Made by a program: the position numbers and the translations under genes. This document shows positions 1 through 64,000 of a stretch of 64,000 bases of DNA, in pieces (within the stretch, counting starts at the first letter, position 1; each line of letters begins with the position of its first letter). The DNA is taken from positions 5,469 to 69,468 of the forward strand of contig CAYTKR010000006.1 of the NCBI GenBank assembly GCA_964438295.1. The letters are read 5' to 3'. The notes below the pieces were generated by a model. That model was not told the DNA's origin and ran no database searches. It was given only the letters and a program-made list of their open reading frames with translations. This DNA is from an uncultured Anaerolineales bacterium (lineage in GTDB: Bacteria; Chloroflexota; Anaerolineae; Anaerolineales; UBA11858).

Positions 1-316
1 CCAGCCAGATATTTTCAATCTCTTCATGTAAAAAGGATGATAAGTTTTCCCAATCCATGCAAAATGATCTGATGCGATCCCAAGCTGCAGACCTCCAATT
101 CTGCTCGGCGTATTGAATGATATTCGCGCTAGAAAATCTTCCATAGCGTAAGGAAAGATCGATAGCATCTTTTTCGCCCATCAGGCGACATTCAAACAAC
201 ACATTGCTTGGTGGGGGCAATGTGCTCGCAAACTGCTCGATTTTTTGTGCTTTAGCTGGAGGAATCAATTCCAAGGGCAAATAGGGAGAAATATCTCTCA
301 ACACAGATGTACGCAT
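1..316 (-). CDS. Hypothetical protein, N-terminal 105 codons only (ORF runs past the left window edge)
   Basis: Hand translation of the minus strand. ATG at 316-314 has GGAG about 8 nt upstream. It reads MRTSVLRDISPYLPLELIPPAKAQKIEQFASTLPPPSNVLFECRLMGEKDAIDLSLRYGRFSS... with no stop before position 1. It is absent from the ORF track only because it has no stop in the window. It lies 30 nt downstream of the 347..1258 gene on the same strand. No family recognised. Confidence 0.5.
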   Translation of the reverse strand, partial: MRTSVLRDISPYLPLELIPPAKAQKIEQFASTLPPPSNVLFECRLMGEKDAIDLSLRYGRFSSANIIQYAEQNWRSAAWDRIRSFCMDWENLSSFLHEEIENIWL

Positions 317-346
317 TAACATCTCCAATAGTCACACCTGAATTTT

Positions 347-1258
347 CTACTCTGTCCAGGCAGAAAATTCAGTATTTGCAGCTTGCTGGATGAAATCTCC
401 GGGTATCGCAGATTGAATTTGATCAATATTAAAGTGAAATCCTCTTATGCGACCCAGGCGGACCAGACCCTGCCAGTTTCCAGGTTTAATGCGCATGATA
501 TCCTTTTGCAATTCAGTGTCGGTTCGAATCAGATCAATAAATGCCTCTGCTTGCGTCGATGTAGGATCTACGACAGGCGCATCTTCCCCGGTTTGGGGCG
601 ATCCTTCTGGTATTAGGTTTGGCGCACTGGCCTTTATGTGGGTCTCGGAGAAGTAAAAATTATTCTGTCTACCTAGGCGAACAACACGCTTCCACCTTCC
701 TGGAGCAATCGCTTCGACCCTTTTTCTTAGCGAGGGATTTTGATTGATTTGCTGAATAAAGGCCTGGGCTTGCGCCATTGTTGGCAGAGGGTCAGAGTTT
801 TGGGGGATTTCAGGAGCATTTGGATCAACTTCAGAGATCAGAGTTGGTGCGATAGCCTTGATTTGAGCAGCGCTAAATGTTAACCCTGCCAGCCTTCCAA
901 CCCGCACAACTCGCTTCCAATGTCCGGGACTGATTTTGCTGAGTTTTCGATTAATTTCCTCATCTGAATTTGCTAGAGTAACGAAATCTTGGGCGTGTTC
1001 GATGCTAGGGGAGACATAAGGCACTTTTTGCTTTGGGGGCGCATTGGGGTCTGCTTCGGGAATTAAATCAGAAGCTACAGATTTTATTTGATCGACTGTA
1101 AAATAGTATTCTGCCAGACGTCCAATTCGGACGACGCGTTGCCATCGCCCTGGCTTGATTCGGCCGATTTGTTTCGCAGTATTTTCATCACTCTCCGCAA
1201 ACTCAACGAAAGCATTCGCTTGTTCAACTGTGGGTTGAGGTCTAATTTCAGGGTCCAT
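347..1258 (-). CDS. Protein of four tandem ~75-aa Nif11-like modules joined by Pro-rich DPNAP linkers
   Basis: 303-aa ORF. Four internal repeats share the pattern A-x-AF(V/I)...(D/N)..L.K.I..I.PG.W.RVVR.GR...F.F...QIK...P.LI.E.DP. The helical N-part plus the W..VV..GR..GF.F block resembles the Nif11 domain. There is no signal peptide, no GG cleavage motif and no Cys-rich core. Confidence 0.7.
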   Translation of the reverse strand: MDPEIRPQPTVEQANAFVEFAESDENTAKQIGRIKPGRWQRVVRIGRLAEYYFTVDQIKSVASDLIPEADPNAPPKQKVPYVSPSIEHAQDFVTLANSDEEINRKLSKISPGHWKRVVRVGRLAGLTFSAAQIKAIAPTLISEVDPNAPEIPQNSDPLPTMAQAQAFIQQINQNPSLRKRVEAIAPGRWKRVVRLGRQNNFYFSETHIKASAPNLIPEGSPQTGEDAPVVDPTSTQAEAFIDLIRTDTELQKDIMRIKPGNWQGLVRLGRIRGFHFNIDQIQSAIPGDFIQQAANTEFSAWTE

Positions 1259-1306
1259 ATTTACTCCTATTTAAAATATTAGGTACATATTTCCACTTTT
1301 CACCAA

Positions 1307-4300
1307 TTACCCCCAATTACCGGGGTCCAAAACTTCTGCTACCCAACCAAACGCATCTCCCATGAATTCCTCTATTGCACTTGCGACATATCCAGCGGCA
1401 ACTAAGGCATCGTTGACTACATCATCCGCAAAGCCCCCGACATCTTTCAAGAAATAGCCAACTTCATCAACCGCAAATCCAGCATATTGCAGGGCATCCG
1501 CAAGGGCCTCTGCAGTCGTCGCACCGATATGTTGCAGGGCACCGCCAATTTCGTCGATATCCCAGCGATTGGCGTATTCCAGTGCATCTGCAATCACGTT
1601 GTAGGAAGCATCGTATACATCCTCGATACCATCGGCAATCTCATTTATCGTGTAGTTGCTGTAATCCAATGCTTCTGCAATTCCGGCTTCTGTTTTATCT
1701 TTTGCGATCTTTAATCCCTCGATGGTTTCTGAAGCCGTATAGCCAGCATATTCCATCGCCTCCCCTATCTCGGCACCTGTAGCATCAAAAGCAACATCAA
1801 GGCCTTCGGCAATTTCGCCTACAGCCTCCCACACTGCAGGACCAGCATTCTCCATGGCATCGGCAACTTCATCAATCGAGGCATTGAATACTTCACTTAA
1901 TGCGCTGGCCATTTCTTCCGCTGTGTAATCTGCCCAGTCCAGGGCCTCAGTTACTTGATCAATTGTAGCGTCAAATGCTATTTGGATGCCCTCTACGGCT
2001 TCTTCTGCCAAATACCCCGCTTGCTCAAGCGCTTCGCCCACAGTTGCCTTAGATGCATCAAAAGCATCTTTTAACCCTTCTGATACTTCTCCGATTGCAT
2101 CCCAGACAGCTGGGCCTGCGTTCTCCATGGCGTCGGCGACTTCATCAATCGAAGCGTTGAAGACCTCCTTGAGCCCATCAGCTAATTCTTCAGCAGTGTA
2201 ATCGGCCCAATCAAGTGCTTCGGTAACTTCATCGATCGTGGCGTCGAATGCACTTTTTACGCCTGCGACCGCTTCTTCGGCGGTGTAACCGGCAAATTCT
2301 AGTGCTTCACCTACCGAAGTCGATGAAGCGTTGAAGGCTTCTTCAAGGCCAGCAGCGATATCCTCAACGGCTTCCCAGGTAGCTGTTGTTGCATTGTGCA
2401 TTGCGCTGGCAACTTCATCAATCGAGGCATCGAAAGCTTCCTTTAAGCCCTCAGCTAATTCACCGGCACTGTAGGCTGCAAAATCTAATGCCTCGGTTAC
2501 TTCGTCGATGCCATGTCCAAATGTATCTTTGATTGCGTTCACAGCTTCTTCTGCAGCAAAACCTGCCGCGCCGAGAGCGTTGCCAACAGCCCAATCCACC
2601 GAACCAAAAGCAGTTTTTAGTCCATCTGCAACCTCTGTAGCTGCATATCCCGCGCCTTTCATGGCAATTGCTATGCCATCTGTAGTAACATCGAAGGCGG
2701 CATCTAGACCTTTTGCCACTTCATCAACAGCATACCCGGCACCTTTCAATGCAATCCCAACGCCCTCTTCAGTGTAATTCCAGCCCTCTACCAGCAGTTC
2801 GGCAGCCTCTTCAGCTCCGGTATCAAAGGCGTCTTTCATCGTTGTAGCAACATCCCCAGTGAATTCGAAGGCGCCTGCGGCCAGCTTCTCGGCCCAAATC
2901 CCAGCGGAGGAGAATAGCACACCAAAGATATCCGAAGCGGAATCTTTGATCTCGTTCAGGATGATATTGTGCAAATTTTCGAAATTATCCGGCTCGACAG
3001 TCAAATGCAAGGTGGGGAAATCCAACCCCACACCCCAAAATTCAAATCCCCCTAAAACGGCGAACGAGAAAATCGGATCCACGCCAGCGGAGATCGTTGT
3101 ATCCGCATTGAAACTGATATCGACTAGGCTGATCTTGTCGGCCACGGGAATTCCTGCAAGATAAATTGGCCCAACGTCGACATTCAAGTTGAAATCGATC
3201 GATCCTCCAGCGGTGAACTGACGATCGGCAAAGCCGCATTCCAACGCCAGAGTCAGGATATCGCCAATACTATCGGTCAAAGAGAAGAGGAACCCACCTG
3301 CATCCGCCTCGATCAGTAATTCGCGCTGCAAACCGAATAGCCTCACAGCGGCCGAAACATAAAGTTCGGGTTGGACCAGTGCCCCAAGCTGCAAGTGCAG
3401 GATGGGGAATTCATCCGTCCCGGAGCCAGTAATCGAAAAGAAACTGCCGATTTCGACTGCATCCATGGCAGCATCGATAATAAATGTATCTGTGGTGATC
3501 GCCAGGGAAACTTGTGCACCCCATCCCCAGGCCTCCAATCTACCCTCGAAGAAGGTGCCCTGTTTCTGGAAGCTGAGCTCTCCTATCTCGACTGGCACAG
3601 TGGGCACGATGTTCAGGAAAACGCCGTCCTCATCGATGCCGGTCAATTTGACGTCGATCACCTTATCGAAGGTATTGGTGATTTCATCTGGCAGTGCCTG
3701 ATAAGCGATCAGGGTTGGCGGCGTCATAGCAGTCATGATCTCGAGCAAGGTAATTTCATCAGTTTGTCCGATTAGGGCGAACTGACCCTCCTTGTTGGCA
3801 TATACGGTGATGCTTCCCGCGATAGTACCGATCTCTAGATTGCCGCTAAACCCAAGATCCTCGATCAAGGAGGTGTATGAAAGCCCAATTTGCGCAGCGA
3901 GCTGGTTGATGGTGATGCCGGGTATACCGAAAGGCTCTTCCCAGGCCAGGGTGTCAGCGCCAGTCTTGTTGAAAGTGTAGGCTCCACTTATAGCGTCAGG
4001 ATCGCCAGAAATACTGCCAGTGAAGAGTAATTCCTCCTCGCCTCCCCAATTCATATTTACGCGCATGTCATGACCGATCCCCAGGGATACATCTGCGCCC
4101 AGGATGGACAGTTCCACAGCTGGGTTCTCGAAGAGCAGCTCGAAACCAATCGCGTCCTCCAGGGGAATCAATGGCCAACTGAGAAAGGCAGTGCCCTCGA
4201 GCAGATACTGTAATCCAGCCGTTGCCTGCGATATCGAGGTATGGATATTGAGCTTGTCGATTCCGAAGGTGCTGCCGATGAAATCGATCAACGCGTCCCC

Positions 4301-5551
4301 ACTGTTCGCTACCAAGAAATTTCCAAAGAAATTTACTCCTGTATTTATTCCAGCTGGAAAATCGATATCATCTAATACATCGGCGTTGCTAAATACCACC
4401 GCAGGCTGCTGGAACTTGATCGCGCTCACCAGCGGAACTTCAACGGGGAAGATGCTGTCTACCCCCCAGGTTTCCTCAGTGCCCGTTGGCGCGAAGAATT
4501 TTGCCACCGCGGTGTAGGACTGATCATTTTTAAGGAAAAACTCGATCCTCGTATCGGTGATTTCCTGCCCAAAGAGCTCAACAGTTCCTACCAGGCGCAA
4601 GCCAACCCCCCCAGATACATTTTGAGAGGGCAATTCGAATTCTCCTTGCCCCAGGATTTGAAGCAAGGCACCCTTGATTGTGATCAAGGCCAGATCTTCC
4701 AAGCCATACATAGTATCGAAAAAGCTGAAATCTCCCAGCAGTCCTGCGGTCAATACGAGATCGCCACTGGGCGATCCCACCGCGCTATTGATCTCATTGA
4801 CCAGCGTTATTCCAAAGCTCTTTAGTGGTTCGGGGACAGTAGATAGGTCGATGGATAGCAGCCCGGGCTCTGAGACAGGTAAATCCCCATCTACGACCCA
4901 CTGGCCGCCGACCATCGTTCCATGGAGTGACTCATCAACAAAGTTTGCTGCCGTGGTTCCACTCCCATCGATCAATTGCCAGTTCGAGATCAGAGAGGGC
5001 TCGCTGCCAAGCATCCATTGGCCTTTATCGCCTTTGATGGCATCCTCAGTTCGGGCAATACTCCAGACTCTCACATCGAGAATGCTGCCATCGAAGAAAA
5101 TCCCGCGATTGTTGGTTCCAATGGATACAGGGGAAGGCTCAGGGTTCGAGAAAGGTGCCGCGACATGGGCAGTATATTTAGTATTATTAAGAATTGCTGT
5201 GAGCGTACCACTGTCGAAGCTCAGGCCAACAAAATGCCATTCCCCCACAGTCAGCTCTCCGTTCCCTACCGTATCGACTTGTTTGCCAGCCAAGGCGCGG
5301 GTCATCACTTGCAGATTGCCGCCTTGGGAGATGCCCAGTTCGAATACATCGGGAGTGCCATCTCCGGTGCGCGCGAAAAAGATATTGCTGACCCCATGCC
5401 GGCTGGCTGCTGCGCTCAAGCTGCTTGGCTTTAGCCAGGCAGAAATTGTGAAGGCGCTGCTGCCTTCCGCCAGTGTACCGCTAACATTTGTAACACCCAG
5501 AATGATGCTATCGCTTTGTCCGTCTAATACCAGTATTTTTGTTGAGCTCAT
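1307..5551 (-). CDS. Giant (1414 aa) LamG/concanavalin-A-like lectin domain protein with unassigned ~700-aa central region and C-terminal acidic tandem repeats
   Basis: ORF-track frame 1307..5623. Start moved to ATG 5551 (MSSTKILVLDG), which has GGGAG 7 nt upstream. The N-terminal ~220 aa match the Laminin_G_3 pattern (FTISAWLKP...WHFVGLSFDSGTLTAILNN...FFDGSILDVRVWSIARTEDAI). No signal peptide or TM helix is visible. Confidence 0.85.
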   Translation of the reverse strand: MSSTKILVLDGQSDSIILGVTNVSGTLAEGSSAFTISAWLKPSSLSAAASRHGVSNIFFARTGDGTPDVFELGISQGGNLQVMTRALAGKQVDTVGNGELTVGEWHFVGLSFDSGTLTAILNNTKYTAHVAAPFSNPEPSPVSIGTNNRGIFFDGSILDVRVWSIARTEDAIKGDKGQWMLGSEPSLISNWQLIDGSGTTAANFVDESLHGTMVGGQWVVDGDLPVSEPGLLSIDLSTVPEPLKSFGITLVNEINSAVGSPSGDLVLTAGLLGDFSFFDTMYGLEDLALITIKGALLQILGQGEFELPSQNVSGGVGLRLVGTVELFGQEITDTRIEFFLKNDQSYTAVAKFFAPTGTEETWGVDSIFPVEVPLVSAIKFQQPAVVFSNADVLDDIDFPAGINTGVNFFGNFLVANSGDALIDFIGSTFGIDKLNIHTSISQATAGLQYLLEGTAFLSWPLIPLEDAIGFELLFENPAVELSILGADVSLGIGHDMRVNMNWGGEEELLFTGSISGDPDAISGAYTFNKTGADTLAWEEPFGIPGITINQLAAQIGLSYTSLIEDLGFSGNLEIGTIAGSITVYANKEGQFALIGQTDEITLLEIMTAMTPPTLIAYQALPDEITNTFDKVIDVKLTGIDEDGVFLNIVPTVPVEIGELSFQKQGTFFEGRLEAWGWGAQVSLAITTDTFIIDAAMDAVEIGSFFSITGSGTDEFPILHLQLGALVQPELYVSAAVRLFGLQRELLIEADAGGFLFSLTDSIGDILTLALECGFADRQFTAGGSIDFNLNVDVGPIYLAGIPVADKISLVDISFNADTTISAGVDPIFSFAVLGGFEFWGVGLDFPTLHLTVEPDNFENLHNIILNEIKDSASDIFGVLFSSAGIWAEKLAAGAFEFTGDVATTMKDAFDTGAEEAAELLVEGWNYTEEGVGIALKGAGYAVDEVAKGLDAAFDVTTDGIAIAMKGAGYAATEVADGLKTAFGSVDWAVGNALGAAGFAAEEAVNAIKDTFGHGIDEVTEALDFAAYSAGELAEGLKEAFDASIDEVASAMHNATTATWEAVEDIAAGLEEAFNASSTSVGEALEFAGYTAEEAVAGVKSAFDATIDEVTEALDWADYTAEELADGLKEVFNASIDEVADAMENAGPAVWDAIGEVSEGLKDAFDASKATVGEALEQAGYLAEEAVEGIQIAFDATIDQVTEALDWADYTAEEMASALSEVFNASIDEVADAMENAGPAVWEAVGEIAEGLDVAFDATGAEIGEAMEYAGYTASETIEGLKIAKDKTEAGIAEALDYSNYTINEIADGIEDVYDASYNVIADALEYANRWDIDEIGGALQHIGATTAEALADALQYAGFAVDEVGYFLKDVGGFADDVVNDALVAAGYVASAIEEFMGDAFGWVAEVLDPGNWG
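1310..2863 (-). repeat. In-frame tandem repeat array: about 18 units of 29-33 aa, consensus x-(V/I)-x-EAL-(D/E)-x-AGYTAEEAV-x-GLK-x-AFDAS
   Basis: The last 518 aa of the giant protein show a GY/DY/VW position recurring every 29-32 residues. A 3-unit (~92 aa, ~276 nt) higher-order repeat occurs three times, roughly 1687..2509 (IDEVTEALDFAAYSAGE..., IDEVTEALDWADYTAEE..., IDQVTEALDWADYTAEE...). The DNA copies have diverged, e.g. ccatggcatcggcaacttcatcaatcgagg near 1852 vs ccatggcgtcggcgacttcatcaatcgaag near 2126. Confidence 0.8.
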
Positions 5552-5809
5552 CGCTTTTCTCCCAATTTGGAATTCGATACCAATATTATTTGCATTATAC
5601 ATAAATAAGACCAAATTTGTCAATATTACTAGGGAATTATCAATTTTTTGGCATAAATCCTACGAATTCCGTATTTTGGGTATGGGGGATATCCAACAAT
5701 ACACCCCAATTGGGATGAATAAGTGGCTCAACCCAAAAATGGGTTCTCTCAGGGTGTTACCCTGGAGCTTAGGGGATTTCTCATCAATAGTTAATCAAGA
5801 TTAGATATA

Positions 5810-6724
5810 GTGAGCGCATCTAAGAGCCTAGCAAATATGATCGATATACTCCTTGTAAACCCGGTATTTCTCAGTCAGAACGAAGCTGAACGCGAGTTGA
5901 TGAACCCCTATTTTCCTTTGGGTTTGCTCTACCTGGCGGCTTTTATCCGCGAGCGCGGCTTTAGTGTGGAGATCTTTGACGGCACTTTCCTTGAAGGCTT
6001 GAGCGATTTCGAAACAACGCTAGAGCAATTATCGCCCCGGATCGTTGGCATCACAGCAGTGAAACCCAATCGCGGGATTGCACTGGGTGTGGCAGAAAAA
6101 GCCCATGAATATGGGGCGCGCGTCGTTCTCGGCGGGCCTGACCCGACCTCCTCGCCGGAAACCTACCTGCTCTCATCTTATGTAGACATCGTCGTCCATC
6201 ATGAGGGCGAACTAACCTTGCTGGAACTCTTGCATTACATACAAGCGGATGAAGATTACAGCCGACTAGACGGTATCGCTTTTAGAGATGAAAACAGCGA
6301 TATTCAAATCAATCCTCGACGTGAATACATCCTCAACCTGGACGAACTGCCCCTACCGGCGCGCGATCTGATCGACATGGATCAATACCTGCAAACCTGG
6401 CGCGAGCATAATGGATATGCCTCACTGACTATATCCGTGGCACGAGGCTGCCCATTCGGCTGTGAATGGTGTCAGGATGCAGTCCACGGGCCTGATTTGC
6501 GCCAGCGATCGACTGAGAGCGTAGTTGCCGAAGTCAAGTCCCTAATGGAGACTTATGACATCGACCGTCTGCGAGTGATCGACGATGTCGACGGCCTTGA
6601 TAGAGATTGGATCGTGTCCTGGGCTAAAGCGGCTGAGGCGGAAGATGCCGTGCTGCCCTTCGAAGCGCTCAACGACCTCGAAAGGCAAGATATCCCCATG
6701 CTGGATGTGCGCGACAGTCTCTGA
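5810..6724 (+). CDS. B12-binding-domain radical SAM protein, apparently C-terminally truncated
   Basis: The N-terminal cobalamin-binding-like domain (ILLVNPVF...YFPLGLLYLAAFIRERGFSVEIFDG...GITAV) is followed by CxxxCxxC (SVARGCPFGCEWC). The ORF stops about 85 aa after the cluster motif, whereas family members normally continue for more than 200 aa. GTG start. Confidence 0.65.
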   Translation: MSASKSLANMIDILLVNPVFLSQNEAERELMNPYFPLGLLYLAAFIRERGFSVEIFDGTFLEGLSDFETTLEQLSPRIVGITAVKPNRGIALGVAEKAHEYGARVVLGGPDPTSSPETYLLSSYVDIVVHHEGELTLLELLHYIQADEDYSRLDGIAFRDENSDIQINPRREYILNLDELPLPARDLIDMDQYLQTWREHNGYASLTISVARGCPFGCEWCQDAVHGPDLRQRSTESVVAEVKSLMETYDIDRLRVIDDVDGLDRDWIVSWAKAAEAEDAVLPFEALNDLERQDIPMLDVRDSL

Positions 6725-6755
6725 AGGAAGCGCAATGTTTATTTTCCCACCGTGA

Positions 6756-7544
6756 GTGGGAACCTGCATGCACCGCCGAAAGATTAAATCGCCAAGATAT
6801 CTGAATCTGATGCCAACCCCAAACTTTTTCACCCAAGGCTCCCCCTACCTAAAGCACCCTCTGTTGACTCCTGAGCGTAAGGTCAAAGAGATCGATTTTG
6901 TCCTGCAACACGCCAAAGTAGAGCCGAGCGCAGCAATCCTAGATGTGGGTTGCGGGTTTGGGCGGCACAGCATTGAACTGGCCCGACGCGGCTATAAAGT
7001 AGTCGGGATCGATTCATCTGCAACCATGATCGCGGCAGCCGAGGAGCGTTCCGCAGGGATTTGGGGCCAACCCACATTCACCCAAGCGCGCGCTGAAGAG
7101 TTCACTTCTCAGGATCAATTTGATGCCGCCATCTGCCTGTTTTCAACCCTTGGGCAAATTGACTCTCAGGGCGAAAACAGCAACCTGGTAAAAAGAGTCG
7201 CGGAAGTATTGCGGCCAAAGGGGCACTTTATTGTCGAAGTGCCAAACCACCTGTGGGTAGCCGAAAACCTGAAAGCAGAAGAACGATTTGGAGATAATGA
7301 GAACTACACACACATCACCCGCCAGTATGATCAGAAAAACAAGATCGTCAGCGAGAAATTTGAGCTCGTCTCTCCGCAAGGAATACAAGAGTATTTTCTG
7401 CGCTATCGCCTTTACAGTCAGAAAGAACTAGGTGAACTGTTTAGCTTGGCCAATCTAAATATTAGATTCATCTTTGGGGATTATGATGGCAACCCGTATA
7501 CGTACTACAGCCCGGTCATTATCCTGGTTACACAAAGTTCCTAA
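6756..7544 (+). CDS. Class I SAM-dependent methyltransferase
   Basis: Motif I ILDVGCGFGRHSIELARRGYKVVGIDSS, with the post-I acidic residue and the typical fold length. Start uncertain (GTG 6756, ATG 6768 or ATG 6810). Confidence 0.8.
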   Translation: MGTCMHRRKIKSPRYLNLMPTPNFFTQGSPYLKHPLLTPERKVKEIDFVLQHAKVEPSAAILDVGCGFGRHSIELARRGYKVVGIDSSATMIAAAEERSAGIWGQPTFTQARAEEFTSQDQFDAAICLFSTLGQIDSQGENSNLVKRVAEVLRPKGHFIVEVPNHLWVAENLKAEERFGDNENYTHITRQYDQKNKIVSEKFELVSPQGIQEYFLRYRLYSQKELGELFSLANLNIRFIFGDYDGNPYTYYSPVIILVTQSS

Positions 7545-7574
7545 TTTCCCCCGTGTGAAAGTTTTTCAATTAAT

Positions 7575-7670
7575 CTGTCATTCTGAGCCCCGCAGGGGCG
7601 AAGAATCTCAGAAATCCTTGGGAAATCCTTCGCTTGCCTGCGGCGTGCCTTCGGCGGCTCAGAATAACAG
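7575..7670. repeat. Palindromic intergenic element, GTCATTCTGAGC subfamily
   Basis: ctgtcattctgagc (7575-7588) pairs 13/14 with gctcagaataacag (7657-7670). Inner arms ccgcagg/cctgcgg and gcgaag/cttcgc also pair. It starts 31 nt after the methyltransferase stop. Related copies lie at 58659..58731, 20261..20345 and 33843..33930. Confidence 0.7.
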
Positions 7671-7839
7671 TCATACTGAAAATACTTGCGCATGGAGTAA
7701 AGCAGATCTTGATGGGAACTGCATTCCAATCACATATATTTGTAAGAATCGAGCTGGCAATCTCATCAACCTCTTGGAGCGGTTTGCAGGTTGCGCCGGT
7801 AGACCGCGTCAATTTTGAATTCAACTTTAGAGGTAAATA

Positions 7840-8751
7840 ATGAAGAAAATATCCCTGCTTTCCATAATGCTTCTCTTCCTGCTTGCCGCGTGCTCAAGCG
7901 CGTCAAACGAATCAGCTGCTGAAAGTTCTGCAGACGTTCAACCCTTTGTCATCGGTGCCATCCCCGATCAGGACCCCGAGAAACTTCAACGACGCTTCGG
8001 CCTGTTGGCGGATTATCTGATGGAGGAGCTTGGTGTACCGGTGGAATACAAACCTGTAACAGATTATGCTGCCTCTGTTACTGCCTTTCGTGTTGGAGAC
8101 CTGGACATGGTCTGGTTTGGTGGCCTGACAGGTGTGCAGGCTCGTTTACAGGTGGAGAATGCACAAGCGCTGCTCCAGCGTGAGGGAGATGACCAGTTTC
8201 ACAGTGTGTTCATTGCCAATGTTGATAGTGGCATCCAGCCTTTTGATGAGATCGCTGGGTTGGAAGCGCTCAGCGGACATACATTTACATTTGGGAGCGA
8301 GTCATCCACATCAGGGCGTCTGATGCCTCAGTATTATCTGAGCCAGGGTGGAGTTTCACTGGATGATTTTAAGGGTGAAGCTGGCTTTTCTGGATCCCAT
8401 GACGTCACCATCGATCTGGTAGAAGCTGGTAGCTATGAAGTCGGCGCATTGAACGAGAAAGTTTGGCAATCCCGAGTTGAGGCTGGTGAAGTGGATTTAG
8501 AGAAGGTCCAACTCATCTGGCGCACGCCTGCATTTTATGATTACCATTGGGTTATTCGACCGGATATCACAGAACGCTATGGAGAGGATTTCATCGAGCG
8601 TGTAAAAGATGTCTTCCTCGCTTTGGATATCGCTGATCCTGACCACAAAGAGATCCTCGATCTCTTCAGTGCTGAACGGTTCATCGTTACCGAGAATGAC
8701 AACTATCTTCAAATCGAAATCGTCGCTCGCGAGATCGGCAAAATCCAATAG
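7840..8751 (+). CDS. phnD: Phosphate/phosphite/phosphonate-type ABC transporter substrate-binding lipoprotein (PhnD family)
   Basis: Lipoprotein signal LLFLLAACSS. PhnD-like blocks FVIGAIPDQDPEKL and TAFRVGDLDMVWFGGLTGVQA. Directly followed by phnC- and phnE-type genes. Confidence 0.7.
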   Translation: MKKISLLSIMLLFLLAACSSASNESAAESSADVQPFVIGAIPDQDPEKLQRRFGLLADYLMEELGVPVEYKPVTDYAASVTAFRVGDLDMVWFGGLTGVQARLQVENAQALLQREGDDQFHSVFIANVDSGIQPFDEIAGLEALSGHTFTFGSESSTSGRLMPQYYLSQGGVSLDDFKGEAGFSGSHDVTIDLVEAGSYEVGALNEKVWQSRVEAGEVDLEKVQLIWRTPAFYDYHWVIRPDITERYGEDFIERVKDVFLALDIADPDHKEILDLFSAERFIVTENDNYLQIEIVAREIGKIQ

Positions 8752-8754
8752 CAC

Positions 8755-9507
8755 ATGCAATCTGTTTTCGAACTGACCGGAGTGAATCAGCGTTTTGGCG
8801 TGTTCCCTGTCCTGAAGGATATCAATATCCAGATCGGTGCTGGAGAACACGTCGCGCTGGTTGGCCCCAGCGGGGCTGGAAAAAGCACCTTGATCAGGCT
8901 GTTGAATGGGACGCTCTTCCCAACAGATGGCTCAGTACGCGCACTGGGACAGGATGTTTTTCGTCTCAACTCCCGACAATTGCGCCGTCTCCAGAGACAG
9001 ATTGGGACGATATATCAACAATTTCATTTGGTGGAAACTATGCGCGTGATCCACAATGTCAACGCAGGTCGACTGGGAAGTTGGTCTACCCCCAAGGCGC
9101 TGCTGTCATTGTTTTGGCCGCGGGATGTGGATATCGCATCTCAGGCTCTCTTTCAAGTTGGCATCCCGGAAAAGCTGTACGCACTGACTCACCAGCTCTC
9201 CGGAGGGCAGCAACAGCGGGTCGCCATCGCCCGAGTGCTGGTGCAAAATCCTAAAGTCATTCTGGCTGATGAGCCAATTTCTAATCTCGATCGCGAGCGT
9301 GGGCGCGACATCATGGATCTGCTGCTCAACGTGTGTGTGGGTGGCAAGACAACCTTGATTGCCACTCTCCATGCTGTTGAGTTTGCCCTGAGTCATTTCC
9401 AACGTGTTATTGGTTTGCGGGAGGGAAGGATTTTGTTCGATGCTCCCGCACCTGATGTGTCCGATGCAATGATCAAAACCCTCTACCAGATTGCCCCAGT
9501 CTCCTGA
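8755..9507 (+). CDS. phnC: Phosphonate-type ABC transporter ATP-binding protein
   Basis: Walker [10 protein letters not shown], signature [15 protein letters not shown], Walker B ILADEP. PhnC-typical blocks [22 protein letters not shown] and LHAVEFAL. Confidence 0.75.
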
Positions 9508-9514
9508 CCAAATT

Positions 9515-11239
9515 ATGCAGACGATGCTTTTTAATACGAGGCCACATACTCAATATCCTTGGTGGGCAATCTTCAGCCGCCGAGCGATTTGGGGGGCTTT
9601 GTTCGTTTTGAGTATCGCTTGGGCTGTAGGTCAATCAGAGCTGTTCCGCAGTGAGGTTCTCAACTTGGGTGGATGGACAATGGTTGCAAGACTGCTTGAG
9701 GCGTTCACTCACCCTGAACTGAGTCTGGACTTCTTGTTGCTTGTTCTGGATGCCACCCTCACTACGCTGGCGTACGCAGTCAGTGGCATTTTCCTCAGCA
9801 CCTTCATCGGCCTGATTGGCGGTGTCTTGGCGTCAGAAATTTGGTGGACATCTGTTATCCCTCACCGGATATCCAGATTTGGGCAACGCGCCCCCTGGTT
9901 GGTTTTCCGCTCAGGGTTGGCCATCCCACGCGCCATTCATGAGGTCATTTGGGGATTGTTCTTTGTCAATGTCATTGGCCTGGACCCATTGTCGGCCATT
10001 CTGGCGATCGCGATCCCTTTTGGCGCTATTACTGCCAAGGTTTTCTCAGAAATTTTAGATGAAACTCCATCTGAGCCCTTATTAGCATTGCTCAATAGTG
10101 GGGTATCTCCCCCGAAAGCCTTTGTCTACGCCCATCTGCCGCGTGCGTTCCCCGATTTAACATCCTATAGCTTTTATCGCTTCGAATGCGCCATTCGGTC
10201 CGCCGCGGTATTGGGTTTGATCGGCGCTGGAGGCCTGGGATATGAGATCTACCTCAGCTTGCAAACCTTGAAATATGAACAAATCTGGACGTTGTTGTGG
10301 GCCTTGTTTGCGCTCAATGGTGTAGCAGATCTATGGAGTTCTGCCTTGCGAAGCAGAATCGGTTATCGAAATCGATGTAATGGGGATTGCTTAAGTTATG
10401 ATCTAAACAATTCATCGAAGAGCAGCACCCCCGTGCCCAATGACCCCCTGGTGGCGATCTCCATCCGAGCTGCAATTCTACTCGTTCCGCTGGCTTTCAT
10501 CTACATCAGCCCTGATATAGGGAAATTGATCTCTGCGCGATCTTTTGCAGAGTTCCGTCATGTTGCCCAATTATCTTGGCCGCCTTCTTTTGGGATATTG
10601 CCCGCACAGGACTGGATCAAGAATATTGGTATCACAGGAGTGATGTCCTTATTGGCAATTGCCTTTGCGGGCAGCCTCGCTCCCTTTATGGCCTACTTTG
10701 CGTCGCAGCCAATAGGGTCAAGCGGCTCGACTCCCCGCATGTACCTGAGGAGAAGCGTCAATTTTGCAACACGCGGATTCTTGTTGATTGCCCGTTCGAT
10801 CCCTGCACCTATTTGGGCATTGATGTTCCTTTTCCTGTTTTTCCCAGGGATTTTGCCAGGTGCACTAGCCTTGGGTGTATATACCCTGGGAGTTTTAGGG
10901 CGCTTGGTTGCTGAAACCATAGAGAACCTAGACGATAGGCCAGTCCAGGCTCTCAAAGCCCAGGGAGCCTCGCCGTTGCAATCGATTGCTTATGGTGTGA
11001 TCCCATTGACAGTCCCCCGATTTATTGCATACTTATTAGTACGCTGGGAAGAGGCGATCCGGGCTACGGTTGTTGTCGGTCTCGTTGGTGCGGGTGGACT
11101 TGGTCGACTGCTGATCGAACAACTCAGCAGCTTCGACTACAGCGCCGTACTCGCGATATTGATTGTTTTTGCGGGGATAATTTTTACCGTTGACCTGATC
11201 AGCGCCACTGCACGCAGAGATTTTCGTTTGAGTAGTTAG
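9515..11239 (+). CDS. phnE: Phosphonate-type ABC transporter permease, duplicated/fused (two PhnE-like halves)
   Basis: 574 aa, polytopic, with two homologous halves, each ending in ...AAVLGLIGAGGLGYEI... / ...ATVVVGLVGAGGLGRLL.... Start set at ATG 9515, after the phnC stop; the ORF track began at TTG 9491. Confidence 0.7.
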   Translation: MQTMLFNTRPHTQYPWWAIFSRRAIWGALFVLSIAWAVGQSELFRSEVLNLGGWTMVARLLEAFTHPELSLDFLLLVLDATLTTLAYAVSGIFLSTFIGLIGGVLASEIWWTSVIPHRISRFGQRAPWLVFRSGLAIPRAIHEVIWGLFFVNVIGLDPLSAILAIAIPFGAITAKVFSEILDETPSEPLLALLNSGVSPPKAFVYAHLPRAFPDLTSYSFYRFECAIRSAAVLGLIGAGGLGYEIYLSLQTLKYEQIWTLLWALFALNGVADLWSSALRSRIGYRNRCNGDCLSYDLNNSSKSSTPVPNDPLVAISIRAAILLVPLAFIYISPDIGKLISARSFAEFRHVAQLSWPPSFGILPAQDWIKNIGITGVMSLLAIAFAGSLAPFMAYFASQPIGSSGSTPRMYLRRSVNFATRGFLLIARSIPAPIWALMFLFLFFPGILPGALALGVYTLGVLGRLVAETIENLDDRPVQALKAQGASPLQSIAYGVIPLTVPRFIAYLLVRWEEAIRATVVVGLVGAGGLGRLLIEQLSSFDYSAVLAILIVFAGIIFTVDLISATARRDFRLSS

Positions 11240-11264
11240 CTTATTTGTCCAGAGGAGTGAAAAA

Positions 11265-11753
11265 ATGGATATAAAAAATCAAAAGCAAGTTCCCCTGAAC
11301 TGGATTGCCCTGTTACGGATGATGTTGGGAGTTTTGTTCTTGACCACATGGTGGAGCAACCTCAATAAAGGCTTCTATACATCCGGAGGATTACGCAATT
11401 TCTTTACCTACGTTTTCCCCCAAGGCGATAATCCATTGTGGTGGTATGCCTCGTTTATCGAAGGCGTGATCCTGCCCATTCGAGAGGTCTTTGCTCCCAT
11501 ACTATTGGTGGGAGAATTCCTGATTGGTTTCGCACTACTATTCGGAGCACTTACACCCTTGGTCAGCATTTTTGCCGCATTCTTCATCGTCAACACCTAT
11601 TTCGCGACCTTTGGTCATGATTGGCCTTGGAGTTACGTGATGATCTTGGGCATTCTCTTTGTTGTGTTTGGCGCAAAAGCGGGACGCAGTTTGGGAGTCG
11701 ATGCCTGGCTGCATGCGCGCCGAGGCGAGCCACCGATAGGCATCTTGTGGTGA
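11265..11753 (+). CDS. DoxX-family integral membrane protein
   Basis: 162 aa with four predicted TM helices. The N-terminal LLRMMLGVLFLTTWWSNL block is typical of DoxX/DoxD. GGAGG-like RBS upstream. Confidence 0.55.
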   Translation: MDIKNQKQVPLNWIALLRMMLGVLFLTTWWSNLNKGFYTSGGLRNFFTYVFPQGDNPLWWYASFIEGVILPIREVFAPILLVGEFLIGFALLFGALTPLVSIFAAFFIVNTYFATFGHDWPWSYVMILGILFVVFGAKAGRSLGVDAWLHARRGEPPIGILW

Positions 11754-11757
11754 AGCT

Positions 11758-13200
11758 GTGACGGTACTAGAGATCATCTACGTAATCAGCGCCGGGATGT
11801 TGGCTGTTTATGGCTATAACTCCCTGATCCTGGCCTGGATCCGAACAAAGCACCATAAACCCCTGCCGGTTAAAAATGTGGGACCGAAATACGACTGGCC
11901 GCAGGTAACTGTACAACTGCCAATCTATAACGAGCGCTTTGTAGCGGAGCGTCTGATTAATCAGATTGGAGAGCTGGATTACCCGCGCCAGCGTCTCCAC
12001 ATCCAGGTGTTAGATGACTCTACAGACCGCACGACAGAAATAATCGCCAAGACTGTTTCACAACAACGTGCAAACGGACTGGATATCGTCCACATTCGTC
12101 GACCTGAGCGGACTGGGTATAAAGGGGGCGCTTTGGAATTTGGCTTGTCATCAGCCAAAGGTGACTACGTCGCCATATTCGATGCCGATTTTTTGCCACC
12201 GCAATCTTTTCTAAAAGAGATGCTGCCTTACTTTGATGATGATCCGAAAATTGGCTGTTTGCAGGGCCGCTGGGGGCACCTCAACCGAAATTCCTCCTGG
12301 CTGACACGGGCTCAGGCCAACGGCATTGATGGGCATTTCATCGTCGAACAAGATGTTCGCAGCAGCAACAATGTATTTCTAAACTTCAATGGCACTGCAG
12401 GGATTTGGCGCAGAGATTGCATTCTGGATGCAGGTGGCTGGCATCATGATACCCTCACCGAAGACCTAGACCTAAGCTACCGCGCCCAATTAAATGGCTG
12501 GAAAATCCGTTATGTCCCTCATGTGGTTGCACCCGCAGAATTGCCCGTGCATATCAGCGCACTAAAGAGGCAACAATTCCGCTGGGCAAAAGGCAGCATT
12601 CAAACAGCACGTAAACTGCTCGGTCAGCTATGGAAATCGGATAACCCTCTAATTCTAAAAATTGAGGGTTCTATCCACCTGACGAATTACATCGTTCACC
12701 CTCTCATTCTGTTAAACTTGGCACTAACCCTGCCACTGGTCTCCTCACAAAGTCCGCTGCTATGGATCACTCCCCTCTTCACGTTTGCAGCCATTGGACC
12801 GATGCTAATGTATTGGGTAGCCATGGGTTTTGAGGGCAAGAGGCCTATACAGAAAATGCAAAATTTGTCCATGTTAGTTGTGCTGGGCATGGGGTTATCC
12901 TTGAATAATACGAGGGCTGTGGCTGAGGCGCTCTTAGGGAAGCAGAGCTCGTTCTTGCGAACACCCAAATTTAATCTTCGTGGTAGAAAAAATGCCCTAG
13001 GTACTAGCGAATACGTCCTCCCTATTGACCCAAATGCTTGGATTGAAACGCTGATTGCCGCGTATGCTCTCGGCCTGTTTATTTATGTGGTAACCAGTGG
13101 GGTATGGAGTCTGGTGGTCTGGTTGTTATTGTATGCTGTAGGGTATTGTTACATCGCCAGTCTGAATTTTCGCCAGGGTGTGGTTGAAGTTAGTCGATGA
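11758..13200 (+). CDS. Processive family-2 glycosyltransferase (cellulose-synthase/CslA-like)
   Basis: Motifs VLDDSTD, FDADF, TEDLDLSYR and QQFRWAKG (QxxRW), an N-terminal TM helix and a C-terminal multi-TM region. GTG start 4 nt after the DoxX stop. Confidence 0.8.
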   Translation: MTVLEIIYVISAGMLAVYGYNSLILAWIRTKHHKPLPVKNVGPKYDWPQVTVQLPIYNERFVAERLINQIGELDYPRQRLHIQVLDDSTDRTTEIIAKTVSQQRANGLDIVHIRRPERTGYKGGALEFGLSSAKGDYVAIFDADFLPPQSFLKEMLPYFDDDPKIGCLQGRWGHLNRNSSWLTRAQANGIDGHFIVEQDVRSSNNVFLNFNGTAGIWRRDCILDAGGWHHDTLTEDLDLSYRAQLNGWKIRYVPHVVAPAELPVHISALKRQQFRWAKGSIQTARKLLGQLWKSDNPLILKIEGSIHLTNYIVHPLILLNLALTLPLVSSQSPLLWITPLFTFAAIGPMLMYWVAMGFEGKRPIQKMQNLSMLVVLGMGLSLNNTRAVAEALLGKQSSFLRTPKFNLRGRKNALGTSEYVLPIDPNAWIETLIAAYALGLFIYVVTSGVWSLVVWLLLYAVGYCYIASLNFRQGVVEVSR

Positions 13201-13355
13201 TGTTTGTTATTAGTAATGATGGTTTGTTTTGGATATTTTTAAATATATAATGGATATGCGCATTAAATGGTATTTAAAAAGCCGCGACTCATCAGCTTCC
13301 GGTATAATTTGATATATCGAAAATTGGAACCAGGTCCATCTCCAGCAACTCACCG

Positions 13356-16300
13356 ATGCTGATCCCACAAGTCATCCGCACAAAGATAATCCCCCCTACC
13401 CCACCGGCACGCATCCTTCAGCGACCACGGCTTTCTAAAGCATTGGATGAAATTGCCCATTATCGTTTGACATTGCTCCAGGCGAACGCGGGATATGGCA
13501 AGAGTACCGCCCTCACGTCCCTGGCCCAAGAGATGCCGGTTATTTGGTATCAGATCACCGAGGAAGATAATGATATTTTCGTCTTCCTGCTCCATCTACT
13601 CCATGCTACCCAAGTTGCCATTCCGCATATCGACACTCTCCCCATCCATTTGCTAGAGGGATGGGATAATATCCAAGATCCCTTACCAATGGTGGAAATT
13701 GTCCACCAGTATTTGAATGCACTGAGTGGCAGTTTACACCAGCTTACAATTCTAGTGCTCGATGACATCCACTTAGTGGCCAACGTCCCTGAGATTGCAC
13801 ATGCACTTGATCGACTCATTGGACTGGCACCGTCAGAGCTAAAAATCTTGCTTTCTTCGCGCTTTCCGATAAAGCTGCCCAATTTGACCCGCTGGCAATC
13901 GCGCGGCGATGTCCTCTCCATCGACCACAACACATTGAAATTTACAAGAGACGAGATTTCACTCCTTTTCAAGAAGCAATACGATCATGAGCTCGCGGAC
14001 GAAGAAATCGATAGCCTCACTCAACTCACCGAAGGCTGGGCAATCGCACTGCAACTTGCCTGGCAGAGTTTGCGCAGCGGCGCAATTGCTTCTATTGAGG
14101 ACGTGATAAGTAAAGGTGCGAAATCCCAAAGTCACCTATTTGAGGTACTTACCTTTGAGGTCATGCAACAGCAGCCTGAGGATATTCAGGTTTTTCTGCA
14201 AATATCTGCCACATTGAGGATCATGACCCCAGAAGCCTGCGATGCCATTCGAGGGAGTACTAATAGCGAAACGATCCTCGATCATCTTCGCCAACATGAG
14301 CTATTCGTTGTCGATCTTGGCGATGAGGGACTCCGCTACCATCATATTTTTCACCAGTACTTGTTAGGACTGTCGGCTGAAGATCAATTGCGTGACTGGC
14401 ACCAACTGGCAGCAAAGTACTACCAGAATCATTCTGATATCGATTCCGCGATCTACCATCTATTTCGCGCCGAAAATCACCATCAGGCAGCCACATTACT
14501 CAGCAATTATGGCCCGCGCTTATTGGTAATGGGACGCCTCGATACGTTAGCTGCCCACCTTGACAATCTATCACCTGAAACGCTCCACCAACATCCCATC
14601 CTACTTACTTATCTTGGTGACCTGGCCCGTTTACGAAGTCGGTTTCAAGAAGCGTTGGGCTGGTACAAGCAAGCAGAAACCCTTTGCAAAGAACGCGGTC
14701 TCAGTGACGGTCTAAGTCGCTCGCTGCGTGGCCAGGCGCGCGTATATCTCGACACCGTCAGTCCTCGCCGAGCTGAAGAGCTATTGCAGCAAGCCTTACG
14801 AGTCAGCGACGGCACTGCGGACCGTGAGGCCCAGTCCAGGCTCTATCAACTGTTGGCAGAAAATAAGTTGGACACCGGCAAAGTGGAAGAGGCGGAGGAG
14901 CTACGCCACAAAGCGGAGGCACTTGTCCGAGAGGGGCCAGCAGATTCTCAGTTACTCATCCGGGTGCTATTGCGAACCGGACGCCTGGCAGAAGCCAGGG
15001 AACAGTTAGAGGCGTTGGTCGAAGTCGAGCGCAAAGAGCCAGTGCATATTGCACGATCGCATCGAGAGACCTTGCTGTTGCTTTCATTCATTTATGCGAT
15101 GCAGGGCAATCACCAAGATGCATTCCAAACAGCATCAGAGGGAATTGAGCGCGGCAAAGCCTTGAACTCACCTTTTATCACGGCTGTGGGACATATGCGC
15201 CTTGGTCATGCCCAAATGTTGAGTTCTGATCCCGACCTCTTCCAAAAATCAAGAGAGCAATTTGAAAAGGCCATTGAAATCAGCCGCACCTTGGCCATCC
15301 CGCGGTTGCGCGTGGAGGCTTGCTGGGGGCTTTGTAAGACATACGGATATCAAGGAGATCTCGAAGAGGCGACCAAGATCGCCTTTGAAGGAATCGAGCT
15401 TGCCAGCCTATCTGGAGATGAATGGATTGCCTCACTTATTCGCATGGCAATGGGGGCAAGTCTTACCCTGGCGGGAAAATACGACGAGGCTTCCGAGTGG
15501 TTGCGGCAGGCAGCCCGAGGATTCCGCGAATGCAGTGACCCCTTTGGAACGAACGCAGCCAGATTGTGGTTAAGTCTCGTCAGGTTCCGTCAAGGGGATT
15601 TGGAGCGCTTATCTCAAACCCTTCGTGAAGTTTTGGCCGCATGCCGGCAGCAACACTACGACTATTTATTTACTCGTCCTTCTTTATTTGGCCTGACGGA
15701 TGAGCGCCTGGCAATTCCCTTGTTGATTTTGGCTCGAGAGCATGGCTGGGAGGGCACCTATCCGGAAAGACTGCTCAACGAACTGGGTCTTGAGAAAATT
15801 CGAAGTCATCCGGGGTACCAACTAAAAGTCCAAACTCTGGGCGCGTTCAAAGTCTGGAGAGGCAGCAAGGAAATCCCCCATAAGGGTTGGCGTCGTGAAA
15901 AAACGCGCCAGCTATTCCAAATCTTGCTCACATACCGTCAGACACCTCAAAATCGCGAACAATTATGCGAGCATCTCTGGCCTGAGATCGATCCAGACAC
16001 ATCCCAGCGAAATTTCAAAGTCGCTCTAAGCACCTTGTATAACGTACTCGAACCCAACAGAGAACCAGGCAGCGATTCGGCCTTTATTGTTCGTCACGGG
16101 ACCACTTACTCCATAAGACCAGAAGCTGACCTCTTGATCGATGCTGCCCAGTTCGCCACGATCGTCCATCAATCTGAAAAAATCATGGCTCATGATCCTC
16201 TTCAGGCCATCGATTTGATGGAGGAGGCTCTGGCGCTTTATAGTGGTGAGTACCTCCCAGACGCACGCTACGAAACCTGGGCCGCTGCAGACCGAGAGCA

Positions 16301-16583
16301 ATTGTCCGTTTTATATCTGCGCACGGCTGATCAATATTGTGAATTGAGTCTACAGAACAACAACATTGAAGAAGCGATCCATTTGTGCCAGCAAATTTTG
16401 AGCTATGACAACTGTTGGGAACGCGCCTACCGGCACTTGATGACTGCCTATGATCAACTTGGGGACCATGGTCAGGTTGCCCGAACGTACCAGCGCTGCC
16501 TGGATACACTAAAAGAAGAATTAGATGTCCTCCCAGCTCCCGAAACCGAACAACTCTACCAACGCCTGATCCTAACGGAATAA
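13356..16583 (+). CDS. Large STAND-type transcriptional regulator: MalT-like N-terminal ATPase, TPR-like middle, C-terminal SARP (OmpR-type wHTH + BTAD) domain
   Basis: The N-terminus follows the MalT pattern (TKIIPPTPPARILQRPRL..., LLQANAGYGKST, VLDDIHLV, TEGWAIALQLAW). The C-terminal ~250 aa follow the SARP pattern (LKVQTLGAFKVWRGSKEI...WRREKTRQLFQILL..., then ALALYSGEYLPD...WERAYRHLMTAYDQLGDHGQVARTYQRCLDTLKEELDVLPAPET). Confidence 0.8.
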   Translation: MLIPQVIRTKIIPPTPPARILQRPRLSKALDEIAHYRLTLLQANAGYGKSTALTSLAQEMPVIWYQITEEDNDIFVFLLHLLHATQVAIPHIDTLPIHLLEGWDNIQDPLPMVEIVHQYLNALSGSLHQLTILVLDDIHLVANVPEIAHALDRLIGLAPSELKILLSSRFPIKLPNLTRWQSRGDVLSIDHNTLKFTRDEISLLFKKQYDHELADEEIDSLTQLTEGWAIALQLAWQSLRSGAIASIEDVISKGAKSQSHLFEVLTFEVMQQQPEDIQVFLQISATLRIMTPEACDAIRGSTNSETILDHLRQHELFVVDLGDEGLRYHHIFHQYLLGLSAEDQLRDWHQLAAKYYQNHSDIDSAIYHLFRAENHHQAATLLSNYGPRLLVMGRLDTLAAHLDNLSPETLHQHPILLTYLGDLARLRSRFQEALGWYKQAETLCKERGLSDGLSRSLRGQARVYLDTVSPRRAEELLQQALRVSDGTADREAQSRLYQLLAENKLDTGKVEEAEELRHKAEALVREGPADSQLLIRVLLRTGRLAEAREQLEALVEVERKEPVHIARSHRETLLLLSFIYAMQGNHQDAFQTASEGIERGKALNSPFITAVGHMRLGHAQMLSSDPDLFQKSREQFEKAIEISRTLAIPRLRVEACWGLCKTYGYQGDLEEATKIAFEGIELASLSGDEWIASLIRMAMGASLTLAGKYDEASEWLRQAARGFRECSDPFGTNAARLWLSLVRFRQGDLERLSQTLREVLAACRQQHYDYLFTRPSLFGLTDERLAIPLLILAREHGWEGTYPERLLNELGLEKIRSHPGYQLKVQTLGAFKVWRGSKEIPHKGWRREKTRQLFQILLTYRQTPQNREQLCEHLWPEIDPDTSQRNFKVALSTLYNVLEPNREPGSDSAFIVRHGTTYSIRPEADLLIDAAQFATIVHQSEKIMAHDPLQAIDLMEEALALYSGEYLPDARYETWAAADREQLSVLYLRTADQYCELSLQNNNIEEAIHLCQQILSYDNCWERAYRHLMTAYDQLGDHGQVARTYQRCLDTLKEELDVLPAPETEQLYQRLILTE

Positions 16584-16607
16584 TCAATTTGTAACCATCT
16601 CGTTACG

Positions 16608-16652
16608 GCCCTTTGCTATCCTGATGAAGAAGCAAAGGGCAATTTGATTCTT
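16608..16652 (+). terminator. Possible intrinsic terminator after the regulator gene
   Basis: 10-bp stem gccctttgct (16608-16617) / agcaaagggc (16631-16640) with a 13-nt loop, followed by the moderately T-rich aatttgattcttt. Confidence 0.4.
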
Positions 16653-16676
16653 TGCGAAAGCACAACGTTGTTACCT

Positions 16677-16901
16677 ATGTCGAAACACGAATTGCAACCC
16701 GCCATCTGCTCGTTTGTCATTCGATTTGTGCGTGAGCCCCAAGAAGATTCGAAATCTGAGGGCCATAGTCCCCGGCACTATCGAGGTGCAATACGTCATG
16801 TGCAAACAGATGAAGAACTCGGGTTCACACAATGGAAAGATGCAGTACACTTCATTCAACAATTCATTCCTATCCATGATTTAGAACAAAAGGAGCTATA
16901 A
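16677..16901 (+). CDS. Small hypothetical protein (74 aa)
   Basis: MSKHELQPAICSFVIRFVREPQ...HYRGAIRHVQTDEELGFTQWKDAVHFIQQFI. Its stop TAA directly abuts the ATG of the next gene (16902). No clear RBS. Confidence 0.45.
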   Translation: MSKHELQPAICSFVIRFVREPQEDSKSEGHSPRHYRGAIRHVQTDEELGFTQWKDAVHFIQQFIPIHDLEQKEL

Positions 16902-17663
16902 ATGCGTCTTAAGGACAAAGTTTGTTTGATCACCGGGGGAGCTGCCGGGATCGGGAAAGCCACCGCTCAACGCTTTGTTGAAGAAGGTGCCAAGGTCATC
17001 ATCTGTGACCTGGCTGAAGAGTTGGGAGAGAAAACCGCATCCGAATTAGGGGTTGATTTCTACAAAGTTAATGTGGCCGACCGCCATGATGTTCAGAGTT
17101 GGGTGGACGATGTAATAAATAAATATGGGCGTGTGGACGTTTTGATCAACAACGCCGGCGTTCTGCGAGATGGCCTATTCGTCAAAGTCAAGGATGGCGA
17201 ACTGGCTGGCCAAATGTCTGAAGAGAATTTTGATCTGGTCATCGATGTAAATTTGAAGGGTGTATTCAATTGCGCTCAGGCAGTAGCACCTTTCATGATC
17301 AAACAAGGCGAGGGTGGCGCAATCATCAATACGACCTCTATCGTTGGCCTGGATGGCAACTTTGGGCAGACCAACTACGTGGCTTCCAAAGCTGGAGTGA
17401 TCGGCATGACCAAAGTTTGGGCGCGCGAGTTGGGACGTCACAAGATCCGCGTCAATGCTATCGCCCCAGGCTTCACGCTGACTGAGATGGTCAAGCAAAT
17501 GCCTGAGAAGATATTGGAAGGCATGATCGCCAAAACTCCGATGAAACGCATGGGCGAGCCCGTAGACATCGCCAACGCCTTTTTATTCCTTGCATCCGAC
17601 GAAGCCACCTACATCTCCGGAGTCACCTTAAGAGTCGATGGCGGAATTGTTGTTGGAACCTGA
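16902..17663 (+). CDS. Short-chain dehydrogenase/reductase, 3-oxoacyl-(ACP/CoA) reductase type (FabG/PhaB-like)
   Basis: TGGAAGIGKA cofactor motif, NNAG, and catalytic S...YVASK. AAGGAG RBS. Confidence 0.85.
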   Translation: MRLKDKVCLITGGAAGIGKATAQRFVEEGAKVIICDLAEELGEKTASELGVDFYKVNVADRHDVQSWVDDVINKYGRVDVLINNAGVLRDGLFVKVKDGELAGQMSEENFDLVIDVNLKGVFNCAQAVAPFMIKQGEGGAIINTTSIVGLDGNFGQTNYVASKAGVIGMTKVWARELGRHKIRVNAIAPGFTLTEMVKQMPEKILEGMIAKTPMKRMGEPVDIANAFLFLASDEATYISGVTLRVDGGIVVGT

Positions 17664-17671
17664 ACGCATTG

Positions 17672-17703
17672 AGACCTTTAGGGTTTGAAAACCCTAAAGG
17701 TCT
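17672..17703. other. Perfect 14-bp hairpin between the SDR and KAS-III-like genes
   Basis: agacctttagggtt-tgaa-aaccctaaaggtct. No T-run follows it. Confidence 0.6.
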
Positions 17704-17711
17704 ACTCTATT

Positions 17712-18716
17712 ATGACTAGATTCGCACAAATATTATCAACAGGAAGCTATGTCCCTGAGCGGGTAGTGACCAATGCTGAGATCGATGAGGTTCTAGGAAT
17801 CTCTACGAACCAGTGGCTGATCGACAATGTTGGCATCCGAGAACGACGTTGGATGGCAGACGATCAAACCACCTCTGACCTGATCGTCGCAGCCAGCCAG
17901 AAAGCTCTGGCGAGGACGGGCGTTCGTCCTGAAGAGATCGACCTGATCATCGTTTCGACGGATACCCCAGATTATCTATCCCCCAGTACATCCATTGTGG
18001 TACAGCACAAATTGGGTGCGACCAAGGCGGGATGCTATGATGTCAATAGCGCTTGCGCCGGCTGGGTCACCGCGCTCGACCAGGGTGCGCGTTACATCGC
18101 CACAGAACCAGATTTCAAGTATGTTTTGGTTGCGGGGGGGTATGGTATGAGCCGCTATTTAAACTTGGCTGATAAAACCACCGCTAATCTTTTCGCCGAT
18201 GGCGCTGGAGCCGCGCTACTAGGTGTTGGAGAACAGCCAGGATTCTTGGCTAGTAAAATGCTGGCCAAGGGCGAATTTCACGACGCGCTGGGAATCTATT
18301 GCGGCGGCACCTATCTCCCTGCAACTACGAAAAACCTGGAGCAATACGGCGGCAAGCCGGTGGTACAGTTTGTTAAAAAATTCCCCAAGACTTTCAACAC
18401 CGAGTACTGGCCCAAACTGATCCAGGGTGCTCTAGATAAGGTCAATTTGACCTTTGACGATGTCGACTACTACTTGCTTACCCAGCTAAATCTCCGCACC
18501 ATCGAAGCTATGATGGAACTGCTGGGCCAGCCCATTGAGAAGACCCATTGGGTGATGGACAAATGGGGCTACACTGGCTCTCCCTGTGTGATCATGGCTC
18601 TAGATGATGCCATCGACCAAGGCAAGGGTCCCAAAACTGGCGACAAGGTGCTTTTCTGTGCCAGTGGTGGTGGTATCAGCATGGCGGCCTCGCTTTGGCA
18701 GTGGTCTGCCCAATGA
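17712..18716 (+). CDS. KAS-III (FabH)-like thiolase-fold protein with a degenerate catalytic triad
   Basis: Colinear with FabH throughout (GSYVPERVVTNAEID, GIRERR, active-site NSACAG with Cys codon 18054-18056, FADGAGAA, ASGGG). The HQAN motif reads TQLN (Thr codon 18480-18482). The GNTSAAS motif reads GYTGSPC (Tyr codon 18570-18572). Start set at ATG 17712 because the ORF-track TTG 17685 lies inside the hairpin. Confidence 0.75.
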   Translation: MTRFAQILSTGSYVPERVVTNAEIDEVLGISTNQWLIDNVGIRERRWMADDQTTSDLIVAASQKALARTGVRPEEIDLIIVSTDTPDYLSPSTSIVVQHKLGATKAGCYDVNSACAGWVTALDQGARYIATEPDFKYVLVAGGYGMSRYLNLADKTTANLFADGAGAALLGVGEQPGFLASKMLAKGEFHDALGIYCGGTYLPATTKNLEQYGGKPVVQFVKKFPKTFNTEYWPKLIQGALDKVNLTFDDVDYYLLTQLNLRTIEAMMELLGQPIEKTHWVMDKWGYTGSPCVIMALDDAIDQGKGPKTGDKVLFCASGGGISMAASLWQWSAQ

Positions 18717-18744
18717 CCGGTACCCAGTAAACGGTAGGCAGTAA

Positions 18745-19548
18745 ATGCCTTCGATACAAACACAGAACCTTATCATCCAATATCAACAATCTGGAACAGG
18801 TAAAATTCCGATTGTATTCATTCATGGAAACTACGCCTCTTCCCGTTGGTGGCTGCCTCAGTTTGAGCGGATCCCCCCGAATGTGCGTGCCTTCGCCCCC
18901 GAACTCAGGGGCTGTGGCAGTAGCCATGGACGCACTCAACTCTTACAGAAGAAAAACGGCCAGCTTTCTATCGAGGATCTTTCGACTGACCTCGCTGAAT
19001 TTATTTCAGCGCTGAACCTTGAAAACCCAATTCTTGTCGGACACTCGCTCGGGGGTGTTGTTGCCACGGAGTACGCGCTCAGATTCACGGATAGTGTGCG
19101 CGGATTGCTCCTGGAAGACACCGGGCCACCCAATGGCATCCTATCAGGGCCCCTCGCGCAGTCTCTTTTGCTTCCTCTGGAATTCGGCAGCCGCACATTG
19201 ATGCGCAATGCCCTTAGGATGGCTGGGATTCCACGCAAAGGTGACCTGGCCCGGGCTCTCGTCCAGGATGCGGTCGCGGCCACCCCAGGGCAATATTTAG
19301 CCTTCACTAGCGCAGTATCACGCTGGAACGTAGAATCCGATCTTCCTGCACTCGATCTGCCAGTCGGATTGGTTTGGGGCGCTAAGGATCGCATTATGCC
19401 CCCTAGGATTGGAAATCAATATCTAAACACATTGCCACGGGCAGAAATGTTTCTCATTCCTGATGCTGGGCACTCCCCACATCTCGAACAACCCAACATT
19501 TTTGCTAGAGTATTGGAACAATTCATCGCCTCACTGCGCCTTTCGTGA
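18745..19548 (+). CDS. Alpha/beta-fold hydrolase
   Basis: HG oxyanion motif (VFIHGNYAS), nucleophile elbow GHSLGG, C-terminal DAGHSPHLEQP. Confidence 0.8.
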   Translation: MPSIQTQNLIIQYQQSGTGKIPIVFIHGNYASSRWWLPQFERIPPNVRAFAPELRGCGSSHGRTQLLQKKNGQLSIEDLSTDLAEFISALNLENPILVGHSLGGVVATEYALRFTDSVRGLLLEDTGPPNGILSGPLAQSLLLPLEFGSRTLMRNALRMAGIPRKGDLARALVQDAVAATPGQYLAFTSAVSRWNVESDLPALDLPVGLVWGAKDRIMPPRIGNQYLNTLPRAEMFLIPDAGHSPHLEQPNIFARVLEQFIASLRLS

Positions 19549-19600
19549 CACCCACCGGCATATTCATCTAGTTTTTCACGCGAAGATTTGGAGGTGTGAA

Positions 19601-20077
19601 ATGTCAGAATGGACCAAGCAAGCTGAAGAGATGTTCAAAGCCTGGAGCGAGGCTCAAAAGGCTCTCATGGACAAATGGGCTGAGAGCGTCAAATCATTTA
19701 GTGACGCGCCCGACATGGAGATGTGGAAAAACACCCTGGAAACCTGGGAGGAAACCGCCAAGAACACTTTCAGCTCTCAGGCCGAATGGACCCAAAGCTG
19801 GGTTGAGAATTTCAAATCCATGGAGGGCTTGCCCGAGCAGGCCGTCGAATCGGTCGGTAAATTTCAGGAGATGGGCGAACGTTGGGGTGCTACCCAACAA
19901 GAAATGTGGGACAAATGGTTCGAGATGCTCAAAGGGCTCGAATTTCCACCGGCAACCGAAAAATGGTCTGAGGCTTTACAAAATCCTTTGAAAACCTGGC
20001 AAGATGCTACCCAGAAGGCGATGGATGCGCAGGCTGATTGGATGAAAATCTGGACGGGTTCCGACAAGGAAGAATAA
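19601..20077 (+). CDS. Trp/Glu/Lys-rich helical protein, possible phasin or PhaE-N-terminal-like PHA granule protein
   Basis: 158 aa starting MSEWTKQAEEMFKAWSEAQKALMDKWAESV..., with 15 or more Trp in W-x(2-3)-W type amphipathic repeats. GGAGG lies 6 nt upstream of ATG 19601; the ORF-track start 19463 overlaps the previous gene. The functional guess rests on composition and position next to the phaC genes. Confidence 0.45.
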   Translation: MSEWTKQAEEMFKAWSEAQKALMDKWAESVKSFSDAPDMEMWKNTLETWEETAKNTFSSQAEWTQSWVENFKSMEGLPEQAVESVGKFQEMGERWGATQQEMWDKWFEMLKGLEFPPATEKWSEALQNPLKTWQDATQKAMDAQADWMKIWTGSDKEE

Positions 20078-20096
20078 TTACATTTTCCACGAAGAG

Positions 20097-20233
20097 CACT
20101 AAGTAGACAGTAAACGAAATATGTGCTTTTGCTGTAATCGGTCTCCCGACCGAGTCACTTCGGCACGGTCAGGAGACCGGCCAAAGCACAAAAAGGAAAA
20201 ATTTTAGATACATCGTTTGCAGTCTACTAAGTG
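20097..20233. repeat. About 137-nt nested imperfect palindrome (MITE-like or structured RNA element)
   Basis: Four stacked stems. 20097-20108/20222-20233 pairs 11/12. 20110-20117/20213-20220 pairs 8/8 including one G-U. 20123-20132/20180-20189 pairs 9/10. Core cggtctcccgaccg / cggtcaggagaccg (20139-20152/20166-20179) pairs 13/14. Confidence 0.65.
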
Positions 20234-20260
20234 AACCCCTCATAAGTACTTGTAATGGAT

Positions 20261-20345
20261 GTCATTGCAAGGAGACGCAGCCGACGAAGCAATCTCCTGT
20301 CCAAAATTCAGATTGCATCGATCCTTGCAAGGTCTCACAATGACA
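20261..20345. repeat. Palindromic intergenic element, GTCATTGC(A/G)AG subfamily
   Basis: gtcattgcaaggagacgcagccgacgaagcaatctcc...cagattgcatcgatccttgcaagg..acaatgaca. It aligns almost base for base with the reverse complement of 33843..33930. Confidence 0.75.
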
Positions 20346-20590
20346 ATATTTTGGTTACAAATGAGCTGAGCTACTAAGATCATGAAAGAAAAAGAATACG
20401 TTATGATCCTTCGTGCTCTTAGTGGATTCATTTTCTTGGAATCACCGTCAATTTTTGGTTACGTGTTTTGCGGTATGTGGCTTGAATTTATACTAATCGA
20501 TTTCACCTCAAAACCTGTGTAAATACCGATATTTTCTCAAATTATATTTTGGGTTCTTCCCGGCATTTACTAAGGAGGTAGCGGCTCATC

Positions 20591-22207
20591 ATGTGGAAGA
20601 CGATGTTTGACACCATGAACAAGACAGTGGCAGCCATTGGCCAGATGCAGCAGGCCAGCACGATTGCCGCTCTCAAAGGCATGGAATTGACTGCGAATAC
20701 TTATGCCAGCCTATACGGCGGTTCGTCTGGAGAAGTCGTTGAAGCTGACAGCCGATTCAGGGATGAGGCTTGGAACGAGAATCTGGCTGCTGATGTAATG
20801 AAGCAAGCTTACTTGATCACAACGCAGTGGATGGAGGGGATGGCGGACAGCCTGGAAGGGGTTGATCCTGAGATCCATCACCGCACCAAGTTTTGGGGGA
20901 AACAGATCGGCGATGCACTCAGCCCCTCAAATTTCTTGATGACCAATCCGGTTGTGATGCAGGAAATCGCCCGGACTGGTGGGGCAAATTTGGTGCAAGG
21001 ATTCCAAAATCTGCTCGAGGATATGCAGCGGGGGCGCGTCAGCCATACTCGCAAAGACGCCTTCCAGCTCGGTATCGACCTAGCGACCACGTCCGGGAAG
21101 GTCGTCTATCGCAACCCGCTGATCGAATTAATCCAATATGCGCCTGCTACCAAGAAGGTGCACAACATTCCCGTGCTGATGATCCCCCCATGGATCAATA
21201 AGTATTACGTTATGGACATGCGACCAGAAAATTCTATGTTCCAATATCTGGTCGATGCTGGATTTACTGTCTTTGCAATCAGTTGGAAAAACCCAGACGA
21301 GAGCGTATTGCATTTGGAATGGGACAATTATGTCGATCTGGGGCCACTAGATGCCTTAAGAGTGATCAAAGCTATTACCGGTTCAGCGAGGGTAAATCTG
21401 GCTGGCTATTGTCTCGGAGGCATCATCCTACAGACCACCCTAGCATATCTCTCAGTAATTGGCGATGATTTTGTCAATTCAGCCACGTATTTCACGACGC
21501 ATCAGGATTTCACGAACGCTGGCGATGTGTCCGTTTTCATCGACGAGCCACAGGTGCAATTCCTTGAATGGCTGATCGACGTCAGCGGCGGCTACCTTGA
21601 CGGAAAGAACATCGCCGCCACATTTAACATGCTGCGCTCGAATGACTTGCTCTGGAACTATGTCGTCCACAATTACATGTTAGGCAAGACGCCTCCCGAT
21701 TTTGATCTTTTGTATTGGAACAGCGACAACACCCGCGTTCCGGGCAGAGTTCATAAATTCCTGGTCAGGGAATTTTTCATGGGCAATAAATTGATCAAAA
21801 AGAATGAGTTGACCATCAAGGGCGTCGGGGTCGATCTGGGGAATATCATGACACCTACGTATACGGTTGCTGCGCTAGGAGATCATATTGTCCCCTGGGA
21901 GGGCGCCTACTTGATGCGTGAACTTGTAGGTGGTCCCTTACGATTCGTTTTGACCACGGGCGGGCACATCGCAGGGATCATCAATCACCCGGACAAAAAG
22001 CGGCGTGAGTACTGGACCAACGATGATGAGACTACAAATCCCGTTACATGGAAGGCTGGCGCTGAACATCATGAAGGCAGTTGGTGGGTCGATTGGATCC
22101 CCTGGCTATCTGAGCGTTCTGGAAAAAAGGTTGCCCCACCTTCGATGGGTAACGACGAGTTCTCGCCCATCATGGATGCTCCCGGTAGCTATGTGATCGA
22201 AGAATAG
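20591..22207 (+). CDS. phaC: Class-I-type poly(R)-hydroxyalkanoate synthase
   Basis: 538 aa. PhaC N-terminal block DSRFRDEAWNENLAADVMKQAYL, lipase box GYCLGG, Asp in ALGDHIVPW, His in GGHIAGIINHP. AAGGAGG RBS. Confidence 0.85.
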   Translation: MWKTMFDTMNKTVAAIGQMQQASTIAALKGMELTANTYASLYGGSSGEVVEADSRFRDEAWNENLAADVMKQAYLITTQWMEGMADSLEGVDPEIHHRTKFWGKQIGDALSPSNFLMTNPVVMQEIARTGGANLVQGFQNLLEDMQRGRVSHTRKDAFQLGIDLATTSGKVVYRNPLIELIQYAPATKKVHNIPVLMIPPWINKYYVMDMRPENSMFQYLVDAGFTVFAISWKNPDESVLHLEWDNYVDLGPLDALRVIKAITGSARVNLAGYCLGGIILQTTLAYLSVIGDDFVNSATYFTTHQDFTNAGDVSVFIDEPQVQFLEWLIDVSGGYLDGKNIAATFNMLRSNDLLWNYVVHNYMLGKTPPDFDLLYWNSDNTRVPGRVHKFLVREFFMGNKLIKKNELTIKGVGVDLGNIMTPTYTVAALGDHIVPWEGAYLMRELVGGPLRFVLTTGGHIAGIINHPDKKRREYWTNDDETTNPVTWKAGAEHHEGSWWVDWIPWLSERSGKKVAPPSMGNDEFSPIMDAPGSYVIEE

Positions 22208-22242
22208 CGAGAAGGCGGATCCACTTCCACTTGGAGGTCGAG

Positions 22243-22623
22243 ATGAGTGAAGAGAAGAAAGACGGCACAATAAATGCCCAAAATGAGGGAGAAGCACAAC
22301 CCATCGCTGATCCCTTTGCACAGATGTTTCAATTCTATGATAACTTTCAAAAATCCTGGTCAGGTGTGATCAGTGAGGCTGTGGGAAGCAAGAGTTTCGC
22401 CGAATCCATGGGACAGCAATTGGAGGGCAGTCTGGACTCCATGACCTTATTTCGGCGTCAGTTCGGCGATATGATGGAGCAGTATTTACAGCTTATGAGC
22501 TTGCCAACGCGTAAGGAGATCATCAATATCGCACAACGATTGACACATCTAGAGATGGCGCTGGATGATCTGAATGCCAAGATGGATGAACTCATCGATC
22601 TACAAAGTACCAAAAACAAATGA
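22243..22623 (+). CDS. Small coiled-coil PHA synthase subunit-like protein (PhaR/PhaE type)
   Basis: 126 aa. The N-terminal DPFAQMFQFYDNFQKSW and C-terminal LMSLPTRKEIINIAQRLTHLEMALDDLNAKMDELI resemble, from memory, the small partners of class III/IV synthases. It lies immediately upstream of a ~370-aa PhaC. GGAGG upstream of ATG 22243. Confidence 0.5.
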   Translation: MSEEKKDGTINAQNEGEAQPIADPFAQMFQFYDNFQKSWSGVISEAVGSKSFAESMGQQLEGSLDSMTLFRRQFGDMMEQYLQLMSLPTRKEIINIAQRLTHLEMALDDLNAKMDELIDLQSTKNK

Positions 22624-22646
22624 TTATCTAATCATAGGAAAGCAAG

Positions 22647-23783
22647 ATGGAAACCAAATCCCCGGTACCTCACCCCTGGGACGACCTTTTTTACCAACTT
22701 GAAGATTCGACTGCACTTTCCAGCGAGGCTGCCGAAGCTGTGCAGAGGACCTACACCCGCTATGTAAATAGCATGCGAGCGATCATTGACTCTTATGATG
22801 CGCCAATCGATCAAACCCCACGTGAGGAAATTTGGCGGCTCAATAAATCCAAGCTTTTTTACTATCCTTCTACAAAACCAAAAGAAGAGCGCTGCCCGAC
22901 TCCTCTCTTGCTTGTATATGCCCTCATCAATAGGCCCTTCATTTTCGATCTGGTCCCTGGGCGCAGTTTTATTGAATTCATGCTCCAACAAGGATTCGAA
23001 ATTTATTTGCTGGATTGGGGGGAGCCTGGTCCAGAAGATCAAGATACCACCTTCGATGACTATGTAACCGAATATCTGACGCGCGCGATTCGGAAGGTTC
23101 TACGTCATTCTGAAGCGGATCAGATCAGTATGCTGGGGTATTGCCTTGGAGCGACAATCTCCGTGGTTTATGCAGCCCTCTATCCAGATGCTCCCTTGCG
23201 AAATTTGATCTTGTTGACTGCGCCAATCGACTTTTCCAGCCAACCCGAAGGTTCCATGGCGATGTGGCTTGACGAAGGGCGCATCGACATCGACAAATTG
23301 ATTGATACAGTTGGCAATGTACCAGGAGAGCTTATCCGCCATTGGGCAAAGATGCTCAAACCGGTCGAGAATTTTGTGGGCTCATACATCAATCTTATGA
23401 AAATGGTTGATGACAAAGCTGCTGTTCAAGCCTGGCAAGTAATCAACCGCTGGGTTGAAGATGTAATTCCTTTCTCCGGCGAGGCCTTCCGCCAATTCGT
23501 CAAGACGTATTTGCGCGGCAACAAGCTCATCAAAGGAGAACATGTCATCAACGGTCAACCTGTAGACCTGGCGAATATTAAAGCGCCACTCTTTAACATT
23601 GTAGCCAAATACGATCACCTGGTCTCCCAATCCCAATCGGAAAGCATCATGTCGCTGATCTCCAGCGAGGACAAAGAACTCAAGGTCATACCGTCTACGC
23701 ATGTCGGGATTATGATCAGCGGCAGCGCGCGTTATAAGCTCTGGCCGGAGATCGTAGATTGGTTGGGAGCACGTTCTCAATAG
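22647..23783 (+). CDS. phaC: Class-III/IV-type poly(R)-hydroxyalkanoate synthase catalytic subunit
   Basis: 378 aa, the size of class III/IV PhaC. Lipase box GYCLGA, Asp in AKYDHLV, His in PSTHVGIM. Confidence 0.8.
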   Translation: METKSPVPHPWDDLFYQLEDSTALSSEAAEAVQRTYTRYVNSMRAIIDSYDAPIDQTPREEIWRLNKSKLFYYPSTKPKEERCPTPLLLVYALINRPFIFDLVPGRSFIEFMLQQGFEIYLLDWGEPGPEDQDTTFDDYVTEYLTRAIRKVLRHSEADQISMLGYCLGATISVVYAALYPDAPLRNLILLTAPIDFSSQPEGSMAMWLDEGRIDIDKLIDTVGNVPGELIRHWAKMLKPVENFVGSYINLMKMVDDKAAVQAWQVINRWVEDVIPFSGEAFRQFVKTYLRGNKLIKGEHVINGQPVDLANIKAPLFNIVAKYDHLVSQSQSESIMSLISSEDKELKVIPSTHVGIMISGSARYKLWPEIVDWLGARSQ

Positions 23784-23794
23784 AAAAGGTGCTA

Positions 23795-24673
23795 ATGTCT
23801 AGCAACGAAAAATTCACTCCCTCAAGAACCGGTTTCATCTCTGTAGAAGACGGTACTCGCAAGATCTACTGGGAATATTTTGGTGAAGGCCAAAAGGAAG
23901 TCGTCGTCTTCCTCAACGGGCTGGCGATGTTGACCAAGTCCTGGTATCGCACCGTGCCTTTCCTGCACCCCGATTACGATATCCTGCTCTACGACTATTT
24001 TGGGCAGGGAGAATCATCCCAGGAAGATGAGCCTTATTTCATCAACCGTTTGGCGGATTACCTGATCAACGTGATGGACGAGATCGAAGTTGAAAAAATC
24101 CATCCCATTGGTGTTTCCTATGGTGGCTTTATCGGGGCAGAGTTAGGTCGCTTGCATCAAGATCGCCTGCACACGCTAACACTCTCTGGCATCCTGCTGA
24201 CTCGTGAGACTCTTTTCCAGATGTATCAAGACATCTCACTTCGTTTCTATCATTCTACGGATGAAGTCTTCGACATCTACACACAATACCTGTACGAGAA
24301 GACCTTTGGTGAGAAAATTTCTCGCAAGATCTATGGCGAGGCAATGGAGCGTGGACGCTTCAAGTTCTATGATCGCTACATAGATAAGAAGTATTGTCTA
24401 ATCCGCTTGACGGAGGCGCAAAACCCCTTCTTCGAGAATATTGATAATGACCCTGAAGCCTATCACAATGTGATGACTCCGACCCTTATCTTGATTGGCG
24501 AGCAGGATCGGGCAATCCCTCCCTGGCAGCAAGCAAAAATGGTAGACATCTTGCCCAACAGCCGTCTGATCATGATACCCGAATGCGGGCATATGACGTA
24601 TATGGAAAGGCCTGATTTCTTCTGGCCAACCTTGAGGAAATTTCTTGCTGCCAAGTCAACAGATTTTGCGTGA
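23795..24673 (+). CDS. Alpha/beta-fold hydrolase
   Basis: VVFLNGLAM, nucleophile elbow GVSYGG, C-terminal ECGHMTYMERP. Start at ATG 23795, after the phaC stop. Confidence 0.75.
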   Translation: MSSNEKFTPSRTGFISVEDGTRKIYWEYFGEGQKEVVVFLNGLAMLTKSWYRTVPFLHPDYDILLYDYFGQGESSQEDEPYFINRLADYLINVMDEIEVEKIHPIGVSYGGFIGAELGRLHQDRLHTLTLSGILLTRETLFQMYQDISLRFYHSTDEVFDIYTQYLYEKTFGEKISRKIYGEAMERGRFKFYDRYIDKKYCLIRLTEAQNPFFENIDNDPEAYHNVMTPTLILIGEQDRAIPPWQQAKMVDILPNSRLIMIPECGHMTYMERPDFFWPTLRKFLAAKSTDFA

Positions 24674-24716
24674 GCAGCACGCTGAAAATTCACGCCGGAA
24701 ATATCGGAGGCAATCT

Positions 24717-26282
24717 ATGTATATTGGAGATTATTTAGGAAGAAGAGAAATCTATTCGCCAGACAAGTTGGCGATCATCGATGCTGGAAAAGATCCTGAA
24801 CTACGACTGACATATAAAGAATGGAATCGGCGCGTTAATCGATTGGCCAACTGGCTCCGGGATTCTGCTGGAATTGGCTTCCAAGATCGGGTGGCGATCC
24901 TGGCCCATGATGGCATCGAGCACCTGGACTTGTTCTACGCCTGTGGCAAATTAGGGGCCATCCACACCTCCCTCAACTGGCGGCTGCACTGGCGCGAGCT
25001 CGTGGGCTTAATGGAAGACACCACACCCACAGTACTGATTTACTCCGATGAGTTCAGAGATGAGGTTGAGCAAATTGCTGCCAACTACAACGTACCCAAC
25101 GTTCGTTATCTGCATATCGAAGGGGAGGGCATCTCGGCACCAGGCTCAGGCCATGACTCGGCCAGCATACGATATGATAGCGTTCTGAAATCTTCACCAA
25201 ATACACCTGTGACCAATGAGCGCGTACACAAAGAAGACACCGCCTGCCTGTTATTCACAGGCGGCACTACCGGCCTCCCTAAGGGCGCTCAAATCAGCCA
25301 TCGGCAGGTATGCTGGAATGTTCTAAACACAGTCATCCACGATCTAGCTCATGACGATATATACCTTTGCGTTTTCCCACTCTTCCACGCGGGAGGCTTG
25401 TTCGCCTATATTTCTTCGCAAATCGTGTTTGGGAACACGACCATCTTGACCCGCGAGTTCAACCCCGAGCAAGTTCTGAATCTCATCGAACGCGAAAAAG
25501 TCACTGTCTTCGCAGGTGTTCCCACAATGTACCAGATCATGACCCAGGCTCCCAACTGGGAGTCATCTGATATGACCAGCCTGCGATTCTGCACCAGCGG
25601 CGGTGCGCCTCTGCCGGTCCCCCTGGTAGAAAAATATACTGTTGAAAAAGACATCCGCTTCAAACAGGGTTTCGGGATGACGGAGTACGGTCCAGGGTTG
25701 TTCGCCCTGCCGCCTGAGGACGCCATCCGCAAGGCGGGCAGCATTGGTCGTCCCAATTTCTTCATCGATGTACGTGTGGTAGATGGGAAGAACAACCCGC
25801 TGGGTCCAAACCAACCGGGAGAGCTGGTGCTCAAGGGGCCATCGGGATTCTCTGGCTATTGGAAGAATCCGGAAGCTTCATCAGCAGTATTAGATGATGA
25901 AGGGTGGTTCCATACCGGCGATATCGTCGAATACGATGAGGAGTGGTATTTCTACGTACGCGATCGGGTCAAGGATATGTTCATCTCCGGGGGCGAAAAC
26001 GTCTACCCCGCTGAAATCGAAAATGTGCTCTACAAACATGGCGCAGTGCACATGTGCGCTGTTATCGGCCTCCCCCATGAAACCTGGGGCGAGGTCGGCA
26101 AAGCTTGTGTCGTCCTAAAACCAGATTCTGAAGCAACAGAAGATGCACTTCTGGAGCACATGCGTGACCATTTGGCACGCTACAAAGTTCCCAAGAGTGT
26201 CGAGATCATGGATGCCTTGCCGCTATCGGGAATGGGCAAGATTTTGAAAAGAGATTTACGAGAACAGTTCGTAACGAAATAA
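24717..26282 (+). CDS. AMP-dependent acyl-CoA synthetase/ligase (1 of 3)
   Basis: FTGGTTGLPKG, GFGMTE, WFHTGD, KDMFISGGENVYPAEIE, GKILKR. GGAGG upstream of ATG 24717. Confidence 0.85.
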   Translation: MYIGDYLGRREIYSPDKLAIIDAGKDPELRLTYKEWNRRVNRLANWLRDSAGIGFQDRVAILAHDGIEHLDLFYACGKLGAIHTSLNWRLHWRELVGLMEDTTPTVLIYSDEFRDEVEQIAANYNVPNVRYLHIEGEGISAPGSGHDSASIRYDSVLKSSPNTPVTNERVHKEDTACLLFTGGTTGLPKGAQISHRQVCWNVLNTVIHDLAHDDIYLCVFPLFHAGGLFAYISSQIVFGNTTILTREFNPEQVLNLIEREKVTVFAGVPTMYQIMTQAPNWESSDMTSLRFCTSGGAPLPVPLVEKYTVEKDIRFKQGFGMTEYGPGLFALPPEDAIRKAGSIGRPNFFIDVRVVDGKNNPLGPNQPGELVLKGPSGFSGYWKNPEASSAVLDDEGWFHTGDIVEYDEEWYFYVRDRVKDMFISGGENVYPAEIENVLYKHGAVHMCAVIGLPHETWGEVGKACVVLKPDSEATEDALLEHMRDHLARYKVPKSVEIMDALPLSGMGKILKRDLREQFVTK

Positions 26283-26311
26283 TTTTTACATTCTTATTGG
26301 GACACGGATAG

Positions 26312-26366
26312 ACACGGATCAAACGGATAAATATTTTTTATCAGTGTTTATCCGAGAAATCTGTGT
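26312..26366. repeat. CACGGAT-type palindromic intergenic element
   Basis: Direct decamers gacacggata/gacacggatc/aaacggataa (26301-26330). Two stacked 8-bp stems: acacggat (26312-26319) with atctgtgt (26359-26366), and cggataaa (26324-26331) with tttatccg (26347-26354). Confidence 0.5.
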
Positions 26367-26392
26367 ACAAATTAAACAAGGAGACCATCACC

Positions 26393-27658
26393 ATGAGCCA
26401 GAAAAAACTTCATCGCGGCGTTGCCGTTGTTGGCGCAGGGATGAGCAAGTTCGGCGCTTTCCCTAACAAAAGCAGCCGCGATCTGTTCGTCGAAGCCTTT
26501 CAATCCATGCGGCAATCTGTCGACAAAGATTTCAACCCCGCCGACATCGAGACAGTCTACATTGGAAATTTTTCCAGCGATCTCTTCGAGGCGCAAAGCC
26601 ACACTGCCCCGATCATGGCTGATGTGGCCGGCTTAGCCTCTCGCCCAGCGGTACGCATCGAAGATGCTTGTGCCAGCAGCGGCGTTGCCTTACGGCAGGG
26701 CATCCTGGCTATCGCTTCCGGACTGTACGACATCGTCTTGGTTGGCGGCATCGAAAAGATGACCAACCTGCCCACGGCTGAAGTCACTGACACATTGGCC
26801 GCGGCCGCGGATACCCTATTCGAGGTCCCGGCGGGATTTACCTTCCCTGGTTTCTATGCCGCCATCGCCTCGGCTTATATGCACAAATATGGCATGCAAC
26901 CTGAACACTTAATGAATGTGGCCATCAAGAATCACGAAAATGGTGCGCTCAACCCCAATGCCCAGTTTGGCGTCACTATACCCGATTGGATGGGTGGGCG
27001 CATTGCTTCGGCCAAGAAAAAGGGCAAACCGGTTCCCACCTGGAGTGACCAATGGGACTTCCTACATGACGACCGCGCCAATCCAATGATCGCTTGGCCG
27101 CTGCGCCTGTTCGACTGCTCGCCGATCACCGATGGGGCGGTTTCTCTATTACTGGTCTCTGATGAAATCGCCAATAACTTCACAGACCATCCCATTCACA
27201 TCATCGGCACAGGACAGGCATCAGATGCAGCCCTGCATGACCGGGAAGATCTGACCAGCATCAATGCGGCTCGCATTGCCTCCCAGGACGCCTACGAGAT
27301 GGCCGCAGTATCAGCAGCCGACATTCGCCTGGCTGAAGTGCATGATTGTTTTACAATTGCGGAGATCGTCGCCACCGAGGATCTGGGCTTCTTTGCTCCG
27401 GGGGATGGTTACAAAGCTGCTGAAGACCGCGTCACTGCTCGGGATGGTTCTAAACCCATCAATTCCTCTGGTGGGCTGAAATCCAAAGGACATCCTGTTG
27501 GCGCATCAGGTGCAGGCCAGGCGGTTGAAATATTTAAGCAAATGCGCGGCCAGGCAGGAGAGCGGCAAGTCGCCGGAAATATTCCCTTGGCACTAACCCA
27601 CAACGTCGGCGGTACAGGTGGCACATGTGTAGTGCATATCTACGAGAGGAGAAATTAG
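26393..27658 (+). CDS. Thiolase-domain protein (SCP-x / archaeal-type thiolase)
   Basis: VAVVGAGMSKFG, active-site EDACASSG, KGHPVGASG, C-terminal HNVGGTGG. AAGGAG RBS before ATG 26393. Confidence 0.8.
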   Translation: MSQKKLHRGVAVVGAGMSKFGAFPNKSSRDLFVEAFQSMRQSVDKDFNPADIETVYIGNFSSDLFEAQSHTAPIMADVAGLASRPAVRIEDACASSGVALRQGILAIASGLYDIVLVGGIEKMTNLPTAEVTDTLAAAADTLFEVPAGFTFPGFYAAIASAYMHKYGMQPEHLMNVAIKNHENGALNPNAQFGVTIPDWMGGRIASAKKKGKPVPTWSDQWDFLHDDRANPMIAWPLRLFDCSPITDGAVSLLLVSDEIANNFTDHPIHIIGTGQASDAALHDREDLTSINAARIASQDAYEMAAVSAADIRLAEVHDCFTIAEIVATEDLGFFAPGDGYKAAEDRVTARDGSKPINSSGGLKSKGHPVGASGAGQAVEIFKQMRGQAGERQVAGNIPLALTHNVGGTGGTCVVHIYERRN

Positions 27659-27659
27659 A

Positions 27660-28097
27660 ATGTCGCCAAACAAAATTTCTACTACAAAGCGGGCGTTCAC
27701 TGCAGCATCCTTCCAGGAATATTTGAATGAAAAAAAATTGATGGCATCCCACTGTGATGATTGCAATGCCAATTATCTGCCACCGCGCGCCATTTGTCCC
27801 CAATGTTTTGGTGACCAATTAGAATGGGCCGAACTCGATGGGGAGGCAAAGCTTGCCGCGTTTACATCCATCTATATCGCACCCACGGCCATGATCGACG
27901 CAGGCTATGGGCGCGACAAACCCTATGTGGCTGGCGTGGTCGAATTGGCCGACGGAGTAAAAATCAGTGCCCAAATCTTAGGCTTGGATGCCGCCAATCC
28001 AGAAGCGATCATGATCGGCACCCCGTTGCAAGCGGAGTTCGTCGAGCGCGGCGAAGGCGACGAGATACAAACCTTCCTGGCATTTCGGGCAGGTTAA
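27660..28097 (+). CDS. DUF35 Zn-ribbon/OB-fold protein (thiolase partner)
   Basis: CDDCNANYLPPRAICPQCFG four-Cys ribbon followed by an OB-fold-like segment. Its start is 1 nt after the thiolase stop. Confidence 0.8.
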   Translation: MSPNKISTTKRAFTAASFQEYLNEKKLMASHCDDCNANYLPPRAICPQCFGDQLEWAELDGEAKLAAFTSIYIAPTAMIDAGYGRDKPYVAGVVELADGVKISAQILGLDAANPEAIMIGTPLQAEFVERGEGDEIQTFLAFRAG

Positions 28098-28117
28098 CGA
28101 GACAAGGTGGAAATTTC

Positions 28118-29641
28118 ATGTACCATTTCGACTGGATCAAACGCCATGCAGAACGCACTCCTGACAAGATCGCCGTCGTGGATGCTCACACGGACAGGCA
28201 ATTCACATACGCCGAATTCAATCAACGGGCGAACTGCTTTGCGAGCTTTCTTGTTCAAGAATTGGGGGTCAACCAGGGGGATCGGGTAGCAATCCTGGCT
28301 GGAAACAGTTCCGACTACTATGAGATCCTGTTTGCCTGCGGGAAGATGGGTGCAATCCTTACGACGCTAAATTGGCGCTTGACTCCCCCTGAACTTGAAT
28401 ACATCCTCAACGACTGTTCGCCTCGCCTGCTAATCTACGAGCCAGAGTTTGCCGAAACCGTGGATAAACTGAGATCTCTAATCGAATGCGAATTCTATCT
28501 TGTGATGGCTGACGAAGCTTCTGAAGGCGAATGGACGTATGAAGATGCGTTGGCAGCTGGCTCACCTGTTGGTGTCGAAATGCCGGAATTGAAGTACACC
28601 GATACCTGGGCGATCTTGTACACTTCCGGCACTACCGGCCAACCTAAAGGTGCCCAGGTCACCTATGGCAACTTCTTCTACAACGCAGTGGGTATGGGTC
28701 AGGCCATCGATCTTTCATCGCAGGACGTCAATCTGAATGTGCTGCCCACATTTCATGCCGGAGGGCTGGGATTGTATGCCGGGCCAATATTCCATACTGG
28801 TGGTACCTTGATTGTGATGCGCGCCTTCGATCCTGAAAATTTCCTGCAGCTAATGGTGGAATGGAGCGTCACTGTCCTTCTTTTGGTGCCCTCGATATAC
28901 CTGATGCTGGCACAATACCCAGAATTTGACAAATATGATCTCTCGCATGTGCGCAGTTGGGCCAGCGGCGGCTCAACCTTGCCGCCCGCATTGGTACATG
29001 AATTCGCTGAAAAGAAAATCATCATCCAGCAAGGCTTTGGCATGACTGAAACCGGTCCAACGGTGTTCTTGATCGACGCCGAACATGCCACTGCAAAAGC
29101 AGGTTCCGTGGGCAAACCCGTCATCCACACGGAAGTCTGCATCAAGGATGAAAACGGAAATCTCTTGGGACCTGGTGAAGTCGGCGAACTTTGCATCAAA
29201 GGGGGTAACGTCACCACAGGATACTGGAACAGGCCCGAAGCTACAGGCGAAGCGATCGTCGACGGCTGGCTGCACTCTGGAGATGCCGCCAAATACGATC
29301 AAGATGGCTTTTACTACATCGTCGACAGGTGGAAGGACATGTTCATCTCTGGTGGTGAGAATGTGTATCCCGCCGAAGTGGAGAACGTGATCTATGAACA
29401 CCCCGCGGTCGCCGAAGTAGCTGTCATCGGGGTGCCCCACCCCAAATGGCAGGAAGTCGGCAAGGCCATCATGGCCATCAAGGAAGGCCACGAACTTTCC
29501 GATACAGAGATCATCGAGTTCTGCCAGGGCAAACTGGCCAAGTTCAAGATCCCCACGTCGGTTGCCTTCGTGGATTCGCTACCGCGCACTGCGGCTGGCA
29601 AGGTGCTCAAACGCGAGTTGAGAAAACAGTACACAAAGTGA
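28118..29641 (+). CDS. AMP-dependent acyl-CoA synthetase/ligase (2 of 3)
   Basis: TSGTTGQPKG, GFGMTE, WLHSGD, KDMFISGGENVYPAEVE, GKVLKR. Start at ATG 28118; the ORF-track extension to 27824 overlaps the DUF35 gene and is Arg-rich nonsense. Confidence 0.85.
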   Translation: MYHFDWIKRHAERTPDKIAVVDAHTDRQFTYAEFNQRANCFASFLVQELGVNQGDRVAILAGNSSDYYEILFACGKMGAILTTLNWRLTPPELEYILNDCSPRLLIYEPEFAETVDKLRSLIECEFYLVMADEASEGEWTYEDALAAGSPVGVEMPELKYTDTWAILYTSGTTGQPKGAQVTYGNFFYNAVGMGQAIDLSSQDVNLNVLPTFHAGGLGLYAGPIFHTGGTLIVMRAFDPENFLQLMVEWSVTVLLLVPSIYLMLAQYPEFDKYDLSHVRSWASGGSTLPPALVHEFAEKKIIIQQGFGMTETGPTVFLIDAEHATAKAGSVGKPVIHTEVCIKDENGNLLGPGEVGELCIKGGNVTTGYWNRPEATGEAIVDGWLHSGDAAKYDQDGFYYIVDRWKDMFISGGENVYPAEVENVIYEHPAVAEVAVIGVPHPKWQEVGKAIMAIKEGHELSDTEIIEFCQGKLAKFKIPTSVAFVDSLPRTAAGKVLKRELRKQYTK

Positions 29642-29721
29642 TTCGATTAGGAAGCCAGGAAACCATGAAATAGAAATTACTAACCGTTTTTCCCTGCGTT
29701 CCTGGTTTCCTCTCAAAATTT

Positions 29722-30402
29722 ATGGACGCATTCGAAGCTATCACCCAGCGACAAGGAGTTTTGCGCTTCAAGCCTGATCCTATAGAGCGCACATTGATCC
29801 AACAGATTTTGCAGGCTGCCACCGCTGCTCCCAGCCCGGCCAATACCCAGCCGTGGGAATTCGTCGTTGTAGATGATCCAACCAAGGCGCGGCAAATTGC
29901 CGAATACCTGGTTGTCACCCAGGCAGAATTCGTGTTCCGGCAATTATTAGGCACCCCAGAATCATTCATCGAACATTTGTTGACACTCTATGACCCGTTC
30001 TATAATGCCCCCTGTTTCATCATTCTTTGCCGACACCAGCGCACTTATTTAGCGCATAGCACACACAAGCATACTATCCGAGACTGGGACCTTTGCAGCA
30101 TTGGCGCGGCCATGGCCAACCTGATGGCAGCTGGGGTCGCAATGGGGTTGGGAACACGCTGGTTTGGGAACCCCATGATGGACCCTGAACCTCTCAAGTC
30201 AATGCTCGATATTCCAGATGATATTGAAATCATCGCAGTGACTCCTTTGGGTTTCCATGATGAGCAGCACAAAGAGCGTCCAACTCAACCCGTTGAAGCC
30301 CACACTGAATTCCAGCGCGGTGATAAATACAAACTGGCCGCGTTACTCCAGGGAAAGTTAGCACTTAAGGATGTAGTTCATTATAATAAGTTTGGAGGTT
30401 AG
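29722..30402 (+). CDS. Nitroreductase-family flavoprotein
   Basis: RFKPDPIERTLIQQILQAATAAPSPANTQPWEFVVV is the typical nitroreductase N-terminal block. Confidence 0.75.
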   Translation: MDAFEAITQRQGVLRFKPDPIERTLIQQILQAATAAPSPANTQPWEFVVVDDPTKARQIAEYLVVTQAEFVFRQLLGTPESFIEHLLTLYDPFYNAPCFIILCRHQRTYLAHSTHKHTIRDWDLCSIGAAMANLMAAGVAMGLGTRWFGNPMMDPEPLKSMLDIPDDIEIIAVTPLGFHDEQHKERPTQPVEAHTEFQRGDKYKLAALLQGKLALKDVVHYNKFGG

Positions 30403-30468
30403 ATTATGGAGATTGTAGCCGGGCAGCAATCCAAAATCATGTTTCAATCTTCCAACATCTAAACAAAT

Positions 30469-31335
30469 ATGAAAATCGGGCTGACTGCAACTTATAAGAA
30501 ATCTTTCACTCAGGAAGAATTCAACCGCTTTGCAGCACTCTCTGGCGATGACAATCCCATCCACATAGACCCGGAATTTTCAAAGCGCACAAAATTCGGG
30601 AACACCGTCGCCCATGGCATGTTGCTTTACAGCACTATCGGGCGCAGTTTGGGGGCCCTTCTGCCCGGCTCAGGCACACTTCAGATCTCTCAGGAATTGA
30701 TGTTCCCCAATCCAACTTTTGTGGGGCAAGAGGTCACGATCTATCTTGAAGTCACAGAACTTCCCACCCCCGAAACAGCGTTAATCAGAACGAACATCAT
30801 CCAACTCGATAAGACTTATGGCTGCCAGGGAGAAAGTCGAGTCTGGTTACCTGGCAGCATGCCATCGTTCGAACAAGTCAGCTACACCCCTCCAGACTAC
30901 CACGCTGAAGCACGCCAACATCGAGGGCTGAATATCGGTGACAGGATCTCGCAAACCAAAGAGTTTGGGTTGAATGAATTGAATGAGTTCTGTGAGTTAG
31001 TGTCTGAAGAGAACTCAGTTATTTTGGATAGTGTCTATGCGCAGTCAATCGGATTACATGGAACGCCACTCCCTGGCGGGTTATTGGGAGCAACTGTGTC
31101 CGACATCCTGGGGACGAAGCTTCCCGGCCGCGGCACCAACTGGCTAAAACAGAAATTCTATTTCCTAGCTCCCGCCTACCCAGGTGAAGAAATTACCACT
31201 TCGGTTGAGATCATCCGCCTGCGCCCAGAGAAGGATCTTGTCAACCTCAGAACTACCCTTACCAACACCGACGGCGAGATCGTACTCGATGGTGAAGCCC
31301 TGGTTTGGATCAGCGATTTGGAAATTGATCAATAG
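30469..31335 (+). CDS. MaoC-like (R)-specific enoyl-CoA hydratase, double hot-dog
   Basis: The first half carries the hydratase-2 motif FAALSGDDNPIHIDPEFS. The second half (about aa 150-288) is hot-dog-like but reads SEENSVILD at that position, so the motif is absent. Confidence 0.75.
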   Translation: MKIGLTATYKKSFTQEEFNRFAALSGDDNPIHIDPEFSKRTKFGNTVAHGMLLYSTIGRSLGALLPGSGTLQISQELMFPNPTFVGQEVTIYLEVTELPTPETALIRTNIIQLDKTYGCQGESRVWLPGSMPSFEQVSYTPPDYHAEARQHRGLNIGDRISQTKEFGLNELNEFCELVSEENSVILDSVYAQSIGLHGTPLPGGLLGATVSDILGTKLPGRGTNWLKQKFYFLAPAYPGEEITTSVEIIRLRPEKDLVNLRTTLTNTDGEIVLDGEALVWISDLEIDQ

Positions 31336-31381
31336 GAATATTGGAATGTAGAATACGTTGAATACGTCCAGAGGAAATTCT

Positions 31382-32179
31382 ATGTCCATAGCTAATGTCA
31401 ATAATGTAAACCTGTATTACGAACTCCACGGCCCCGAGAGCGCACCTGTACTAGTGCTCAACAATGGGTTGATCATGAGTGCCGCCACAAGTTGGATCTT
31501 CCAGACCGCTACCCTGTCGAAACATTACCGTCTGCTGCAATACGACTGCCGGGGACAGGGGCAATCCGACCATCCCCAGGATCCATACACTATGGAACTT
31601 CACGCAGACGACCTGGCTGCATTGCTCGAAAAATTACGCATTGACTATGCGCATATCGCTGGAATATCTTACGGCGGCGAGGTCGCCCAGGCTTTCGCGC
31701 TTAAATATCCCGCCAAAACCCGCAGCCTGATCCTGATCGACACCGTCAGCGAGGTGGGACCAGAACTGCGTCTGGTGATCGAGAGCTGGGTGGACATGCT
31801 CAAAGCACAGGATCCGCTGGGATTCTTCCATGCAACCGTCCCCTGGAATTTCTCTCCGGCTTGGATCGCGGCCAACACTCCAATCCTGGAAGATGCTAAA
31901 GAGCGCTATCAATCATTAGATTTCCCAGCTGTGGGCAACCTATGCGAAGCCTTCTTCGATGTTGATTTCACGCAGCGTCTCAGGAAGATCAAGGCACCAA
32001 CCTGCATCATGGCAGGCGAACTGGATCTGATCAAAGGTATTCCCTATGCCAAGATCCTTAAAGACGCCATTCCCCACGCTGAGCTGCATATCATCCCGGG
32101 AGCCGGGCATGCCTCATGCTGGGAGCGACCGGAGGAGTTCAACACAATAGTTCTCGGTTTTCTCGCCAAAATCGACTGA
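31382..32179 (+). CDS. Alpha/beta-fold hydrolase
   Basis: VLNNGLIMS, GISYGG nucleophile elbow, GAGHASCWERP. GAGGAAA precedes ATG 31382. Confidence 0.75.
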   Translation: MSIANVNNVNLYYELHGPESAPVLVLNNGLIMSAATSWIFQTATLSKHYRLLQYDCRGQGQSDHPQDPYTMELHADDLAALLEKLRIDYAHIAGISYGGEVAQAFALKYPAKTRSLILIDTVSEVGPELRLVIESWVDMLKAQDPLGFFHATVPWNFSPAWIAANTPILEDAKERYQSLDFPAVGNLCEAFFDVDFTQRLRKIKAPTCIMAGELDLIKGIPYAKILKDAIPHAELHIIPGAGHASCWERPEEFNTIVLGFLAKID

Positions 32180-32308
32180 TCTGTAACCGGCTAGAAACTC
32201 GGATATGCTAGTATGGACACAATTCAGGGGTACTTCTTTCTATTGGCATTTAATGTAGCAGTAAGTTCTTGCGTGATCGAGTAGCAGAGGAGATATTGGA
32301 GGACTCGT

Positions 32309-33835
32309 ATGCATGCAGCTGATCTGATGAGCAAACGGGCTGATTTAACTCCAGGCCGGGTCGCTCTAGTGGAACTAGAAACTGGTCAACGATTTACCTA
32401 TCACCAGTTGAATTCGCGTGCAAACCGTCTGGCAAATTTTATGCAGGATGTCCTCGGTGTCGGAAAAGGCGATCGGGTTTCCATTCTGGCCAAAAACAGC
32501 GTTACCTTTATTGATTTGTTCTACGGGCTACCAAAAATCGGGGCAATTTTCTCACCATTTAACTGGCGACTGACCCCCAGCGAGTTAACTTACATGGTCA
32601 ATGACCTGGAGCCCAAAGTATTGCTCTGCGAGCCAGAGTTCATTCCCAAGCTCGAAGAAATTTCTCCCAACATTGCGGTGGAGCATATTGTAACCTTGCG
32701 TGGTGCTGCACTTGATGATTCCCTGCCCCTCGAGGAGGGTCTCGAAAAAGCCTCCTCAGATGAGCCGCAAAGGCCGGCGCTCGATCGAGACAGCCCTTAT
32801 TGCATTTTATATACGTCAGGCACTACGGGCCACCCCAAAGGTGCTGTGATCCCTCACCGCCAAATTCTTTATAACTGCTTGAACACCGTCGCAAGTTGGG
32901 GATTAACCGAACATGATATATCTCCAGTTTATACTCCACTCTTTCATGCTGGAGGATTATTTGCCTTCTTGACCCCCCTGCTCTACTTGGGGGGACGCAT
33001 TATCCTAGCACGCGATTTTGATCCGGCGGTGTCCATGCAATGGATTCTGGAGGAGGGCTGCACCGTGATCTTGGGTGTGCCAACGCTCTTCCAAATGTGG
33101 ATGGATTCCGACTACTTCGCTGAGGCCGACTTCAGTCACGTGCACTTTTTTATCAGTGGGGGCGCGCCCTGTCCACCAAAACTGATGCAGGCCTGGCGTG
33201 AGAAGAAAGGTATCATATTCCGGCAAGGGTATGGCCTCACTGAAGTAGGCCCCAACTGCTTCAGCATGACGGACGAGGACTCGGTTCCAAAAACAGGTTC
33301 GGTGGGCAAGCCCATCTTCCATAGCAAGATGCGCATTGTCGACCCTCTGACAGGGGATGATGTTTCCGATGGAGAAGCGGGCGAATTGCTAATTTGGGGT
33401 CCGCACGTCTGCTCGGGCTATTGGCGCAACCCCGAGGCCACAGCAGAAACCATCAAAGGTGGCTGGTTCCACACGGGAGACATAGTTCACAAAGATGACG
33501 ATGGTTTCTTCTACATCGATGGCCGCTACAAAGATATGATCAAGAGCGGCGGTGAAAACATCTATGCTGCCGAGGTGGAGGCGGTCTACAAGAAACATCC
33601 CGCGATCAAGGATGCTGCCCTGATTGGAAAAGCCCATGAGAAATGGGGCGAAGTCGGTCTGATGGTCATGATCACAGAGGAAGGCCAGCAAGTTACCGAA
33701 GGTGAATTGATGGCCTTTGCCCTCAACAGCCTGGCAAAATTCAAGATCCCCAAACAAGTCATTTTTGCCGACAATCTGCCTTACACTGCGTACGGCAAGG
33801 TCGAGAAAGCTAAATTGAGGGAGATGTATTTATGA
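32309..33835 (+). CDS. AMP-dependent acyl-CoA synthetase/ligase (3 of 3)
   Basis: TSGTTGHPKG, GYGLTE, WFHTGD, KDMIKSGGENIYAAEVE. GGAGG RBS. Confidence 0.85.
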   Translation: MHAADLMSKRADLTPGRVALVELETGQRFTYHQLNSRANRLANFMQDVLGVGKGDRVSILAKNSVTFIDLFYGLPKIGAIFSPFNWRLTPSELTYMVNDLEPKVLLCEPEFIPKLEEISPNIAVEHIVTLRGAALDDSLPLEEGLEKASSDEPQRPALDRDSPYCILYTSGTTGHPKGAVIPHRQILYNCLNTVASWGLTEHDISPVYTPLFHAGGLFAFLTPLLYLGGRIILARDFDPAVSMQWILEEGCTVILGVPTLFQMWMDSDYFAEADFSHVHFFISGGAPCPPKLMQAWREKKGIIFRQGYGLTEVGPNCFSMTDEDSVPKTGSVGKPIFHSKMRIVDPLTGDDVSDGEAGELLIWGPHVCSGYWRNPEATAETIKGGWFHTGDIVHKDDDGFFYIDGRYKDMIKSGGENIYAAEVEAVYKKHPAIKDAALIGKAHEKWGEVGLMVMITEEGQQVTEGELMAFALNSLAKFKIPKQVIFADNLPYTAYGKVEKAKLREMYL

Positions 33836-33842
33836 ACTCTAT

Positions 33843-33930
33843 TTGTCATTGCGAGTCACCGCAGGTGGCGATGCAATCCAAATCAACACATGGAGATTGC
33901 TTCGTCGGCGCTGCTTTCTCGCAATGACAA
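33843..33930. repeat. Palindromic intergenic element, GTCATTGCGAG subfamily (inverted relative to 20261..20345)
   Basis: ttgtcattgcgag...ggcgatgcaatcc...ggagattgcttcgtcggcg...ctcgcaatgacaa. It starts 8 nt after the ligase stop. Confidence 0.75.
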
Positions 33931-33966
33931 AATTAGTAACCACATTGACCGTTTTTAGGAGTACAC

Positions 33967-35028
33967 ATGTCAATACCAACAAGTGAAGGCGTGACTGCCA
34001 AAACTGTCACCACAAAGCGCATTACAACCCGGGTCCTTTTTTCTGGAGCAGAGGACGGCACCCCCGTGCTCTTCCTGCACGGCAATGTGTCTTCAGCGAC
34101 ATGGTGGGAAGAAATGCTTGTCAGCTTACCAAGGGGTTGCCGAGGTATTGCGCCCGATCAGCGCGGATTTGGCGAAGCTGATTCCGGAGCCAAAGTCGAT
34201 GCTACGCGTGGCATGGAAGATTTCGCTCACGACGCATTCGCGCTGCTCGACCTCCTGGGATACGATAAAGCCCATATTGTCGGCAACTCATTGGGGGGTA
34301 TGGTGGTATGGCGCATGCTAATGATAGCCCCAGAGCGTTTCCTAAGCGTTACCCTGGCAGACCCTGGCTCACCCTTTGGATTCGGTGCCACACGCGATGC
34401 CGATGGAACACCCACAACGCCCGATTTCGCTGGCTCGGGGGGTGGACTGTCGAACCCTGAGCTGATCAAACGCATGGGCGAGGGTGACATGTCCACCGAA
34501 AGCGATTTTTCACCCCGTTCAGCGCTGCGAGCATTACTGGTCAAACCACCCTTCATCTCGGCGCGCGAGGATGAACTGGTGAAGGCGATGAACTCCACCC
34601 ATCTCGGGGAGCAAGATATCCCTGGGGATTCCGAGCAATCAGCGAACTGGCCCCACATGGCACCTGGCAAATGGGGCGCAACTAACGCCACATCGCCAAA
34701 ATACGCGGGTGATGTGCAGAACATCATCTCATGTGACCCCAAACCGAAAATCCTATGGATCCGTGGCAGCCATGACCTGGTGGTTTCCGATACAGCTGCG
34801 TCGGACCCAGGTTTCTTGGGTCGTATGGGACTGCTGCCGGGCTGGCCAGGAGAAGAGGATTACCCTCCCCAGCCGATGATCGCACAAACTCGCCAAATTC
34901 TTGAGCGGTACGCCGCGGCAGGAGGCACTTACAAAGAAGTCGTCATTGACGATACCGGGCATGTTCCATTCATTGAAAAGCCGGATGAGTTTAATACATT
35001 TTTTCATCCTCACATAAATAACGGTTGA
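33967..35028 (+). CDS. Alpha/beta-fold hydrolase (larger, 353 aa)
   Basis: VLFLHGNVSS, GNSLGG nucleophile elbow, DDTGHVPFIEKP. A lid-like insertion lies between them. Confidence 0.75.
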   Translation: MSIPTSEGVTAKTVTTKRITTRVLFSGAEDGTPVLFLHGNVSSATWWEEMLVSLPRGCRGIAPDQRGFGEADSGAKVDATRGMEDFAHDAFALLDLLGYDKAHIVGNSLGGMVVWRMLMIAPERFLSVTLADPGSPFGFGATRDADGTPTTPDFAGSGGGLSNPELIKRMGEGDMSTESDFSPRSALRALLVKPPFISAREDELVKAMNSTHLGEQDIPGDSEQSANWPHMAPGKWGATNATSPKYAGDVQNIISCDPKPKILWIRGSHDLVVSDTAASDPGFLGRMGLLPGWPGEEDYPPQPMIAQTRQILERYAAAGGTYKEVVIDDTGHVPFIEKPDEFNTFFHPHINNG

Positions 35029-35238
35029 GGCGATCATTTAGAGGATGTGAAAATTGATTTGGAGATACCTATTGTCATTCTGATTGACTAGAACGAAAAT
35101 ACACAAGGAATTAGATTATCAGACTACTGAAAGGAGGTGGTGCCCGGCGACTTGATATTGGAAAACGACAATCCAAAACCATTCCACTAACATAGCTACT
35201 ATACGAATCTTAACTGATCGATCAAGGAGAGAAGAAAT

Positions 35239-36546
35239 ATGTCTAAACGTTTATTCCACATGTTCATGTTGATTGTCATTCTCGTGCCGATGCTCATGAT
35301 TGTTCAACCCGCGATGGCAGATTCACATGGTGTATCATGCGACGAGCCCATCAAGGTTGGTCTGATCACCGATGCCACCGGCGCCCTGGCCATCTACGGT
35401 GCGCACATCATCCGCAGCTTTATGCTGGGTATGGAATACGCGACTGGCGCAGCTGGCAGCGTTGGCGACGTATTCACCGTTGAAGACGGCAGCAATACTT
35501 TCATGTTGGGCGACTGTGAGATCGAGGTGCTACTTGGCGATGACCAGACAAATCCCGATCTAACCACCTCAGTAGCCCGCGAATTCATCGAGGTCGATGA
35601 AGTCGATGTCTTGGTTGGTACGGTAAGCTCTGGAAACACCGCAACGCTTCAAGAGATTGCCGCAGAAAACGAAACCATCCTCATCGTAGCACCCGCAGCA
35701 GCCAACGATATCACTGGCGTAGGCTTCAATGAATACACATTCCGCACCAGCCGCGAGAACTACCAAGATGCCATGGCGTTGTGCGAATATGTCACTCAAG
35801 AATACGACACTTTCGTACAGATTGCTCCGGACTACAGCTTTGGCTGGGGCGGTGCTGCAGCTTATCGGGATGCCTGCACAATGTATGGAGGTACATTCCC
35901 AGTTGATGACATCTTTGCTCCCTTCGACACAACCGATTTCACTCCTTACATGGAGCAACTCCTAGACTCCGGCGCGCAGGCCTGGATCCCAACCTGGGCA
36001 GGTGGCGGATTCATCGCCATCATGCAAGCAGCGCTAGACCTAGGTGTGGTCGCTGAAATGGCCATGGCAGCATCCTTTGTTGACAACGTGGCACTGCCCG
36101 CCTTCTTTGGCAATTCCATTGGTTCGACTGGTTCGATCCTGTACCATTACTCAGCACCCGACAATGAGATCAACGATTGGCTGGTTGAAGAGACTAAGGA
36201 ACGCTATGGCGTTTACCCCGACCTTTTCGATGGCGATGGCGCCAATGCAGCCATCTTGCTTGTGGAAGCCCTCAAGGTCACAGGTGGCGTGACCGGCGCC
36301 CCTGAAATGATCGCTGCGATGGAAGGTATGGAGTTCGAAGGACCCAAAGGCACTGTCTACATCCGTCCTGAGGATCATGTTGCCATTCAGGATATGTATG
36401 TTATGACACTGCTCAACGTGGACGATCCTGATGCCATGTTCTTTGAGTACATCACCACGACAACTCCCGAACCGCCTTGCCTGTTACCGGAAGAGCTTAA
36501 AGACCGCTGCGGCGACCTGCCTTACGGCAGCTTGACCGGAGAATAA
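35239..36546 (+). CDS. Secreted LIV-type (Peripla_BP_6) ABC transporter substrate-binding protein
   Basis: Signal peptide MSKRLFHMFMLIVILVPMLMIVQPAMADS, then IKVGLITDATGALAIYG... typical of the LivJ/LivK family. AAGGAGAG RBS. Confidence 0.8.
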   Translation: MSKRLFHMFMLIVILVPMLMIVQPAMADSHGVSCDEPIKVGLITDATGALAIYGAHIIRSFMLGMEYATGAAGSVGDVFTVEDGSNTFMLGDCEIEVLLGDDQTNPDLTTSVAREFIEVDEVDVLVGTVSSGNTATLQEIAAENETILIVAPAAANDITGVGFNEYTFRTSRENYQDAMALCEYVTQEYDTFVQIAPDYSFGWGGAAAYRDACTMYGGTFPVDDIFAPFDTTDFTPYMEQLLDSGAQAWIPTWAGGGFIAIMQAALDLGVVAEMAMAASFVDNVALPAFFGNSIGSTGSILYHYSAPDNEINDWLVEETKERYGVYPDLFDGDGANAAILLVEALKVTGGVTGAPEMIAAMEGMEFEGPKGTVYIRPEDHVAIQDMYVMTLLNVDDPDAMFFEYITTTTPEPPCLLPEELKDRCGDLPYGSLTGE

Positions 36547-36630
36547 ACTTTAAATTGAAATCCAAGCGTCGGGGAGCTCTCGAGTAGACTCCCCGACACA
36601 CCCTATCGCACATTGAAAACTTCTATAATA

Positions 36631-36674
36631 AAAGGGGTGGATGGCGTGCGATGCTCGCCATCCACCCTTTTTAT
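36631..36674 (+). terminator. Intrinsic terminator after the binding-protein gene
   Basis: ggggtggatggcg (36634-36646), 9-nt loop, cgccatccaccc (36656-36667), then tttttatt. Confidence 0.75.
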
Positions 36675-36709
36675 TCCGAATTGCATGCATTAGGTCAGGA
36701 GGAAGACTT

Positions 36710-38650
36710 ATGCCTGAGAGCTTTTTCTCAAAATTAAAAGACCAGGCGTCTGGCCATACACCCATCAAAATTGGCGTTATCACCACCCAAACAGGTCCGT
36801 TGGATTATTATGGCACCATGCAGGTCCGTGGCCTGAAATTGGGGATCGAATATGCGACTGAAGGATCAGGGATAGTTTCAGGGCGATCTATCAAGTTGAT
36901 TATCGAGGATGATGCCGGCGACGCAGCAACAGGTGGCCGCAAGGCGCGCGAATTAATTCGACAACAGGGTGTCGACATACTCCAAGGTGGAGTATCGAGT
37001 GCCACCGCAATCATCTTGACGAGAGTCGCTGAGGAATATGGTCGCATCCTGCTGGTAGAACCGGCTGCTGCCGACAGCATTACGGGCGAAAACTGGAACA
37101 AGTTTGTTTTTCGTACGGCCGCCAGCGTCAGTCAAGATGCCGTCGCAGGAGGCCAATATGCAGTCGAAAACCTGGGCAAGACTTTCTGCTACATTGCTCC
37201 CGACTACGCCTTTGGGCATCAGAGCACAGCTGCCTGGCGCAAAATCATCGAACAGCATGGTGGAAAGGCTCTCATAGAAGTCTACCCTCCTGCAGATACA
37301 ACCGATTTCACTCCCTATCTACAAGAACTCTTGGAGAGCGGTGCTGATGTTTTGGTACAATCATGGGCAGGGGCTGGATACGGTGAGCTCTTCAGCCAGA
37401 TGCGCGATCTGGGGGTCTTCGAGAATATGAAGGTCACCGGCGGGTTGGGTGATCGTGAAGCCCGTCACACCTTAGGAACTGACGCCGTTGGGATGGTCGG
37501 TATTTGCAAGTACTCGTATGTGCTTCCAGACAATCCCATCAACAACTGGCTGACGGATAAACATATCGAAGAATACGGAGAAGCGCCTGACCTCTTTACT
37601 GGTGGCGGTTTCTCTGCGGGCGTCGCCCTGGTAGAAGCGCTAAAGCGCACTGCTGGCAACCCCAAACCCGAAGCCATGATACCCGTTATGGAAGGGATGA
37701 GCTTCGAAGGCCCAAAAGGCACGTATAGTTTCAGGAGGGAAGACCATCAGGCTTTACAGCCGATGTACGTGGTCGAGATGGTCAAAGACCCTGACAATCC
37801 CTGGGCTGTCCCGAAGCTGATCCAAGAGATACATTCACAGGAGACGGCACCGCCGTTATTAGAATTGATCTTCGAAGCAGACGACAACATAGTAGAAACC
37901 AAACAATTACGCAAAGAGTTTGGAGCATTGGTGGCAGTTGCCAATGTCAACATCAAAGTGCAACCTAACACAATCCACTCGATTATTGGGCCAAACGGCG
38001 CTGGTAAGACAACTTTCTTCAACCTGTTATCAGGAAACTTGCCACCCAGCCAGGGACGAGTATTCTATAAGGGTCGCGATATCACCCACCTCCCCCTCCA
38101 CCGCACAGCCCACCTGGGGATTGGGCGATCCTTCCAAATCACAAATATTTTCCCCAGCCTGACAGTTCTAGAAAACATCCGGCTTGCCTGCCAAGCGCTA
38201 GGACGCGGCAACTTCCGCTTTATGCGCTCCCATAAACACTTCAAAGAGTTCGAAGAACGTTCTTGGGAAGTGATCCGCCAAGTGGGACTAGAAAAAGAAG
38301 CCTTGCTGCCAGCGCGCACTTTGCCCCATGGTGGGCAACGAAAGCTGGAATTGGGCATCATCTTAGCTGCGGACCCCGAGGTACTCTTGCTCGATGAGCC
38401 TACTGCAGGCATGGCAGCCGAACAGGTTCCGGAATTGATCGAGTTGATCCGCGAGGTTCAAAGAGCTGGACAGAAAACCGTTATGCTGGTCGAGCACAAC
38501 ATGAACGTCGTGATGAGCATCTCCGACTACATCACAGTGATGCACCAGGGTCAGGTGCTTGCGGAAGGAACTCCAGCGGAAATCGCTACCAACGAGGTCG
38601 TACAGAGCGCTTACCTGGGTCAATTGTACGGCGATCTCCAGGTGAGTTAG
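36710..38650 (+). CDS. Fusion protein: signal-less LIV-type binding-protein paralog (N, ~400 aa) + LivG-type ABC ATPase (C, ~245 aa)
   Basis: One uninterrupted frame. The N-part is colinear with the 35239 protein (IKIGVITTQTGPLDYYG..., DTTDFTPYLQELLESGADV, MEGMSFEGPKGTYSFRREDHQALQPMYVV) but starts MPESFFSKLKDQASG with no hydrophobic leader. The C-part has GPNGAGKTT, the Q-loop, LPHGGQRKLELG and LLLDEP. AGGAGG precedes ATG 36710. Confidence 0.8.
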   Translation: MPESFFSKLKDQASGHTPIKIGVITTQTGPLDYYGTMQVRGLKLGIEYATEGSGIVSGRSIKLIIEDDAGDAATGGRKARELIRQQGVDILQGGVSSATAIILTRVAEEYGRILLVEPAAADSITGENWNKFVFRTAASVSQDAVAGGQYAVENLGKTFCYIAPDYAFGHQSTAAWRKIIEQHGGKALIEVYPPADTTDFTPYLQELLESGADVLVQSWAGAGYGELFSQMRDLGVFENMKVTGGLGDREARHTLGTDAVGMVGICKYSYVLPDNPINNWLTDKHIEEYGEAPDLFTGGGFSAGVALVEALKRTAGNPKPEAMIPVMEGMSFEGPKGTYSFRREDHQALQPMYVVEMVKDPDNPWAVPKLIQEIHSQETAPPLLELIFEADDNIVETKQLRKEFGALVAVANVNIKVQPNTIHSIIGPNGAGKTTFFNLLSGNLPPSQGRVFYKGRDITHLPLHRTAHLGIGRSFQITNIFPSLTVLENIRLACQALGRGNFRFMRSHKHFKEFEERSWEVIRQVGLEKEALLPARTLPHGGQRKLELGIILAADPEVLLLDEPTAGMAAEQVPELIELIREVQRAGQKTVMLVEHNMNVVMSISDYITVMHQGQVLAEGTPAEIATNEVVQSAYLGQLYGDLQVS

Positions 38651-38655
38651 GAGGC

Positions 38656-39372
38656 ATGGACATGGAAAACAACTCCCTCCTTAAAGTCAACGACATTCAC
38701 ACCTTCATTGGTCAGTTCCATATCTTACAGGGTGTCACCGTCGAGGTACCTAAAGGAAAAATTGTAGCCCTACTTGGCCGGAACGGCGCTGGCAAAACTA
38801 CGACGCTCAAATCGGTATTGGGATTGACGCCCCCGAATAAAGGTCAGATCATCCTCGCTGGCGATGAGATCCAGGGACGGCGCAGCTACGACATCGCCGA
38901 TATGGGCATCGGTTTTGTCCCCGAACACCGCGCAATATTCCGAGATTTGAGCGTACTGGAAAATTTGCGCATCGCCGAACGCAAGAAGGGTGACCTGGAG
39001 AAGAAAGAGGAGTTCATCTTCTCTTTGTTCCCAGACTTGAAACGCTTGATCAAGCTGCCTGGAACGAATCTCTCGGGTGGGCAGCAGCAAATGCTGGCAG
39101 TGGCCCGTGCGCTGGTGCCTGAAAATAAACTGCTCCTGATCGATGAGCCCAGCGAAGGGCTAGCCCCAGTGATTATCGAACAGATGATGGATGCAATCCG
39201 CCAACTTTCCGCAGAAACGACCGTATTGCTCGTAGAGCAGAACTTCATAGTCGCCAGTCAGCTAGCGGAAAGCTATGTGATCATCGAAGAGGGCCACTCC
39301 GTAAAATCAGGCAAAATGGCTGATTTGGTTGATGACCCCGAAACCATCCGTCGCTACCTCGAAGCTGCTTAG
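38656..39372 (+). CDS. LivF-type ABC transporter ATP-binding protein
   Basis: GRNGAGKTT, LSGGQQQMLAVARAL, LLIDEP, and the GFVPEHRAIF block typical of LivF. Confidence 0.85.
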   Translation: MDMENNSLLKVNDIHTFIGQFHILQGVTVEVPKGKIVALLGRNGAGKTTTLKSVLGLTPPNKGQIILAGDEIQGRRSYDIADMGIGFVPEHRAIFRDLSVLENLRIAERKKGDLEKKEEFIFSLFPDLKRLIKLPGTNLSGGQQQMLAVARALVPENKLLLIDEPSEGLAPVIIEQMMDAIRQLSAETTVLLVEQNFIVASQLAESYVIIEEGHSVKSGKMADLVDDPETIRRYLEAA

Positions 39373-39397
39373 CAGCATAAAGGAGAAGGATAATTCT

Positions 39398-41002
39398 ATG
39401 AATTCACTCTTGACGTCCTTCCGAAGAAATCGCACATTCTGGATCACTCTACTCGTCCTGATCGTCATCTTTGCGTTTGCCGTCCGGGGCATGGTAAATG
39501 AAGATGCCGAAGGCGGAGAGCGATATAAGAATGTCGTCATTACACTATTGAGAGGCTTTTCGACAGGCTCGATCATATTCCTGGTTGCATCAGGATTCTC
39601 GATCATCTTTGGGCTGATGAGCGTACTCAACATGGCTCACGGAGCTTTGTTCATGATCGGGGCTTACGTGGGCTGGACAGTCGCCGTTCGCCCAGATACC
39701 GCTGTAGACGCGATTACGCCGATCGCATTATTAATCTCAGGATTCTTGTTGTCACCTGTTTGGGATCAAATCCTTAACAAGCTGAAATTCTCACCTGGAA
39801 TCAAAAGATTATGGCCTTGGCTGGGACTGATATTGGCATTACTTGTTTTGGCCTTCACCCTTCCTAAATATCCCATCACCAATTGGGATGTAGGATCTTA
39901 CGAGATCAGCCCGGTCAACTATGCCTTTGCGGCGAGCCAGGGGCAGGTGGTTGTGCCTGAACCCAAACAGTTCGAGGGGATCTCGCCCTTGCTCGGAGTG
40001 GGCGGAATTCTAATTGGCAGTATATTGGCTGGCATAACCGTTACGGGATTTGCGGCAAATCGCCGCCCCGCAACGGCTGGAGCCGCGCCAGAACAAGGAT
40101 CCATCAGGAAATCGATAATCAATTTTGTCATTGTCGCTTTGCTGGGTCTGCTGATTTACATCTTCAACACACCCATTTCTAATTTCTTGTTTACTCTAGA
40201 TAGCACTTGGCTATTTATCTTAGCCATTTTAGTGGCAGTCGCCACAGGCGCAGGCTTGGGGGTTTTGATCGAATCGACGCTGATCCGGCCAATCTATGAG
40301 TCCCACATATATGTGCTGATGCTCACCTTGGGCGTAAATGCCATCATCATCGAATTGGTGCGCACCATTTGGGGCGCCCCTGAATTCACTATGCACCGGC
40401 CCTCCATCTTTGCAGGAACCGGCGAAGGCTGCCCGGCAGAGAGTTTAGGAGCCTTGCTGGAATACAAGTGCTCGACCATACGCGTATTGGGCGGTAGGGT
40501 GCGAACCTACAACGAGATCTTCATTACAGTCTTAGGCTTTGTTGTCCTGATTGCCGTATGGCTGCTGCTACAGCGCACGCGCCTGGGCATGATCGTGAGA
40601 GCTGGCGTGCAAGATAGTGAAATGGTCGAGGCCTTGGGGATCAACGTCCAGAGGATCTTTACGATTGTTTTCGCTTTAGGCGTTGGACTGGCTGCTTTAG
40701 GAGGAGTGATCGGCGCACCATCCACCGGGCTAACAACTACCTTGGGAGACAGTCTTTTGATCAATATACTAGTGGCCTTGGCGATCGGTGGTCTCACCAG
40801 TTATCCTGGTGCGGCTGCAGGCGCGTTGATCGTAGGACTCTTGCAACAATTCATCATCAAATATGGGCAAATCGGCATCAACATTCCCTTCATGGAAGAG
40901 CCTTTCAAGCCCTCTCCCCCCCTCGTGCCAGCCATGACTGTACTGCTGATGGTCATCATACTGATGGTCATGCCACAGGGTTTGTTTGGCAGGAAGGAGT
41001 GA
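39398..41002 (+). CDS. LivH-type branched-chain-amino-acid-family ABC permease with a large internal insertion
   Basis: Conserved blocks NMAHGALFMIGAYVGW and RTRLGMIVRAGVQDSEMVEALGINV are about 310 aa apart. The protein is 534 aa, whereas LivH permeases are usually about 300 aa. Confidence 0.75.
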   Translation: MNSLLTSFRRNRTFWITLLVLIVIFAFAVRGMVNEDAEGGERYKNVVITLLRGFSTGSIIFLVASGFSIIFGLMSVLNMAHGALFMIGAYVGWTVAVRPDTAVDAITPIALLISGFLLSPVWDQILNKLKFSPGIKRLWPWLGLILALLVLAFTLPKYPITNWDVGSYEISPVNYAFAASQGQVVVPEPKQFEGISPLLGVGGILIGSILAGITVTGFAANRRPATAGAAPEQGSIRKSIINFVIVALLGLLIYIFNTPISNFLFTLDSTWLFILAILVAVATGAGLGVLIESTLIRPIYESHIYVLMLTLGVNAIIIELVRTIWGAPEFTMHRPSIFAGTGEGCPAESLGALLEYKCSTIRVLGGRVRTYNEIFITVLGFVVLIAVWLLLQRTRLGMIVRAGVQDSEMVEALGINVQRIFTIVFALGVGLAALGGVIGAPSTGLTTTLGDSLLINILVALAIGGLTSYPGAAAGALIVGLLQQFIIKYGQIGINIPFMEEPFKPSPPLVPAMTVLLMVIILMVMPQGLFGRKE

Positions 41003-41005
41003 TCC

Positions 41006-42070
41006 ATGGAAACAACCCGTCAAAACTCCTTTGCGAATATCTTGAGATCAAACCGGGGTGTGATTATCACCATCCTGTTGTTGATGGCACTCCCCTTCAT
41101 TATCGCTCTGGCCAACGGGCAACCCTTCAGCAGCCTGCTAGCCAATGAGCCCGGCCAATCGAAGTTCTATCAGGGACTTGTGATTGAGATCTTCATTTTG
41201 GCAATCTATGCCCTGAGCTATGACTTGCTCTTGGGGATCACCGGACTGCTCTCTTTCGGCCACGCCATGTTCTTTGGGGTGGGCGCCTACCTGACTGGCA
41301 TCATGCTAAAAAGCTTTGGCTGGTCCTTGCTGCCAATTTTAGGATTGGTCGCTGTCGCAGGCGTGATAATGGCGTTGATCTTCAGCATTGTCTTGCCGCG
41401 CGTCAGAGGGATCACCTTTGCCCTGGTGACCCTGGGCATCGCCCAGGTTTTTTACATCGTGATCCAATCACGTGAATTAGTGGACTACGCCGGCGCTGAA
41501 ATCGGCTTGCAAGGAGTCACACCCCCGGACTTCATCAACCCCATATCCCAGCGCCTTCGTTTCTACTACATTGGGTTGATTGCCGTTTTTGTGGTGTACT
41601 TCATCTTCAAGCGCTTCGTGGACTCACCCACAGGGCACGTTTGCGTTGCCATCCGGGAGAATGAAGACCGTGCCACCATGCTAGGCTACAACACCTTCTA
41701 CTTCAAGTTGGTGGCGCTGATCCTTTCTGGGATCGTGGCTGCGCTGGCTGGCGCCATGCATGGCCTTTTCAGTCCCATTATCCGGCCTGGAATCGCTAGC
41801 TCCCATTACACCATCGCTGTCCTACTAATGATCCTGATGGGCGGCATCGGCACATTGGATGGCGCGCTTATCGGCGCAGCCACTTTCCGACTGCTCTCCT
41901 TCTGGCTGGAAAAGTGGTTCGGAGGCGCCTCGCAAGTAATCATCGGGGTGGTGTATATCTTGTTGGTGCTCTTCCTGCCCTATGGAATTGTGGGAACCTG
42001 GAAACTACGTGGATACAAGCTTAAACAAGGCTGGGCTGATCTGATCGTAAGATTTACCCAGCAAAATTAA
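41006..42070 (+). CDS. LivM-type ABC permease
   Basis: GLLSFGHAMFFGVGAY, VAIRENEDRATMLGYN, GGIGTLDGALIGA. Confidence 0.85.
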   Translation: METTRQNSFANILRSNRGVIITILLLMALPFIIALANGQPFSSLLANEPGQSKFYQGLVIEIFILAIYALSYDLLLGITGLLSFGHAMFFGVGAYLTGIMLKSFGWSLLPILGLVAVAGVIMALIFSIVLPRVRGITFALVTLGIAQVFYIVIQSRELVDYAGAEIGLQGVTPPDFINPISQRLRFYYIGLIAVFVVYFIFKRFVDSPTGHVCVAIRENEDRATMLGYNTFYFKLVALILSGIVAALAGAMHGLFSPIIRPGIASSHYTIAVLLMILMGGIGTLDGALIGAATFRLLSFWLEKWFGGASQVIIGVVYILLVLFLPYGIVGTWKLRGYKLKQGWADLIVRFTQQN

Positions 42071-42093
42071 CCCAATTTTGGGAAATTGAGATT

Positions 42094-42137
42094 AACAGGA
42101 GCGTTGGCGCTTTGCGCTAACGCTCCTGTTATTTCTT
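42094..42137 (+). terminator. Intrinsic terminator ending the ABC transporter operon
   Basis: aacaggagcgttggcgc-ttt-gcgctaacgctcctgtt followed by atttctt. Confidence 0.75.
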
Positions 42138-42186
42138 AATATTTTTGGTAGAATCAAGCTCCCAAATTTCGTCGTGAGGTATAGAT

Positions 42187-43527
42187 ATGAGCAAAATTTC
42201 CCATGTCATCAAACGCAGTGGAACCCTGGTCCCCTTCGTGCCCGAACGGATCACAAACGCCATTTATCGTGCTGCGGTATCGGTTGGCGGCAGGGACAAA
42301 AAGATTGCCGAAAACCTGGGCAGGGAAGTTGTTAAGCTGCTCGAAGCCAATTGCCAACCCGGCCAACATCCTCACATTGAGGAGATCCAAGACCTGGTAG
42401 AAAAAATTCTCATCGAAAATGGGCACGCCAAAGTTGCCAAGCATTATATCCTCTACCGTGATGAGCGTGCCCGCCGGCGCGCCGAAAGCGCCGACCGCCG
42501 CTCGAAGCCTTCAGGGAACATCCCCTGGGCCAAGATCTGGTATGTGTTGAATTGGGCGGCCGACCACAAAGTCAATACCATCGAAAATCTAAACAACCGC
42601 ATTGCATCTGATGAATTCCCCGCCGTCGTCAATGAATCTGAAATCGCTTACCTGGTAGATGTTGAGAATGCAACCGAGCAAGTCGCCGGGCGAGGCGAGG
42701 AAGTAAGGATGGTGGTGATTACCGGTCCCTCATCCTCGGGCAAAACAACGACCACGATCAAGCTCTCCCATGGCCTGGAGAAACGAGGCTATAACCTGGT
42801 TACGCTGAACGTGGATAATTATTTCTTCAACCTGGAGATGCATCCCAAAGACGAATTTGGGGATTACGATTTCGAGACTCCCCAAGCGCTCGACCTACCA
42901 TTGATCAACGAGCACCTTGAGAAGCTCATAGCCGGCGAAGAGGTAATGATTCCATTCTATGATTTCAAAACGGGGCAGCGTCATGATGCGGTCACTCCCA
43001 TGAAACTTGCTCCGAAAGAAATCATTTTGATCGATAGCCTGCATGGGCTCTTCCCCGATATGACCCAAGCCATCCCATCGGAGCAGAAATTCTTCCTTTA
43101 CCTGGAACCTCTGCTCCAGATGAAAGACCGCAACGGAGATTATGTCCGCTGGACAGATATCAGGCTAATCCGACGCATGCTACGGGATGCCGCGCATAGG
43201 GCGTATGACCCCAGGAAAACTTTACTGCACTGGCATTATGTTCGCGCTAGCGAGATGCGCAACATCATCCCTTATATCAACACCGCCGACTACCTCATCA
43301 ACACCGGAATGCCTTATGAGTTACCGCTCTATTGCCATAAACTGCTGGATAGTTTTTCGGAATGGACGCGCGAACTTCAGGGTGATCCCCTGCGAGAGGA
43401 CGCGCTTAGGCGCGCCGAACGCGTCTATGAGGTATTATGCCAAGTTACCCCCGTTGCGGATGATTCTGCTGTTCCGGTCGATTCTGTGCTGCGAGAATTT
43501 ATTGGCGGCAGCGTGTATGAGTATTAA
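42187..43527 (+). CDS. ATP-cone domain fused to a uridine-kinase/PRK-like P-loop kinase
   Basis: The N-terminal ~95 aa match the ATP-cone pattern (VIKRSGTLVPFVPERITNAIYRA...HIEEIQDLVEKILIENGHAKVAKHYILYRDER). Then come P-loop ITGPSSSGKTTT and IDSLHGL. Confidence 0.7.
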   Translation: MSKISHVIKRSGTLVPFVPERITNAIYRAAVSVGGRDKKIAENLGREVVKLLEANCQPGQHPHIEEIQDLVEKILIENGHAKVAKHYILYRDERARRRAESADRRSKPSGNIPWAKIWYVLNWAADHKVNTIENLNNRIASDEFPAVVNESEIAYLVDVENATEQVAGRGEEVRMVVITGPSSSGKTTTTIKLSHGLEKRGYNLVTLNVDNYFFNLEMHPKDEFGDYDFETPQALDLPLINEHLEKLIAGEEVMIPFYDFKTGQRHDAVTPMKLAPKEIILIDSLHGLFPDMTQAIPSEQKFFLYLEPLLQMKDRNGDYVRWTDIRLIRRMLRDAAHRAYDPRKTLLHWHYVRASEMRNIIPYINTADYLINTGMPYELPLYCHKLLDSFSEWTRELQGDPLREDALRRAERVYEVLCQVTPVADDSAVPVDSVLREFIGGSVYEY

Positions 43528-43569
43528 TTCAAGGAGTTACGCACTTGAAGCGGATTGGGCTGGGAATAG

Positions 43570-43622
43570 GGGGTGGGGGCTACGCGCCTACCCCCTATTC
43601 CCAGCCATTTTTACTCTACTTT
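43570..43622 (+). terminator. Intrinsic terminator for the plus-strand kinase gene, overlapping the 3-prime end of the convergent MFS gene
   Basis: Perfect 15-bp stem ctgggaatagggggt (43570-43584) / accccctattcccag (43600-43614) followed by ccattttta. The right arm encodes the last codons (AGNRG*) of the minus-strand gene. Confidence 0.65.
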
Positions 43623-44811
43623 GATACATGGCAAATGCCCCTAGCACTACCAATAATAAAGCACTCATTTGGTAAATCTCTCCAAGCGAAATCAATTCCC
43701 GATTTAATAATCCGAGCGCCACGATTGGTCCTAACATTGCACCTAGATCCCCAAAGGTATTTGTAATCCCTAAGGAGCGACCGCGAGCTTGCTCGGACAC
43801 GCGATCCCCGATAATGGCAGGAATTAGAGTCTCTACGCCACCCCCAATGACGGGGACAAGCATGGCTCCCAGGAGGGCGACAGGGATTATCCTGGCACTC
43901 ATAAGCGCGATGCCAACCCCACCAGCGATTGCAGTTAGCGCCACAACCGGCCAGCGCCGGCCGGTGCGGTCAGAGAAAAAACCCACCGCAGGGGCACTGA
44001 TGATACTGGTCGACATCGTTAGTGCGGTATAAATCCCGGTTAAGGTGGCGATGGGGACGTGGACCCCAGCAATGTGCACGCCATCTCCAAACAGACTGGA
44101 TAACCAAAGGATGGCTGTGGCAGCCAGCACTCCCCAGGCGATGAAGCGCGCCAGGAAGGTGGGCAGCGAGGCTGTCAAAACGGTCTGCCAGGGGATTTGA
44201 GTGCGGTTGTCGCTCGAAGAATCCAGGGGGTCTGGATTCTGATCAGCAGGACGAGTCTCTGGAAACAGGAAAACCCACAACATGGCAGCCAACCCAATCA
44301 GCAGCGCGCTGATCCACTGCCCATTGCGGAATCCAAACAGATCAGTCATCAGTCCGCCCAAAAGCGCGGTCGAGGCAACCCCTACAAAGAACCACATCTG
44401 GAATTTGCCACTTAATCGGCCACGATCGTCAGGCGTGGAAATATCGAGCACAACGGCATTTCCACCTATCCACAAGAGTGACCACGCCAGGCCCCATAAG
44501 GCACGTCCAGCAAAAAGCGGCCAAAACCCTGTGCCAATTGCATAGATCATACTCGAAATAGCTCCGATCCCTAAAGATGTAATCATCAGCGGGCGACGTG
44601 GCATTCGATCGTACAAAAGACCAACCGGACCGTTCAGCAACAAGCGCACTCCCCGGTTTACGCCTAGAAGCACGCCAACCATGGCTAAGCTCACGCCAAC
44701 CTGGGAGGCGACTGAAGGATGAGGAAGAACAGTGTAAAGGGTCGAATCGCCTAAGAGAGAAATGGCGGTACCGATACCCAACAAGGTGATAATACGATTT
44801 GGATTCATCAA
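43588..44811 (-). CDS. MFS transporter
   Basis: 407 aa with about 12 TM helices. The loop 2-3 motif YDRMPRRPL is MFS-like. Confidence 0.8.
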   Translation of the reverse strand: MMNPNRIITLLGIGTAISLLGDSTLYTVLPHPSVASQVGVSLAMVGVLLGVNRGVRLLLNGPVGLLYDRMPRRPLMITSLGIGAISSMIYAIGTGFWPLFAGRALWGLAWSLLWIGGNAVVLDISTPDDRGRLSGKFQMWFFVGVASTALLGGLMTDLFGFRNGQWISALLIGLAAMLWVFLFPETRPADQNPDPLDSSSDNRTQIPWQTVLTASLPTFLARFIAWGVLAATAILWLSSLFGDGVHIAGVHVPIATLTGIYTALTMSTSIISAPAVGFFSDRTGRRWPVVALTAIAGGVGIALMSARIIPVALLGAMLVPVIGGGVETLIPAIIGDRVSEQARGRSLGITNTFGDLGAMLGPIVALGLLNRELISLGEIYQMSALLLVVLGAFAMYQSRVKMAGNRG

Positions 44812-44838
44812 TTGTAAGTGGTGTGAGCAGCAGCCAGG

Positions 44839-47800
44839 CTACGCTGCACAAACGCGATTCTTGCCAGCGCGCTTGGCTTCTAAAACCCCCGCATCTGCGG
44901 CAAGCAACAGTCCTTTGGGTGATTGGGCATCATTGGGGACCGATGCAACACCGATGCTAAGTGTATAACCCGAGATCGATCCATCTGATTTCTGCATGGC
45001 TTTCGTTTTGGGCATTAAATCAAGGGCTTTGGATTCGGCGGCTATTCTGATTCGTTCTGCCAAATAACAAGCGCCCTCCTTACCCGTATGTGGTAAAAGC
45101 AACACGAATTCCTCACCCCCATAGCGGGCGACCATATCAGGGAGACGAACATTCCTCTGAAGAATTTCAGCAATTTCTCGCAACTGTACATCGCCAGCTG
45201 GATGGCCGTAGGTATCGTTGAAGATCTTGAAATCATCGATATCCATGAAAATCAATGATAGTGGGTGTCCATAACGCGTAGCGCGCACAACTTCGCTTTC
45301 CAATGCTGCATCGAACGCACGCCGGTTGGCAACCTGGGTCAAGCTGTCTGTAACAGCGAGTTTTTGCACTTTGGAATACAGTTGAGCATTCTCGATGGCT
45401 ACGGTCACCTGGGAGGCTGCGATAGTCAGGAGATGTTCGTCACGAGTTGTGAACGAGTTGGGCTTGTCGCTATCGATGGACAACGCGCCGATAATGCTAT
45501 CCTTGGCCTTCAATGGAACGACCATCAGCGAACGCACTTCCCGGCTAAAAAACTTGAAATTGGGATCGGCATACGTATCGGGAACGTATCGTGGCTGCCC
45601 AGTTTCTACAACTTTCCCACTGACACCTTCGCCAACCATCAAGGAGAACTCTCGCACCCACTGAGGCGCCACTCCGGCAGTGGCACCTAATGAAAGCATC
45701 TGGGTTTTCGGGTCGAGGAGCACGATGGTTGCGGCTCTCGCCGAGAGCATATCCCTGAGGTTCTCGACAATGGTTACGAGAACCTCGTCAGTCTCCAAAC
45801 TAGAGGTGGTCTTTTGAGCCAGATCATATAACGCTGACATTTCATAAAGATTTCGCTCTAATTCCGTCGCGTAATCAGCATTTTCCAAAGCAATCGCAAT
45901 CTGGCTCGCTAACGTTTCTAAGAGCCTACAATGACTCAAGTCATACATATTGGGTTGAAACGACTGTACAGATATCGCACCCAGCACCTGGTCGTGCGCT
46001 ACCAATGGCACCCCCATCCAAGAGCGGGATGGCCTTCCACTGTGTTTTGGCTCAATAGGCAGCGAATCGGTTTCAATATCTTTGATAATTAGATGGTGTC
46101 GATTCTGAATCACCCAGCCGGTTAAGCCTCCATCTCCCAAAGCAAACTTTGCCCCAATCCATTCAGGAAGTTTTTGATTTTCCTCGATTGCCAATAATAC
46201 TTGCAAATGGTCATCATCAAGATCATATCGTACAACCGCAAAAGAATCCGGCGAAAACAGTTTTTCAACCTGGTTGTAAATTCGATCCAAAAGAATATCA
46301 ACCTCTAAAACACTGCTGGTATCCAAAGTTGCATCAAAGACGGCCCCCAATTCCTGCATCTGACGTTGAGTTTCTTCAAAGAGACGTGTGCTTTGAATTG
46401 CAATTCCGGCTTGCCGACCGACTGATTCAACCAGAAGAAGATCACGTTCGGAGAATTGGTTCTCAGGAGATAAACTCATTAACCCTAATGCTCCGATGGC
46501 ATTTTCTCCACTGCAGATCGGAACCCCTACCACATTAATAACTCCAGCTTCAACCCATTCGGCAATTGCTTCGGGATACTCAGAATAGTTTTTTAGAAGA
46601 ACTGAATCTCCCGAACGAATCACTTTGTGTGTAACACCTAATGGATCAGGTAGTGGCTGCTCACTCAGGCTCGATGGCAAATTATACAAGTAGGGAAAAC
46701 GTACCGTCTCTCCATCAGAATCCAATAAAGCCAAGGCGCCTGCGTCCGCCCCGATGAGCTCGGCTGTCAGGCGCACGACATCTCGGAGCATTGTCGGAAA
46801 ATCTAATCCGCTGCTAAGCGAACGAGCGATATCAGTCAATTGTTTTTCGCGATCCAAACTTTGATTGATTTCAACCAACAAACGGGCGTTTTCCAAAGCA
46901 ACCGCCGCCTGGTTTGCAAACAAGGATAAGAGCTCCAATTCTTCTTGCGTGAACTTTCGATCTTCGACGTTATCCAATATATGTAATACACCGGTCACAT
47001 TGCCATGCCAGATTATTGGCACGCTGATCACCGCTGTAAATTGGCTATCACTATAAACTGCCGCCCGGTTTGAGTAATTCTGGTAATCATTGATAATCAT
47101 GGGTTCGCCCGACTCAGCCACAACCCCTGCCACCCCTTCGCCATATTTGAGAACGATCCCGGTGTAATCGGAGGGCGCTTGATAACAAACCATGCAGTGA
47201 ACTTCTTTTTTTTCTGCTTCACACATGTACAATCCGCCCGAAGGGGCAGCCAATAATTGAGCCGCACTCTCGACGATCTTTTCGAACAACTTATCCAAAT
47301 CTCCCGGCATGGTCATATCCAGTGAGATCGAATGGATTGCGGATAGTTCATCCATACGGCGCAGCAGTGATTCCTCTGATCGGACCAATTCATTTTCCAG
47401 CCTGCCGTAACCGCCAAAAAGCATGTCAACAGAGCTGCGCCTGGCAATACGTCGAAAGTCCGGCAAAGCGGATACACAGCGGTAGAGATAAACTGATGCC
47501 AATGGCCATAGCAATATCCCCGAGACTGTTTTCCCAAATAGCTGTTCGTGAAGTATGTTGGCAAAGTTAGGAGTGCCAGCATACGTTAGCAAAGAAAAGA
47601 GCAACGCATCAACCCATAGAGCGCCATTAAATGCCGCGAGTGTCGCCAACCAGATCGGCACGCGGCTTTTTGGTGGAGCGTCCCATATCATGAAGCGATC
47701 GCTGAGTCCAAACCGATTGATGACGAATTGAAAGAAGATCGCCATTGCATACAAATCAATCAAGAAGGTGATCATCGAAGCAGCCATTTTTCGCGTAGCG

Positions 47801-48204
47801 ACCTGGAGAACTGGCGCATCCACTGTTAAGCCCTTGAAGCTGCCACCGCCCGGCAATGCTAGGTGATTTGGCAAGCTTGTGCGTACGAGTAATAGCAACA
47901 CAATAACGACAACTACACCCCAAATCGCGAGGCGTGCCGGAGCAGTTCCCTCTGTGACATAAATCAGCAAGATTGCCAAGAGAATTACTGGAACTAATAC
48001 ATTCGAAGGTACAGTAAAGTTTATGTCTTGAATCGACTGCACGTAGATTCCCATGGTGGCTGACATATGCACTGCAGCAATTAAGCCTCCAAGGAAGATC
48101 AACAGCCAGGTCAATCCATAGCGTGATCGCAAGCGATGTAGGACTAGCACAACAGCGCTTAGCACATATAATTCGATACCAAGCAAGAGAAGGTTCAGCG
48201 ACAT
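44839..48204 (-). CDS. Membrane-anchored multi-GAF sensor diguanylate cyclase
   Basis: N-terminal ~250-aa polytopic region, several GAF-like modules (repeated ...VPL...G.L...S...F...E..LL..LA.Q.A.AIENA.L), and a C-terminal GGDEF domain (RYGGEEFVLLL). Confidence 0.85.
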   Translation of the reverse strand: MSLNLLLLGIELYVLSAVVLVLHRLRSRYGLTWLLIFLGGLIAAVHMSATMGIYVQSIQDINFTVPSNVLVPVILLAILLIYVTEGTAPARLAIWGVVVVIVLLLLVRTSLPNHLALPGGGSFKGLTVDAPVLQVATRKMAASMITFLIDLYAMAIFFQFVINRFGLSDRFMIWDAPPKSRVPIWLATLAAFNGALWVDALLFSLLTYAGTPNFANILHEQLFGKTVSGILLWPLASVYLYRCVSALPDFRRIARRSSVDMLFGGYGRLENELVRSEESLLRRMDELSAIHSISLDMTMPGDLDKLFEKIVESAAQLLAAPSGGLYMCEAEKKEVHCMVCYQAPSDYTGIVLKYGEGVAGVVAESGEPMIINDYQNYSNRAAVYSDSQFTAVISVPIIWHGNVTGVLHILDNVEDRKFTQEELELLSLFANQAAVALENARLLVEINQSLDREKQLTDIARSLSSGLDFPTMLRDVVRLTAELIGADAGALALLDSDGETVRFPYLYNLPSSLSEQPLPDPLGVTHKVIRSGDSVLLKNYSEYPEAIAEWVEAGVINVVGVPICSGENAIGALGLMSLSPENQFSERDLLLVESVGRQAGIAIQSTRLFEETQRQMQELGAVFDATLDTSSVLEVDILLDRIYNQVEKLFSPDSFAVVRYDLDDDHLQVLLAIEENQKLPEWIGAKFALGDGGLTGWVIQNRHHLIIKDIETDSLPIEPKHSGRPSRSWMGVPLVAHDQVLGAISVQSFQPNMYDLSHCRLLETLASQIAIALENADYATELERNLYEMSALYDLAQKTTSSLETDEVLVTIVENLRDMLSARAATIVLLDPKTQMLSLGATAGVAPQWVREFSLMVGEGVSGKVVETGQPRYVPDTYADPNFKFFSREVRSLMVVPLKAKDSIIGALSIDSDKPNSFTTRDEHLLTIAASQVTVAIENAQLYSKVQKLAVTDSLTQVANRRAFDAALESEVVRATRYGHPLSLIFMDIDDFKIFNDTYGHPAGDVQLREIAEILQRNVRLPDMVARYGGEEFVLLLPHTGKEGACYLAERIRIAAESKALDLMPKTKAMQKSDGSISGYTLSIGVASVPNDAQSPKGLLLAADAGVLEAKRAGKNRVCAA

Positions 48205-48338
48205 GGTAAGTTTTCAGTAGACTTGGATAGAGAGAAGATTAATCTGAGAACTCTGCGTTTCCATTTGTTCCGATTCTACTGCAACATTAAAGATATAAAC
48301 CAATTTATAAGGATAATAAATAACACTTGAGTACTATA

Positions 48339-50671
48339 TTATCGATGTACAGGTAAGCGCATGAAAAAAGTTGCCCCTTGTCCTTCCATACTTTCGACCC
48401 AGATCTCGCCCTCATGCGCCTCGACGACTAACTTACAATAGGCTAAACCAAGACCAGTGCCCCCTCGGCGACTTTTCGTCCCAGTGTCCGTTTGAAATTT
48501 TTTGAAGAGATTCTTTTGTGCCTTTTCGGAAATACCGGGGCCTGTATCACTGACACCAATCTGCATCATGGGTGGATAGCTTTCTTTCTCGAGCCGAGCC
48601 ATAATCTTGATGCAACCCTCGTCTGGTGTAAATTTGATGGCATTGTCGATGAGATTCTCTAATACCCGCCGAATATGCTTGGGGTCCACTTGTAGATCGG
48701 GGAGTTCACCATCAGCCTCAACTTCGATTTTAATCTTGGCCTGATCAGCAAGTTTTGTCACACGATATCTGACATCGTTAAGTAGCTCCATAATGGAGAC
48801 TGTCTCGGTATTGAGAGGCATTTGTCCATCTTCGAGCTTGGCGATATCCAATAATCCGTTCACCATACTCATCATGCGGTCCGTGCTGCGCTCAGCCATC
48901 CCAAGAAGCGCCCAAGACTCTTTTGAAGCAGAAATTTCTACGAGGTCATTGCGTAGCACTCCAAAACTACCTCGCAGCACCGTCAGTGGAGAACGCAGAT
49001 CATGGACGAGCATATGAACCATATCCTCTCTCAAGCGAGCCAACTTTACCTCTTCACTGATATCTCGATATACCAATAGCCAACCCACAATTTGATCCTG
49101 TTTATCATGAACAGGCGTCAGGGTTCGTTCGAGATGGAGTTGCGGGGGTCCGTTAATCTTGATTACGCGTTTCATCTCATCTTGGTCTCCAGTGGCCAAG
49201 GATTTGATTTCTGCGTGCAATTCTGCTCTAGTGTAACCCAATTGAGACATCAAAGGGGGCGTATCGGTTAATTGAATAGATCCCCATTCCCCGCCTGATA
49301 ATTCGGTCAGGGGAATCACCAGGAAGTTAGCCAATGCCCGGTTGGCAGCCAGCACGCGAAATTCCAGATTAAGCATTAGCATCCCCTCAGCAGAGGTGCG
49401 CAAAATGGAATTTAATTCCTGGACCCGGCGGGACAAGGCATCATCGGTTCTCTCATAAAGACGTGCATTTTGTATCGCGATGGCCGCCTGGGCCGCGATC
49501 GTCTCCAAGATATCCCTATGGTGCTCATCATAAAGTTCCGTGTCAGTATAAGATTGTACGGCAATTATGCCCAGTGGATCATTTCCACTCAACAAAGGAA
49601 CTCCCAGCCAGGAAGCCGCAGGGGTGCCAATGTGCTCGATGCCCAGTTGGGCAAGTTTTGCCTCAACATTGGAAGAAATCAGGAGCGGTTTTTTTTCTGC
49701 AAAATGAATTCAGTCAATCCACCACCCGCTTTACGTGAACGCCACTCAACTGGTTGTGTGTCTTCAAACACCAAAGGGAAAGTAACTTCGTCTACATCAG
49801 GAAAATACAAGGCTACATAGAAATTGTGCACGGGCATCAATTTGGACACCTGATCGTACACAGCCGGTAAGATTTCATCGAGTTGTAAACTCGCACTCAA
49901 CGCCTGACCGACTGCTTGCAGGCTATCAAGTTCTTGAATACGCCGTTCTAGCCCGCGCGACGTCAGGGCGAGATCTCTGGCGATCAGCGATGAGGCTACG
50001 ATGCCGGCAGTTAGCAATAAGAAAATCCCAAATCCAAATCGTGCATGAACCAAGGGGAACAGAGGCAGGAAAAATAGGGGGGCGACTTCATACAATAGCA
50101 AATTTGGCATTGAGCTGTAATACATTTTCAGGGCAGCTGTACTCCTGGCCGCCATATATGCCCCTGCAAGCAACAGATTCGTTGCCATGTAGGCAACAAC
50201 AAGGGCTATCATGGCAAGTACGTTTTGGGATGAAATGGTCTCGAAAGGAATCTTCCCACCCGCCCACAGATAAACCACACCCCCAACCAGGATGCTAATG
50301 CCCTGAATTCCCGCATTAGCCAGGGCAACTGCAATCGCACCAATCTGGGATTGAATCTTTGGCGCCCCAATGCGTTTCCCAAACCCTTGGCGGACAACTT
50401 GGTGAAGGATCGCCCCCAAATACGCCGCCCAGCCCGCAGGGATTTGGCCGATGATCAGTAGTGCGGCAATTGTGGACATGGGCAAAAATGAAACTGTGCC
50501 ACCCCCAAAGGGTACCCCAAATGCGGTAGTAAATACAATCAGTAATACGAATAAACTAAATATGGCTCCATTTTCAAAGGAAAGTGGCGCACCAGTAATT
50601 TGGTAGAGCAAGAATATAAGTACCAGTATTCCCACGCTCATGGAAAGGAAATATCGATATCGTGTTTTCAT
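48339..50671 (-). pseudogene. Membrane GAF-PAS-like sensor histidine kinase interrupted by a frameshift in an A8 homopolymer
   Basis: ORF 49679..50671 (polytopic membrane domain plus the first half of a GAF domain) and ORF 48339..49595 (second GAF half, H-box VHDLRSPL, HATPase blocks DNAIKFT, DTGPGI, GTGLGL) are contiguous parts of one gene. Adding one A to the run at 49689-49696 joins them in frame. Confidence 0.8.
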
Positions 50672-50789
50672 GAAACGGATTACTGTCCCTATTGAATGGA
50701 TGCATTCCTAGCGCTTCAGAATTGTGACTACATTGTAATTGATAATCAAGCGGAAATCTATTATTAGCCTCATTTTTTTTTGATTTTTA

Positions 50790-50840
50790 CGAAAACTAAA
50801 GAGACGAGCAGAGCACATAGCGCCATACTCGTCCCTCTTA
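50790..50840 (-). terminator. Probable intrinsic terminator after the head-GIN lipoprotein gene
   Basis: On the minus strand: aagagggacgag, 19-nt loop, ctcgtctctt, then tagttttcgtaaaaatc. Confidence 0.45.
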
Positions 50841-50867
50841 TTGAAACGATAAATTGGGAACCTGCTA

Positions 50868-51596
50868 TCACTTGCTCCCGAGAGAAATTACGCTGCTGCC
50901 TCCCGATGAATTACTGTTCACGATAGGCTGCCCATAATAGGATACCGAACTGCCTCCACTGGCATTGACATCAAGCGAGTCAGTAACCCAAATTTCCGCA
51001 TTACCTCCGCCACTTACATTGATCACGGCTTGCTCACTCACCAATTCGCTCGCCTCATAACTGCTTCCCCCGCTTAGTTCGATGCGTTGCTCGTTTACTT
51101 GACCAGATACCTTTACATCCCCTCCCCCGCTAACATCGAGGTCGAAATCATCGACATTCAAAGCATCGATCTCCGCATCGCTTCCTCCGCTTAAATGCAG
51201 ATCAAAGCTATCGGTTTCGATCTCGAATGCATCGAGCTCACCGCCTCCAGAGATATCGATCTCTCGTACGACCTCCACAGAGAGGAATAGGCGAATAGGT
51301 TTCGTAGGCCAATAAGCAGTTTCGGGATATTGTTCAATATATCCAACTTCTAACGTATCACCAACGACCCGCGTCTCGATCTCAGCGATGATATTGTCTT
51401 CCGCTTCGATTTCCAGGCTCTCTTGTGAGGCCTGGCTAAGGATCAACTCCATCCCACAACAAATATCGATTTGCTCGAAGCCTCTTACGTCCCTGGTCTC
51501 GCGAACCACATTACCAGAACCGCGTACTACTCGCGCGGCGCATGCCGAGAGCATCATGGCCATGGCTATTGTTACAACCATAATCAATTTCTTCAT
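50868..51596 (-). CDS. Lipoprotein with DUF2807 / head-GIN (putative auto-transporter adhesin head) domain
   Basis: Lipobox MMLSACA. GSGNVVRETRDVRGFEQI... followed by repeated SGG(G/S)xxE/D beta-strand units. Confidence 0.7.
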   Translation of the reverse strand: MKKLIMVVTIAMAMMLSACAARVVRGSGNVVRETRDVRGFEQIDICCGMELILSQASQESLEIEAEDNIIAEIETRVVGDTLEVGYIEQYPETAYWPTKPIRLFLSVEVVREIDISGGGELDAFEIETDSFDLHLSGGSDAEIDALNVDDFDLDVSGGGDVKVSGQVNEQRIELSGGSSYEASELVSEQAVINVSGGGNAEIWVTDSLDVNASGGSSVSYYGQPIVNSNSSGGSSVISLGSK

Positions 51597-51691
51597 TAGA
51601 TAATCCTCCAGTTAACTGCTAAGCGGGTGATATATCCTAATATACGCAAAGACCAGAGACTAGTCGCACATCAGCGCGATATCGCTACATC

Positions 51692-52522
51692 TCAAATACC
51701 AAGGATTGCTTTAGCATCTGCAGGCGAGGCGACTTCACGCTGAAGAATATGGATCAGGTTGGCTGCATTTTCTACAAGCTCCGCATTGTTCTTGGCTAGG
51801 ACGCCTTTTCTGAAGTAAAGGTTATCCTCCAACCCAACACGAACGTGACCGCCCAGCAATATTCCCATCGTTATCATCGGCAGTTGCCAGCGACCGACTC
51901 CCAGAACGGACCAGCGCACATTTTCGGGCAGTTTATTTTTCATGAATAGCAGATTTTCAATCGAAGCCTCAATTCCCCAGCGCACACCCATGCAGAGTTG
52001 AAAATAAGGTGGCTCAGCGATCAACCCTTGTTTGATGAGATCATTCGCTTGCGAGATATGGCCACTATCGAACACTTCGATTTCTGGTTTGACCCCCAAT
52101 TCACGAATTCGTTCAGCGGCAATTTCCCCCCATTCTGGGGTATTGAGAAATACTCCTTCACGGAAATTGAGCGTCCCAATATCGAGAGAACAAATTTCGG
52201 GCTGCAGCGAAAGGGGAGCCAGGCGCGTCTCGATCAGATCTTCGGGAGTTCCCGGAAGATGAAAGCCAGTCGTGGTAAGGTTTATCAGGATATCACACCG
52301 TTGGCGGATGCGCTCAACAACTTCCTGAAATAACTCGATCTTGGAGTCGCCCTTCCCAGTGAGGGGGTCACGGACATGGATGTGGGCTATGGCAGCCCCC
52401 GCCTGCCAACATTCGATGGCTGAATCGGCAATTTCTTTTGGGGTATACGGCACGGCCGGATTCATTTCCTTGGTTGGCGCAGAGCCTGTCAACGCGGCGG
52501 TAATGATAACTTTCTCTTGCAT
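51692..52522 (-). CDS. BKACE-family enzyme (3-keto-5-aminohexanoate cleavage enzyme-like, DUF849)
   Basis: IITAALTGS...[33 protein letters not shown]... and a length of 276 aa are typical of the family. Confidence 0.75.
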
Positions 52523-52585
52523 GCGATAAACTCCAGATTTTCGTCTACAATATCACTATAACCAATAGATGGAAGGAATATTACC

Positions 52586-53929
52586 ATGGCTTCCAAACAC
52601 CCCGATACCTCAGTCTTCTACCGGCGCTTGCTCTATGACCATCCCAAAATTGCTAGAGGCGAAGGTGTTTATCTGTTCGATGAACACGGCAACCGCTACC
52701 TAGACGCATCAGGGGGTGCGCTGGTCGCAAATATCGGTCATGGCGTTGAAAGCGTTGTGAAAGCGATGGCGTCACAAGCAGCACTGGTGGCTTACATTCA
52801 TGGAACCATGTTTACCAGCGAGAGCAATGAAAAATATGCTCGAGAATTGGCCGCGATTTGCCCGATAGCCAAGGCGAAATTCTACTTCCTTACCAGCGGA
52901 TCGGAGGCCGTTGAGGCTGCAATAAAATTTGCTCGCCAGGTTCAGATCAGCCGCAGTCAGCACAGCCGCCACCTAACTATCTCCCGCTGGGGGTCTTTTC
53001 ATGGTGCTACCTTAGGCGCGCTAGGTGTAACAGGCAAGCCCAAAATGCGGAATAATTTCACGAGCATGTTCAAGAATATGCCCCATATCCTCCCGCCCTA
53101 TTGCTACCGCTGCCCATTCCAATTGAAGTACCCAGCCTGCGAATTGCGCTGCGCCACCGCGCTGGAAGACGAAATTTTGCGCCATGGTCCTGAAAATGTC
53201 TCTGCATTTATTGCTGAGCCGGTCAGCGGGGCAACCCTAGGGGGAGTTGTTCCTCCAGATGAGTACTGGCCTACCATCCGCAAAATATGCAATCGCTATG
53301 ATGTGCTGCTGATCGCGGACGAAGTAATGACGGGCATGGGGCGCACAGGCAGGTGGTTTGCCATGGAGCATTGGGATGTCGAGCCCGATATTATCACCGT
53401 CGGCAAGGGCGCGGCAGGAGGCTATTTCCCACTCAGTGTTCTGGGAGTCAAAAGCCAGCACACCGACCTGATTGCCTCAACCTTCGGGGATTTCACACAC
53501 GGTGGCACCTACACCCATCATGCAGTCGGTACCGCAAGCGGATTGGCAACGTTGACGTATCTTAGACAAAATGACTTAGTAACAGAAGTGAAACGCAAAG
53601 GAGAGATTTTGGATTCACTTCTCATGGATCGGGTTGGGCATCTCCAATGGGTAGGAGATATTCGCGGCATTGGTCTAATGTGGGGAGTAGAATTGGTTAA
53701 AGAACGGGAGAGCAAGGAGCCATTCGACCCTCAACTCCAGCTCGGAGTCAAAATCGCTGATCAAGCTATGCGTAATGGGTTGATCATTTACCCAGGTTCT
53801 GGCTCTGTTGATGGAACGCGAGGAGATCACTTCATGATCGGTCCTCCATTTACAATATCACAGACGCAGATCGAAACCTTAGTGGATCTAATTTCAAGGA
53901 CCATCCAGGAAACAATCCCTTCACTATGA
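52586..53929 (+). CDS. Class-III PLP-dependent aminotransferase
   Basis: SGSEAVEAAIKFAR, LIADEVMTGMGRTGRWFA, TVGKGAAGGYFPLS (Schiff-base Lys). Confidence 0.85.
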   Translation: MASKHPDTSVFYRRLLYDHPKIARGEGVYLFDEHGNRYLDASGGALVANIGHGVESVVKAMASQAALVAYIHGTMFTSESNEKYARELAAICPIAKAKFYFLTSGSEAVEAAIKFARQVQISRSQHSRHLTISRWGSFHGATLGALGVTGKPKMRNNFTSMFKNMPHILPPYCYRCPFQLKYPACELRCATALEDEILRHGPENVSAFIAEPVSGATLGGVVPPDEYWPTIRKICNRYDVLLIADEVMTGMGRTGRWFAMEHWDVEPDIITVGKGAAGGYFPLSVLGVKSQHTDLIASTFGDFTHGGTYTHHAVGTASGLATLTYLRQNDLVTEVKRKGEILDSLLMDRVGHLQWVGDIRGIGLMWGVELVKERESKEPFDPQLQLGVKIADQAMRNGLIIYPGSGSVDGTRGDHFMIGPPFTISQTQIETLVDLISRTIQETIPSL

Positions 53930-53950
53930 TCATACCAATCAGGTAACGAT

Positions 53951-53989
53951 AAAAAAAGCCGGATGATGTTTATCGTCATCCGGCTTTTT
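53951..53989. terminator. Bidirectional intrinsic terminator between convergent genes
   Basis: aaaaaaa-gccggatgatg-tttat-cgtcatccggc-ttttta. The A-tract on one side and T-tract on the other serve both strands. Confidence 0.8.
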
Positions 53990-54002
53990 ATCTACCGATT
54001 GT

Positions 54003-55127
54003 CTAAGGGGCGGTATCGTAATAGTACGACCAATGCGCATTCTTGAGTATTGTGTTGATATCTTTATACGCGGCCAATATTTTGTCCGCATCAGTTGAGC
54101 CTTGATTTACCGCGCTAACTTTCGCATTCAAGCGCATGACCTCTTCCCACAATTTCCCTTTATCCTTCGAACCCAAAATCAAGGCTTTACACACGTAATC
54201 CTTATCACAGATGTTCGCGAACACTAATATCATCGCTTCATAGATTAACATTTTACGCATATACACTGTCGAGCCGGAAAACTCAGAAATCTCCCAACGG
54301 CTTCCGCCGTCTTCGGTGACTAAAATTACCCCTAGGTCGCCGCTGGTCCCAATCACGATGCCGTATAACTCATCCAAGAAAAGCACATCGGATAACATGG
54401 CCTGTGGCATTGGGGGCTCAAGCTCGGTCCAGGTGGTACCGCCATCGGTGGTCTTGATCAGATACGGTGTGGGGTTTTCCCAGCCATAACTGCCCACGGC
54501 ATAGCCCACTTCTTCAGAGGGGAATGTGATTCCAAACAGGCCTGCTTCCTCATGGGAGGGGTGATCCTGTTCAACCCAGGTGATCCCGTCCTCAGAGCGC
54601 AGCAGCAATGAGTGGAAGTTGCCAAAATCAAAGCCAACGCTCCATCCCAAGCCAGTTTCTGAGAAATACACTTTGTCGACACTGCCAAATACTTGCGGAA
54701 GCGTGGCCTTTTCCCAGGTCTGGCCACCATCTTGGGTGCGCAGAATCAGTGTAGGGACTTCTCCACCCCAATCCTGGCCTGCAGCATACCCAGTCATACG
54801 GTCCGTGAAATTGACCGTGACGAGGACACCTGTCTTTATTCCCGAACCCACCTCCACCCAACTGGCACCACCATCCTCGGTTAGCACGATGACGGGTTGC
54901 GTGTTCTCTGCTTCGCCCTTAGTTCCTACTGCCCAGCCAAATGTATCATCCCAGAGGAAAACGTCTTGAATTGTGATATTTTCATCCGGGAGTTCAAATT
55001 CCACCACGGGGGGCTCTTCAGTTTCTGCGGAAACGGGTGCAACAAAAGCACTCAAAACAATTCCCACGAGGATCATGCTCGCAATGAGCAGGCTAATCGG
55101 TTTAAAATATCGGGCGTTTTTATCCAT
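54003..55127 (-). CDS. Membrane-anchored BNR/Ycf48-like beta-propeller protein
   Basis: N-terminal TM anchor. Repeated BNR-type motifs TEDGGASW, TQDGGQTW, SEDGITW, TTDGGTTW and TEDGGSRW. Confidence 0.75.
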   Translation of the reverse strand: MDKNARYFKPISLLIASMILVGIVLSAFVAPVSAETEEPPVVEFELPDENITIQDVFLWDDTFGWAVGTKGEAENTQPVIVLTEDGGASWVEVGSGIKTGVLVTVNFTDRMTGYAAGQDWGGEVPTLILRTQDGGQTWEKATLPQVFGSVDKVYFSETGLGWSVGFDFGNFHSLLLRSEDGITWVEQDHPSHEEAGLFGITFPSEEVGYAVGSYGWENPTPYLIKTTDGGTTWTELEPPMPQAMLSDVLFLDELYGIVIGTSGDLGVILVTEDGGSRWEISEFSGSTVYMRKMLIYEAMILVFANICDKDYVCKALILGSKDKGKLWEEVMRLNAKVSAVNQGSTDADKILAAYKDINTILKNAHWSYYYDTAP

Positions 55128-55295
55128 GGCGAGTTCCTCCTAAAGAATACATGCTCATTATAGAATAGGCGAAATGACCAGACAATACCGCTAGAGAACT
55201 ACTAACATTCAATGTAGCTTAGGACCACCGTTGGCGTGACCTTGCCGATGTGACACGATCACGAGACCGATTTCTGCAATTTTGAGCGAAACGAA

Positions 55296-56081
55296 TCAAG
55301 AAATGTTTGACAGGAAGTCAAGCACCGCTCGATTGAATGACTTTGGGTGCTCTGCTGGGGTGGCATGGCGCGAATCTTCAATGACCACTATTTCCGCATT
55401 TGGCAACATGGCTGCGTATCTCTCCTTCTCCCCGAAAAATGCGTAGTCTCCATCAGCGGCGATGATCAATGTTGGAATATCCAGTTCTCCCAATTGGTCA
55501 ACCACGCTCCATCCCACCAACGAACGCGTGGATGCCAAGTAGGCCTTGGGGTCGTTTTCAGCCCAGCGCTCAACAAATATTTGGCGCAACTCATCTTGCT
55601 CGGGCTTGATAAACAATCGCTGGCTGAGCACTTCGCCCATCTTGCGCATACCGATGAATTTCACGATCAACTGGCGCTGCCACATTTGAAAGCGCTCCCC
55701 GAATGTTTGTATAAGCAATTCTGGAGTACAGTTGGCGGCTACCAAACTACGCAGTAATTCTGGATGATTCACTGCGAGTTGATAAGCGATCATTCCACCC
55801 ATTGAGATACCCAAAACATGTGCCGGCACGATATCCAATTCACGCATCAAATTCGCAGCATCTTTAGCAAACATGGGGATACTATAAGGTCCGCGAGGCT
55901 TAGAAGATCGACCATGCCCGCGCACATCGAATGTGACCACTTTATAGTGTTTGGAAAACTCTGGCACTTGCATTTCCCAATCGCGCAAACTGGAACCGAG
56001 GCCATGGATCATTACAAGCGGCTGCCCTTCTCCTGCGATCTCATAATTCACATCGAGGTCATTAATTCGTATGCTTGGCAT
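55296..56081 (-). CDS. Alpha/beta-fold hydrolase
   Basis: LVMIHGLGSS, GISMGG nucleophile elbow, EDSRHATPAEHP. Confidence 0.8.
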   Translation of the reverse strand: MPSIRINDLDVNYEIAGEGQPLVMIHGLGSSLRDWEMQVPEFSKHYKVVTFDVRGHGRSSKPRGPYSIPMFAKDAANLMRELDIVPAHVLGISMGGMIAYQLAVNHPELLRSLVAANCTPELLIQTFGERFQMWQRQLIVKFIGMRKMGEVLSQRLFIKPEQDELRQIFVERWAENDPKAYLASTRSLVGWSVVDQLGELDIPTLIIAADGDYAFFGEKERYAAMLPNAEIVVIEDSRHATPAEHPKSFNRAVLDFLSNIS

Positions 56082-56093
56082 ATGATGCTCCTC

Positions 56094-57452
56094 TCAATCG
56101 CCACCACTTAGATTGTCAGCTACCCAAAGCTGTGACTGTCCCGGTTGAGCCATCCACACCCTGCTACTGGAATCCATCTCGATAATACAATAAAACGGGC
56201 TCAGGTCTGCAGCCAGTTCTACCGATTCAGTCGTCACCCGATAAACAGAATTACCTGCACAAAGCCAACCATCACCTCTCGGAGATAACGCCAGATCACC
56301 AGGACCCTCTTCGCTGACCAAGGTCCACTCTCCCTCCTGTACCCGGTATAAGTAAAATTTTCCTGTATCACAACTGGCCCCACCACAAGGAGATAGGGTG
56401 ACCCAGACGGAATCTTCTCCCCCCAACTCGATATTTGTGATGAAGCCCCAGCGAGCCCCCCAACTGGGATCAATCTCAGGCGGATCGAACCTTCGCCAGC
56501 CACGCCAGGGTGAGTAGCGCCACAAGGTCTCATCCACACCGATCCAGATGTTACCAGCCTCGTCGACCTCGATATCCTCGACACAGCCTGATGACACTAC
56601 CTGAGAACTGCGTCCCCACCAATAGCGGCCAGTGTACCAGCGTGCACCTTGGCCAACAGGTCCAGGACCCATCCAGGCGCAATCGGCAATCCACACATCA
56701 CCTACGCTGTCGATGGCCATATCCGTAAGGGAATAGCTGAATCCCTCTTCGAGCATCTCCTCCGTGGGGTAATAGCCCACATCATCCGGGTCGTAGATGC
56801 GCCAAACCTTGCCTTCGAACCTACGCACATCATCACTCGTTGACAACCAGACTCGGCCACGCTCGTCGGTGACCAGATGCTCACTGACCGAAGCATAAGG
56901 CCCAGATCGCCAAACCGGCCCTGCGGGTGACCAGCCTGCTTCCAAGCCATAGATTTGCCAATCCGCGCCATCCCAGGCCGAAATCGTTTCGCTTTCTTTC
57001 GTCGTCACCCAGGTGCGTCCAAACGTATCAAAACCCAAGACGATATCGCCATGTCCTGGATGAGTTGTCCAGTCACCTGCGAAGTAGATGATCAAACCCA
57101 TATCTGTGATCAGCCACAGGACTCCCTCAGGTGATACAGTCAGATCGTAAATTACGCCCAGAGATTGCTCTTGGAATGCCTCGAATGGGACGAAAGAGCC
57201 AATGGGAGCCTCGGTTGGCGTCAGGGTGATTGTTGGGGTGTGGGTGATGGTCGCGGTTTGCGTTGGCTCGGGCGTAGGTGATGGCTCGATATATTCGGTC
57301 GCCGTGGGTGTGAAAGTGGAAATGACAACCAAGCTTTCCGCGGGGGTCGCTACCTGCTGTCTCTGCGGGCTTAATTCGCAACCTGCCAATACGAAACCAA
57401 CCGCCAGCATCGCCACAAATACAATCGTTTTCAATTGGTATTCGAAATGCAT
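56094..57452 (-). CDS. Lipoprotein with Thr/Pro-rich linker and Trp-rich propeller-like repeats (two-component-regulator-propeller-like)
   Basis: Start set at ATG 57452 (MHFEYQLKTIVFVAMLAVGFVLAGC lipobox). Linker PTPEPTQTATITHTPTITLTPTEAP. Repeats of the type GRVWLSTSDD, GDVWIAD, GNIWIGVDETLWRY and DSVWVTL. Confidence 0.6.
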   Translation of the reverse strand: MHFEYQLKTIVFVAMLAVGFVLAGCELSPQRQQVATPAESLVVISTFTPTATEYIEPSPTPEPTQTATITHTPTITLTPTEAPIGSFVPFEAFQEQSLGVIYDLTVSPEGVLWLITDMGLIIYFAGDWTTHPGHGDIVLGFDTFGRTWVTTKESETISAWDGADWQIYGLEAGWSPAGPVWRSGPYASVSEHLVTDERGRVWLSTSDDVRRFEGKVWRIYDPDDVGYYPTEEMLEEGFSYSLTDMAIDSVGDVWIADCAWMGPGPVGQGARWYTGRYWWGRSSQVVSSGCVEDIEVDEAGNIWIGVDETLWRYSPWRGWRRFDPPEIDPSWGARWGFITNIELGGEDSVWVTLSPCGGASCDTGKFYLYRVQEGEWTLVSEEGPGDLALSPRGDGWLCAGNSVYRVTTESVELAADLSPFYCIIEMDSSSRVWMAQPGQSQLWVADNLSGGD

Positions 57453-57602
57453 TGTTGATTCAAATTCTACAGCACAATAAACATAGTGAATGCAAATTTC
57501 ACTGTGACCGAACCCTAAACCGAATCGCTTTGGAACGATCGGCGTCAAAGATAGACTGCCGGAAAAATCGACCAAAGCTTCGAAAGAGAAAATTCAGTCT
57601 AA

Positions 57603-58070
57603 TCATACCTTAGGTTCAACTGGTAGAAGATATTTTTCTTCCACTTCCTGAAGGTAATCGATACAGGCCACATCCTCGATATCTTCACTGGGAGATGTCT
57701 GGAACCAGGCTTCCAGGATTTCGGTGGCAACCCACTCGGATGTCGTACGAATGCTCATCGCCAAGACGTTGGCATCATTCCAAAGGCGAGCGCCGCGCGC
57801 GGTTTCAGCGTCTCCGCACAACGCGCATCGGATGCCGCGCACTTTGTTGGCTGCCATGCTAATACCGGTCCCGGTCCAACAGAATAGGACCGCCTGTTGA
57901 TACTCTCCGAGAGAGACCTTCTCTCCAACTTCTACCGCCACTTGCGACCAGGGAGCCGACTCAACCACCAGTGCGCCGAAAAGATCGACATCGAAGCCCC
58001 GTTTCTTTAGATCTTTAATGACCACATCGGTGAGATGGGTTTTCATATCACTACCAATTGCAATTTTCAT
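57603..58070 (-). CDS. rpiB: Ribose-5-phosphate isomerase B / LacAB-family sugar-phosphate isomerase
   Basis: MKIAIGSDMKTH..., CWTGTGISMAANKVRGIRCAL, NDANVLAM. Confidence 0.8.
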   Translation of the reverse strand: MKIAIGSDMKTHLTDVVIKDLKKRGFDVDLFGALVVESAPWSQVAVEVGEKVSLGEYQQAVLFCWTGTGISMAANKVRGIRCALCGDAETARGARLWNDANVLAMSIRTTSEWVATEILEAWFQTSPSEDIEDVACIDYLQEVEEKYLLPVEPKV

Positions 58071-58111
58071 CTCATACTCCTTATTGATGTATCAATCAAC
58101 ATGTGAGAAGT

Positions 58112-58603
58112 TCAATTTCTCAAATAGATGATGAAATCGATATTGCCAGGCGAGCGCCCAAGTTCGGTGAGTTTTAGAGCCACTTCGGCGCGGTGTTGGG
58201 TGCCATGGTTGACCACATGAGCCAGAATATGCCACAATGTATCCTTATAGGATTTACCGCTCAAATTCTGATAGTGAATCACATTATTCAATTGCGCTTC
58301 CTCGAGAGTATCGAGAAATTCTTGCATATTCTTTTCTTCAATTTGCCAAAATTGTTCCAGCGCATCCAGTGAATCGATCTGGCTTTCAAGTTCCATGGAT
58401 TGGGGAGATCGCCCATCCTGGGTGCGGACGCGCCAAAGCCATTCGGCGTTAAAAGTGTGCAACAACGCTCGGAACAGGCTTCCGAAACTCAGATCTGCCT
58501 CAGCGAGAAGCTGCTCGTGATCCAAGTCACTGGCAGTTTCGAGAATCTTGTCTCTGGCCCAATAATTATAGTCATAGAGGATATTCAAATCATCGACATG
58601 CAT
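58112..58603 (-). CDS. DinB-family protein
   Basis: YNYWARDKILE, and His residues in HTFNAEWLW and HVVNHGTQHRAEV, typical of the DinB four-helix bundle. Confidence 0.8.
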   Translation of the reverse strand: MHVDDLNILYDYNYWARDKILETASDLDHEQLLAEADLSFGSLFRALLHTFNAEWLWRVRTQDGRSPQSMELESQIDSLDALEQFWQIEEKNMQEFLDTLEEAQLNNVIHYQNLSGKSYKDTLWHILAHVVNHGTQHRAEVALKLTELGRSPGNIDFIIYLRN

Positions 58604-58658
58604 TCAACGGTAACCTCCATTCTAGCCACTGACAGACTTCTCAACAAATAAAGACCTC

Positions 58659-58731
58659 GTCACACTGAGGGAGCGCTGAAGTGTCTCTCTAACCAAGGTC
58701 TTCAGATTCTTCGCTTCGCTCAGAATGACAG
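58659..58731. repeat. Degenerate palindromic element, GTCATTCTGAGC subfamily (inverted relative to 7575..7670)
   Basis: The reverse complement reads ctgtcattctgagcgaagcgaagaatctgaagaccttgg..., matching the left half of the 7575 element. The distal arm gtcacactgag is degenerate. Confidence 0.6.
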
Positions 58732-58826
58732 CTTTGAGATAGCTTCTGAATTTAATCTCCATTATTTTTAACAATCGGGTTTATGAAATAGCTTCAGAGT
58801 TCATCGCGTTTATCTGGAGTGTTAGC

Positions 58827-59504
58827 TCAGCGCTTTCGCTTCAGTTTCAGGGCCTCATTCAGGTGGACGAGGTTGTGCCGGGTGGCGGGCATCAACAGCA
58901 GGCCTGCGATCGTGCGCTTGCTCCAATAATCGATCAACCCGCTAGCCTCGGGTCCGGCTGCACCTTCATCATATACGCGCTGTAATCTTTCAGTTTTAGT
59001 CATTTCTTTTAGGGTATCTGTGCGTAGATGCTTAACGATCTGCCGGGTTTTGCGCCCAACAGTAACACGATACGTACGTAAGGCTTCAAGATCAATGGTC
59101 TGGCTCAACTCCGCGACTCCCCGATCATCCATGGCAAAGCCAGAATCTTTGTATTCAATATTCAATCTGCCGAGCCAATCATTCTCCAAGAAGAGTTGCT
59201 GCTCATTTACCACCAGGATATTCATGGCGATATCCTCAATGCGCGCAATATGCCAGATCGTCCAGGCAACGGAATGCTCACTGCCACGCGGTATGCGACG
59301 CATCTGGTCCTCGGTCATATCGTCTAGAATGAGATCTTCCAGAGATAGCGTCTCAGGGTTGGTGACCTTGGCAGAGTGGAGCCCAGCATGAATATCCATA
59401 AACAGCTCGAGCATATATTCGTGCTGATCGAAGCCCAACATGACCTCACGCAATTCGGTTTGCTTTTTATTCAAAGATTTTCTAAGAAAGTCTACATTCA
59501 TCAT
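58827..59504 (-). CDS. DinB_2-like / DUF664-type helical bundle protein
   Basis: HSVAWTIWHIARIED and HNLVHLNEA histidine blocks. Start ATGATG overlaps the stop of the upstream gene (caATGATGa), indicating translational coupling. Confidence 0.55.
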   Translation of the reverse strand: MMNVDFLRKSLNKKQTELREVMLGFDQHEYMLELFMDIHAGLHSAKVTNPETLSLEDLILDDMTEDQMRRIPRGSEHSVAWTIWHIARIEDIAMNILVVNEQQLFLENDWLGRLNIEYKDSGFAMDDRGVAELSQTIDLEALRTYRVTVGRKTRQIVKHLRTDTLKEMTKTERLQRVYDEGAAGPEASGLIDYWSKRTIAGLLLMPATRHNLVHLNEALKLKRKR

Positions 59505-60565
59505 TGCTCCTCGCCAAATATCAATCCAGCCAATTCCTTTTCCAGACCATCGTACATCCACATGCCCTGATTGCGCAAGACGATGATCGTCAATTGCTCA
59601 TCCGGAAAATGCATCAACATAGAAGTATAACCTGACAAGCCGCCCCCATGAAACAATACAGGTTTCTCGAATAATTCGCCCACGAACCATCCATAACCAT
59701 ACTCTGATCCTTCGAAATCAATGCTGGGTGTCTTTACATATCCCGTAAAGTTCATGTCTAAATAGGATTGCCCGATCAGCTCATTCGAAAACAGCGCCTG
59801 ATCGAAGCGGTGTAGATCTTCAACTGTCGAATATAATCCCCGAGCCGAGTAGCGAAAGAGCGGGTCCATCAGCGGCACCGGGCCAACCCCATCATTGTAC
59901 CCCTGGGCAACATTGCGGCTGTCGAGGCTTGTATTCGTCATGCCTAAAGGGACAAATATTCGCCTATTCAAAAATTCTTCATAGGGATCACCAGAGACCT
60001 GCTCAATGATATACCCCAGGATCAGATAGCCGTTAGTGCAATAGCGGAACCCTTCACCTGCTGTAAATTCTGGTGGCTTGCCCTTAATTTGATCGACTAT
60101 TTCCAAAGCGGTCTCTGGTCGATCGGCGTCTTGATCCCAGGGCTGGATCCAATCGGAGATGCCTGAAGTGTGGGTTAGCAAATGATGGATGCTGATCCCC
60201 TGCCAATATTCCGGACAATCAGAGATGTATGCGCATATGGGGTCATACAAATCAAGGTCTCCATCGGCATACAACATCATCACCGCCAGGGATGTGAAGG
60301 GCGCAGTTAGCCAGTCGATGGGGTAGCGTGTGAGAGGCGTATTCAGGATTTGATTCTCCACATCTGCAAAGCCATATCCTTTACGCACTAAGATATCCCC
60401 TTGGTGGGCGATTAACACCGAGCCGCTAAATTCGCCCTCCGCAGCAAGCCGATCCAAATAATGTTCGATCTGTCTAATATTTTCTTGGGGCTTCGATTGT
60501 GAGCAGGAATTCATCACGATTGCCATCAGACAAAGTAGTAATGCATTTTTTCCTGCAGCTCTCAT
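59501..60565 (-). CDS. Beta-lactamase-fold / serine-hydrolase-family lipoprotein, apparently lacking the SxxK nucleophile
   Basis: Family blocks GSVLIAHQGDILVRKGYGFAD, LLTHTSGISD, YCTNGYLILGYIIEQVSG and PLGMTNTS. At the SxxK position the sequence reads DWLTAPFT. Confidence 0.7.
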   Translation of the reverse strand: MRAAGKNALLLCLMAIVMNSCSQSKPQENIRQIEHYLDRLAAEGEFSGSVLIAHQGDILVRKGYGFADVENQILNTPLTRYPIDWLTAPFTSLAVMMLYADGDLDLYDPICAYISDCPEYWQGISIHHLLTHTSGISDWIQPWDQDADRPETALEIVDQIKGKPPEFTAGEGFRYCTNGYLILGYIIEQVSGDPYEEFLNRRIFVPLGMTNTSLDSRNVAQGYNDGVGPVPLMDPLFRYSARGLYSTVEDLHRFDQALFSNELIGQSYLDMNFTGYVKTPSIDFEGSEYGYGWFVGELFEKPVLFHGGGLSGYTSMLMHFPDEQLTIIVLRNQGMWMYDGLEKELAGLIFGEEQ

Positions 60566-60570
60566 TTACC

Positions 60571-61401
60571 TCACCCCGCGTCACTTTGCTTGAGCATTAA
60601 ACTCAAGATCTCTTTCAAGAGCTTTGCCGCGACCATGGCAGTGATCCCCAGGGGGTCGCGTAGGGGGTTGTATTCGACGATATCGGCACCGACGATCTCT
60701 GCTTTCAAGTCTTGGATCATGCTCAAAGCGGAGCGCGTGCTCAGGCCTCCTGGCTCGTAATGGGATACACCTGGAGCATACGCCGGATCGAGGCAGTCCA
60801 TATCAAACGATACGTATACGGGGCCATCGAAGGTCAGACGCGCAACTGGGCTCAGGTCGCGCATCTCAATGACCTCGACACCAAACCGCTCAGCCTGCTG
60901 ACGCTGATGGCCGGTGATCGTACGAATGCCAATCTGTATCAGGCGGCGGACCAGGCCATCTTCCATGATGCGTGCAAAGGGACAGGCATGCGAAAGGCGA
61001 TGTCCATCTAAATGGTCATACAGATCGGGATGGGCATCGAATTGCACGATATTAAGTTGTGAGTATTCCCTGGCGTAGGCCTTGAGAATGGGGTAGGTGA
61101 TCGAGTGATCTCCGCCCAGAGAGAGGGCGCGCGCATCACGCTTCAGGATTTCTCCAAGAGCAGATTCGATTTCTTCGAAGGCAACTTTGTTGTTAGAAAA
61201 TACCAGGTCGCCGACAGTTTTCCAGCGATCAGCTACATCCAAATCGATCCCGTTCTCCGTCCACATATTGGCCGATTCACTATACAAGGCTTCCCGAATG
61301 CGAGGTGGCGCCAAGGCGGGCCCTCGCAAGAACGAGGAATTAAGGTCAAAGGGGATGCCTAGGATGGCAATCTCCCCGGCATTTATATTCGGTTCAATCA
61401 T
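60571..61401 (-). CDS. Arginase-family ureohydrolase (agmatinase-like)
   Basis: Mn-ligand motifs GGDHSITYP, FDAHPD and SFDMDCLDP. Confidence 0.8.
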   Translation of the reverse strand: MIEPNINAGEIAILGIPFDLNSSFLRGPALAPPRIREALYSESANMWTENGIDLDVADRWKTVGDLVFSNNKVAFEEIESALGEILKRDARALSLGGDHSITYPILKAYAREYSQLNIVQFDAHPDLYDHLDGHRLSHACPFARIMEDGLVRRLIQIGIRTITGHQRQQAERFGVEVIEMRDLSPVARLTFDGPVYVSFDMDCLDPAYAPGVSHYEPGGLSTRSALSMIQDLKAEIVGADIVEYNPLRDPLGITAMVAAKLLKEILSLMLKQSDAG

Positions 61402-61607
61402 TAGACCGCGGCAGAGAGTATAAGACTGATGTCAGAAACGATCCCGGTGTCTGAGGGCGCATTGTTCATAAACGCCCCACCCAAAACAAACAGCCCGCAG
61501 AACAAAGTCAGCGCTGGGCTGAAATTATTCTTTAACGGGCTGTCGCTAGCTTGCAGAAAAGCACTCAAAAGAGTGAAGATGACAAAGACAAAGAGCAAAA
61601 TAAACAC
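61401..61607 (-). CDS. Small two-TM membrane protein (68 aa)
   Basis: Hydrophobic segments FILLFVFVIFTLLSAFL and LTLFCGLFVLGGAF. Its TAA stop overlaps the agmatinase-like ATG (TAATG). Confidence 0.45.
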   Translation of the reverse strand: MFILLFVFVIFTLLSAFLQASDSPLKNNFSPALTLFCGLFVLGGAFMNNAPSDTGIVSDISLILSAAV

Positions 61608-61693
61608 TGCATCACCTCGCGAATTCTATGTAGATTTTCGTCTGCAGATATTTTACTCTATGGCACTCTCCCAGTTTTATTATAAGAGGGTTT

Positions 61694-62278
61694 TTAGTAC
61701 AGGTCGCGTGGTGGAGCAAGGAAGTAATTCCCCGCTTCGGATGAGTCCTCGCTCAGCCAGAACTGACATAGATAGCTCAAGAACTCCTCGCGCGTGATAT
61801 ATCCTTTTTGTTGGGGGTCAAACTTGCTCCAGGCGAATTTTGCATCCCCCTCGTCTGCCCGTAGTGAACCAATATACTTGAAGTATTCAGCGCTGGAAAC
61901 CTCTCCACTACCATCATCATCCATTAAATCATACGTTAAATTTCCCCAATCGACGTAGGGGATTTCGCCAGTCTCTTCATACGTAGACTTCAAGATCGGT
62001 GCTAAGTCGCTCAGCCAATCCAGCCATTCCTCCAGGCTGATAACGCCATCATCATTTTTGTCAACAGTCTCCAACAACAGCTGCCAAAAACCAGTCTGGA
62101 TATCATGTAGCCTTTGCCTGATTTCAGGTTTTTGATCCAAACCAAAGATTTCATCCCATTTATTCAAATAATCATAAAAATCATCTTTGTCCAGATATCC
62201 ACTCCGGTTAGAATCATACACATGAAACCACCACTTCATTTTCTTGTGCTGTAAATCACTGAAACTTTCCCTCGACAT
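61694..62278 (-). CDS. Four-EF-hand calcium-binding protein (calerythrin / sarcoplasmic-CaBP-like)
   Basis: Loops DSNRSGYLDKDDF, DKNDDGVISLEEW, DDDGSGEVSSAEY and DPQQKGYITREEF. Confidence 0.8.
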   Translation of the reverse strand: MSRESFSDLQHKKMKWWFHVYDSNRSGYLDKDDFYDYLNKWDEIFGLDQKPEIRQRLHDIQTGFWQLLLETVDKNDDGVISLEEWLDWLSDLAPILKSTYEETGEIPYVDWGNLTYDLMDDDGSGEVSSAEYFKYIGSLRADEGDAKFAWSKFDPQQKGYITREEFLSYLCQFWLSEDSSEAGNYFLAPPRDLY

Positions 62279-62633
62279 GCTGAGCTCCTTTAGCCATACG
62301 CATTTAATTGGATATTATCGATCGTATTATACCATATTTCAATAATGGAACAACAATTTTTTACGCCACAAATATCACCAATATCTGAAGCAAAAATTAC
62401 AGCACTGAAACCAAAATATTCTTTTGATGGAAATTGTCATCTTTTGTCGTTTTCCCCCACTATTAATTTCAATGCATCATCAAAATTCATTACAGCTTGG
62501 CATTGATTGGGACTCAGTAAATAGTTTGTAAAACTGGCCCCTCACACCAACAGTTCACACCCCCCCCAAATCTCGACGCGATACTTTGCCGCAATCCTCA
62601 CAATCTGCCCCCGCTCAAGATGAACATACTCTA

Positions 62634-63017
62634 TCAAAAGTAAGCCTTCATCGGTGTAAAGTATGCATCAATCCAGCCCTGCTGATATTGCATTCCATGA
62701 TCTGGAAGATTCGTATGCCGAACCGTAACCAACGTCCCAACCTCGTGCACATCAAATTTGATCTCTAACAACGAATCGGGGTCAGCTTCATCAAACTCGG
62801 TAGTGCGCCAGCTTTGAAGAATGCGTGAGTACGGTTCCAGCTCAAGGTTCATCCCTGCGATGTAGCCATCCCAAGCCATGAACTCGTCCCCAACTTGATC
62901 TGATATCTTGGCAGGACTCCCGGTCATATTTGCGTGTTGATCCGAATTCATCCAGGCCTTGTACACATCTTCAGGGGATGCCGGGATCAATCCAGTTACT
63001 TTAAACTCTATCGACAT
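62634..63017 (-). CDS. SRPBCC / AHSA1-like protein
   Basis: PASPEDVYKAWMNSDQHANMTG...GTLVTVRHTNLP...GWIDAYFTPMKAYF. ATG 63017 has GGAG upstream. Confidence 0.75.
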   Translation of the reverse strand: MSIEFKVTGLIPASPEDVYKAWMNSDQHANMTGSPAKISDQVGDEFMAWDGYIAGMNLELEPYSRILQSWRTTEFDEADPDSLLEIKFDVHEVGTLVTVRHTNLPDHGMQYQQGWIDAYFTPMKAYF

Positions 63018-63031
63018 TGCATCTCCATTTC

Positions 63032-63397
63032 TCAGCAAATTTCCGCATCGGAGAGGTAACTATCCTTAAGCAGTTCTCGAACGATATCGAAATCAATCTT
63101 TTCTGGCTTGCTGTATCGGATGCAACCCTTGCCAAGATTGAGGCCATCCAAAGCTGGGCGGTGTTTATCCATCACTGCCTTTTTGAGGATATACAATGAA
63201 ATATAGCTCTTCTGGCTGGCAAACGCAACTTCGACAATGCCGTCTTTTGAATAACTGGGCATGCCATACTTCATGCTTTCCTCATAGTTGGATAACTCCT
63301 CCTGGCAAAGCTGGCGCAGCTGCTTAAGTGCTGCTACCCGTTCCTCGGGGACCTCATCAAAATATTGATCAATTTCTTTTTCATCACTCTGCATCAT
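63032..63397 (-). CDS. DUF1801 (YdhG-like) protein
   Basis: IDQYFDEVPEERVAALKQLRQLC...MKYGMPSY...GKGCIRY pattern. Confidence 0.7.
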   Translation of the reverse strand: MMQSDEKEIDQYFDEVPEERVAALKQLRQLCQEELSNYEESMKYGMPSYSKDGIVEVAFASQKSYISLYILKKAVMDKHRPALDGLNLGKGCIRYSKPEKIDFDIVRELLKDSYLSDAEIC

Positions 63398-63409
63398 CGT
63401 TCCTCACAA

Positions 63410-63904
63410 TCACTCTCCACGGAAGATCCATACTCCTACCAATACCAACATAGAAATTGTAATTATGCCCAAAACCCAAAAGAATGATAATGAATCTCCC
63501 AATGTACCCACTTTAGGTGTGCCTGGCATGGCGTTGCGCAGCGCGATTTGGGCGAACAACAAGGCTCCCAGCCAGCTGAAATTGATGATCTTGACATCCC
63601 GCTTTTGAATAATAGTCGAGAGGGCAATGATGAAGGCAATGAAGGCTAGAACCCACTGCAAGAGCATCAAGAAAATGATGAAAGCCAGAACCACCCCAGA
63701 ATGAGTAACCTCAACCAGTATTCCAACAAAGGAGTTCTCATCAGATAGGTCTTTTTCACTTTTAGCGATCGATACCACATCCAAGGAATCTTCTTCTATT
63801 ACTTCAGCATCTGGGTCTTTTTCTTCTCCAATATTTTCTTCCATCTCGTCACTCGAGAGCACTTCTTCGAGTTCTACTTGCAGATCATTGATTTCGTCGA
63901 GCAA
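63410..63904 (-). CDS. Hypothetical membrane protein with acidic N-terminal tail
   Basis: Acidic N-terminal ~65 aa followed by three hydrophobic helices. The start is uncertain: TTG at 63904, and the frame may extend upstream. Confidence 0.45.
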   Translation of the reverse strand: MLDEINDLQVELEEVLSSDEMEENIGEEKDPDAEVIEEDSLDVVSIAKSEKDLSDENSFVGILVEVTHSGVVLAFIIFLMLLQWVLAFIAFIIALSTIIQKRDVKIINFSWLGALLFAQIALRNAMPGTPKVGTLGDSLSFFWVLGIITISMLVLVGVWIFRGE

Positions 63905-64000
63905 ATCTGCAAATTCTAGCGAATAACCAGGAATATCTGACGAAATTGCTACGATAAATGGAATCCTTGGTGAGAGGAGTATTTGTTCATCGTCTGATTC

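Follow-up and report, generated by a model that had tools for sequence, protein, structure and literature searches.

ABBA prenyltransferases fold into a barrel of ten antiparallel strands contributed by five alpha-beta-beta-alpha repeats, in which basic residues and tyrosines bind the diphosphate and an acidic residue acts as base or as Mg2+ ligand. The closest described systems to the locus reported here are members of this superfamily that modify tryptophan residues of ribosomally made precursors. MppC of Moorena producens is an ABBA prenyltransferase without a sequence link to PagF; it requires the Nif11 leader of its partner MppE and geranylates Trp82, and among 258 MppC-like proteins 87 adjoin PF07862 genes and 76 adjoin LanM (PMC12715784). 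NctPC, as cited in PMC13290415 (Hubrich et al. 2024), is a fusion of a prenyltransferase with a class II terpene cyclase that acts on Trp. Enzymes of the MppC/NctPC type are found in the company of Nif11/NHLP-type precursors, LanM and peptidase-ABC exporters in Cyanobacteriota, Myxococcota and other groups.

We describe here a three-gene operon of an uncultured Anaerolineales bacterium that shares part of this organization, with an acidic giant protein (gene 1), a protein of four Nif11-type modules (gene 2) and a predicted prenyltransferase (gene 3). All three genes lie on the minus strand and are separated by gaps of 48 nt (1259-1306) and 30 nt (317-346), coordinates which on recomputation agree with those in an initial annotation of the window (the whole 64,000-nt stretch of DNA analyzed; Table 1). 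Extension of the contig to the left, as that annotation had proposed, recovered the whole of gene 3 (434 aa), and because it is complete and a convergent Sulf_transp gene comes next on the longer contig, the operon comprises exactly three genes. The divergent intergenic region measures 258 nt (5552-5809), as previously stated, and contains the sole perfect sigma-70 consensus within positions 1-6000, which, as a consensus match only, marks a putative promoter. Comparison with one relative shows purifying selection on each of the three genes, with omega values of 0.22 and 0.03 for the two parts of gene 1 retained there, 0.27 for gene 2 and 0.34, the highest of the operon, for gene 3. We read the operon, with a probability of roughly 0.55, as a derivative of Nif11-leader-dependent RiPP prenylation systems that acts on protein-sized partners.

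Table 1. Features of the three-gene operon and its divergent neighbors (positions counted from the first letter of the window).
Feature	Position	Strand	Remarks
Gene 3, first 105 of 434 codons	1..316	-	Remainder beyond the window (full: L001:13781-15085)
Gene 2, 303 aa, four tandem Nif11-type (leader structured-nucleus type) modules	347..1258	-	Pro-rich linkers
Gene 2 C-terminal tail IPGDFIQQAANTEFSAWTE	350..403	-	Trp300 at +20 from module-motif end
Nif11 module 4, aa 230-285	404..571	-	Nearest to the module of gene 3 (34% identity)
Nif11 module 3, aa 156-212	623..793	-	
Nif11 module 2, aa 81-137	848..1018	-	
Nif11 module 1, aa 6-62	1073..1243	-	
Gene 1, acidic giant, 1414 aa	1307..5551	-	ATG at 5551; pI 4.05, net charge -176, one Cys
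Gene 1 C-terminal tail FMGDAFGWVAEVLDPGNWG	1310..1366	-	Holds the FxW Trp and the terminal DPGNW motif
~17 helical 'AGY' units, 29 or 33 aa	1367..2797	-	GLKxAFDAsxdeVxeALexAGYtaEEvax; 91-aa super-period
Stretch missing from in-frame deletion allele, gene 1 codons 196-1227	1871..4966	-	
Gene 1 'module B', aa 736-900	2852..3346	-	Just ahead of the repeats; kept in P0002
Gene 1 region without family match, aa ~197-735	3347..4963	-	aa 356-702 homologous to P0002 198-551
LamG (Laminin_G_3), gene 1 aa 27-172	5036..5473	-	E 1e-18
Promoter-like site TTGACA-18 nt-TATAAT	5594..5623	-	12/12 consensus matches; ~43 nt upstream of gene 1 ATG
B12-binding/radical-SAM ORF	5810..6724	+	Pfam/NCBIfam matches
Class I SAM methyltransferase	6756..7544	+	Pfam/NCBIfam matches

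Two genes are transcribed divergently from the operon. The first, a B12-binding/radical-SAM ORF, is truncated, its profile matches ending ~90 aa past the CxxxCxxC motif, and had been described as a remnant; since a length of 295 aa is kept in relatives with an omega of 0.125, it is not decaying. Its pattern of divergence differs from that of the operon. The second is the methyltransferase already recognized in the initial annotation, whose similarity to the methyltransferases that occur as fusions with, or in the vicinity of, other prenyltransferases of this family is only generic.

Gene 3, which had been assigned to no nameable system, is now predicted to encode an ABBA prenyltransferase; the family is RiPP-associated, and its members adjoin Nif11 precursors as MppC does. 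Its sequence has no match in Pfam, NCBIfam or the PDB. The AF2 model computed from 4 sequences is nevertheless a barrel of five beta-beta-alpha-alpha repeats (pLDDT 59.5), and the model from 61 sequences reaches a pLDDT of 80.5 and a pTM of 0.76, with values of ~90 in the enzyme domain. Foldseek searches of the PDB returned for each model only ABBA prenyltransferases among the best 50 matches, each at a probability of 1.00 and including NphB/Orf2 (3e-7), EpzP, AmbP1, PagF, LimF, CloQ, DMATS, PirF and DciF, and these matches, together with the modeled repeats, place the product in the ABBA barrel fold at a moderate similarity to solved prenyltransferases (target-normalized TM 0.47-0.57, sequence identity 8-13%). 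The cyanobactin enzymes PagF, LimF, PirF and PatF share this barrel and are among the best structural matches; in contrast to the system proposed here they act independently of a leader on small, mostly macrocyclic peptides, and have no detectable sequence similarity to gene 3. The predicted enzyme domain spans aa 1 to ~340; past a linker comes a Nif11-type module (aa ~361-413), and the protein ends in a tail that has Trp429 at +20.

Glu, Asp, Arg, Lys, His and Tyr residues conserved in the family map to the predicted barrel strands. Gene 3 keeps R44 and D53 as well as E42, E106, D108, R179, R185, R309, H313, K315, K327 and Y329, the latter set being invariant or nearly so and lying on predicted strands. 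The gene 3 lineage departs at five positions that are at least 90% conserved in the family (Y198F, D231N, E243D, C265L and K269E), where the other giant-associated enzymes retain the family consensus, and its omega is the highest of the operon; the chemistry of the enzyme may have changed, or its activity may be lost. Loss of these residues, D231 and K269 among them, would suit a noncatalytic arrangement in which the barrel is a dead enzyme here and serves, like the Nif11 modules, as a docking part of a cytoplasmic scaffold built with the giant, as would the multivalence of both sides (4+1 modules, ~17 units) and the three modules of gene 2 that come without a candidate acceptor. We consider such an arrangement improbable, given that twelve further barrel residues, charged or aromatic and conserved, are retained in gene 3, which is under purifying selection, that the giant-associated enzymes P0058 and P0043 keep the consensus at nearly all positions compared (in P0043, Pro replaces Arg44), and that a Trp kept at +20 between lineages (see below) is unexplained by docking alone; a version based on charge complementarity fails on the near-neutral pI of gene 2. 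The scaffold is also the nearest surviving form of the adaptor/scaffold idea in the initial annotation.

At E<=1e-3 a profile search with the gene 3 family returned 3755 cluster representatives, and at the stricter E<=1e-30 it returned 1162; most are 340-390 aa long, and among ten members looked up both named ones are called 'hypothetical protein'. MppC and NctPC, which are lanthipeptide Trp prenyltransferases, probably belong to the same family, as judged from context and fusion architecture only. Both elements of the MppC context are found around its members: in Argonema (L010) the gene immediately upstream of one encodes a Nif11 precursor that ends in ...VGGLRAVIWGGGDRL, and another locus (L006) has the order LanT, mersacidin-type LanA, prenyltransferase, LanM; the window has the Nif11 part only. 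C39-peptidase ABC exporters adjoin family members in Corallococcus (L008) and in a member of the Syntrophobacteraceae (L009). Some members are fused to a squalene-hopene-cyclase-like domain, others to a methyltransferase or a 2OG oxygenase, and two proteins of ~710 aa (P0039 and P0064) have a SQHop_cyclase match C-terminal to the enzyme domain, an architecture like that of NctPC, whereas gene 3 itself has no cyclase and carries a Nif11 module as its C-terminal fusion. The W336/F340 numbering of MppC was found in none of the best 150 family members.

The four-module, Nif11-like build of gene 2 that had been recognized earlier is borne out by matches to PF07862 (E 9e-19) and TIGR03798 (E 1.6e-19) and by a 75-aa period, with 27-45% mutual identity between modules. 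Its description as fourfold basic holds for a patch on helix 3 only, as the protein has a pI of 6.47 and a net charge of -1 and each module is about neutral. Cores of TIGR03798 precursors are usually rich in Cys, Ser or Thr. Gene 2 shares the Nif11-type N-terminal domain of these precursors, which have a single leader of ~60-80 aa, a GG/GA motif and a short core; it differs from them in its four modules and in containing neither Cys nor a GG cleavage motif. They also adjoin a C39-peptidase ABC exporter together with LanM, a cyclodehydratase or a radical SAM enzyme, a set that the operon and the examined neighbors do not offer. The modules of gene 2 align in register with MppE and with the Argonema precursor. 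Modules 1-3 are without the tail Trp; Trp300 in the C-terminal tail is a candidate prenyl acceptor by its position, since in each of the four tail-bearing modules, which come from two lineages (the tails of genes 2 and 3 and both modules of the Nif11 protein of locus L019, described below), a Trp follows the module motif at exactly +20.

The likeness to MppC/MppE lies in features rather than in a direct sequence comparison: a soluble ABBA enzyme (~350 aa in MppC) stands beside a Nif11 partner, and a Trp lies at a fixed distance past the Nif11 domain (+30 for the acceptor of MppE, +20 in the tails here). The operon differs in lacking LanM, a Cys-containing core, a GG cleavage site and a C39 exporter; four tandem modules in 303 aa make up its Nif11 partner; gene 3 bears a C-terminal Nif11 module and tail of its own; and the 1414-aa giant is a conserved third partner.

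A giant followed by a gene 3 homolog is found in the window and in four further loci, which together span 34-57% G+C with enzymes 24-45% identical, and these giant-associated enzymes are mutual best matches within the family. The order giant to prenyltransferase is seen in the window, L002, L015 and L016, and the order giant, two-module Nif11 protein, prenyltransferase in L019, L020 and L021, so that L019 repeats the full operon order; the locus of P0043, looked up as a prediction from the clustering of the enzymes, returned the full three-gene order. No Nif11 gene separates giant and enzyme in three of the five loci, those on contigs that end near the genes (L002, L015 and L016), and in L016 the stop of the giant overlaps the start of the enzyme. 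This adjacency, the full order in L019 and the Nif11 module type common to gene 2 and the C terminus of gene 3 support one part of the earlier interpretation, that the three genes form a functional unit, with homologs of the giant and the Nif11 protein co-occurring in the neighborhood search; the other part, a stoichiometric electrostatic partnership, is not supported (see below).

The same neighborhoods bear on whether the giant could instead be an unrelated lectin-type adhesin, surface-bound or secreted, encoded beside a Nif11 and prenyltransferase pair that makes a lipidated product of its own. LamG domains in gene 1 and in P0002, its sole full-length distant homolog among 5.8 billion proteins, fit such a division of labor, as do the N terminus of P0002, C-type-lectin-like by eye, and the acidic, Cys-poor composition that gene 1 shares with many exported repeat proteins. 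Two independent functions nonetheless appear unlikely in view of the adjacency in five loci of such differing G+C and enzyme identity, the stop-start overlap in L016 and the lectin domains themselves, which are not kept. In addition, Streptomyces giants that share only the LamG domain have no prenyltransferase neighbor, no secretion genes lie nearby, and no hydrophobic N terminus or transmembrane-like segment was found in the three proteins by a crude hydropathy test (maximum Kyte-Doolittle 19-aa mean 1.37), a test which agrees at that level with the absence of signal peptides claimed for genes 1 and 2.

The LamG domain that the initial annotation had placed in gene 1 is real. LamG domains lie further along the protein in P0002, and as the giant of L019 has none, and indeed no Pfam domain, LamG is not the family-defining feature of the giants and is an accessory domain. 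Gene 1 aa ~197-900 have no Pfam or NCBIfam match, in agreement with the ~700 aa without a recognizable motif noted before, and the acidic helical repeats are likewise present, as ~17 units at aa ~919-1395 (about 18 in the earlier count), with a net charge of -97 across the final 534 aa. They are unrelated to Nif11 (hhalign probability 2.9%), and no Nif11 module was found in the giants. Gene 1 aa 768-1382, which take in most of 'module B', align with aa 1318-1916 of the L019 giant (E 1e-16). The FxW Trp of the tail is invariant in 4 aligned AGY-type giants and a C-terminal [DN]P[GS]NW is found in three of five giants, P0002 ending in KVW and the L015 giant in EIY; with an omega of 0.03 across the last 184 aa of gene 1, the tail may either accept the prenyl group or serve in recognition. 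An in-frame deletion allele, seen in the MAG of a related member of the Anaerolineales and in a metagenome from JGI, encodes a product of 381/398 aa consisting of LamG, the last ~6 units and the tail, with about two thirds of the repeats lost, and is accompanied by a gene 2 that still has four modules.

Two described classes of repeat protein were considered for gene 1 and rejected. Giant adhesins and toxins of the RTX/T1SS type carry GGxGxD calcium-binding repeats and are encoded beside an ABC/MFP exporter; gene 1 has no HemolysinCabind match, matches no other described adhesin or toxin family and has no exporter nearby. ZorA of the anti-phage system Zorya combines a MotA/ExbB-type membrane domain with a long tail, to which the helical repeats match weakly (E 3e-6 to 1e-3, which falls far short of the NCBIfam cut-off), and gene 1 has no membrane domain.

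Two further accounts of the repeats can be weighed against these comparisons. Multi-core precursors occur in other RiPP classes, and the giant might be one, its units being prenylated and then cut into small lipopeptides: it is always the first gene, the usual position of a precursor, the characterized relatives of the enzyme act on Trp, and in the L019 giant, which has 81 Trp in its last 650 aa, an 11-aa Trp-bearing unit (WTADAWEATTQ) is repeated ~45 times. This is quite improbable, however, as the repeats differ by lineage, 29-aa AGY units mostly without Trp in one case and 11-aa Trp-rich units in the other; as it leaves the N-terminal 900-1300 aa without a role; and as no protease, C39-ABC exporter or cleavage motif was found in the operon or the neighboring genes examined. 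We know of no precedent for a precursor of 1400-1950 aa. The account in the initial annotation, a stoichiometric, charge-based pairing between ~18 acidic units in gene 1 and the four modules, taken as basic, in gene 2, draws on the strong acidity of gene 1 and on a local basic helix (KPGRWQRVVRIGR) in each module. It is now hardly tenable, since gene 2 and its modules are near neutral, L019 matches ~45 units with 2 modules, and the deletion allele retains ~6 of ~17 units beside an unchanged four-module gene 2; moreover, the repeats of P0002 appear Asn/Thr-rich where those of gene 1 have Asp/Glu (by eye and uncounted, the whole-protein pI being 4.05 in both), and a Nif11 gene between giant and enzyme is absent from three of the five loci, whose contigs end near the genes.

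Returning to the operon as a derivative of a Nif11-dependent prenylation system, we infer from the computed features (predicted fold, family size, neighborhoods, fusions, motif conservation and purifying selection) a catalytic activity, Trp as the acceptor and which Trp it is, a prenyl donor and a role for the giant. Gene 3 would be a soluble ABBA prenyltransferase. In systems of the MppC/NctPC type the enzyme docks the folded Nif11 'structured nucleus' of a precursor leader, and docking sets the register such that a downstream Trp is delivered into the barrel and the prenyl group of an allylic diphosphate is transferred to its indole. Here the docking domain would have been multiplied in gene 2 and fused to the C terminus of the enzyme in gene 3, the likeliest acceptors being the single Trp300 and Trp429, exactly 20 residues past the last module of gene 2 and past the module of gene 3, respectively. 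The giant would be an obligate partner of this prenyltransferase subclade, either as a further acceptor by way of its C-terminal tail (FxW ... [DN]P[GS]NW) or as the structure on which lipidated Nif11 proteins act. In the absence of a protease, exporter or cyclase, the products are expected to remain lipidated proteins rather than released peptides.

Several known modifications resemble parts of this scheme. The borosin enzyme OphMA carries a substrate segment fused at its own C terminus, though borosins undergo backbone N-methylation by an enzyme with a fold unlike that of gene 3; by analogy, the module and Trp tail on the C terminus of gene 3 suggest that the enzyme could modify itself. In bacteria, ComQ/ComX and PalQ exemplify prenylation of a Trp near or at the C terminus of a peptide, a location resembling that of the tail Trp here, and these enzymes are of the trans-isoprenyl-diphosphate-synthase-like type, not ABBA (PMC13290415). 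The substrates of ComQ and PalQ are short pheromone precursors. CaaX prenyltransferases, which are alpha-alpha-barrel zinc enzymes alkylating Cys, likewise lipidate a full-length protein near its C terminus, and would be matched in this respect if the giant or the gene 2 protein is the final product, with the difference that here an ABBA enzyme would alkylate Trp.

We tentatively raise the further possibility, against which the odds still lie, that one lineage of RiPP prenyltransferases has been turned to the lipidation of bacterial proteins at Trp residues near the C termini of the giant, of the tandem leader-domain protein and of the enzyme itself. If this is the case, these bacteria would make lipid-anchored or lipid-decorated proteins, and the operon would represent a bacterial counterpart of protein prenylation, spread over several phyla, in which Trp and an ABBA enzyme take the place of Cys and a CaaX transferase.

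The three-gene, co-directional operon described in the initial annotation is borne out by the coordinates, with all genes head to tail and intergenic gaps of 48 nt (genes 1-2) and 30 nt (genes 2-3). Leftward extension, proposed there to recover the rest of gene 3, yielded the full protein on a longer Logan contig (L001) with an identical gene 1, which places a convergent sulphur-transport gene directly after gene 3, so that the operon consists of exactly three genes. No convincing terminator was seen between them, and the 258-nt region upstream of gene 1, checked for riboswitches and other known RNAs, gave no Rfam match at E<=0.1. Its promoter-like site, a full sigma-70 consensus match with an 18-nt spacer, is unusual for a genome whose closest relative is an uncultured Anaerolineales MAG.

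Features of the operon, its surroundings and related loci (window positions unless a locus or protein is named)
Feature	Location	Strand	Details
Gene 1, giant protein	1307..5551	minus	1414 aa
Gene 2, tandem Nif11 protein	347..1258	minus	303 aa
Gene 3, predicted prenyltransferase	start at 316, cut by window edge	minus	434 aa in full
Promoter-like site	5623-5594	minus	TTGACA-18-TATAAT; 12/12 sigma-70 consensus match, ~43 nt upstream of gene 1 start
LamG (Laminin_G_3) domain	gene 1 aa 27-172	minus	E 1e-18
AGY repeats	gene 1 aa ~919-1395		~17 units of 29 or 33 aa, consensus GLKxAFDAsxdeVxeALexAGYtaEEvax; 91-aa super-period
Segment lost in deletion allele	1871-4966 (gene 1 codons 196-1227)		In-frame loss of 1032 codons; junction at ID/ID microhomology
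Deletion-allele copies of gene 1	L005:2068-3213; L011:2018-3214		
Operon-flanking genes	5552-7544		72-88% identical, L001 vs L005
B12-binding/radical-SAM ORF	5810-6724		Ends ~90 aa past CxxxCxxC motif
BTAD/TPR regulator	13356-16583		
Ordinary metabolic genes	16902-29641; 44839-48204		SDR, KAS III, hydrolases, PhaC-type PHA synthase, two acyl-CoA ligases, thiolase
Four-GAF GGDEF protein			Also encoded in the window
P0002 locus	L002		P0002, then gene 3 homologue 214 nt downstream
P0155 locus	L015		P0155 is closest to the L002 enzyme; directly preceded by a gene encoding the C-terminal part of an AGY-repeat protein
P0058 locus	L016		P0058 is closest to gene 3; C-terminal end of AGY-repeat protein just upstream, giant's stop overlapping enzyme's start
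P0043 loci	L019, L020, L021		1950-aa giant, then 177-aa protein with two Nif11 modules, then enzyme P0043
L019 giant	L019:3354-9206		1950 aa, net charge -141, ends NPSNW
Lanthipeptide locus	L006		Family gene between mersacidin-type LanA and LanM, after LanT-type exporter
Argonema antarcticum Nif11 precursor	L010:9513-9830		C-terminus ...VGGLRAVIWGGGDRL; GG site and Trp-containing 12-aa core; directly upstream of family gene
Argonema antarcticum prenyltransferase	L010:9977-11035		Directly after the precursor
Exporter-associated family genes	L008 (Corallococcus); L009 (Syntrophobacteraceae MAG)		Adjoin C39-peptidase ABC exporters

Searched in full against Pfam and NCBIfam, the gene 3 protein returned nothing but a weak Nif11 match (aa 365-412). 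A profile of gene 3 and three relatives retrieved a family of 3755 cluster representatives at E<=1e-3 (1162 at E<=1e-30), mostly 340-390 aa long, and of the ten members that were looked up two are named, both as hypothetical proteins; a genome scan with the four-sequence family alignment reached four loci only. The AF2 model from four sequences already shows five beta-beta-alpha-alpha repeats, and the model from 61 sequences has a mean pLDDT of 80.5 (~90 at aa 10-280 and 310-335) and a pTM of 0.76. In Foldseek searches of the PDB with both models, the best 50 matches were all ABBA aromatic or peptide prenyltransferases, including NphB/Orf2, EpzP, AmbP1, PagF, LimF, CloQ, bacterial and fungal DMATS, PirF and DciF, each with a probability of 1.00 and with E-values down to 3e-7, the likeness to the solved enzymes being at the level of the fold only (TM ~0.5, identity ~10%). 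Acidic, basic, His and Tyr residues conserved in the family sit on the predicted strands of gene 3. As five family positions at least 90% conserved are replaced in the gene 3 lineage (Y198F, D231N, E243D, C265L and K269E), the predicted activity may be altered or lost there; the related enzymes P0043 and P0058 do not carry these substitutions. Outside the window, family members are fused to squalene-hopene-cyclase-like, methyltransferase, 2OG-Fe(II) oxygenase or FAD-binding domains (P0039, P0064, P0044, P0046, P0077, P0112 and P0161). One further member, P0087 (440 aa, ENA metagenome), has a C-terminal extension of ~63 aa that contains AVKRFLARYKYDFTPGEF and looks Nif11-like by eye; it was detected neither by Pfam nor by our Nif11 module profile.

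Gene 2 consists of four 75-aa modules of 27-45% mutual identity, joined by Pro-rich linkers, matching the Nif11 models PF07862 (E 9e-19) and TIGR03798 (E 1.6e-19) and in register with genuine Nif11 leaders when aligned to MppE and the Argonema precursor; its sequence lacks both Cys and a GG cleavage motif. The initial annotation had taken these for four basic Nif11-like modules, of which the number and type hold but not the charge: given its pI of 6.47 and near-neutral modules, in which only helix 3 is basic, gene 2 does not encode a basic protein.

The description of gene 1 as a LamG fold followed by some 700 aa of no recognised family stands, as aa ~197-900 have no match in Pfam, NCBIfam or PDB sequences. 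The protein is strongly acidic (pI 4.05, net charge -176), has one Cys, and shows neither a hydrophobic N-terminus nor a TM-like segment. Membership in any described family of adhesins, toxins or defence proteins was rejected, since the protein matches only LamG and low-complexity helices and no PDB sequence; the apolipoprotein, phasin and ZorA-tail matches reflect low-complexity helical similarity far below cut-offs. Streptomyces LamG proteins of 2400 aa have only LamG in common with it and no prenyltransferase neighbour, and the AGY repeats, which like Nif11 modules appear as helix-G[FY]-helix, are not cryptic Nif11 modules (hhalign probability 2.9%). Among 5.8 billion proteins, P0002 (1467 aa) is the only distant full-length homologue found, sharing aa 356-702, aa 736-900 and the repeats by local alignment; a global alignment is wrong here because the LamG domains are placed differently in the two proteins, which also marks LamG as accessory. 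Pattern scans of metagenome contigs with gene 1 C-terminal alignments found no relatives, and also missed L011, a JGI contig that encodes both peptide patterns.

A shortened gene 1 of 381 or 398 aa occurs in two separate records, the Anaerolineales MAG and an independent JGI metagenome; an in-frame deletion has spared LamG, ~6 units at the end of the repeat region and the tail, and genes 2 and 3 are intact. The reading frame stays open, and the C-terminal stretch that is kept is almost identical to that of the window. The deletion allele points to the C-terminal part as the portion of gene 1 that matters, and argues against any fixed number ratio between gene 1 repeats and gene 2 modules. The electrostatic pairing of ~18 acidic units with four basic modules put forward in the initial annotation is contradicted by charge, by the deletion allele and by unit numbers.

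The same annotation was right to suspect an unnamed functional unit, and the gene-neighbourhood check that it suggested recovers giant, tandem Nif11 protein and enzyme together at the P0043 locus (L019, L020 and L021). This locus was chosen as a prediction, from the clustering of its enzyme with giant-associated ones, and the three-gene order was found there. Its giant aligns with gene 1 across part of module B and the repeats (E 1e-16), has no LamG and no Pfam domain, and carries ~45 tandem copies of the 11-aa unit WTADAWEATTQ, with 81 of its 95 Trp in the repeats (650 aa). The five loci range widely in G+C content (34, 41, 41.5, 49.5 and 57%).

To our knowledge, the first descriptions of ABBA prenyltransferases that depend on a leader date from 2024-2025 and present them solely as enzymes that tailor short lanthipeptides. 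One of them, MppC of a class II lanthipeptide cluster, geranylates Trp82 of MppE and requires the whole Nif11-type leader, a folded nucleus and a disordered part (Wakeel et al., PMC12715784). MppC-like proteins are absent from the PagF sequence similarity network and lie beside PF07862 genes in 87 of 258 cases and beside LanM in 76 of 258 (PMC12715784), and a 2026 review describes NctPC, a prenyltransferase-terpene cyclase fusion, as geranylgeranylating Trp (PMC13290415). As the gene 3 family reproduces these contexts (lanthipeptide genes, Nif11 precursors and exporters) and the cyclase fusion, it is probably the MppC/NctPC family, as judged by gene context and fusion architecture. MppC itself, sought by its W336/F340 numbering, was not found among the top 150 family members. 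The Argonema locus is a minimal pair of precursor and prenyltransferase genes, with no LanM gene in the 10 kb around it.

Tails follow four Nif11 modules (gene 2 module 4, the gene 3 C-terminal module and both L019 modules), and in all four the only tail Trp lies exactly +20 from the motif G[FY]x[FL]xxx[ED][IL], whereas the modified Trp of MppE lies at +30. In the four aligned AGY-type giants, one Trp, in ...M.D.F.W... and eight residues past the last AGY unit, is invariant, and 3/5 giants have a C-terminal [DN]P[GS]NW. From these patterns we infer that the module-tail and giant-tail Trp are candidate acceptor sites. A classical released RiPP is an unlikely product, since the neighbouring genes examined include no exporter, protease or cyclase.

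Comparison with one related genome indicates purifying selection on all three genes, with omega of 0.22 and 0.03 in the two retained parts of gene 1, 0.27 in gene 2 and 0.34 in gene 3; within gene 1, constraint is strongest over the final 184 aa (0.03). At the DNA level, the operon of the window lineage (L001) is 90-98% identical to that of the Anaerolineales MAG (L005), and its dS of 0.13-0.20 against 0.72 for the radical-SAM ORF suggests that the operon was recently exchanged or underwent a sweep. The B12/radical-SAM ORF and the adjacent class I methyltransferase, which diverge far more than the operon, are treated as unlinked to the system: the ORF is truncated and its matches to RiPP-type radical-SAM profiles fall far below cut-offs, and the methyltransferase has only generic similarity to those fused to or near family members. 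With its length kept at 295 aa in relatives and an omega of 0.125, the truncated radical-SAM protein seems to be maintained.

Overall, these predictions put the operon among the Nif11-leader-dependent ABBA prenyltransferase systems as a new form, distinguished by tandem leader-domain proteins, an enzyme-leader fusion and a conserved giant partner. Together with matching loci from at least four further lineages, it ties this prenyltransferase family to partners of another scale than short lanthipeptides, namely giant proteins (1400-1950 aa) whose helical repeats are specific to each lineage and proteins of 2-4 copies of the folded leader nucleus, the fusion of a leader module to the enzyme itself being a feature of the window's lineage. 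A function-level prediction is thereby supplied for a family of more than 3700 cluster representatives without a Pfam or NCBIfam model. Should the enzyme act on them, this would be the first case known to us of a RiPP enzyme-leader pair lipidating whole proteins, and a docking module, 20 residues and a Trp would make a simple genetic handle for attaching lipids to proteins at Trp; if it is inactive on them, the operon still shows how a leader peptide can turn into a repeated protein-protein docking domain.

Follow-up and report, generated by a model that had tools for sequence, protein, structure and literature searches.

A single open reading frame in the 64,000-nucleotide stretch of DNA analysed here (the window) encodes a conserved two-domain protein in which a binding-protein-like domain lacking an export signal (cSBD, for cytoplasmic binding-protein-like domain) is joined to a LivG-type ATPase. 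By analogy with known importers, we lean towards reading the cSBD as an asymmetric intracellular ligand sensor that would gate the importer. The frame lies on the forward strand, as do all features described below, and runs from the ATG at 36710 to the TAG at 38648-38650, yielding 646 amino acids without interruption; the coordinates given in the initial annotation (36710-38650) were right. Pfam located Peripla_BP_6 at residues 18-359 (E 1e-73), ABC_tran at residues 411-566 (E 3e-26) and BCA_ABC_TP_C at residues 615-637. Four segments could be delimited: an N-terminal segment of 17 residues (36710..36760), the cSBD (residues 18-382, 36761..37855), a variable linker of about 13 residues, LLELIFEADDNI (residues 383-394, 37856..37891), which was modelled with low confidence, and the nucleotide-binding domain (residues 395-646 plus the stop codon, 37892..38650). 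As the initial annotation had proposed, the first part of the protein (residues 1 to about 385) was colinear with pSBP, the secreted substrate-binding protein encoded immediately upstream (35239..36546), with 40% identity over 389 amino acids (E 1e-84), and was followed by a complete LivG-type ATPase. The motifs of the latter were all intact, including the Walker A (GPNGAGKT, 427-434), the signature (HGGQRK, 540-545), the Walker B (LLLDEPT, 559-565) and the H-loop (LVEHNM, 593-598). Its top NCBIfam matches were UrtD and LivG, each under its own cut-off.

The lack of a signal peptide, another feature noticed at the outset, was borne out by our own hydropathy heuristic, which was used instead of SignalP. 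The N-terminus, MPESFFSKLKDQASGHTPIKIGV..., placed 17 residues ahead of the first beta-strand with no hydrophobic stretch among them, and the hydrophilic start of the protein reads MPESFFSKLKDQASGH... This segment followed the pattern M-x-x-S-F-L-x-R-L (alignments A1 and A2) and was predicted to form a short helix. In contrast, pSBP, whose translation begins with the hydrophobic leader MSKRLFHMFMLIVILVPMLMIVQPAMA, and about 70 homologues opened with hydrophobic or lipoprotein-type leaders.

At the junction (37841-37924), ...ETAPP (378-382) is followed by LLELIFEADDNI and VETKQLRKEFG..., the spanning peptide being ...ETAPPLLELIFEADDNIVETK... This region was identical in Logan contigs assembled from four sequencing runs, which belong to three marine studies (assemblies, not raw reads), and neither an indel nor the missed stop or frameshift that the initial annotation had asked to exclude was present in them. 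The same architecture, sought in other genomes as had been suggested, was found in at least 80 clusters (90% identity level) when 5.8 billion proteins were searched; these proteins had 640-650 residues and 64-91% identity and, where named, came from metagenomic Anaerolineae or Anaerolineales. A scan of GTDB species representatives found 8-10 with the fused gene. Among the related loci, L002-L008 contained the fused gene, L011 and L079 partial copies at contig ends, and L009 a frameshift-ridden copy. Pairwise dN/dS was 0.06-0.07 for the cSBD at a dS of about 1.5, compared with 0.01-0.02 for the ATPase. Faster evolution was seen in the N-terminal 17 residues, whose dN/dS exceeded that of the rest of the protein, and in the linker, which reached a dN of 0.7-1.2 in distant comparisons. 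Since the assemblies agree, at least 80 clusters share the architecture and dN/dS is low, the fusion is genuine and under selection. An error of sequencing or assembly, or a decaying copy of the pSBP gene, might be suspected because the sequence is a metagenomic assembly and the related MAG locus L009 is full of frameshifts. Judged by sequence comparison, this explanation appears extremely improbable and is effectively refuted: independent assemblies from three studies concur at the junction, identical architecture recurs across many samples and species, the cSBD retains its low dN/dS and the signal peptide is missing from split forms of the protein too. Among RNA sequencing runs, we found none containing the fusion sequence. 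The cSBD was also considered as a recent copy of the adjacent pSBP gene, which is unlikely: they share just 40% identity, and P0122, a secreted protein of other origin, is closer to the cSBD, at 50%.

The intergenic region between the pSBP gene and the fusion was strongly structured, with a predicted folding energy of -69.4 kcal/mol for positions 36545-36725 (z = -6.1). RNA folding placed a first hairpin at 36568..36597 and a terminator-like hairpin of 13 G+C-rich pairs at 36630..36675 (arms 36634-36646 and 36656-36667), followed by TTTTTATT. The terminator pattern scan missed the intergenic hairpin, which RNA folding revealed. A Shine-Dalgarno sequence, AGGAGG (36697..36702), lies 7 nt ahead of the ATG at 36710. 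As the initial annotation had described, the two genes are thus separated, by a terminator-like hairpin and a strong ribosome-binding site, and the fusion is not a read-through artefact of the binding-protein gene. The terminator-like hairpin may lower the expression of the membrane and ATPase genes relative to that of pSBP.

The signal-less domain also occurs unfused. At least 20 sister clusters carry it as a separate protein of about 390 amino acids, which shares the N-terminal motif and extends just a few residues past ...EETAPP. In locus L001, the cSBD stop codon overlaps the livG start by 4 bases (ATGA), with the remaining operon being the same; the LivG made there as a separate protein has an N-terminal extension, the counterpart of the linker in the fusion. 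Through this ATGA overlap, the split cSBD gene and livG are predicted to be translationally coupled. The initial annotation had reasoned that the fusion would be contradicted if orthologues always encoded the two parts separately, the first with a signal peptide; orthologues were instead either fused or split, and the split ones were signal-less as well. The split forms mean that the parts can work as separate polypeptides, which favours the view that two proteins are made in vivo, either from an internal start (the TTG at 37865-37867 or another) or by cleavage, and that the fusion itself is insignificant. The earlier suggestion that this TTG gives a stand-alone LivG found no support, as it is not preceded by any Shine-Dalgarno-like sequence. 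In addition, the frame is uninterrupted in at least 80 diverged clusters and a signal-less domain would need an explanation even if split. Production of two separate proteins from the fused gene appears very unlikely.

Other relatives lack the domain altogether. In about 70 further related loci, a gene for a lipoprotein-type binding protein was directly followed by livG, with no cytoplasmic copy. Loci lacking the cSBD nested among cSBD-bearing ones in a neighbour-joining tree of LivG and LivH, a rough tree with no support values: L010 and L013 adjoined the group of the window and L017 adjoined L006, in agreement with similarity scores. Because L010, L013 and L017, the closest relatives by LivG and LivH, lack the cSBD and keep the whole transporter, transport itself does not need the cSBD. 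In 7 out of 7 cSBD loci with an available upstream flank (L002, L004-L008 and L011), a secreted pSBP homologue was encoded directly upstream, so the cSBD does not stand in for the external receptor. On this distribution, the cSBD is best described as an accessory module and not as a core part of the transporter. A signal-less homologue with 43% identity (P0125) is encoded between the genes of an AMP-binding enzyme (acyl-CoA ligase) and of a hydrolase; the short contigs that carry it contain no ABC gene.

The remaining genes of the operon encode the other components of an ABC importer. pSBP has 435 amino acids and matched Peripla_BP_6 at residues 37-391 (E 6e-56). Downstream of the fusion, Pfam and NCBIfam identified a second ATPase of the LivF/UrtE type with no extra domain (38656..39372) and a LivM/UrtC-type permease (41006..42070). 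Between them lies the gene of a LivH/UrtB-type permease of 534 amino acids (39398..41002), in which BPD_transp_2 was matched in two stretches and which carries an insertion of about 170 amino acids. The terminator pattern scan placed a hairpin of 18 pairs followed by a T-run at the end of the operon (42093..42131). Since the second ATPase, LivF, carries no extra domain, the importer complex is asymmetric. By Pfam, a LivG-type ATPase with BCA_ABC_TP_C, a second LivF-type ATPase, two BPD_transp_2 permeases and a secreted Peripla_BP_6 protein are all present in the same operon, which places the transporter in the HAAT family. Urt models of NCBIfam scored best for all five components, all under the cut-off (UrtD 224 versus 304, UrtE 223 versus 286, UrtB 154 versus 250, UrtC 115 versus 296 and UrtA 39 versus 493), and the scores of LivJ, LivG, LivH and LivM were far under their cut-offs. 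By these scores the importer does not qualify as the urea transporter UrtABCDE; we call it LivFGHM/Urt-like. The long form of LivH, with its insertion of about 170 amino acids, was found in relatives with and without the cSBD; it was equally frequent in the cSBD-less ones and was rejected as a cSBD-specific docking site.

Structure prediction with AlphaFold gave a poor model from 32 sequences (pLDDT 69.7) and a better one from an alignment of 115 sequences (mean pLDDT 81.1, pTM 0.62), with two well-folded domains. In the latter, most of the cSBD had a pLDDT of 80-97 and the ATPase was acceptable, linker residues 385-391 were below 50, and a helix at residues 4-13 had low pLDDT. No confident contact or arrangement between the domains was predicted in the 115-sequence model at this pTM. 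The LivJ-like fold matches came from the first, shallower model. The best PDB match of the cSBD was RPA4397 of Rhodopseudomonas palustris (3N0X, TM-score 0.82 normalised to the target), and the cytoplasmic sensor AmiC was also matched. By sequence, RPA4397 (3N0X/3NND) was likewise the closest solved structure, both to the cSBD (E 8e-72, 37% identity) and to its secreted paralogue (E 8e-54). Unlike the fused cSBD, RPA4397 is a stand-alone periplasmic protein of an uncharacterised Liv-like transporter. It gave no clue to the substrate, as the titles of 3N0X and 3NND name no ligand and no paper on them was found in the literature.

The putative ligand site was analysed by mapping the pocket of E. 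coli LivJ, whose sequence was taken from the MG1655 record. Glu226 and Gly227, which we take to belong to the pocket, were added to the list of residues. The rest of the list came from PMC6983066. Across the cSBD family, the residues at all 13 LivJ pocket positions vary little or not at all, and 11 of the 13 carried the same residue in the cSBD and secreted families (Y34, V95, S96, S97, P118, A119-121, F168, A220 and F296). The two differing positions sit in a loop that is invariant among cSBDs (TGGLGDREARH, 243-253). LivJ Thr102 is replaced by Ala in both families, and Glu226 by Gly in the cSBD family and by Ala, Ser or Thr in the secreted family. The LivJ residues that hold the carboxylate and amino groups of an amino acid were thus missing in both families, and for this reason a branched-chain amino acid, as bound by LivJ/LivK, is probably not the substrate. 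A further 71 residues were invariant in the cSBD family yet different in the secreted family (including D32, Y33, Q171, R249, R252, K267, T297 and F301), and many of them adjoin the pocket. The cSBD site looks functional and akin to the secreted one. Its ligand may be the transported substrate or a cytoplasmic derivative thereof; given the many cSBD-specific residues by the pocket, it need not be the substrate.

The neighbourhood of the transporter pointed to the kind of compound imported. Directly upstream of the transporter genes, NCBIfam identified an acyl-CoA ligase (32309-33835) and an alpha/beta hydrolase (33967-35028). Homologues of both were found upstream of the transporter in most of 81 related loci, whether or not the cSBD was present, and the synteny of a CoA ligase and an alpha/beta hydrolase with this transporter type spans Chloroflexota and Acidimicrobiia. 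Because of this linkage, the importer probably takes up an organic acid, which the neighbouring acyl-CoA ligase would then activate. The same linkage fits an acceptor role, in which the cSBD picks up the substrate emerging from the permease and hands it over to the acyl-CoA ligase, with no regulation of the pump; the free membrane-permeant or toxic organic acid would be kept low inside the cell and uptake would become effectively irreversible. The canonical pocket positions shared by the cSBD and the secreted binding protein are consistent with such a role, as are the short tether, which would hold the cSBD at the cytoplasmic face, and the context of P0125, which lies beside a ligase and a hydrolase and not by an ATPase. 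Nevertheless, a binder tethered 1:1 has very small buffering capacity, close relatives get by without the cSBD, and the many cSBD-specific residues near the pocket speak against an identical ligand. To our knowledge, substrate hand-off of this sort has no example among ABC importers, and we consider it unlikely. Its extension to a vectorial relay, with binding proteins on both membrane faces and the cSBD passing the substrate from the permease exit to the acyl-CoA ligase, is in our estimate decidedly unlikely; we know of no ABC transporter working as such a two-faced relay.

Returning to the sensor reading, the cSBD is joined to the LivG N-terminus by a short, flexible tether and would bind a cytoplasmic small molecule, namely the compound taken up or one closely derived from it. 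Contacts with the ATPase dimer would depend on whether the cSBD is open or closed, and ATP hydrolysis and import would thereby be tuned to the intracellular pool. Ligand binding, ATPase contact and direction of the effect are what we infer for the cSBD; the effect could be inhibitory, as for MetN/ModC, or could lift an auto-inhibition, as for CmpC. The sensor reading, which the initial annotation had also put forward, is plausible and consistent with the data because the domain has an accessory distribution, is under strong purifying selection and has conserved pocket positions. On the other side, the cSBD-ATPase contact is not confidently predicted (pTM 0.62), the context of P0125 hints at a role that does not necessarily involve the transporter, and the equivalent domain of NrtC is chiefly a docking platform for PII and does not serve as a sensor of substrate, so that the analogy leaves the mechanism unfixed.

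The closest precedents, which the initial annotation had not mentioned, are the cyanobacterial NrtC (nitrate, NrtABCD) and CmpC (bicarbonate, CmpABCD), in which one ATPase carries a domain resembling the transporter's own binding protein, with about 30% identity (PMC10945777, PMC13287603). In CmpC, the domain holds the pair of ATPases locked while it has no ligand, and nitrate lifts this lock; in NrtC, the domain mainly recruits PII, which binds both the domain and the ATPase, and mutation of the nitrate site left regulation unchanged. In both, deletion of the domain deregulates transport and the domain is dispensable for transport (PMC10945777, PMC13287603). In neither precedent does the domain exert the classical trans-inhibition, by the transported substrate, to which the initial annotation had drawn its analogy. 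The protein described here resembles NrtC and CmpC in having a single domain homologous to its own receptor (here with 40% identity) on one of two non-identical ATPases, the partner ATPase being bare and the complex asymmetric in both cases. It differs in transporter family (NitT/TauT there, HAAT of the Liv/Urt-like kind here), in fold (NrtA-like there, and the LivJ-like Peripla_BP_6 here, with Pfam matches to Peripla_BP_6/Peripla_BP_5) and in attachment (C-terminal through a hinge helix there, N-terminal through a low-confidence loop of about 13 residues here), and also in that natural split and absent variants occur. The two designs are probably convergent. A domain derived from the own receptor on an ATPase is not new in principle given NrtC and CmpC; what sets this case apart is its occurrence in the HAAT family, with a LivJ-like Peripla_BP_6 fold and in an N-terminal position. 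As NrtC and CmpC show, neither the sign of regulation nor the ligand follows from the architecture alone. PII recruitment by NrtC also lends weight to a third role, in which the cSBD mainly recruits a regulatory protein to the ATPase and its own ligand site is secondary or vestigial. Many invariant cSBD-specific residues are candidates for the surface, including those of the 243-253 loop, in line with docking. Against it, the operon has no conserved gene for a candidate partner, and a vestigial site would not be expected to keep its pocket positions invariant, as this one does; we regard this role as unlikely.

Other known systems share single features with the fusion. AmiC, from the amidase operon of Pseudomonas aeruginosa, is a cytoplasmic small-molecule sensor with a signal-less LivJ-like fold, and the cSBD matched it both in sequence (E 2e-13, N-lobe) and in fold. 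AmiC acts on transcription as a free protein, by sequestering the antiterminator AmiR, whereas the cSBD shares a polypeptide with an ABC ATPase or is translationally coupled to it. No match to AmiR (ANTAR) or an amidase was obtained among the ten neighbouring proteins (29722-42070) with NCBIfam, or with Pfam on the five transporter proteins. MetN (C2/NIL), ModC and MalK (TOBE-like) also have extra cytoplasmic domains that couple the binding of an intracellular ligand or partner to ATPase activity. These are small C-terminal domains of unrelated folds, placed symmetrically on identical ATPases, and they act by dimerising; here, only one of two non-identical ATPases bears such an addition, a single binding-protein fold of 365 residues at its N-terminus. 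Pfam found no NIL, TOBE or MalK regulatory domain in either ATPase, and the fusion ends at BCA_ABC_TP_C. In GlnPQ and OpuA, a receptor fold is likewise covalently joined to another transporter component, there the permease, but these domains are extracellular and deliver substrate, whereas the cSBD is on a cytoplasmic ATPase and cannot reach the outside. Tandem double binding proteins were found in relatives of this importer.

No other binding-protein-ATPase fusion was found among the best 150 matches in a representative library of 1.84 billion proteins, a negative result of little weight since that library showed no full-length representative of the cSBD-LivG family itself; the ten multi-domain matches scanned were permease-ATPase(-ATPase) or ATPase-ATPase fusions. 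Similarly, we found no published description of a signal-less binding-protein domain on a LivG-type ATPase in the literature. If the cSBD is a sensor, then duplication of a receptor, loss of its export signal and attachment to one ATPase would have arisen at least twice in unrelated families of ABC importers, and a receptor-derived internal sensor would be a general design rule and not a cyanobacterial curiosity. The fused, split and absent variants of one transporter would then constitute a natural test set for communication between the domain and the ATPase. In the databases, these fusions are named merely "ABC transporter substrate-binding protein", a name that gives no hint of the ATPase and by which metabolic reconstructions of marine Anaerolineae would be misled.

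The transporter, a LivFGHM/Urt-like importer of the HAAT family, was found in a recurrent gene neighbourhood. Genes for acyl-CoA ligases and alpha/beta hydrolases lay within window positions 28000-35028 and were also present in the 5′ flanks of most of the related loci L005-L081; they were syntenic with this transporter subfamily in MAGs of both Chloroflexota and Acidimicrobiia. Genes for MaoC-like hydratases and nitroreductase-like proteins often belonged to the same set. This synteny suggests a conserved pathway that couples the uptake of some organic acid or ester to its activation.

The LivH/UrtB-type permease of the operon (window 39398-41002, + strand; 534 aa) carried about 170 additional residues, which were placed between the first and the second part of the match to the BPD_transp_2 profile. 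This long form was kept in most related loci, with or without the cytoplasmic binding domain of the fused protein, and a smaller group had a LivH of the normal length, about 330 aa. Separately, in several relatives the secreted binding protein was doubled in tandem, a single chain of about 880 aa containing two complete Peripla_BP_6 copies. Such proteins were encoded in L006 (1601-4315), L008 (5304-7928), L014, L017, L027 and L032, and were also represented by the proteins P0100 and P0121.

A signal-less homologue of 391 aa, P0125 (L082, 523-1698), was 43% identical to the cytoplasmic domain. Its gene was flanked by an AMP-binding (acyl-CoA ligase) gene and by a 103-aa gene of no assigned function, which was followed by an alpha/beta hydrolase gene, and no ABC gene was present on the short contigs bearing it. 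P0125 may be a free cytoplasmic relative whose role is independent of the transporter.

The fused homologue P0084 (642 aa; 64% identity overall) was in line with the family until about residue 500, beyond which the C-terminal half of its ATPase was of a clearly different LivG type. Either recombination or a chimera made during assembly would account for this switch. In another fused homologue of 642 aa, P0015, four residues of the Walker B motif (LLDE) were missing from the alignment, so that its ATPase is inactive or else its sequence contains an error. In the long-read MAG locus L009 (5182-10634), several ORFs stood in place of each of the secreted binding-protein and fused genes; these breaks look like frameshifts from sequencing error rather than pseudogenes.

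When the fused protein was used as query against a library of 50%-identity representative proteins, no full-length match to its own family was returned and the top match scored 469 bits. The family must therefore be either represented there by a single-domain protein or missing, making architecture-based negatives from this library unreliable.

Two further ORFs in the window were inspected by eye. In the product of the first (42187-43527, + strand; 446 aa), the N-terminus (MSKISHVIKRSGTLVPFVPERI...) resembled an ATP-cone, and after it came a kinase-like region with a P-loop (GPSSSGKTT). In that of the second (44839-48204, - strand; 1121 aa), the N-terminal region looked like a multi-pass membrane segment; the protein also had several repeats resembling GAF domains and, at its C-terminus, the GGEEF motif of diguanylate cyclases.
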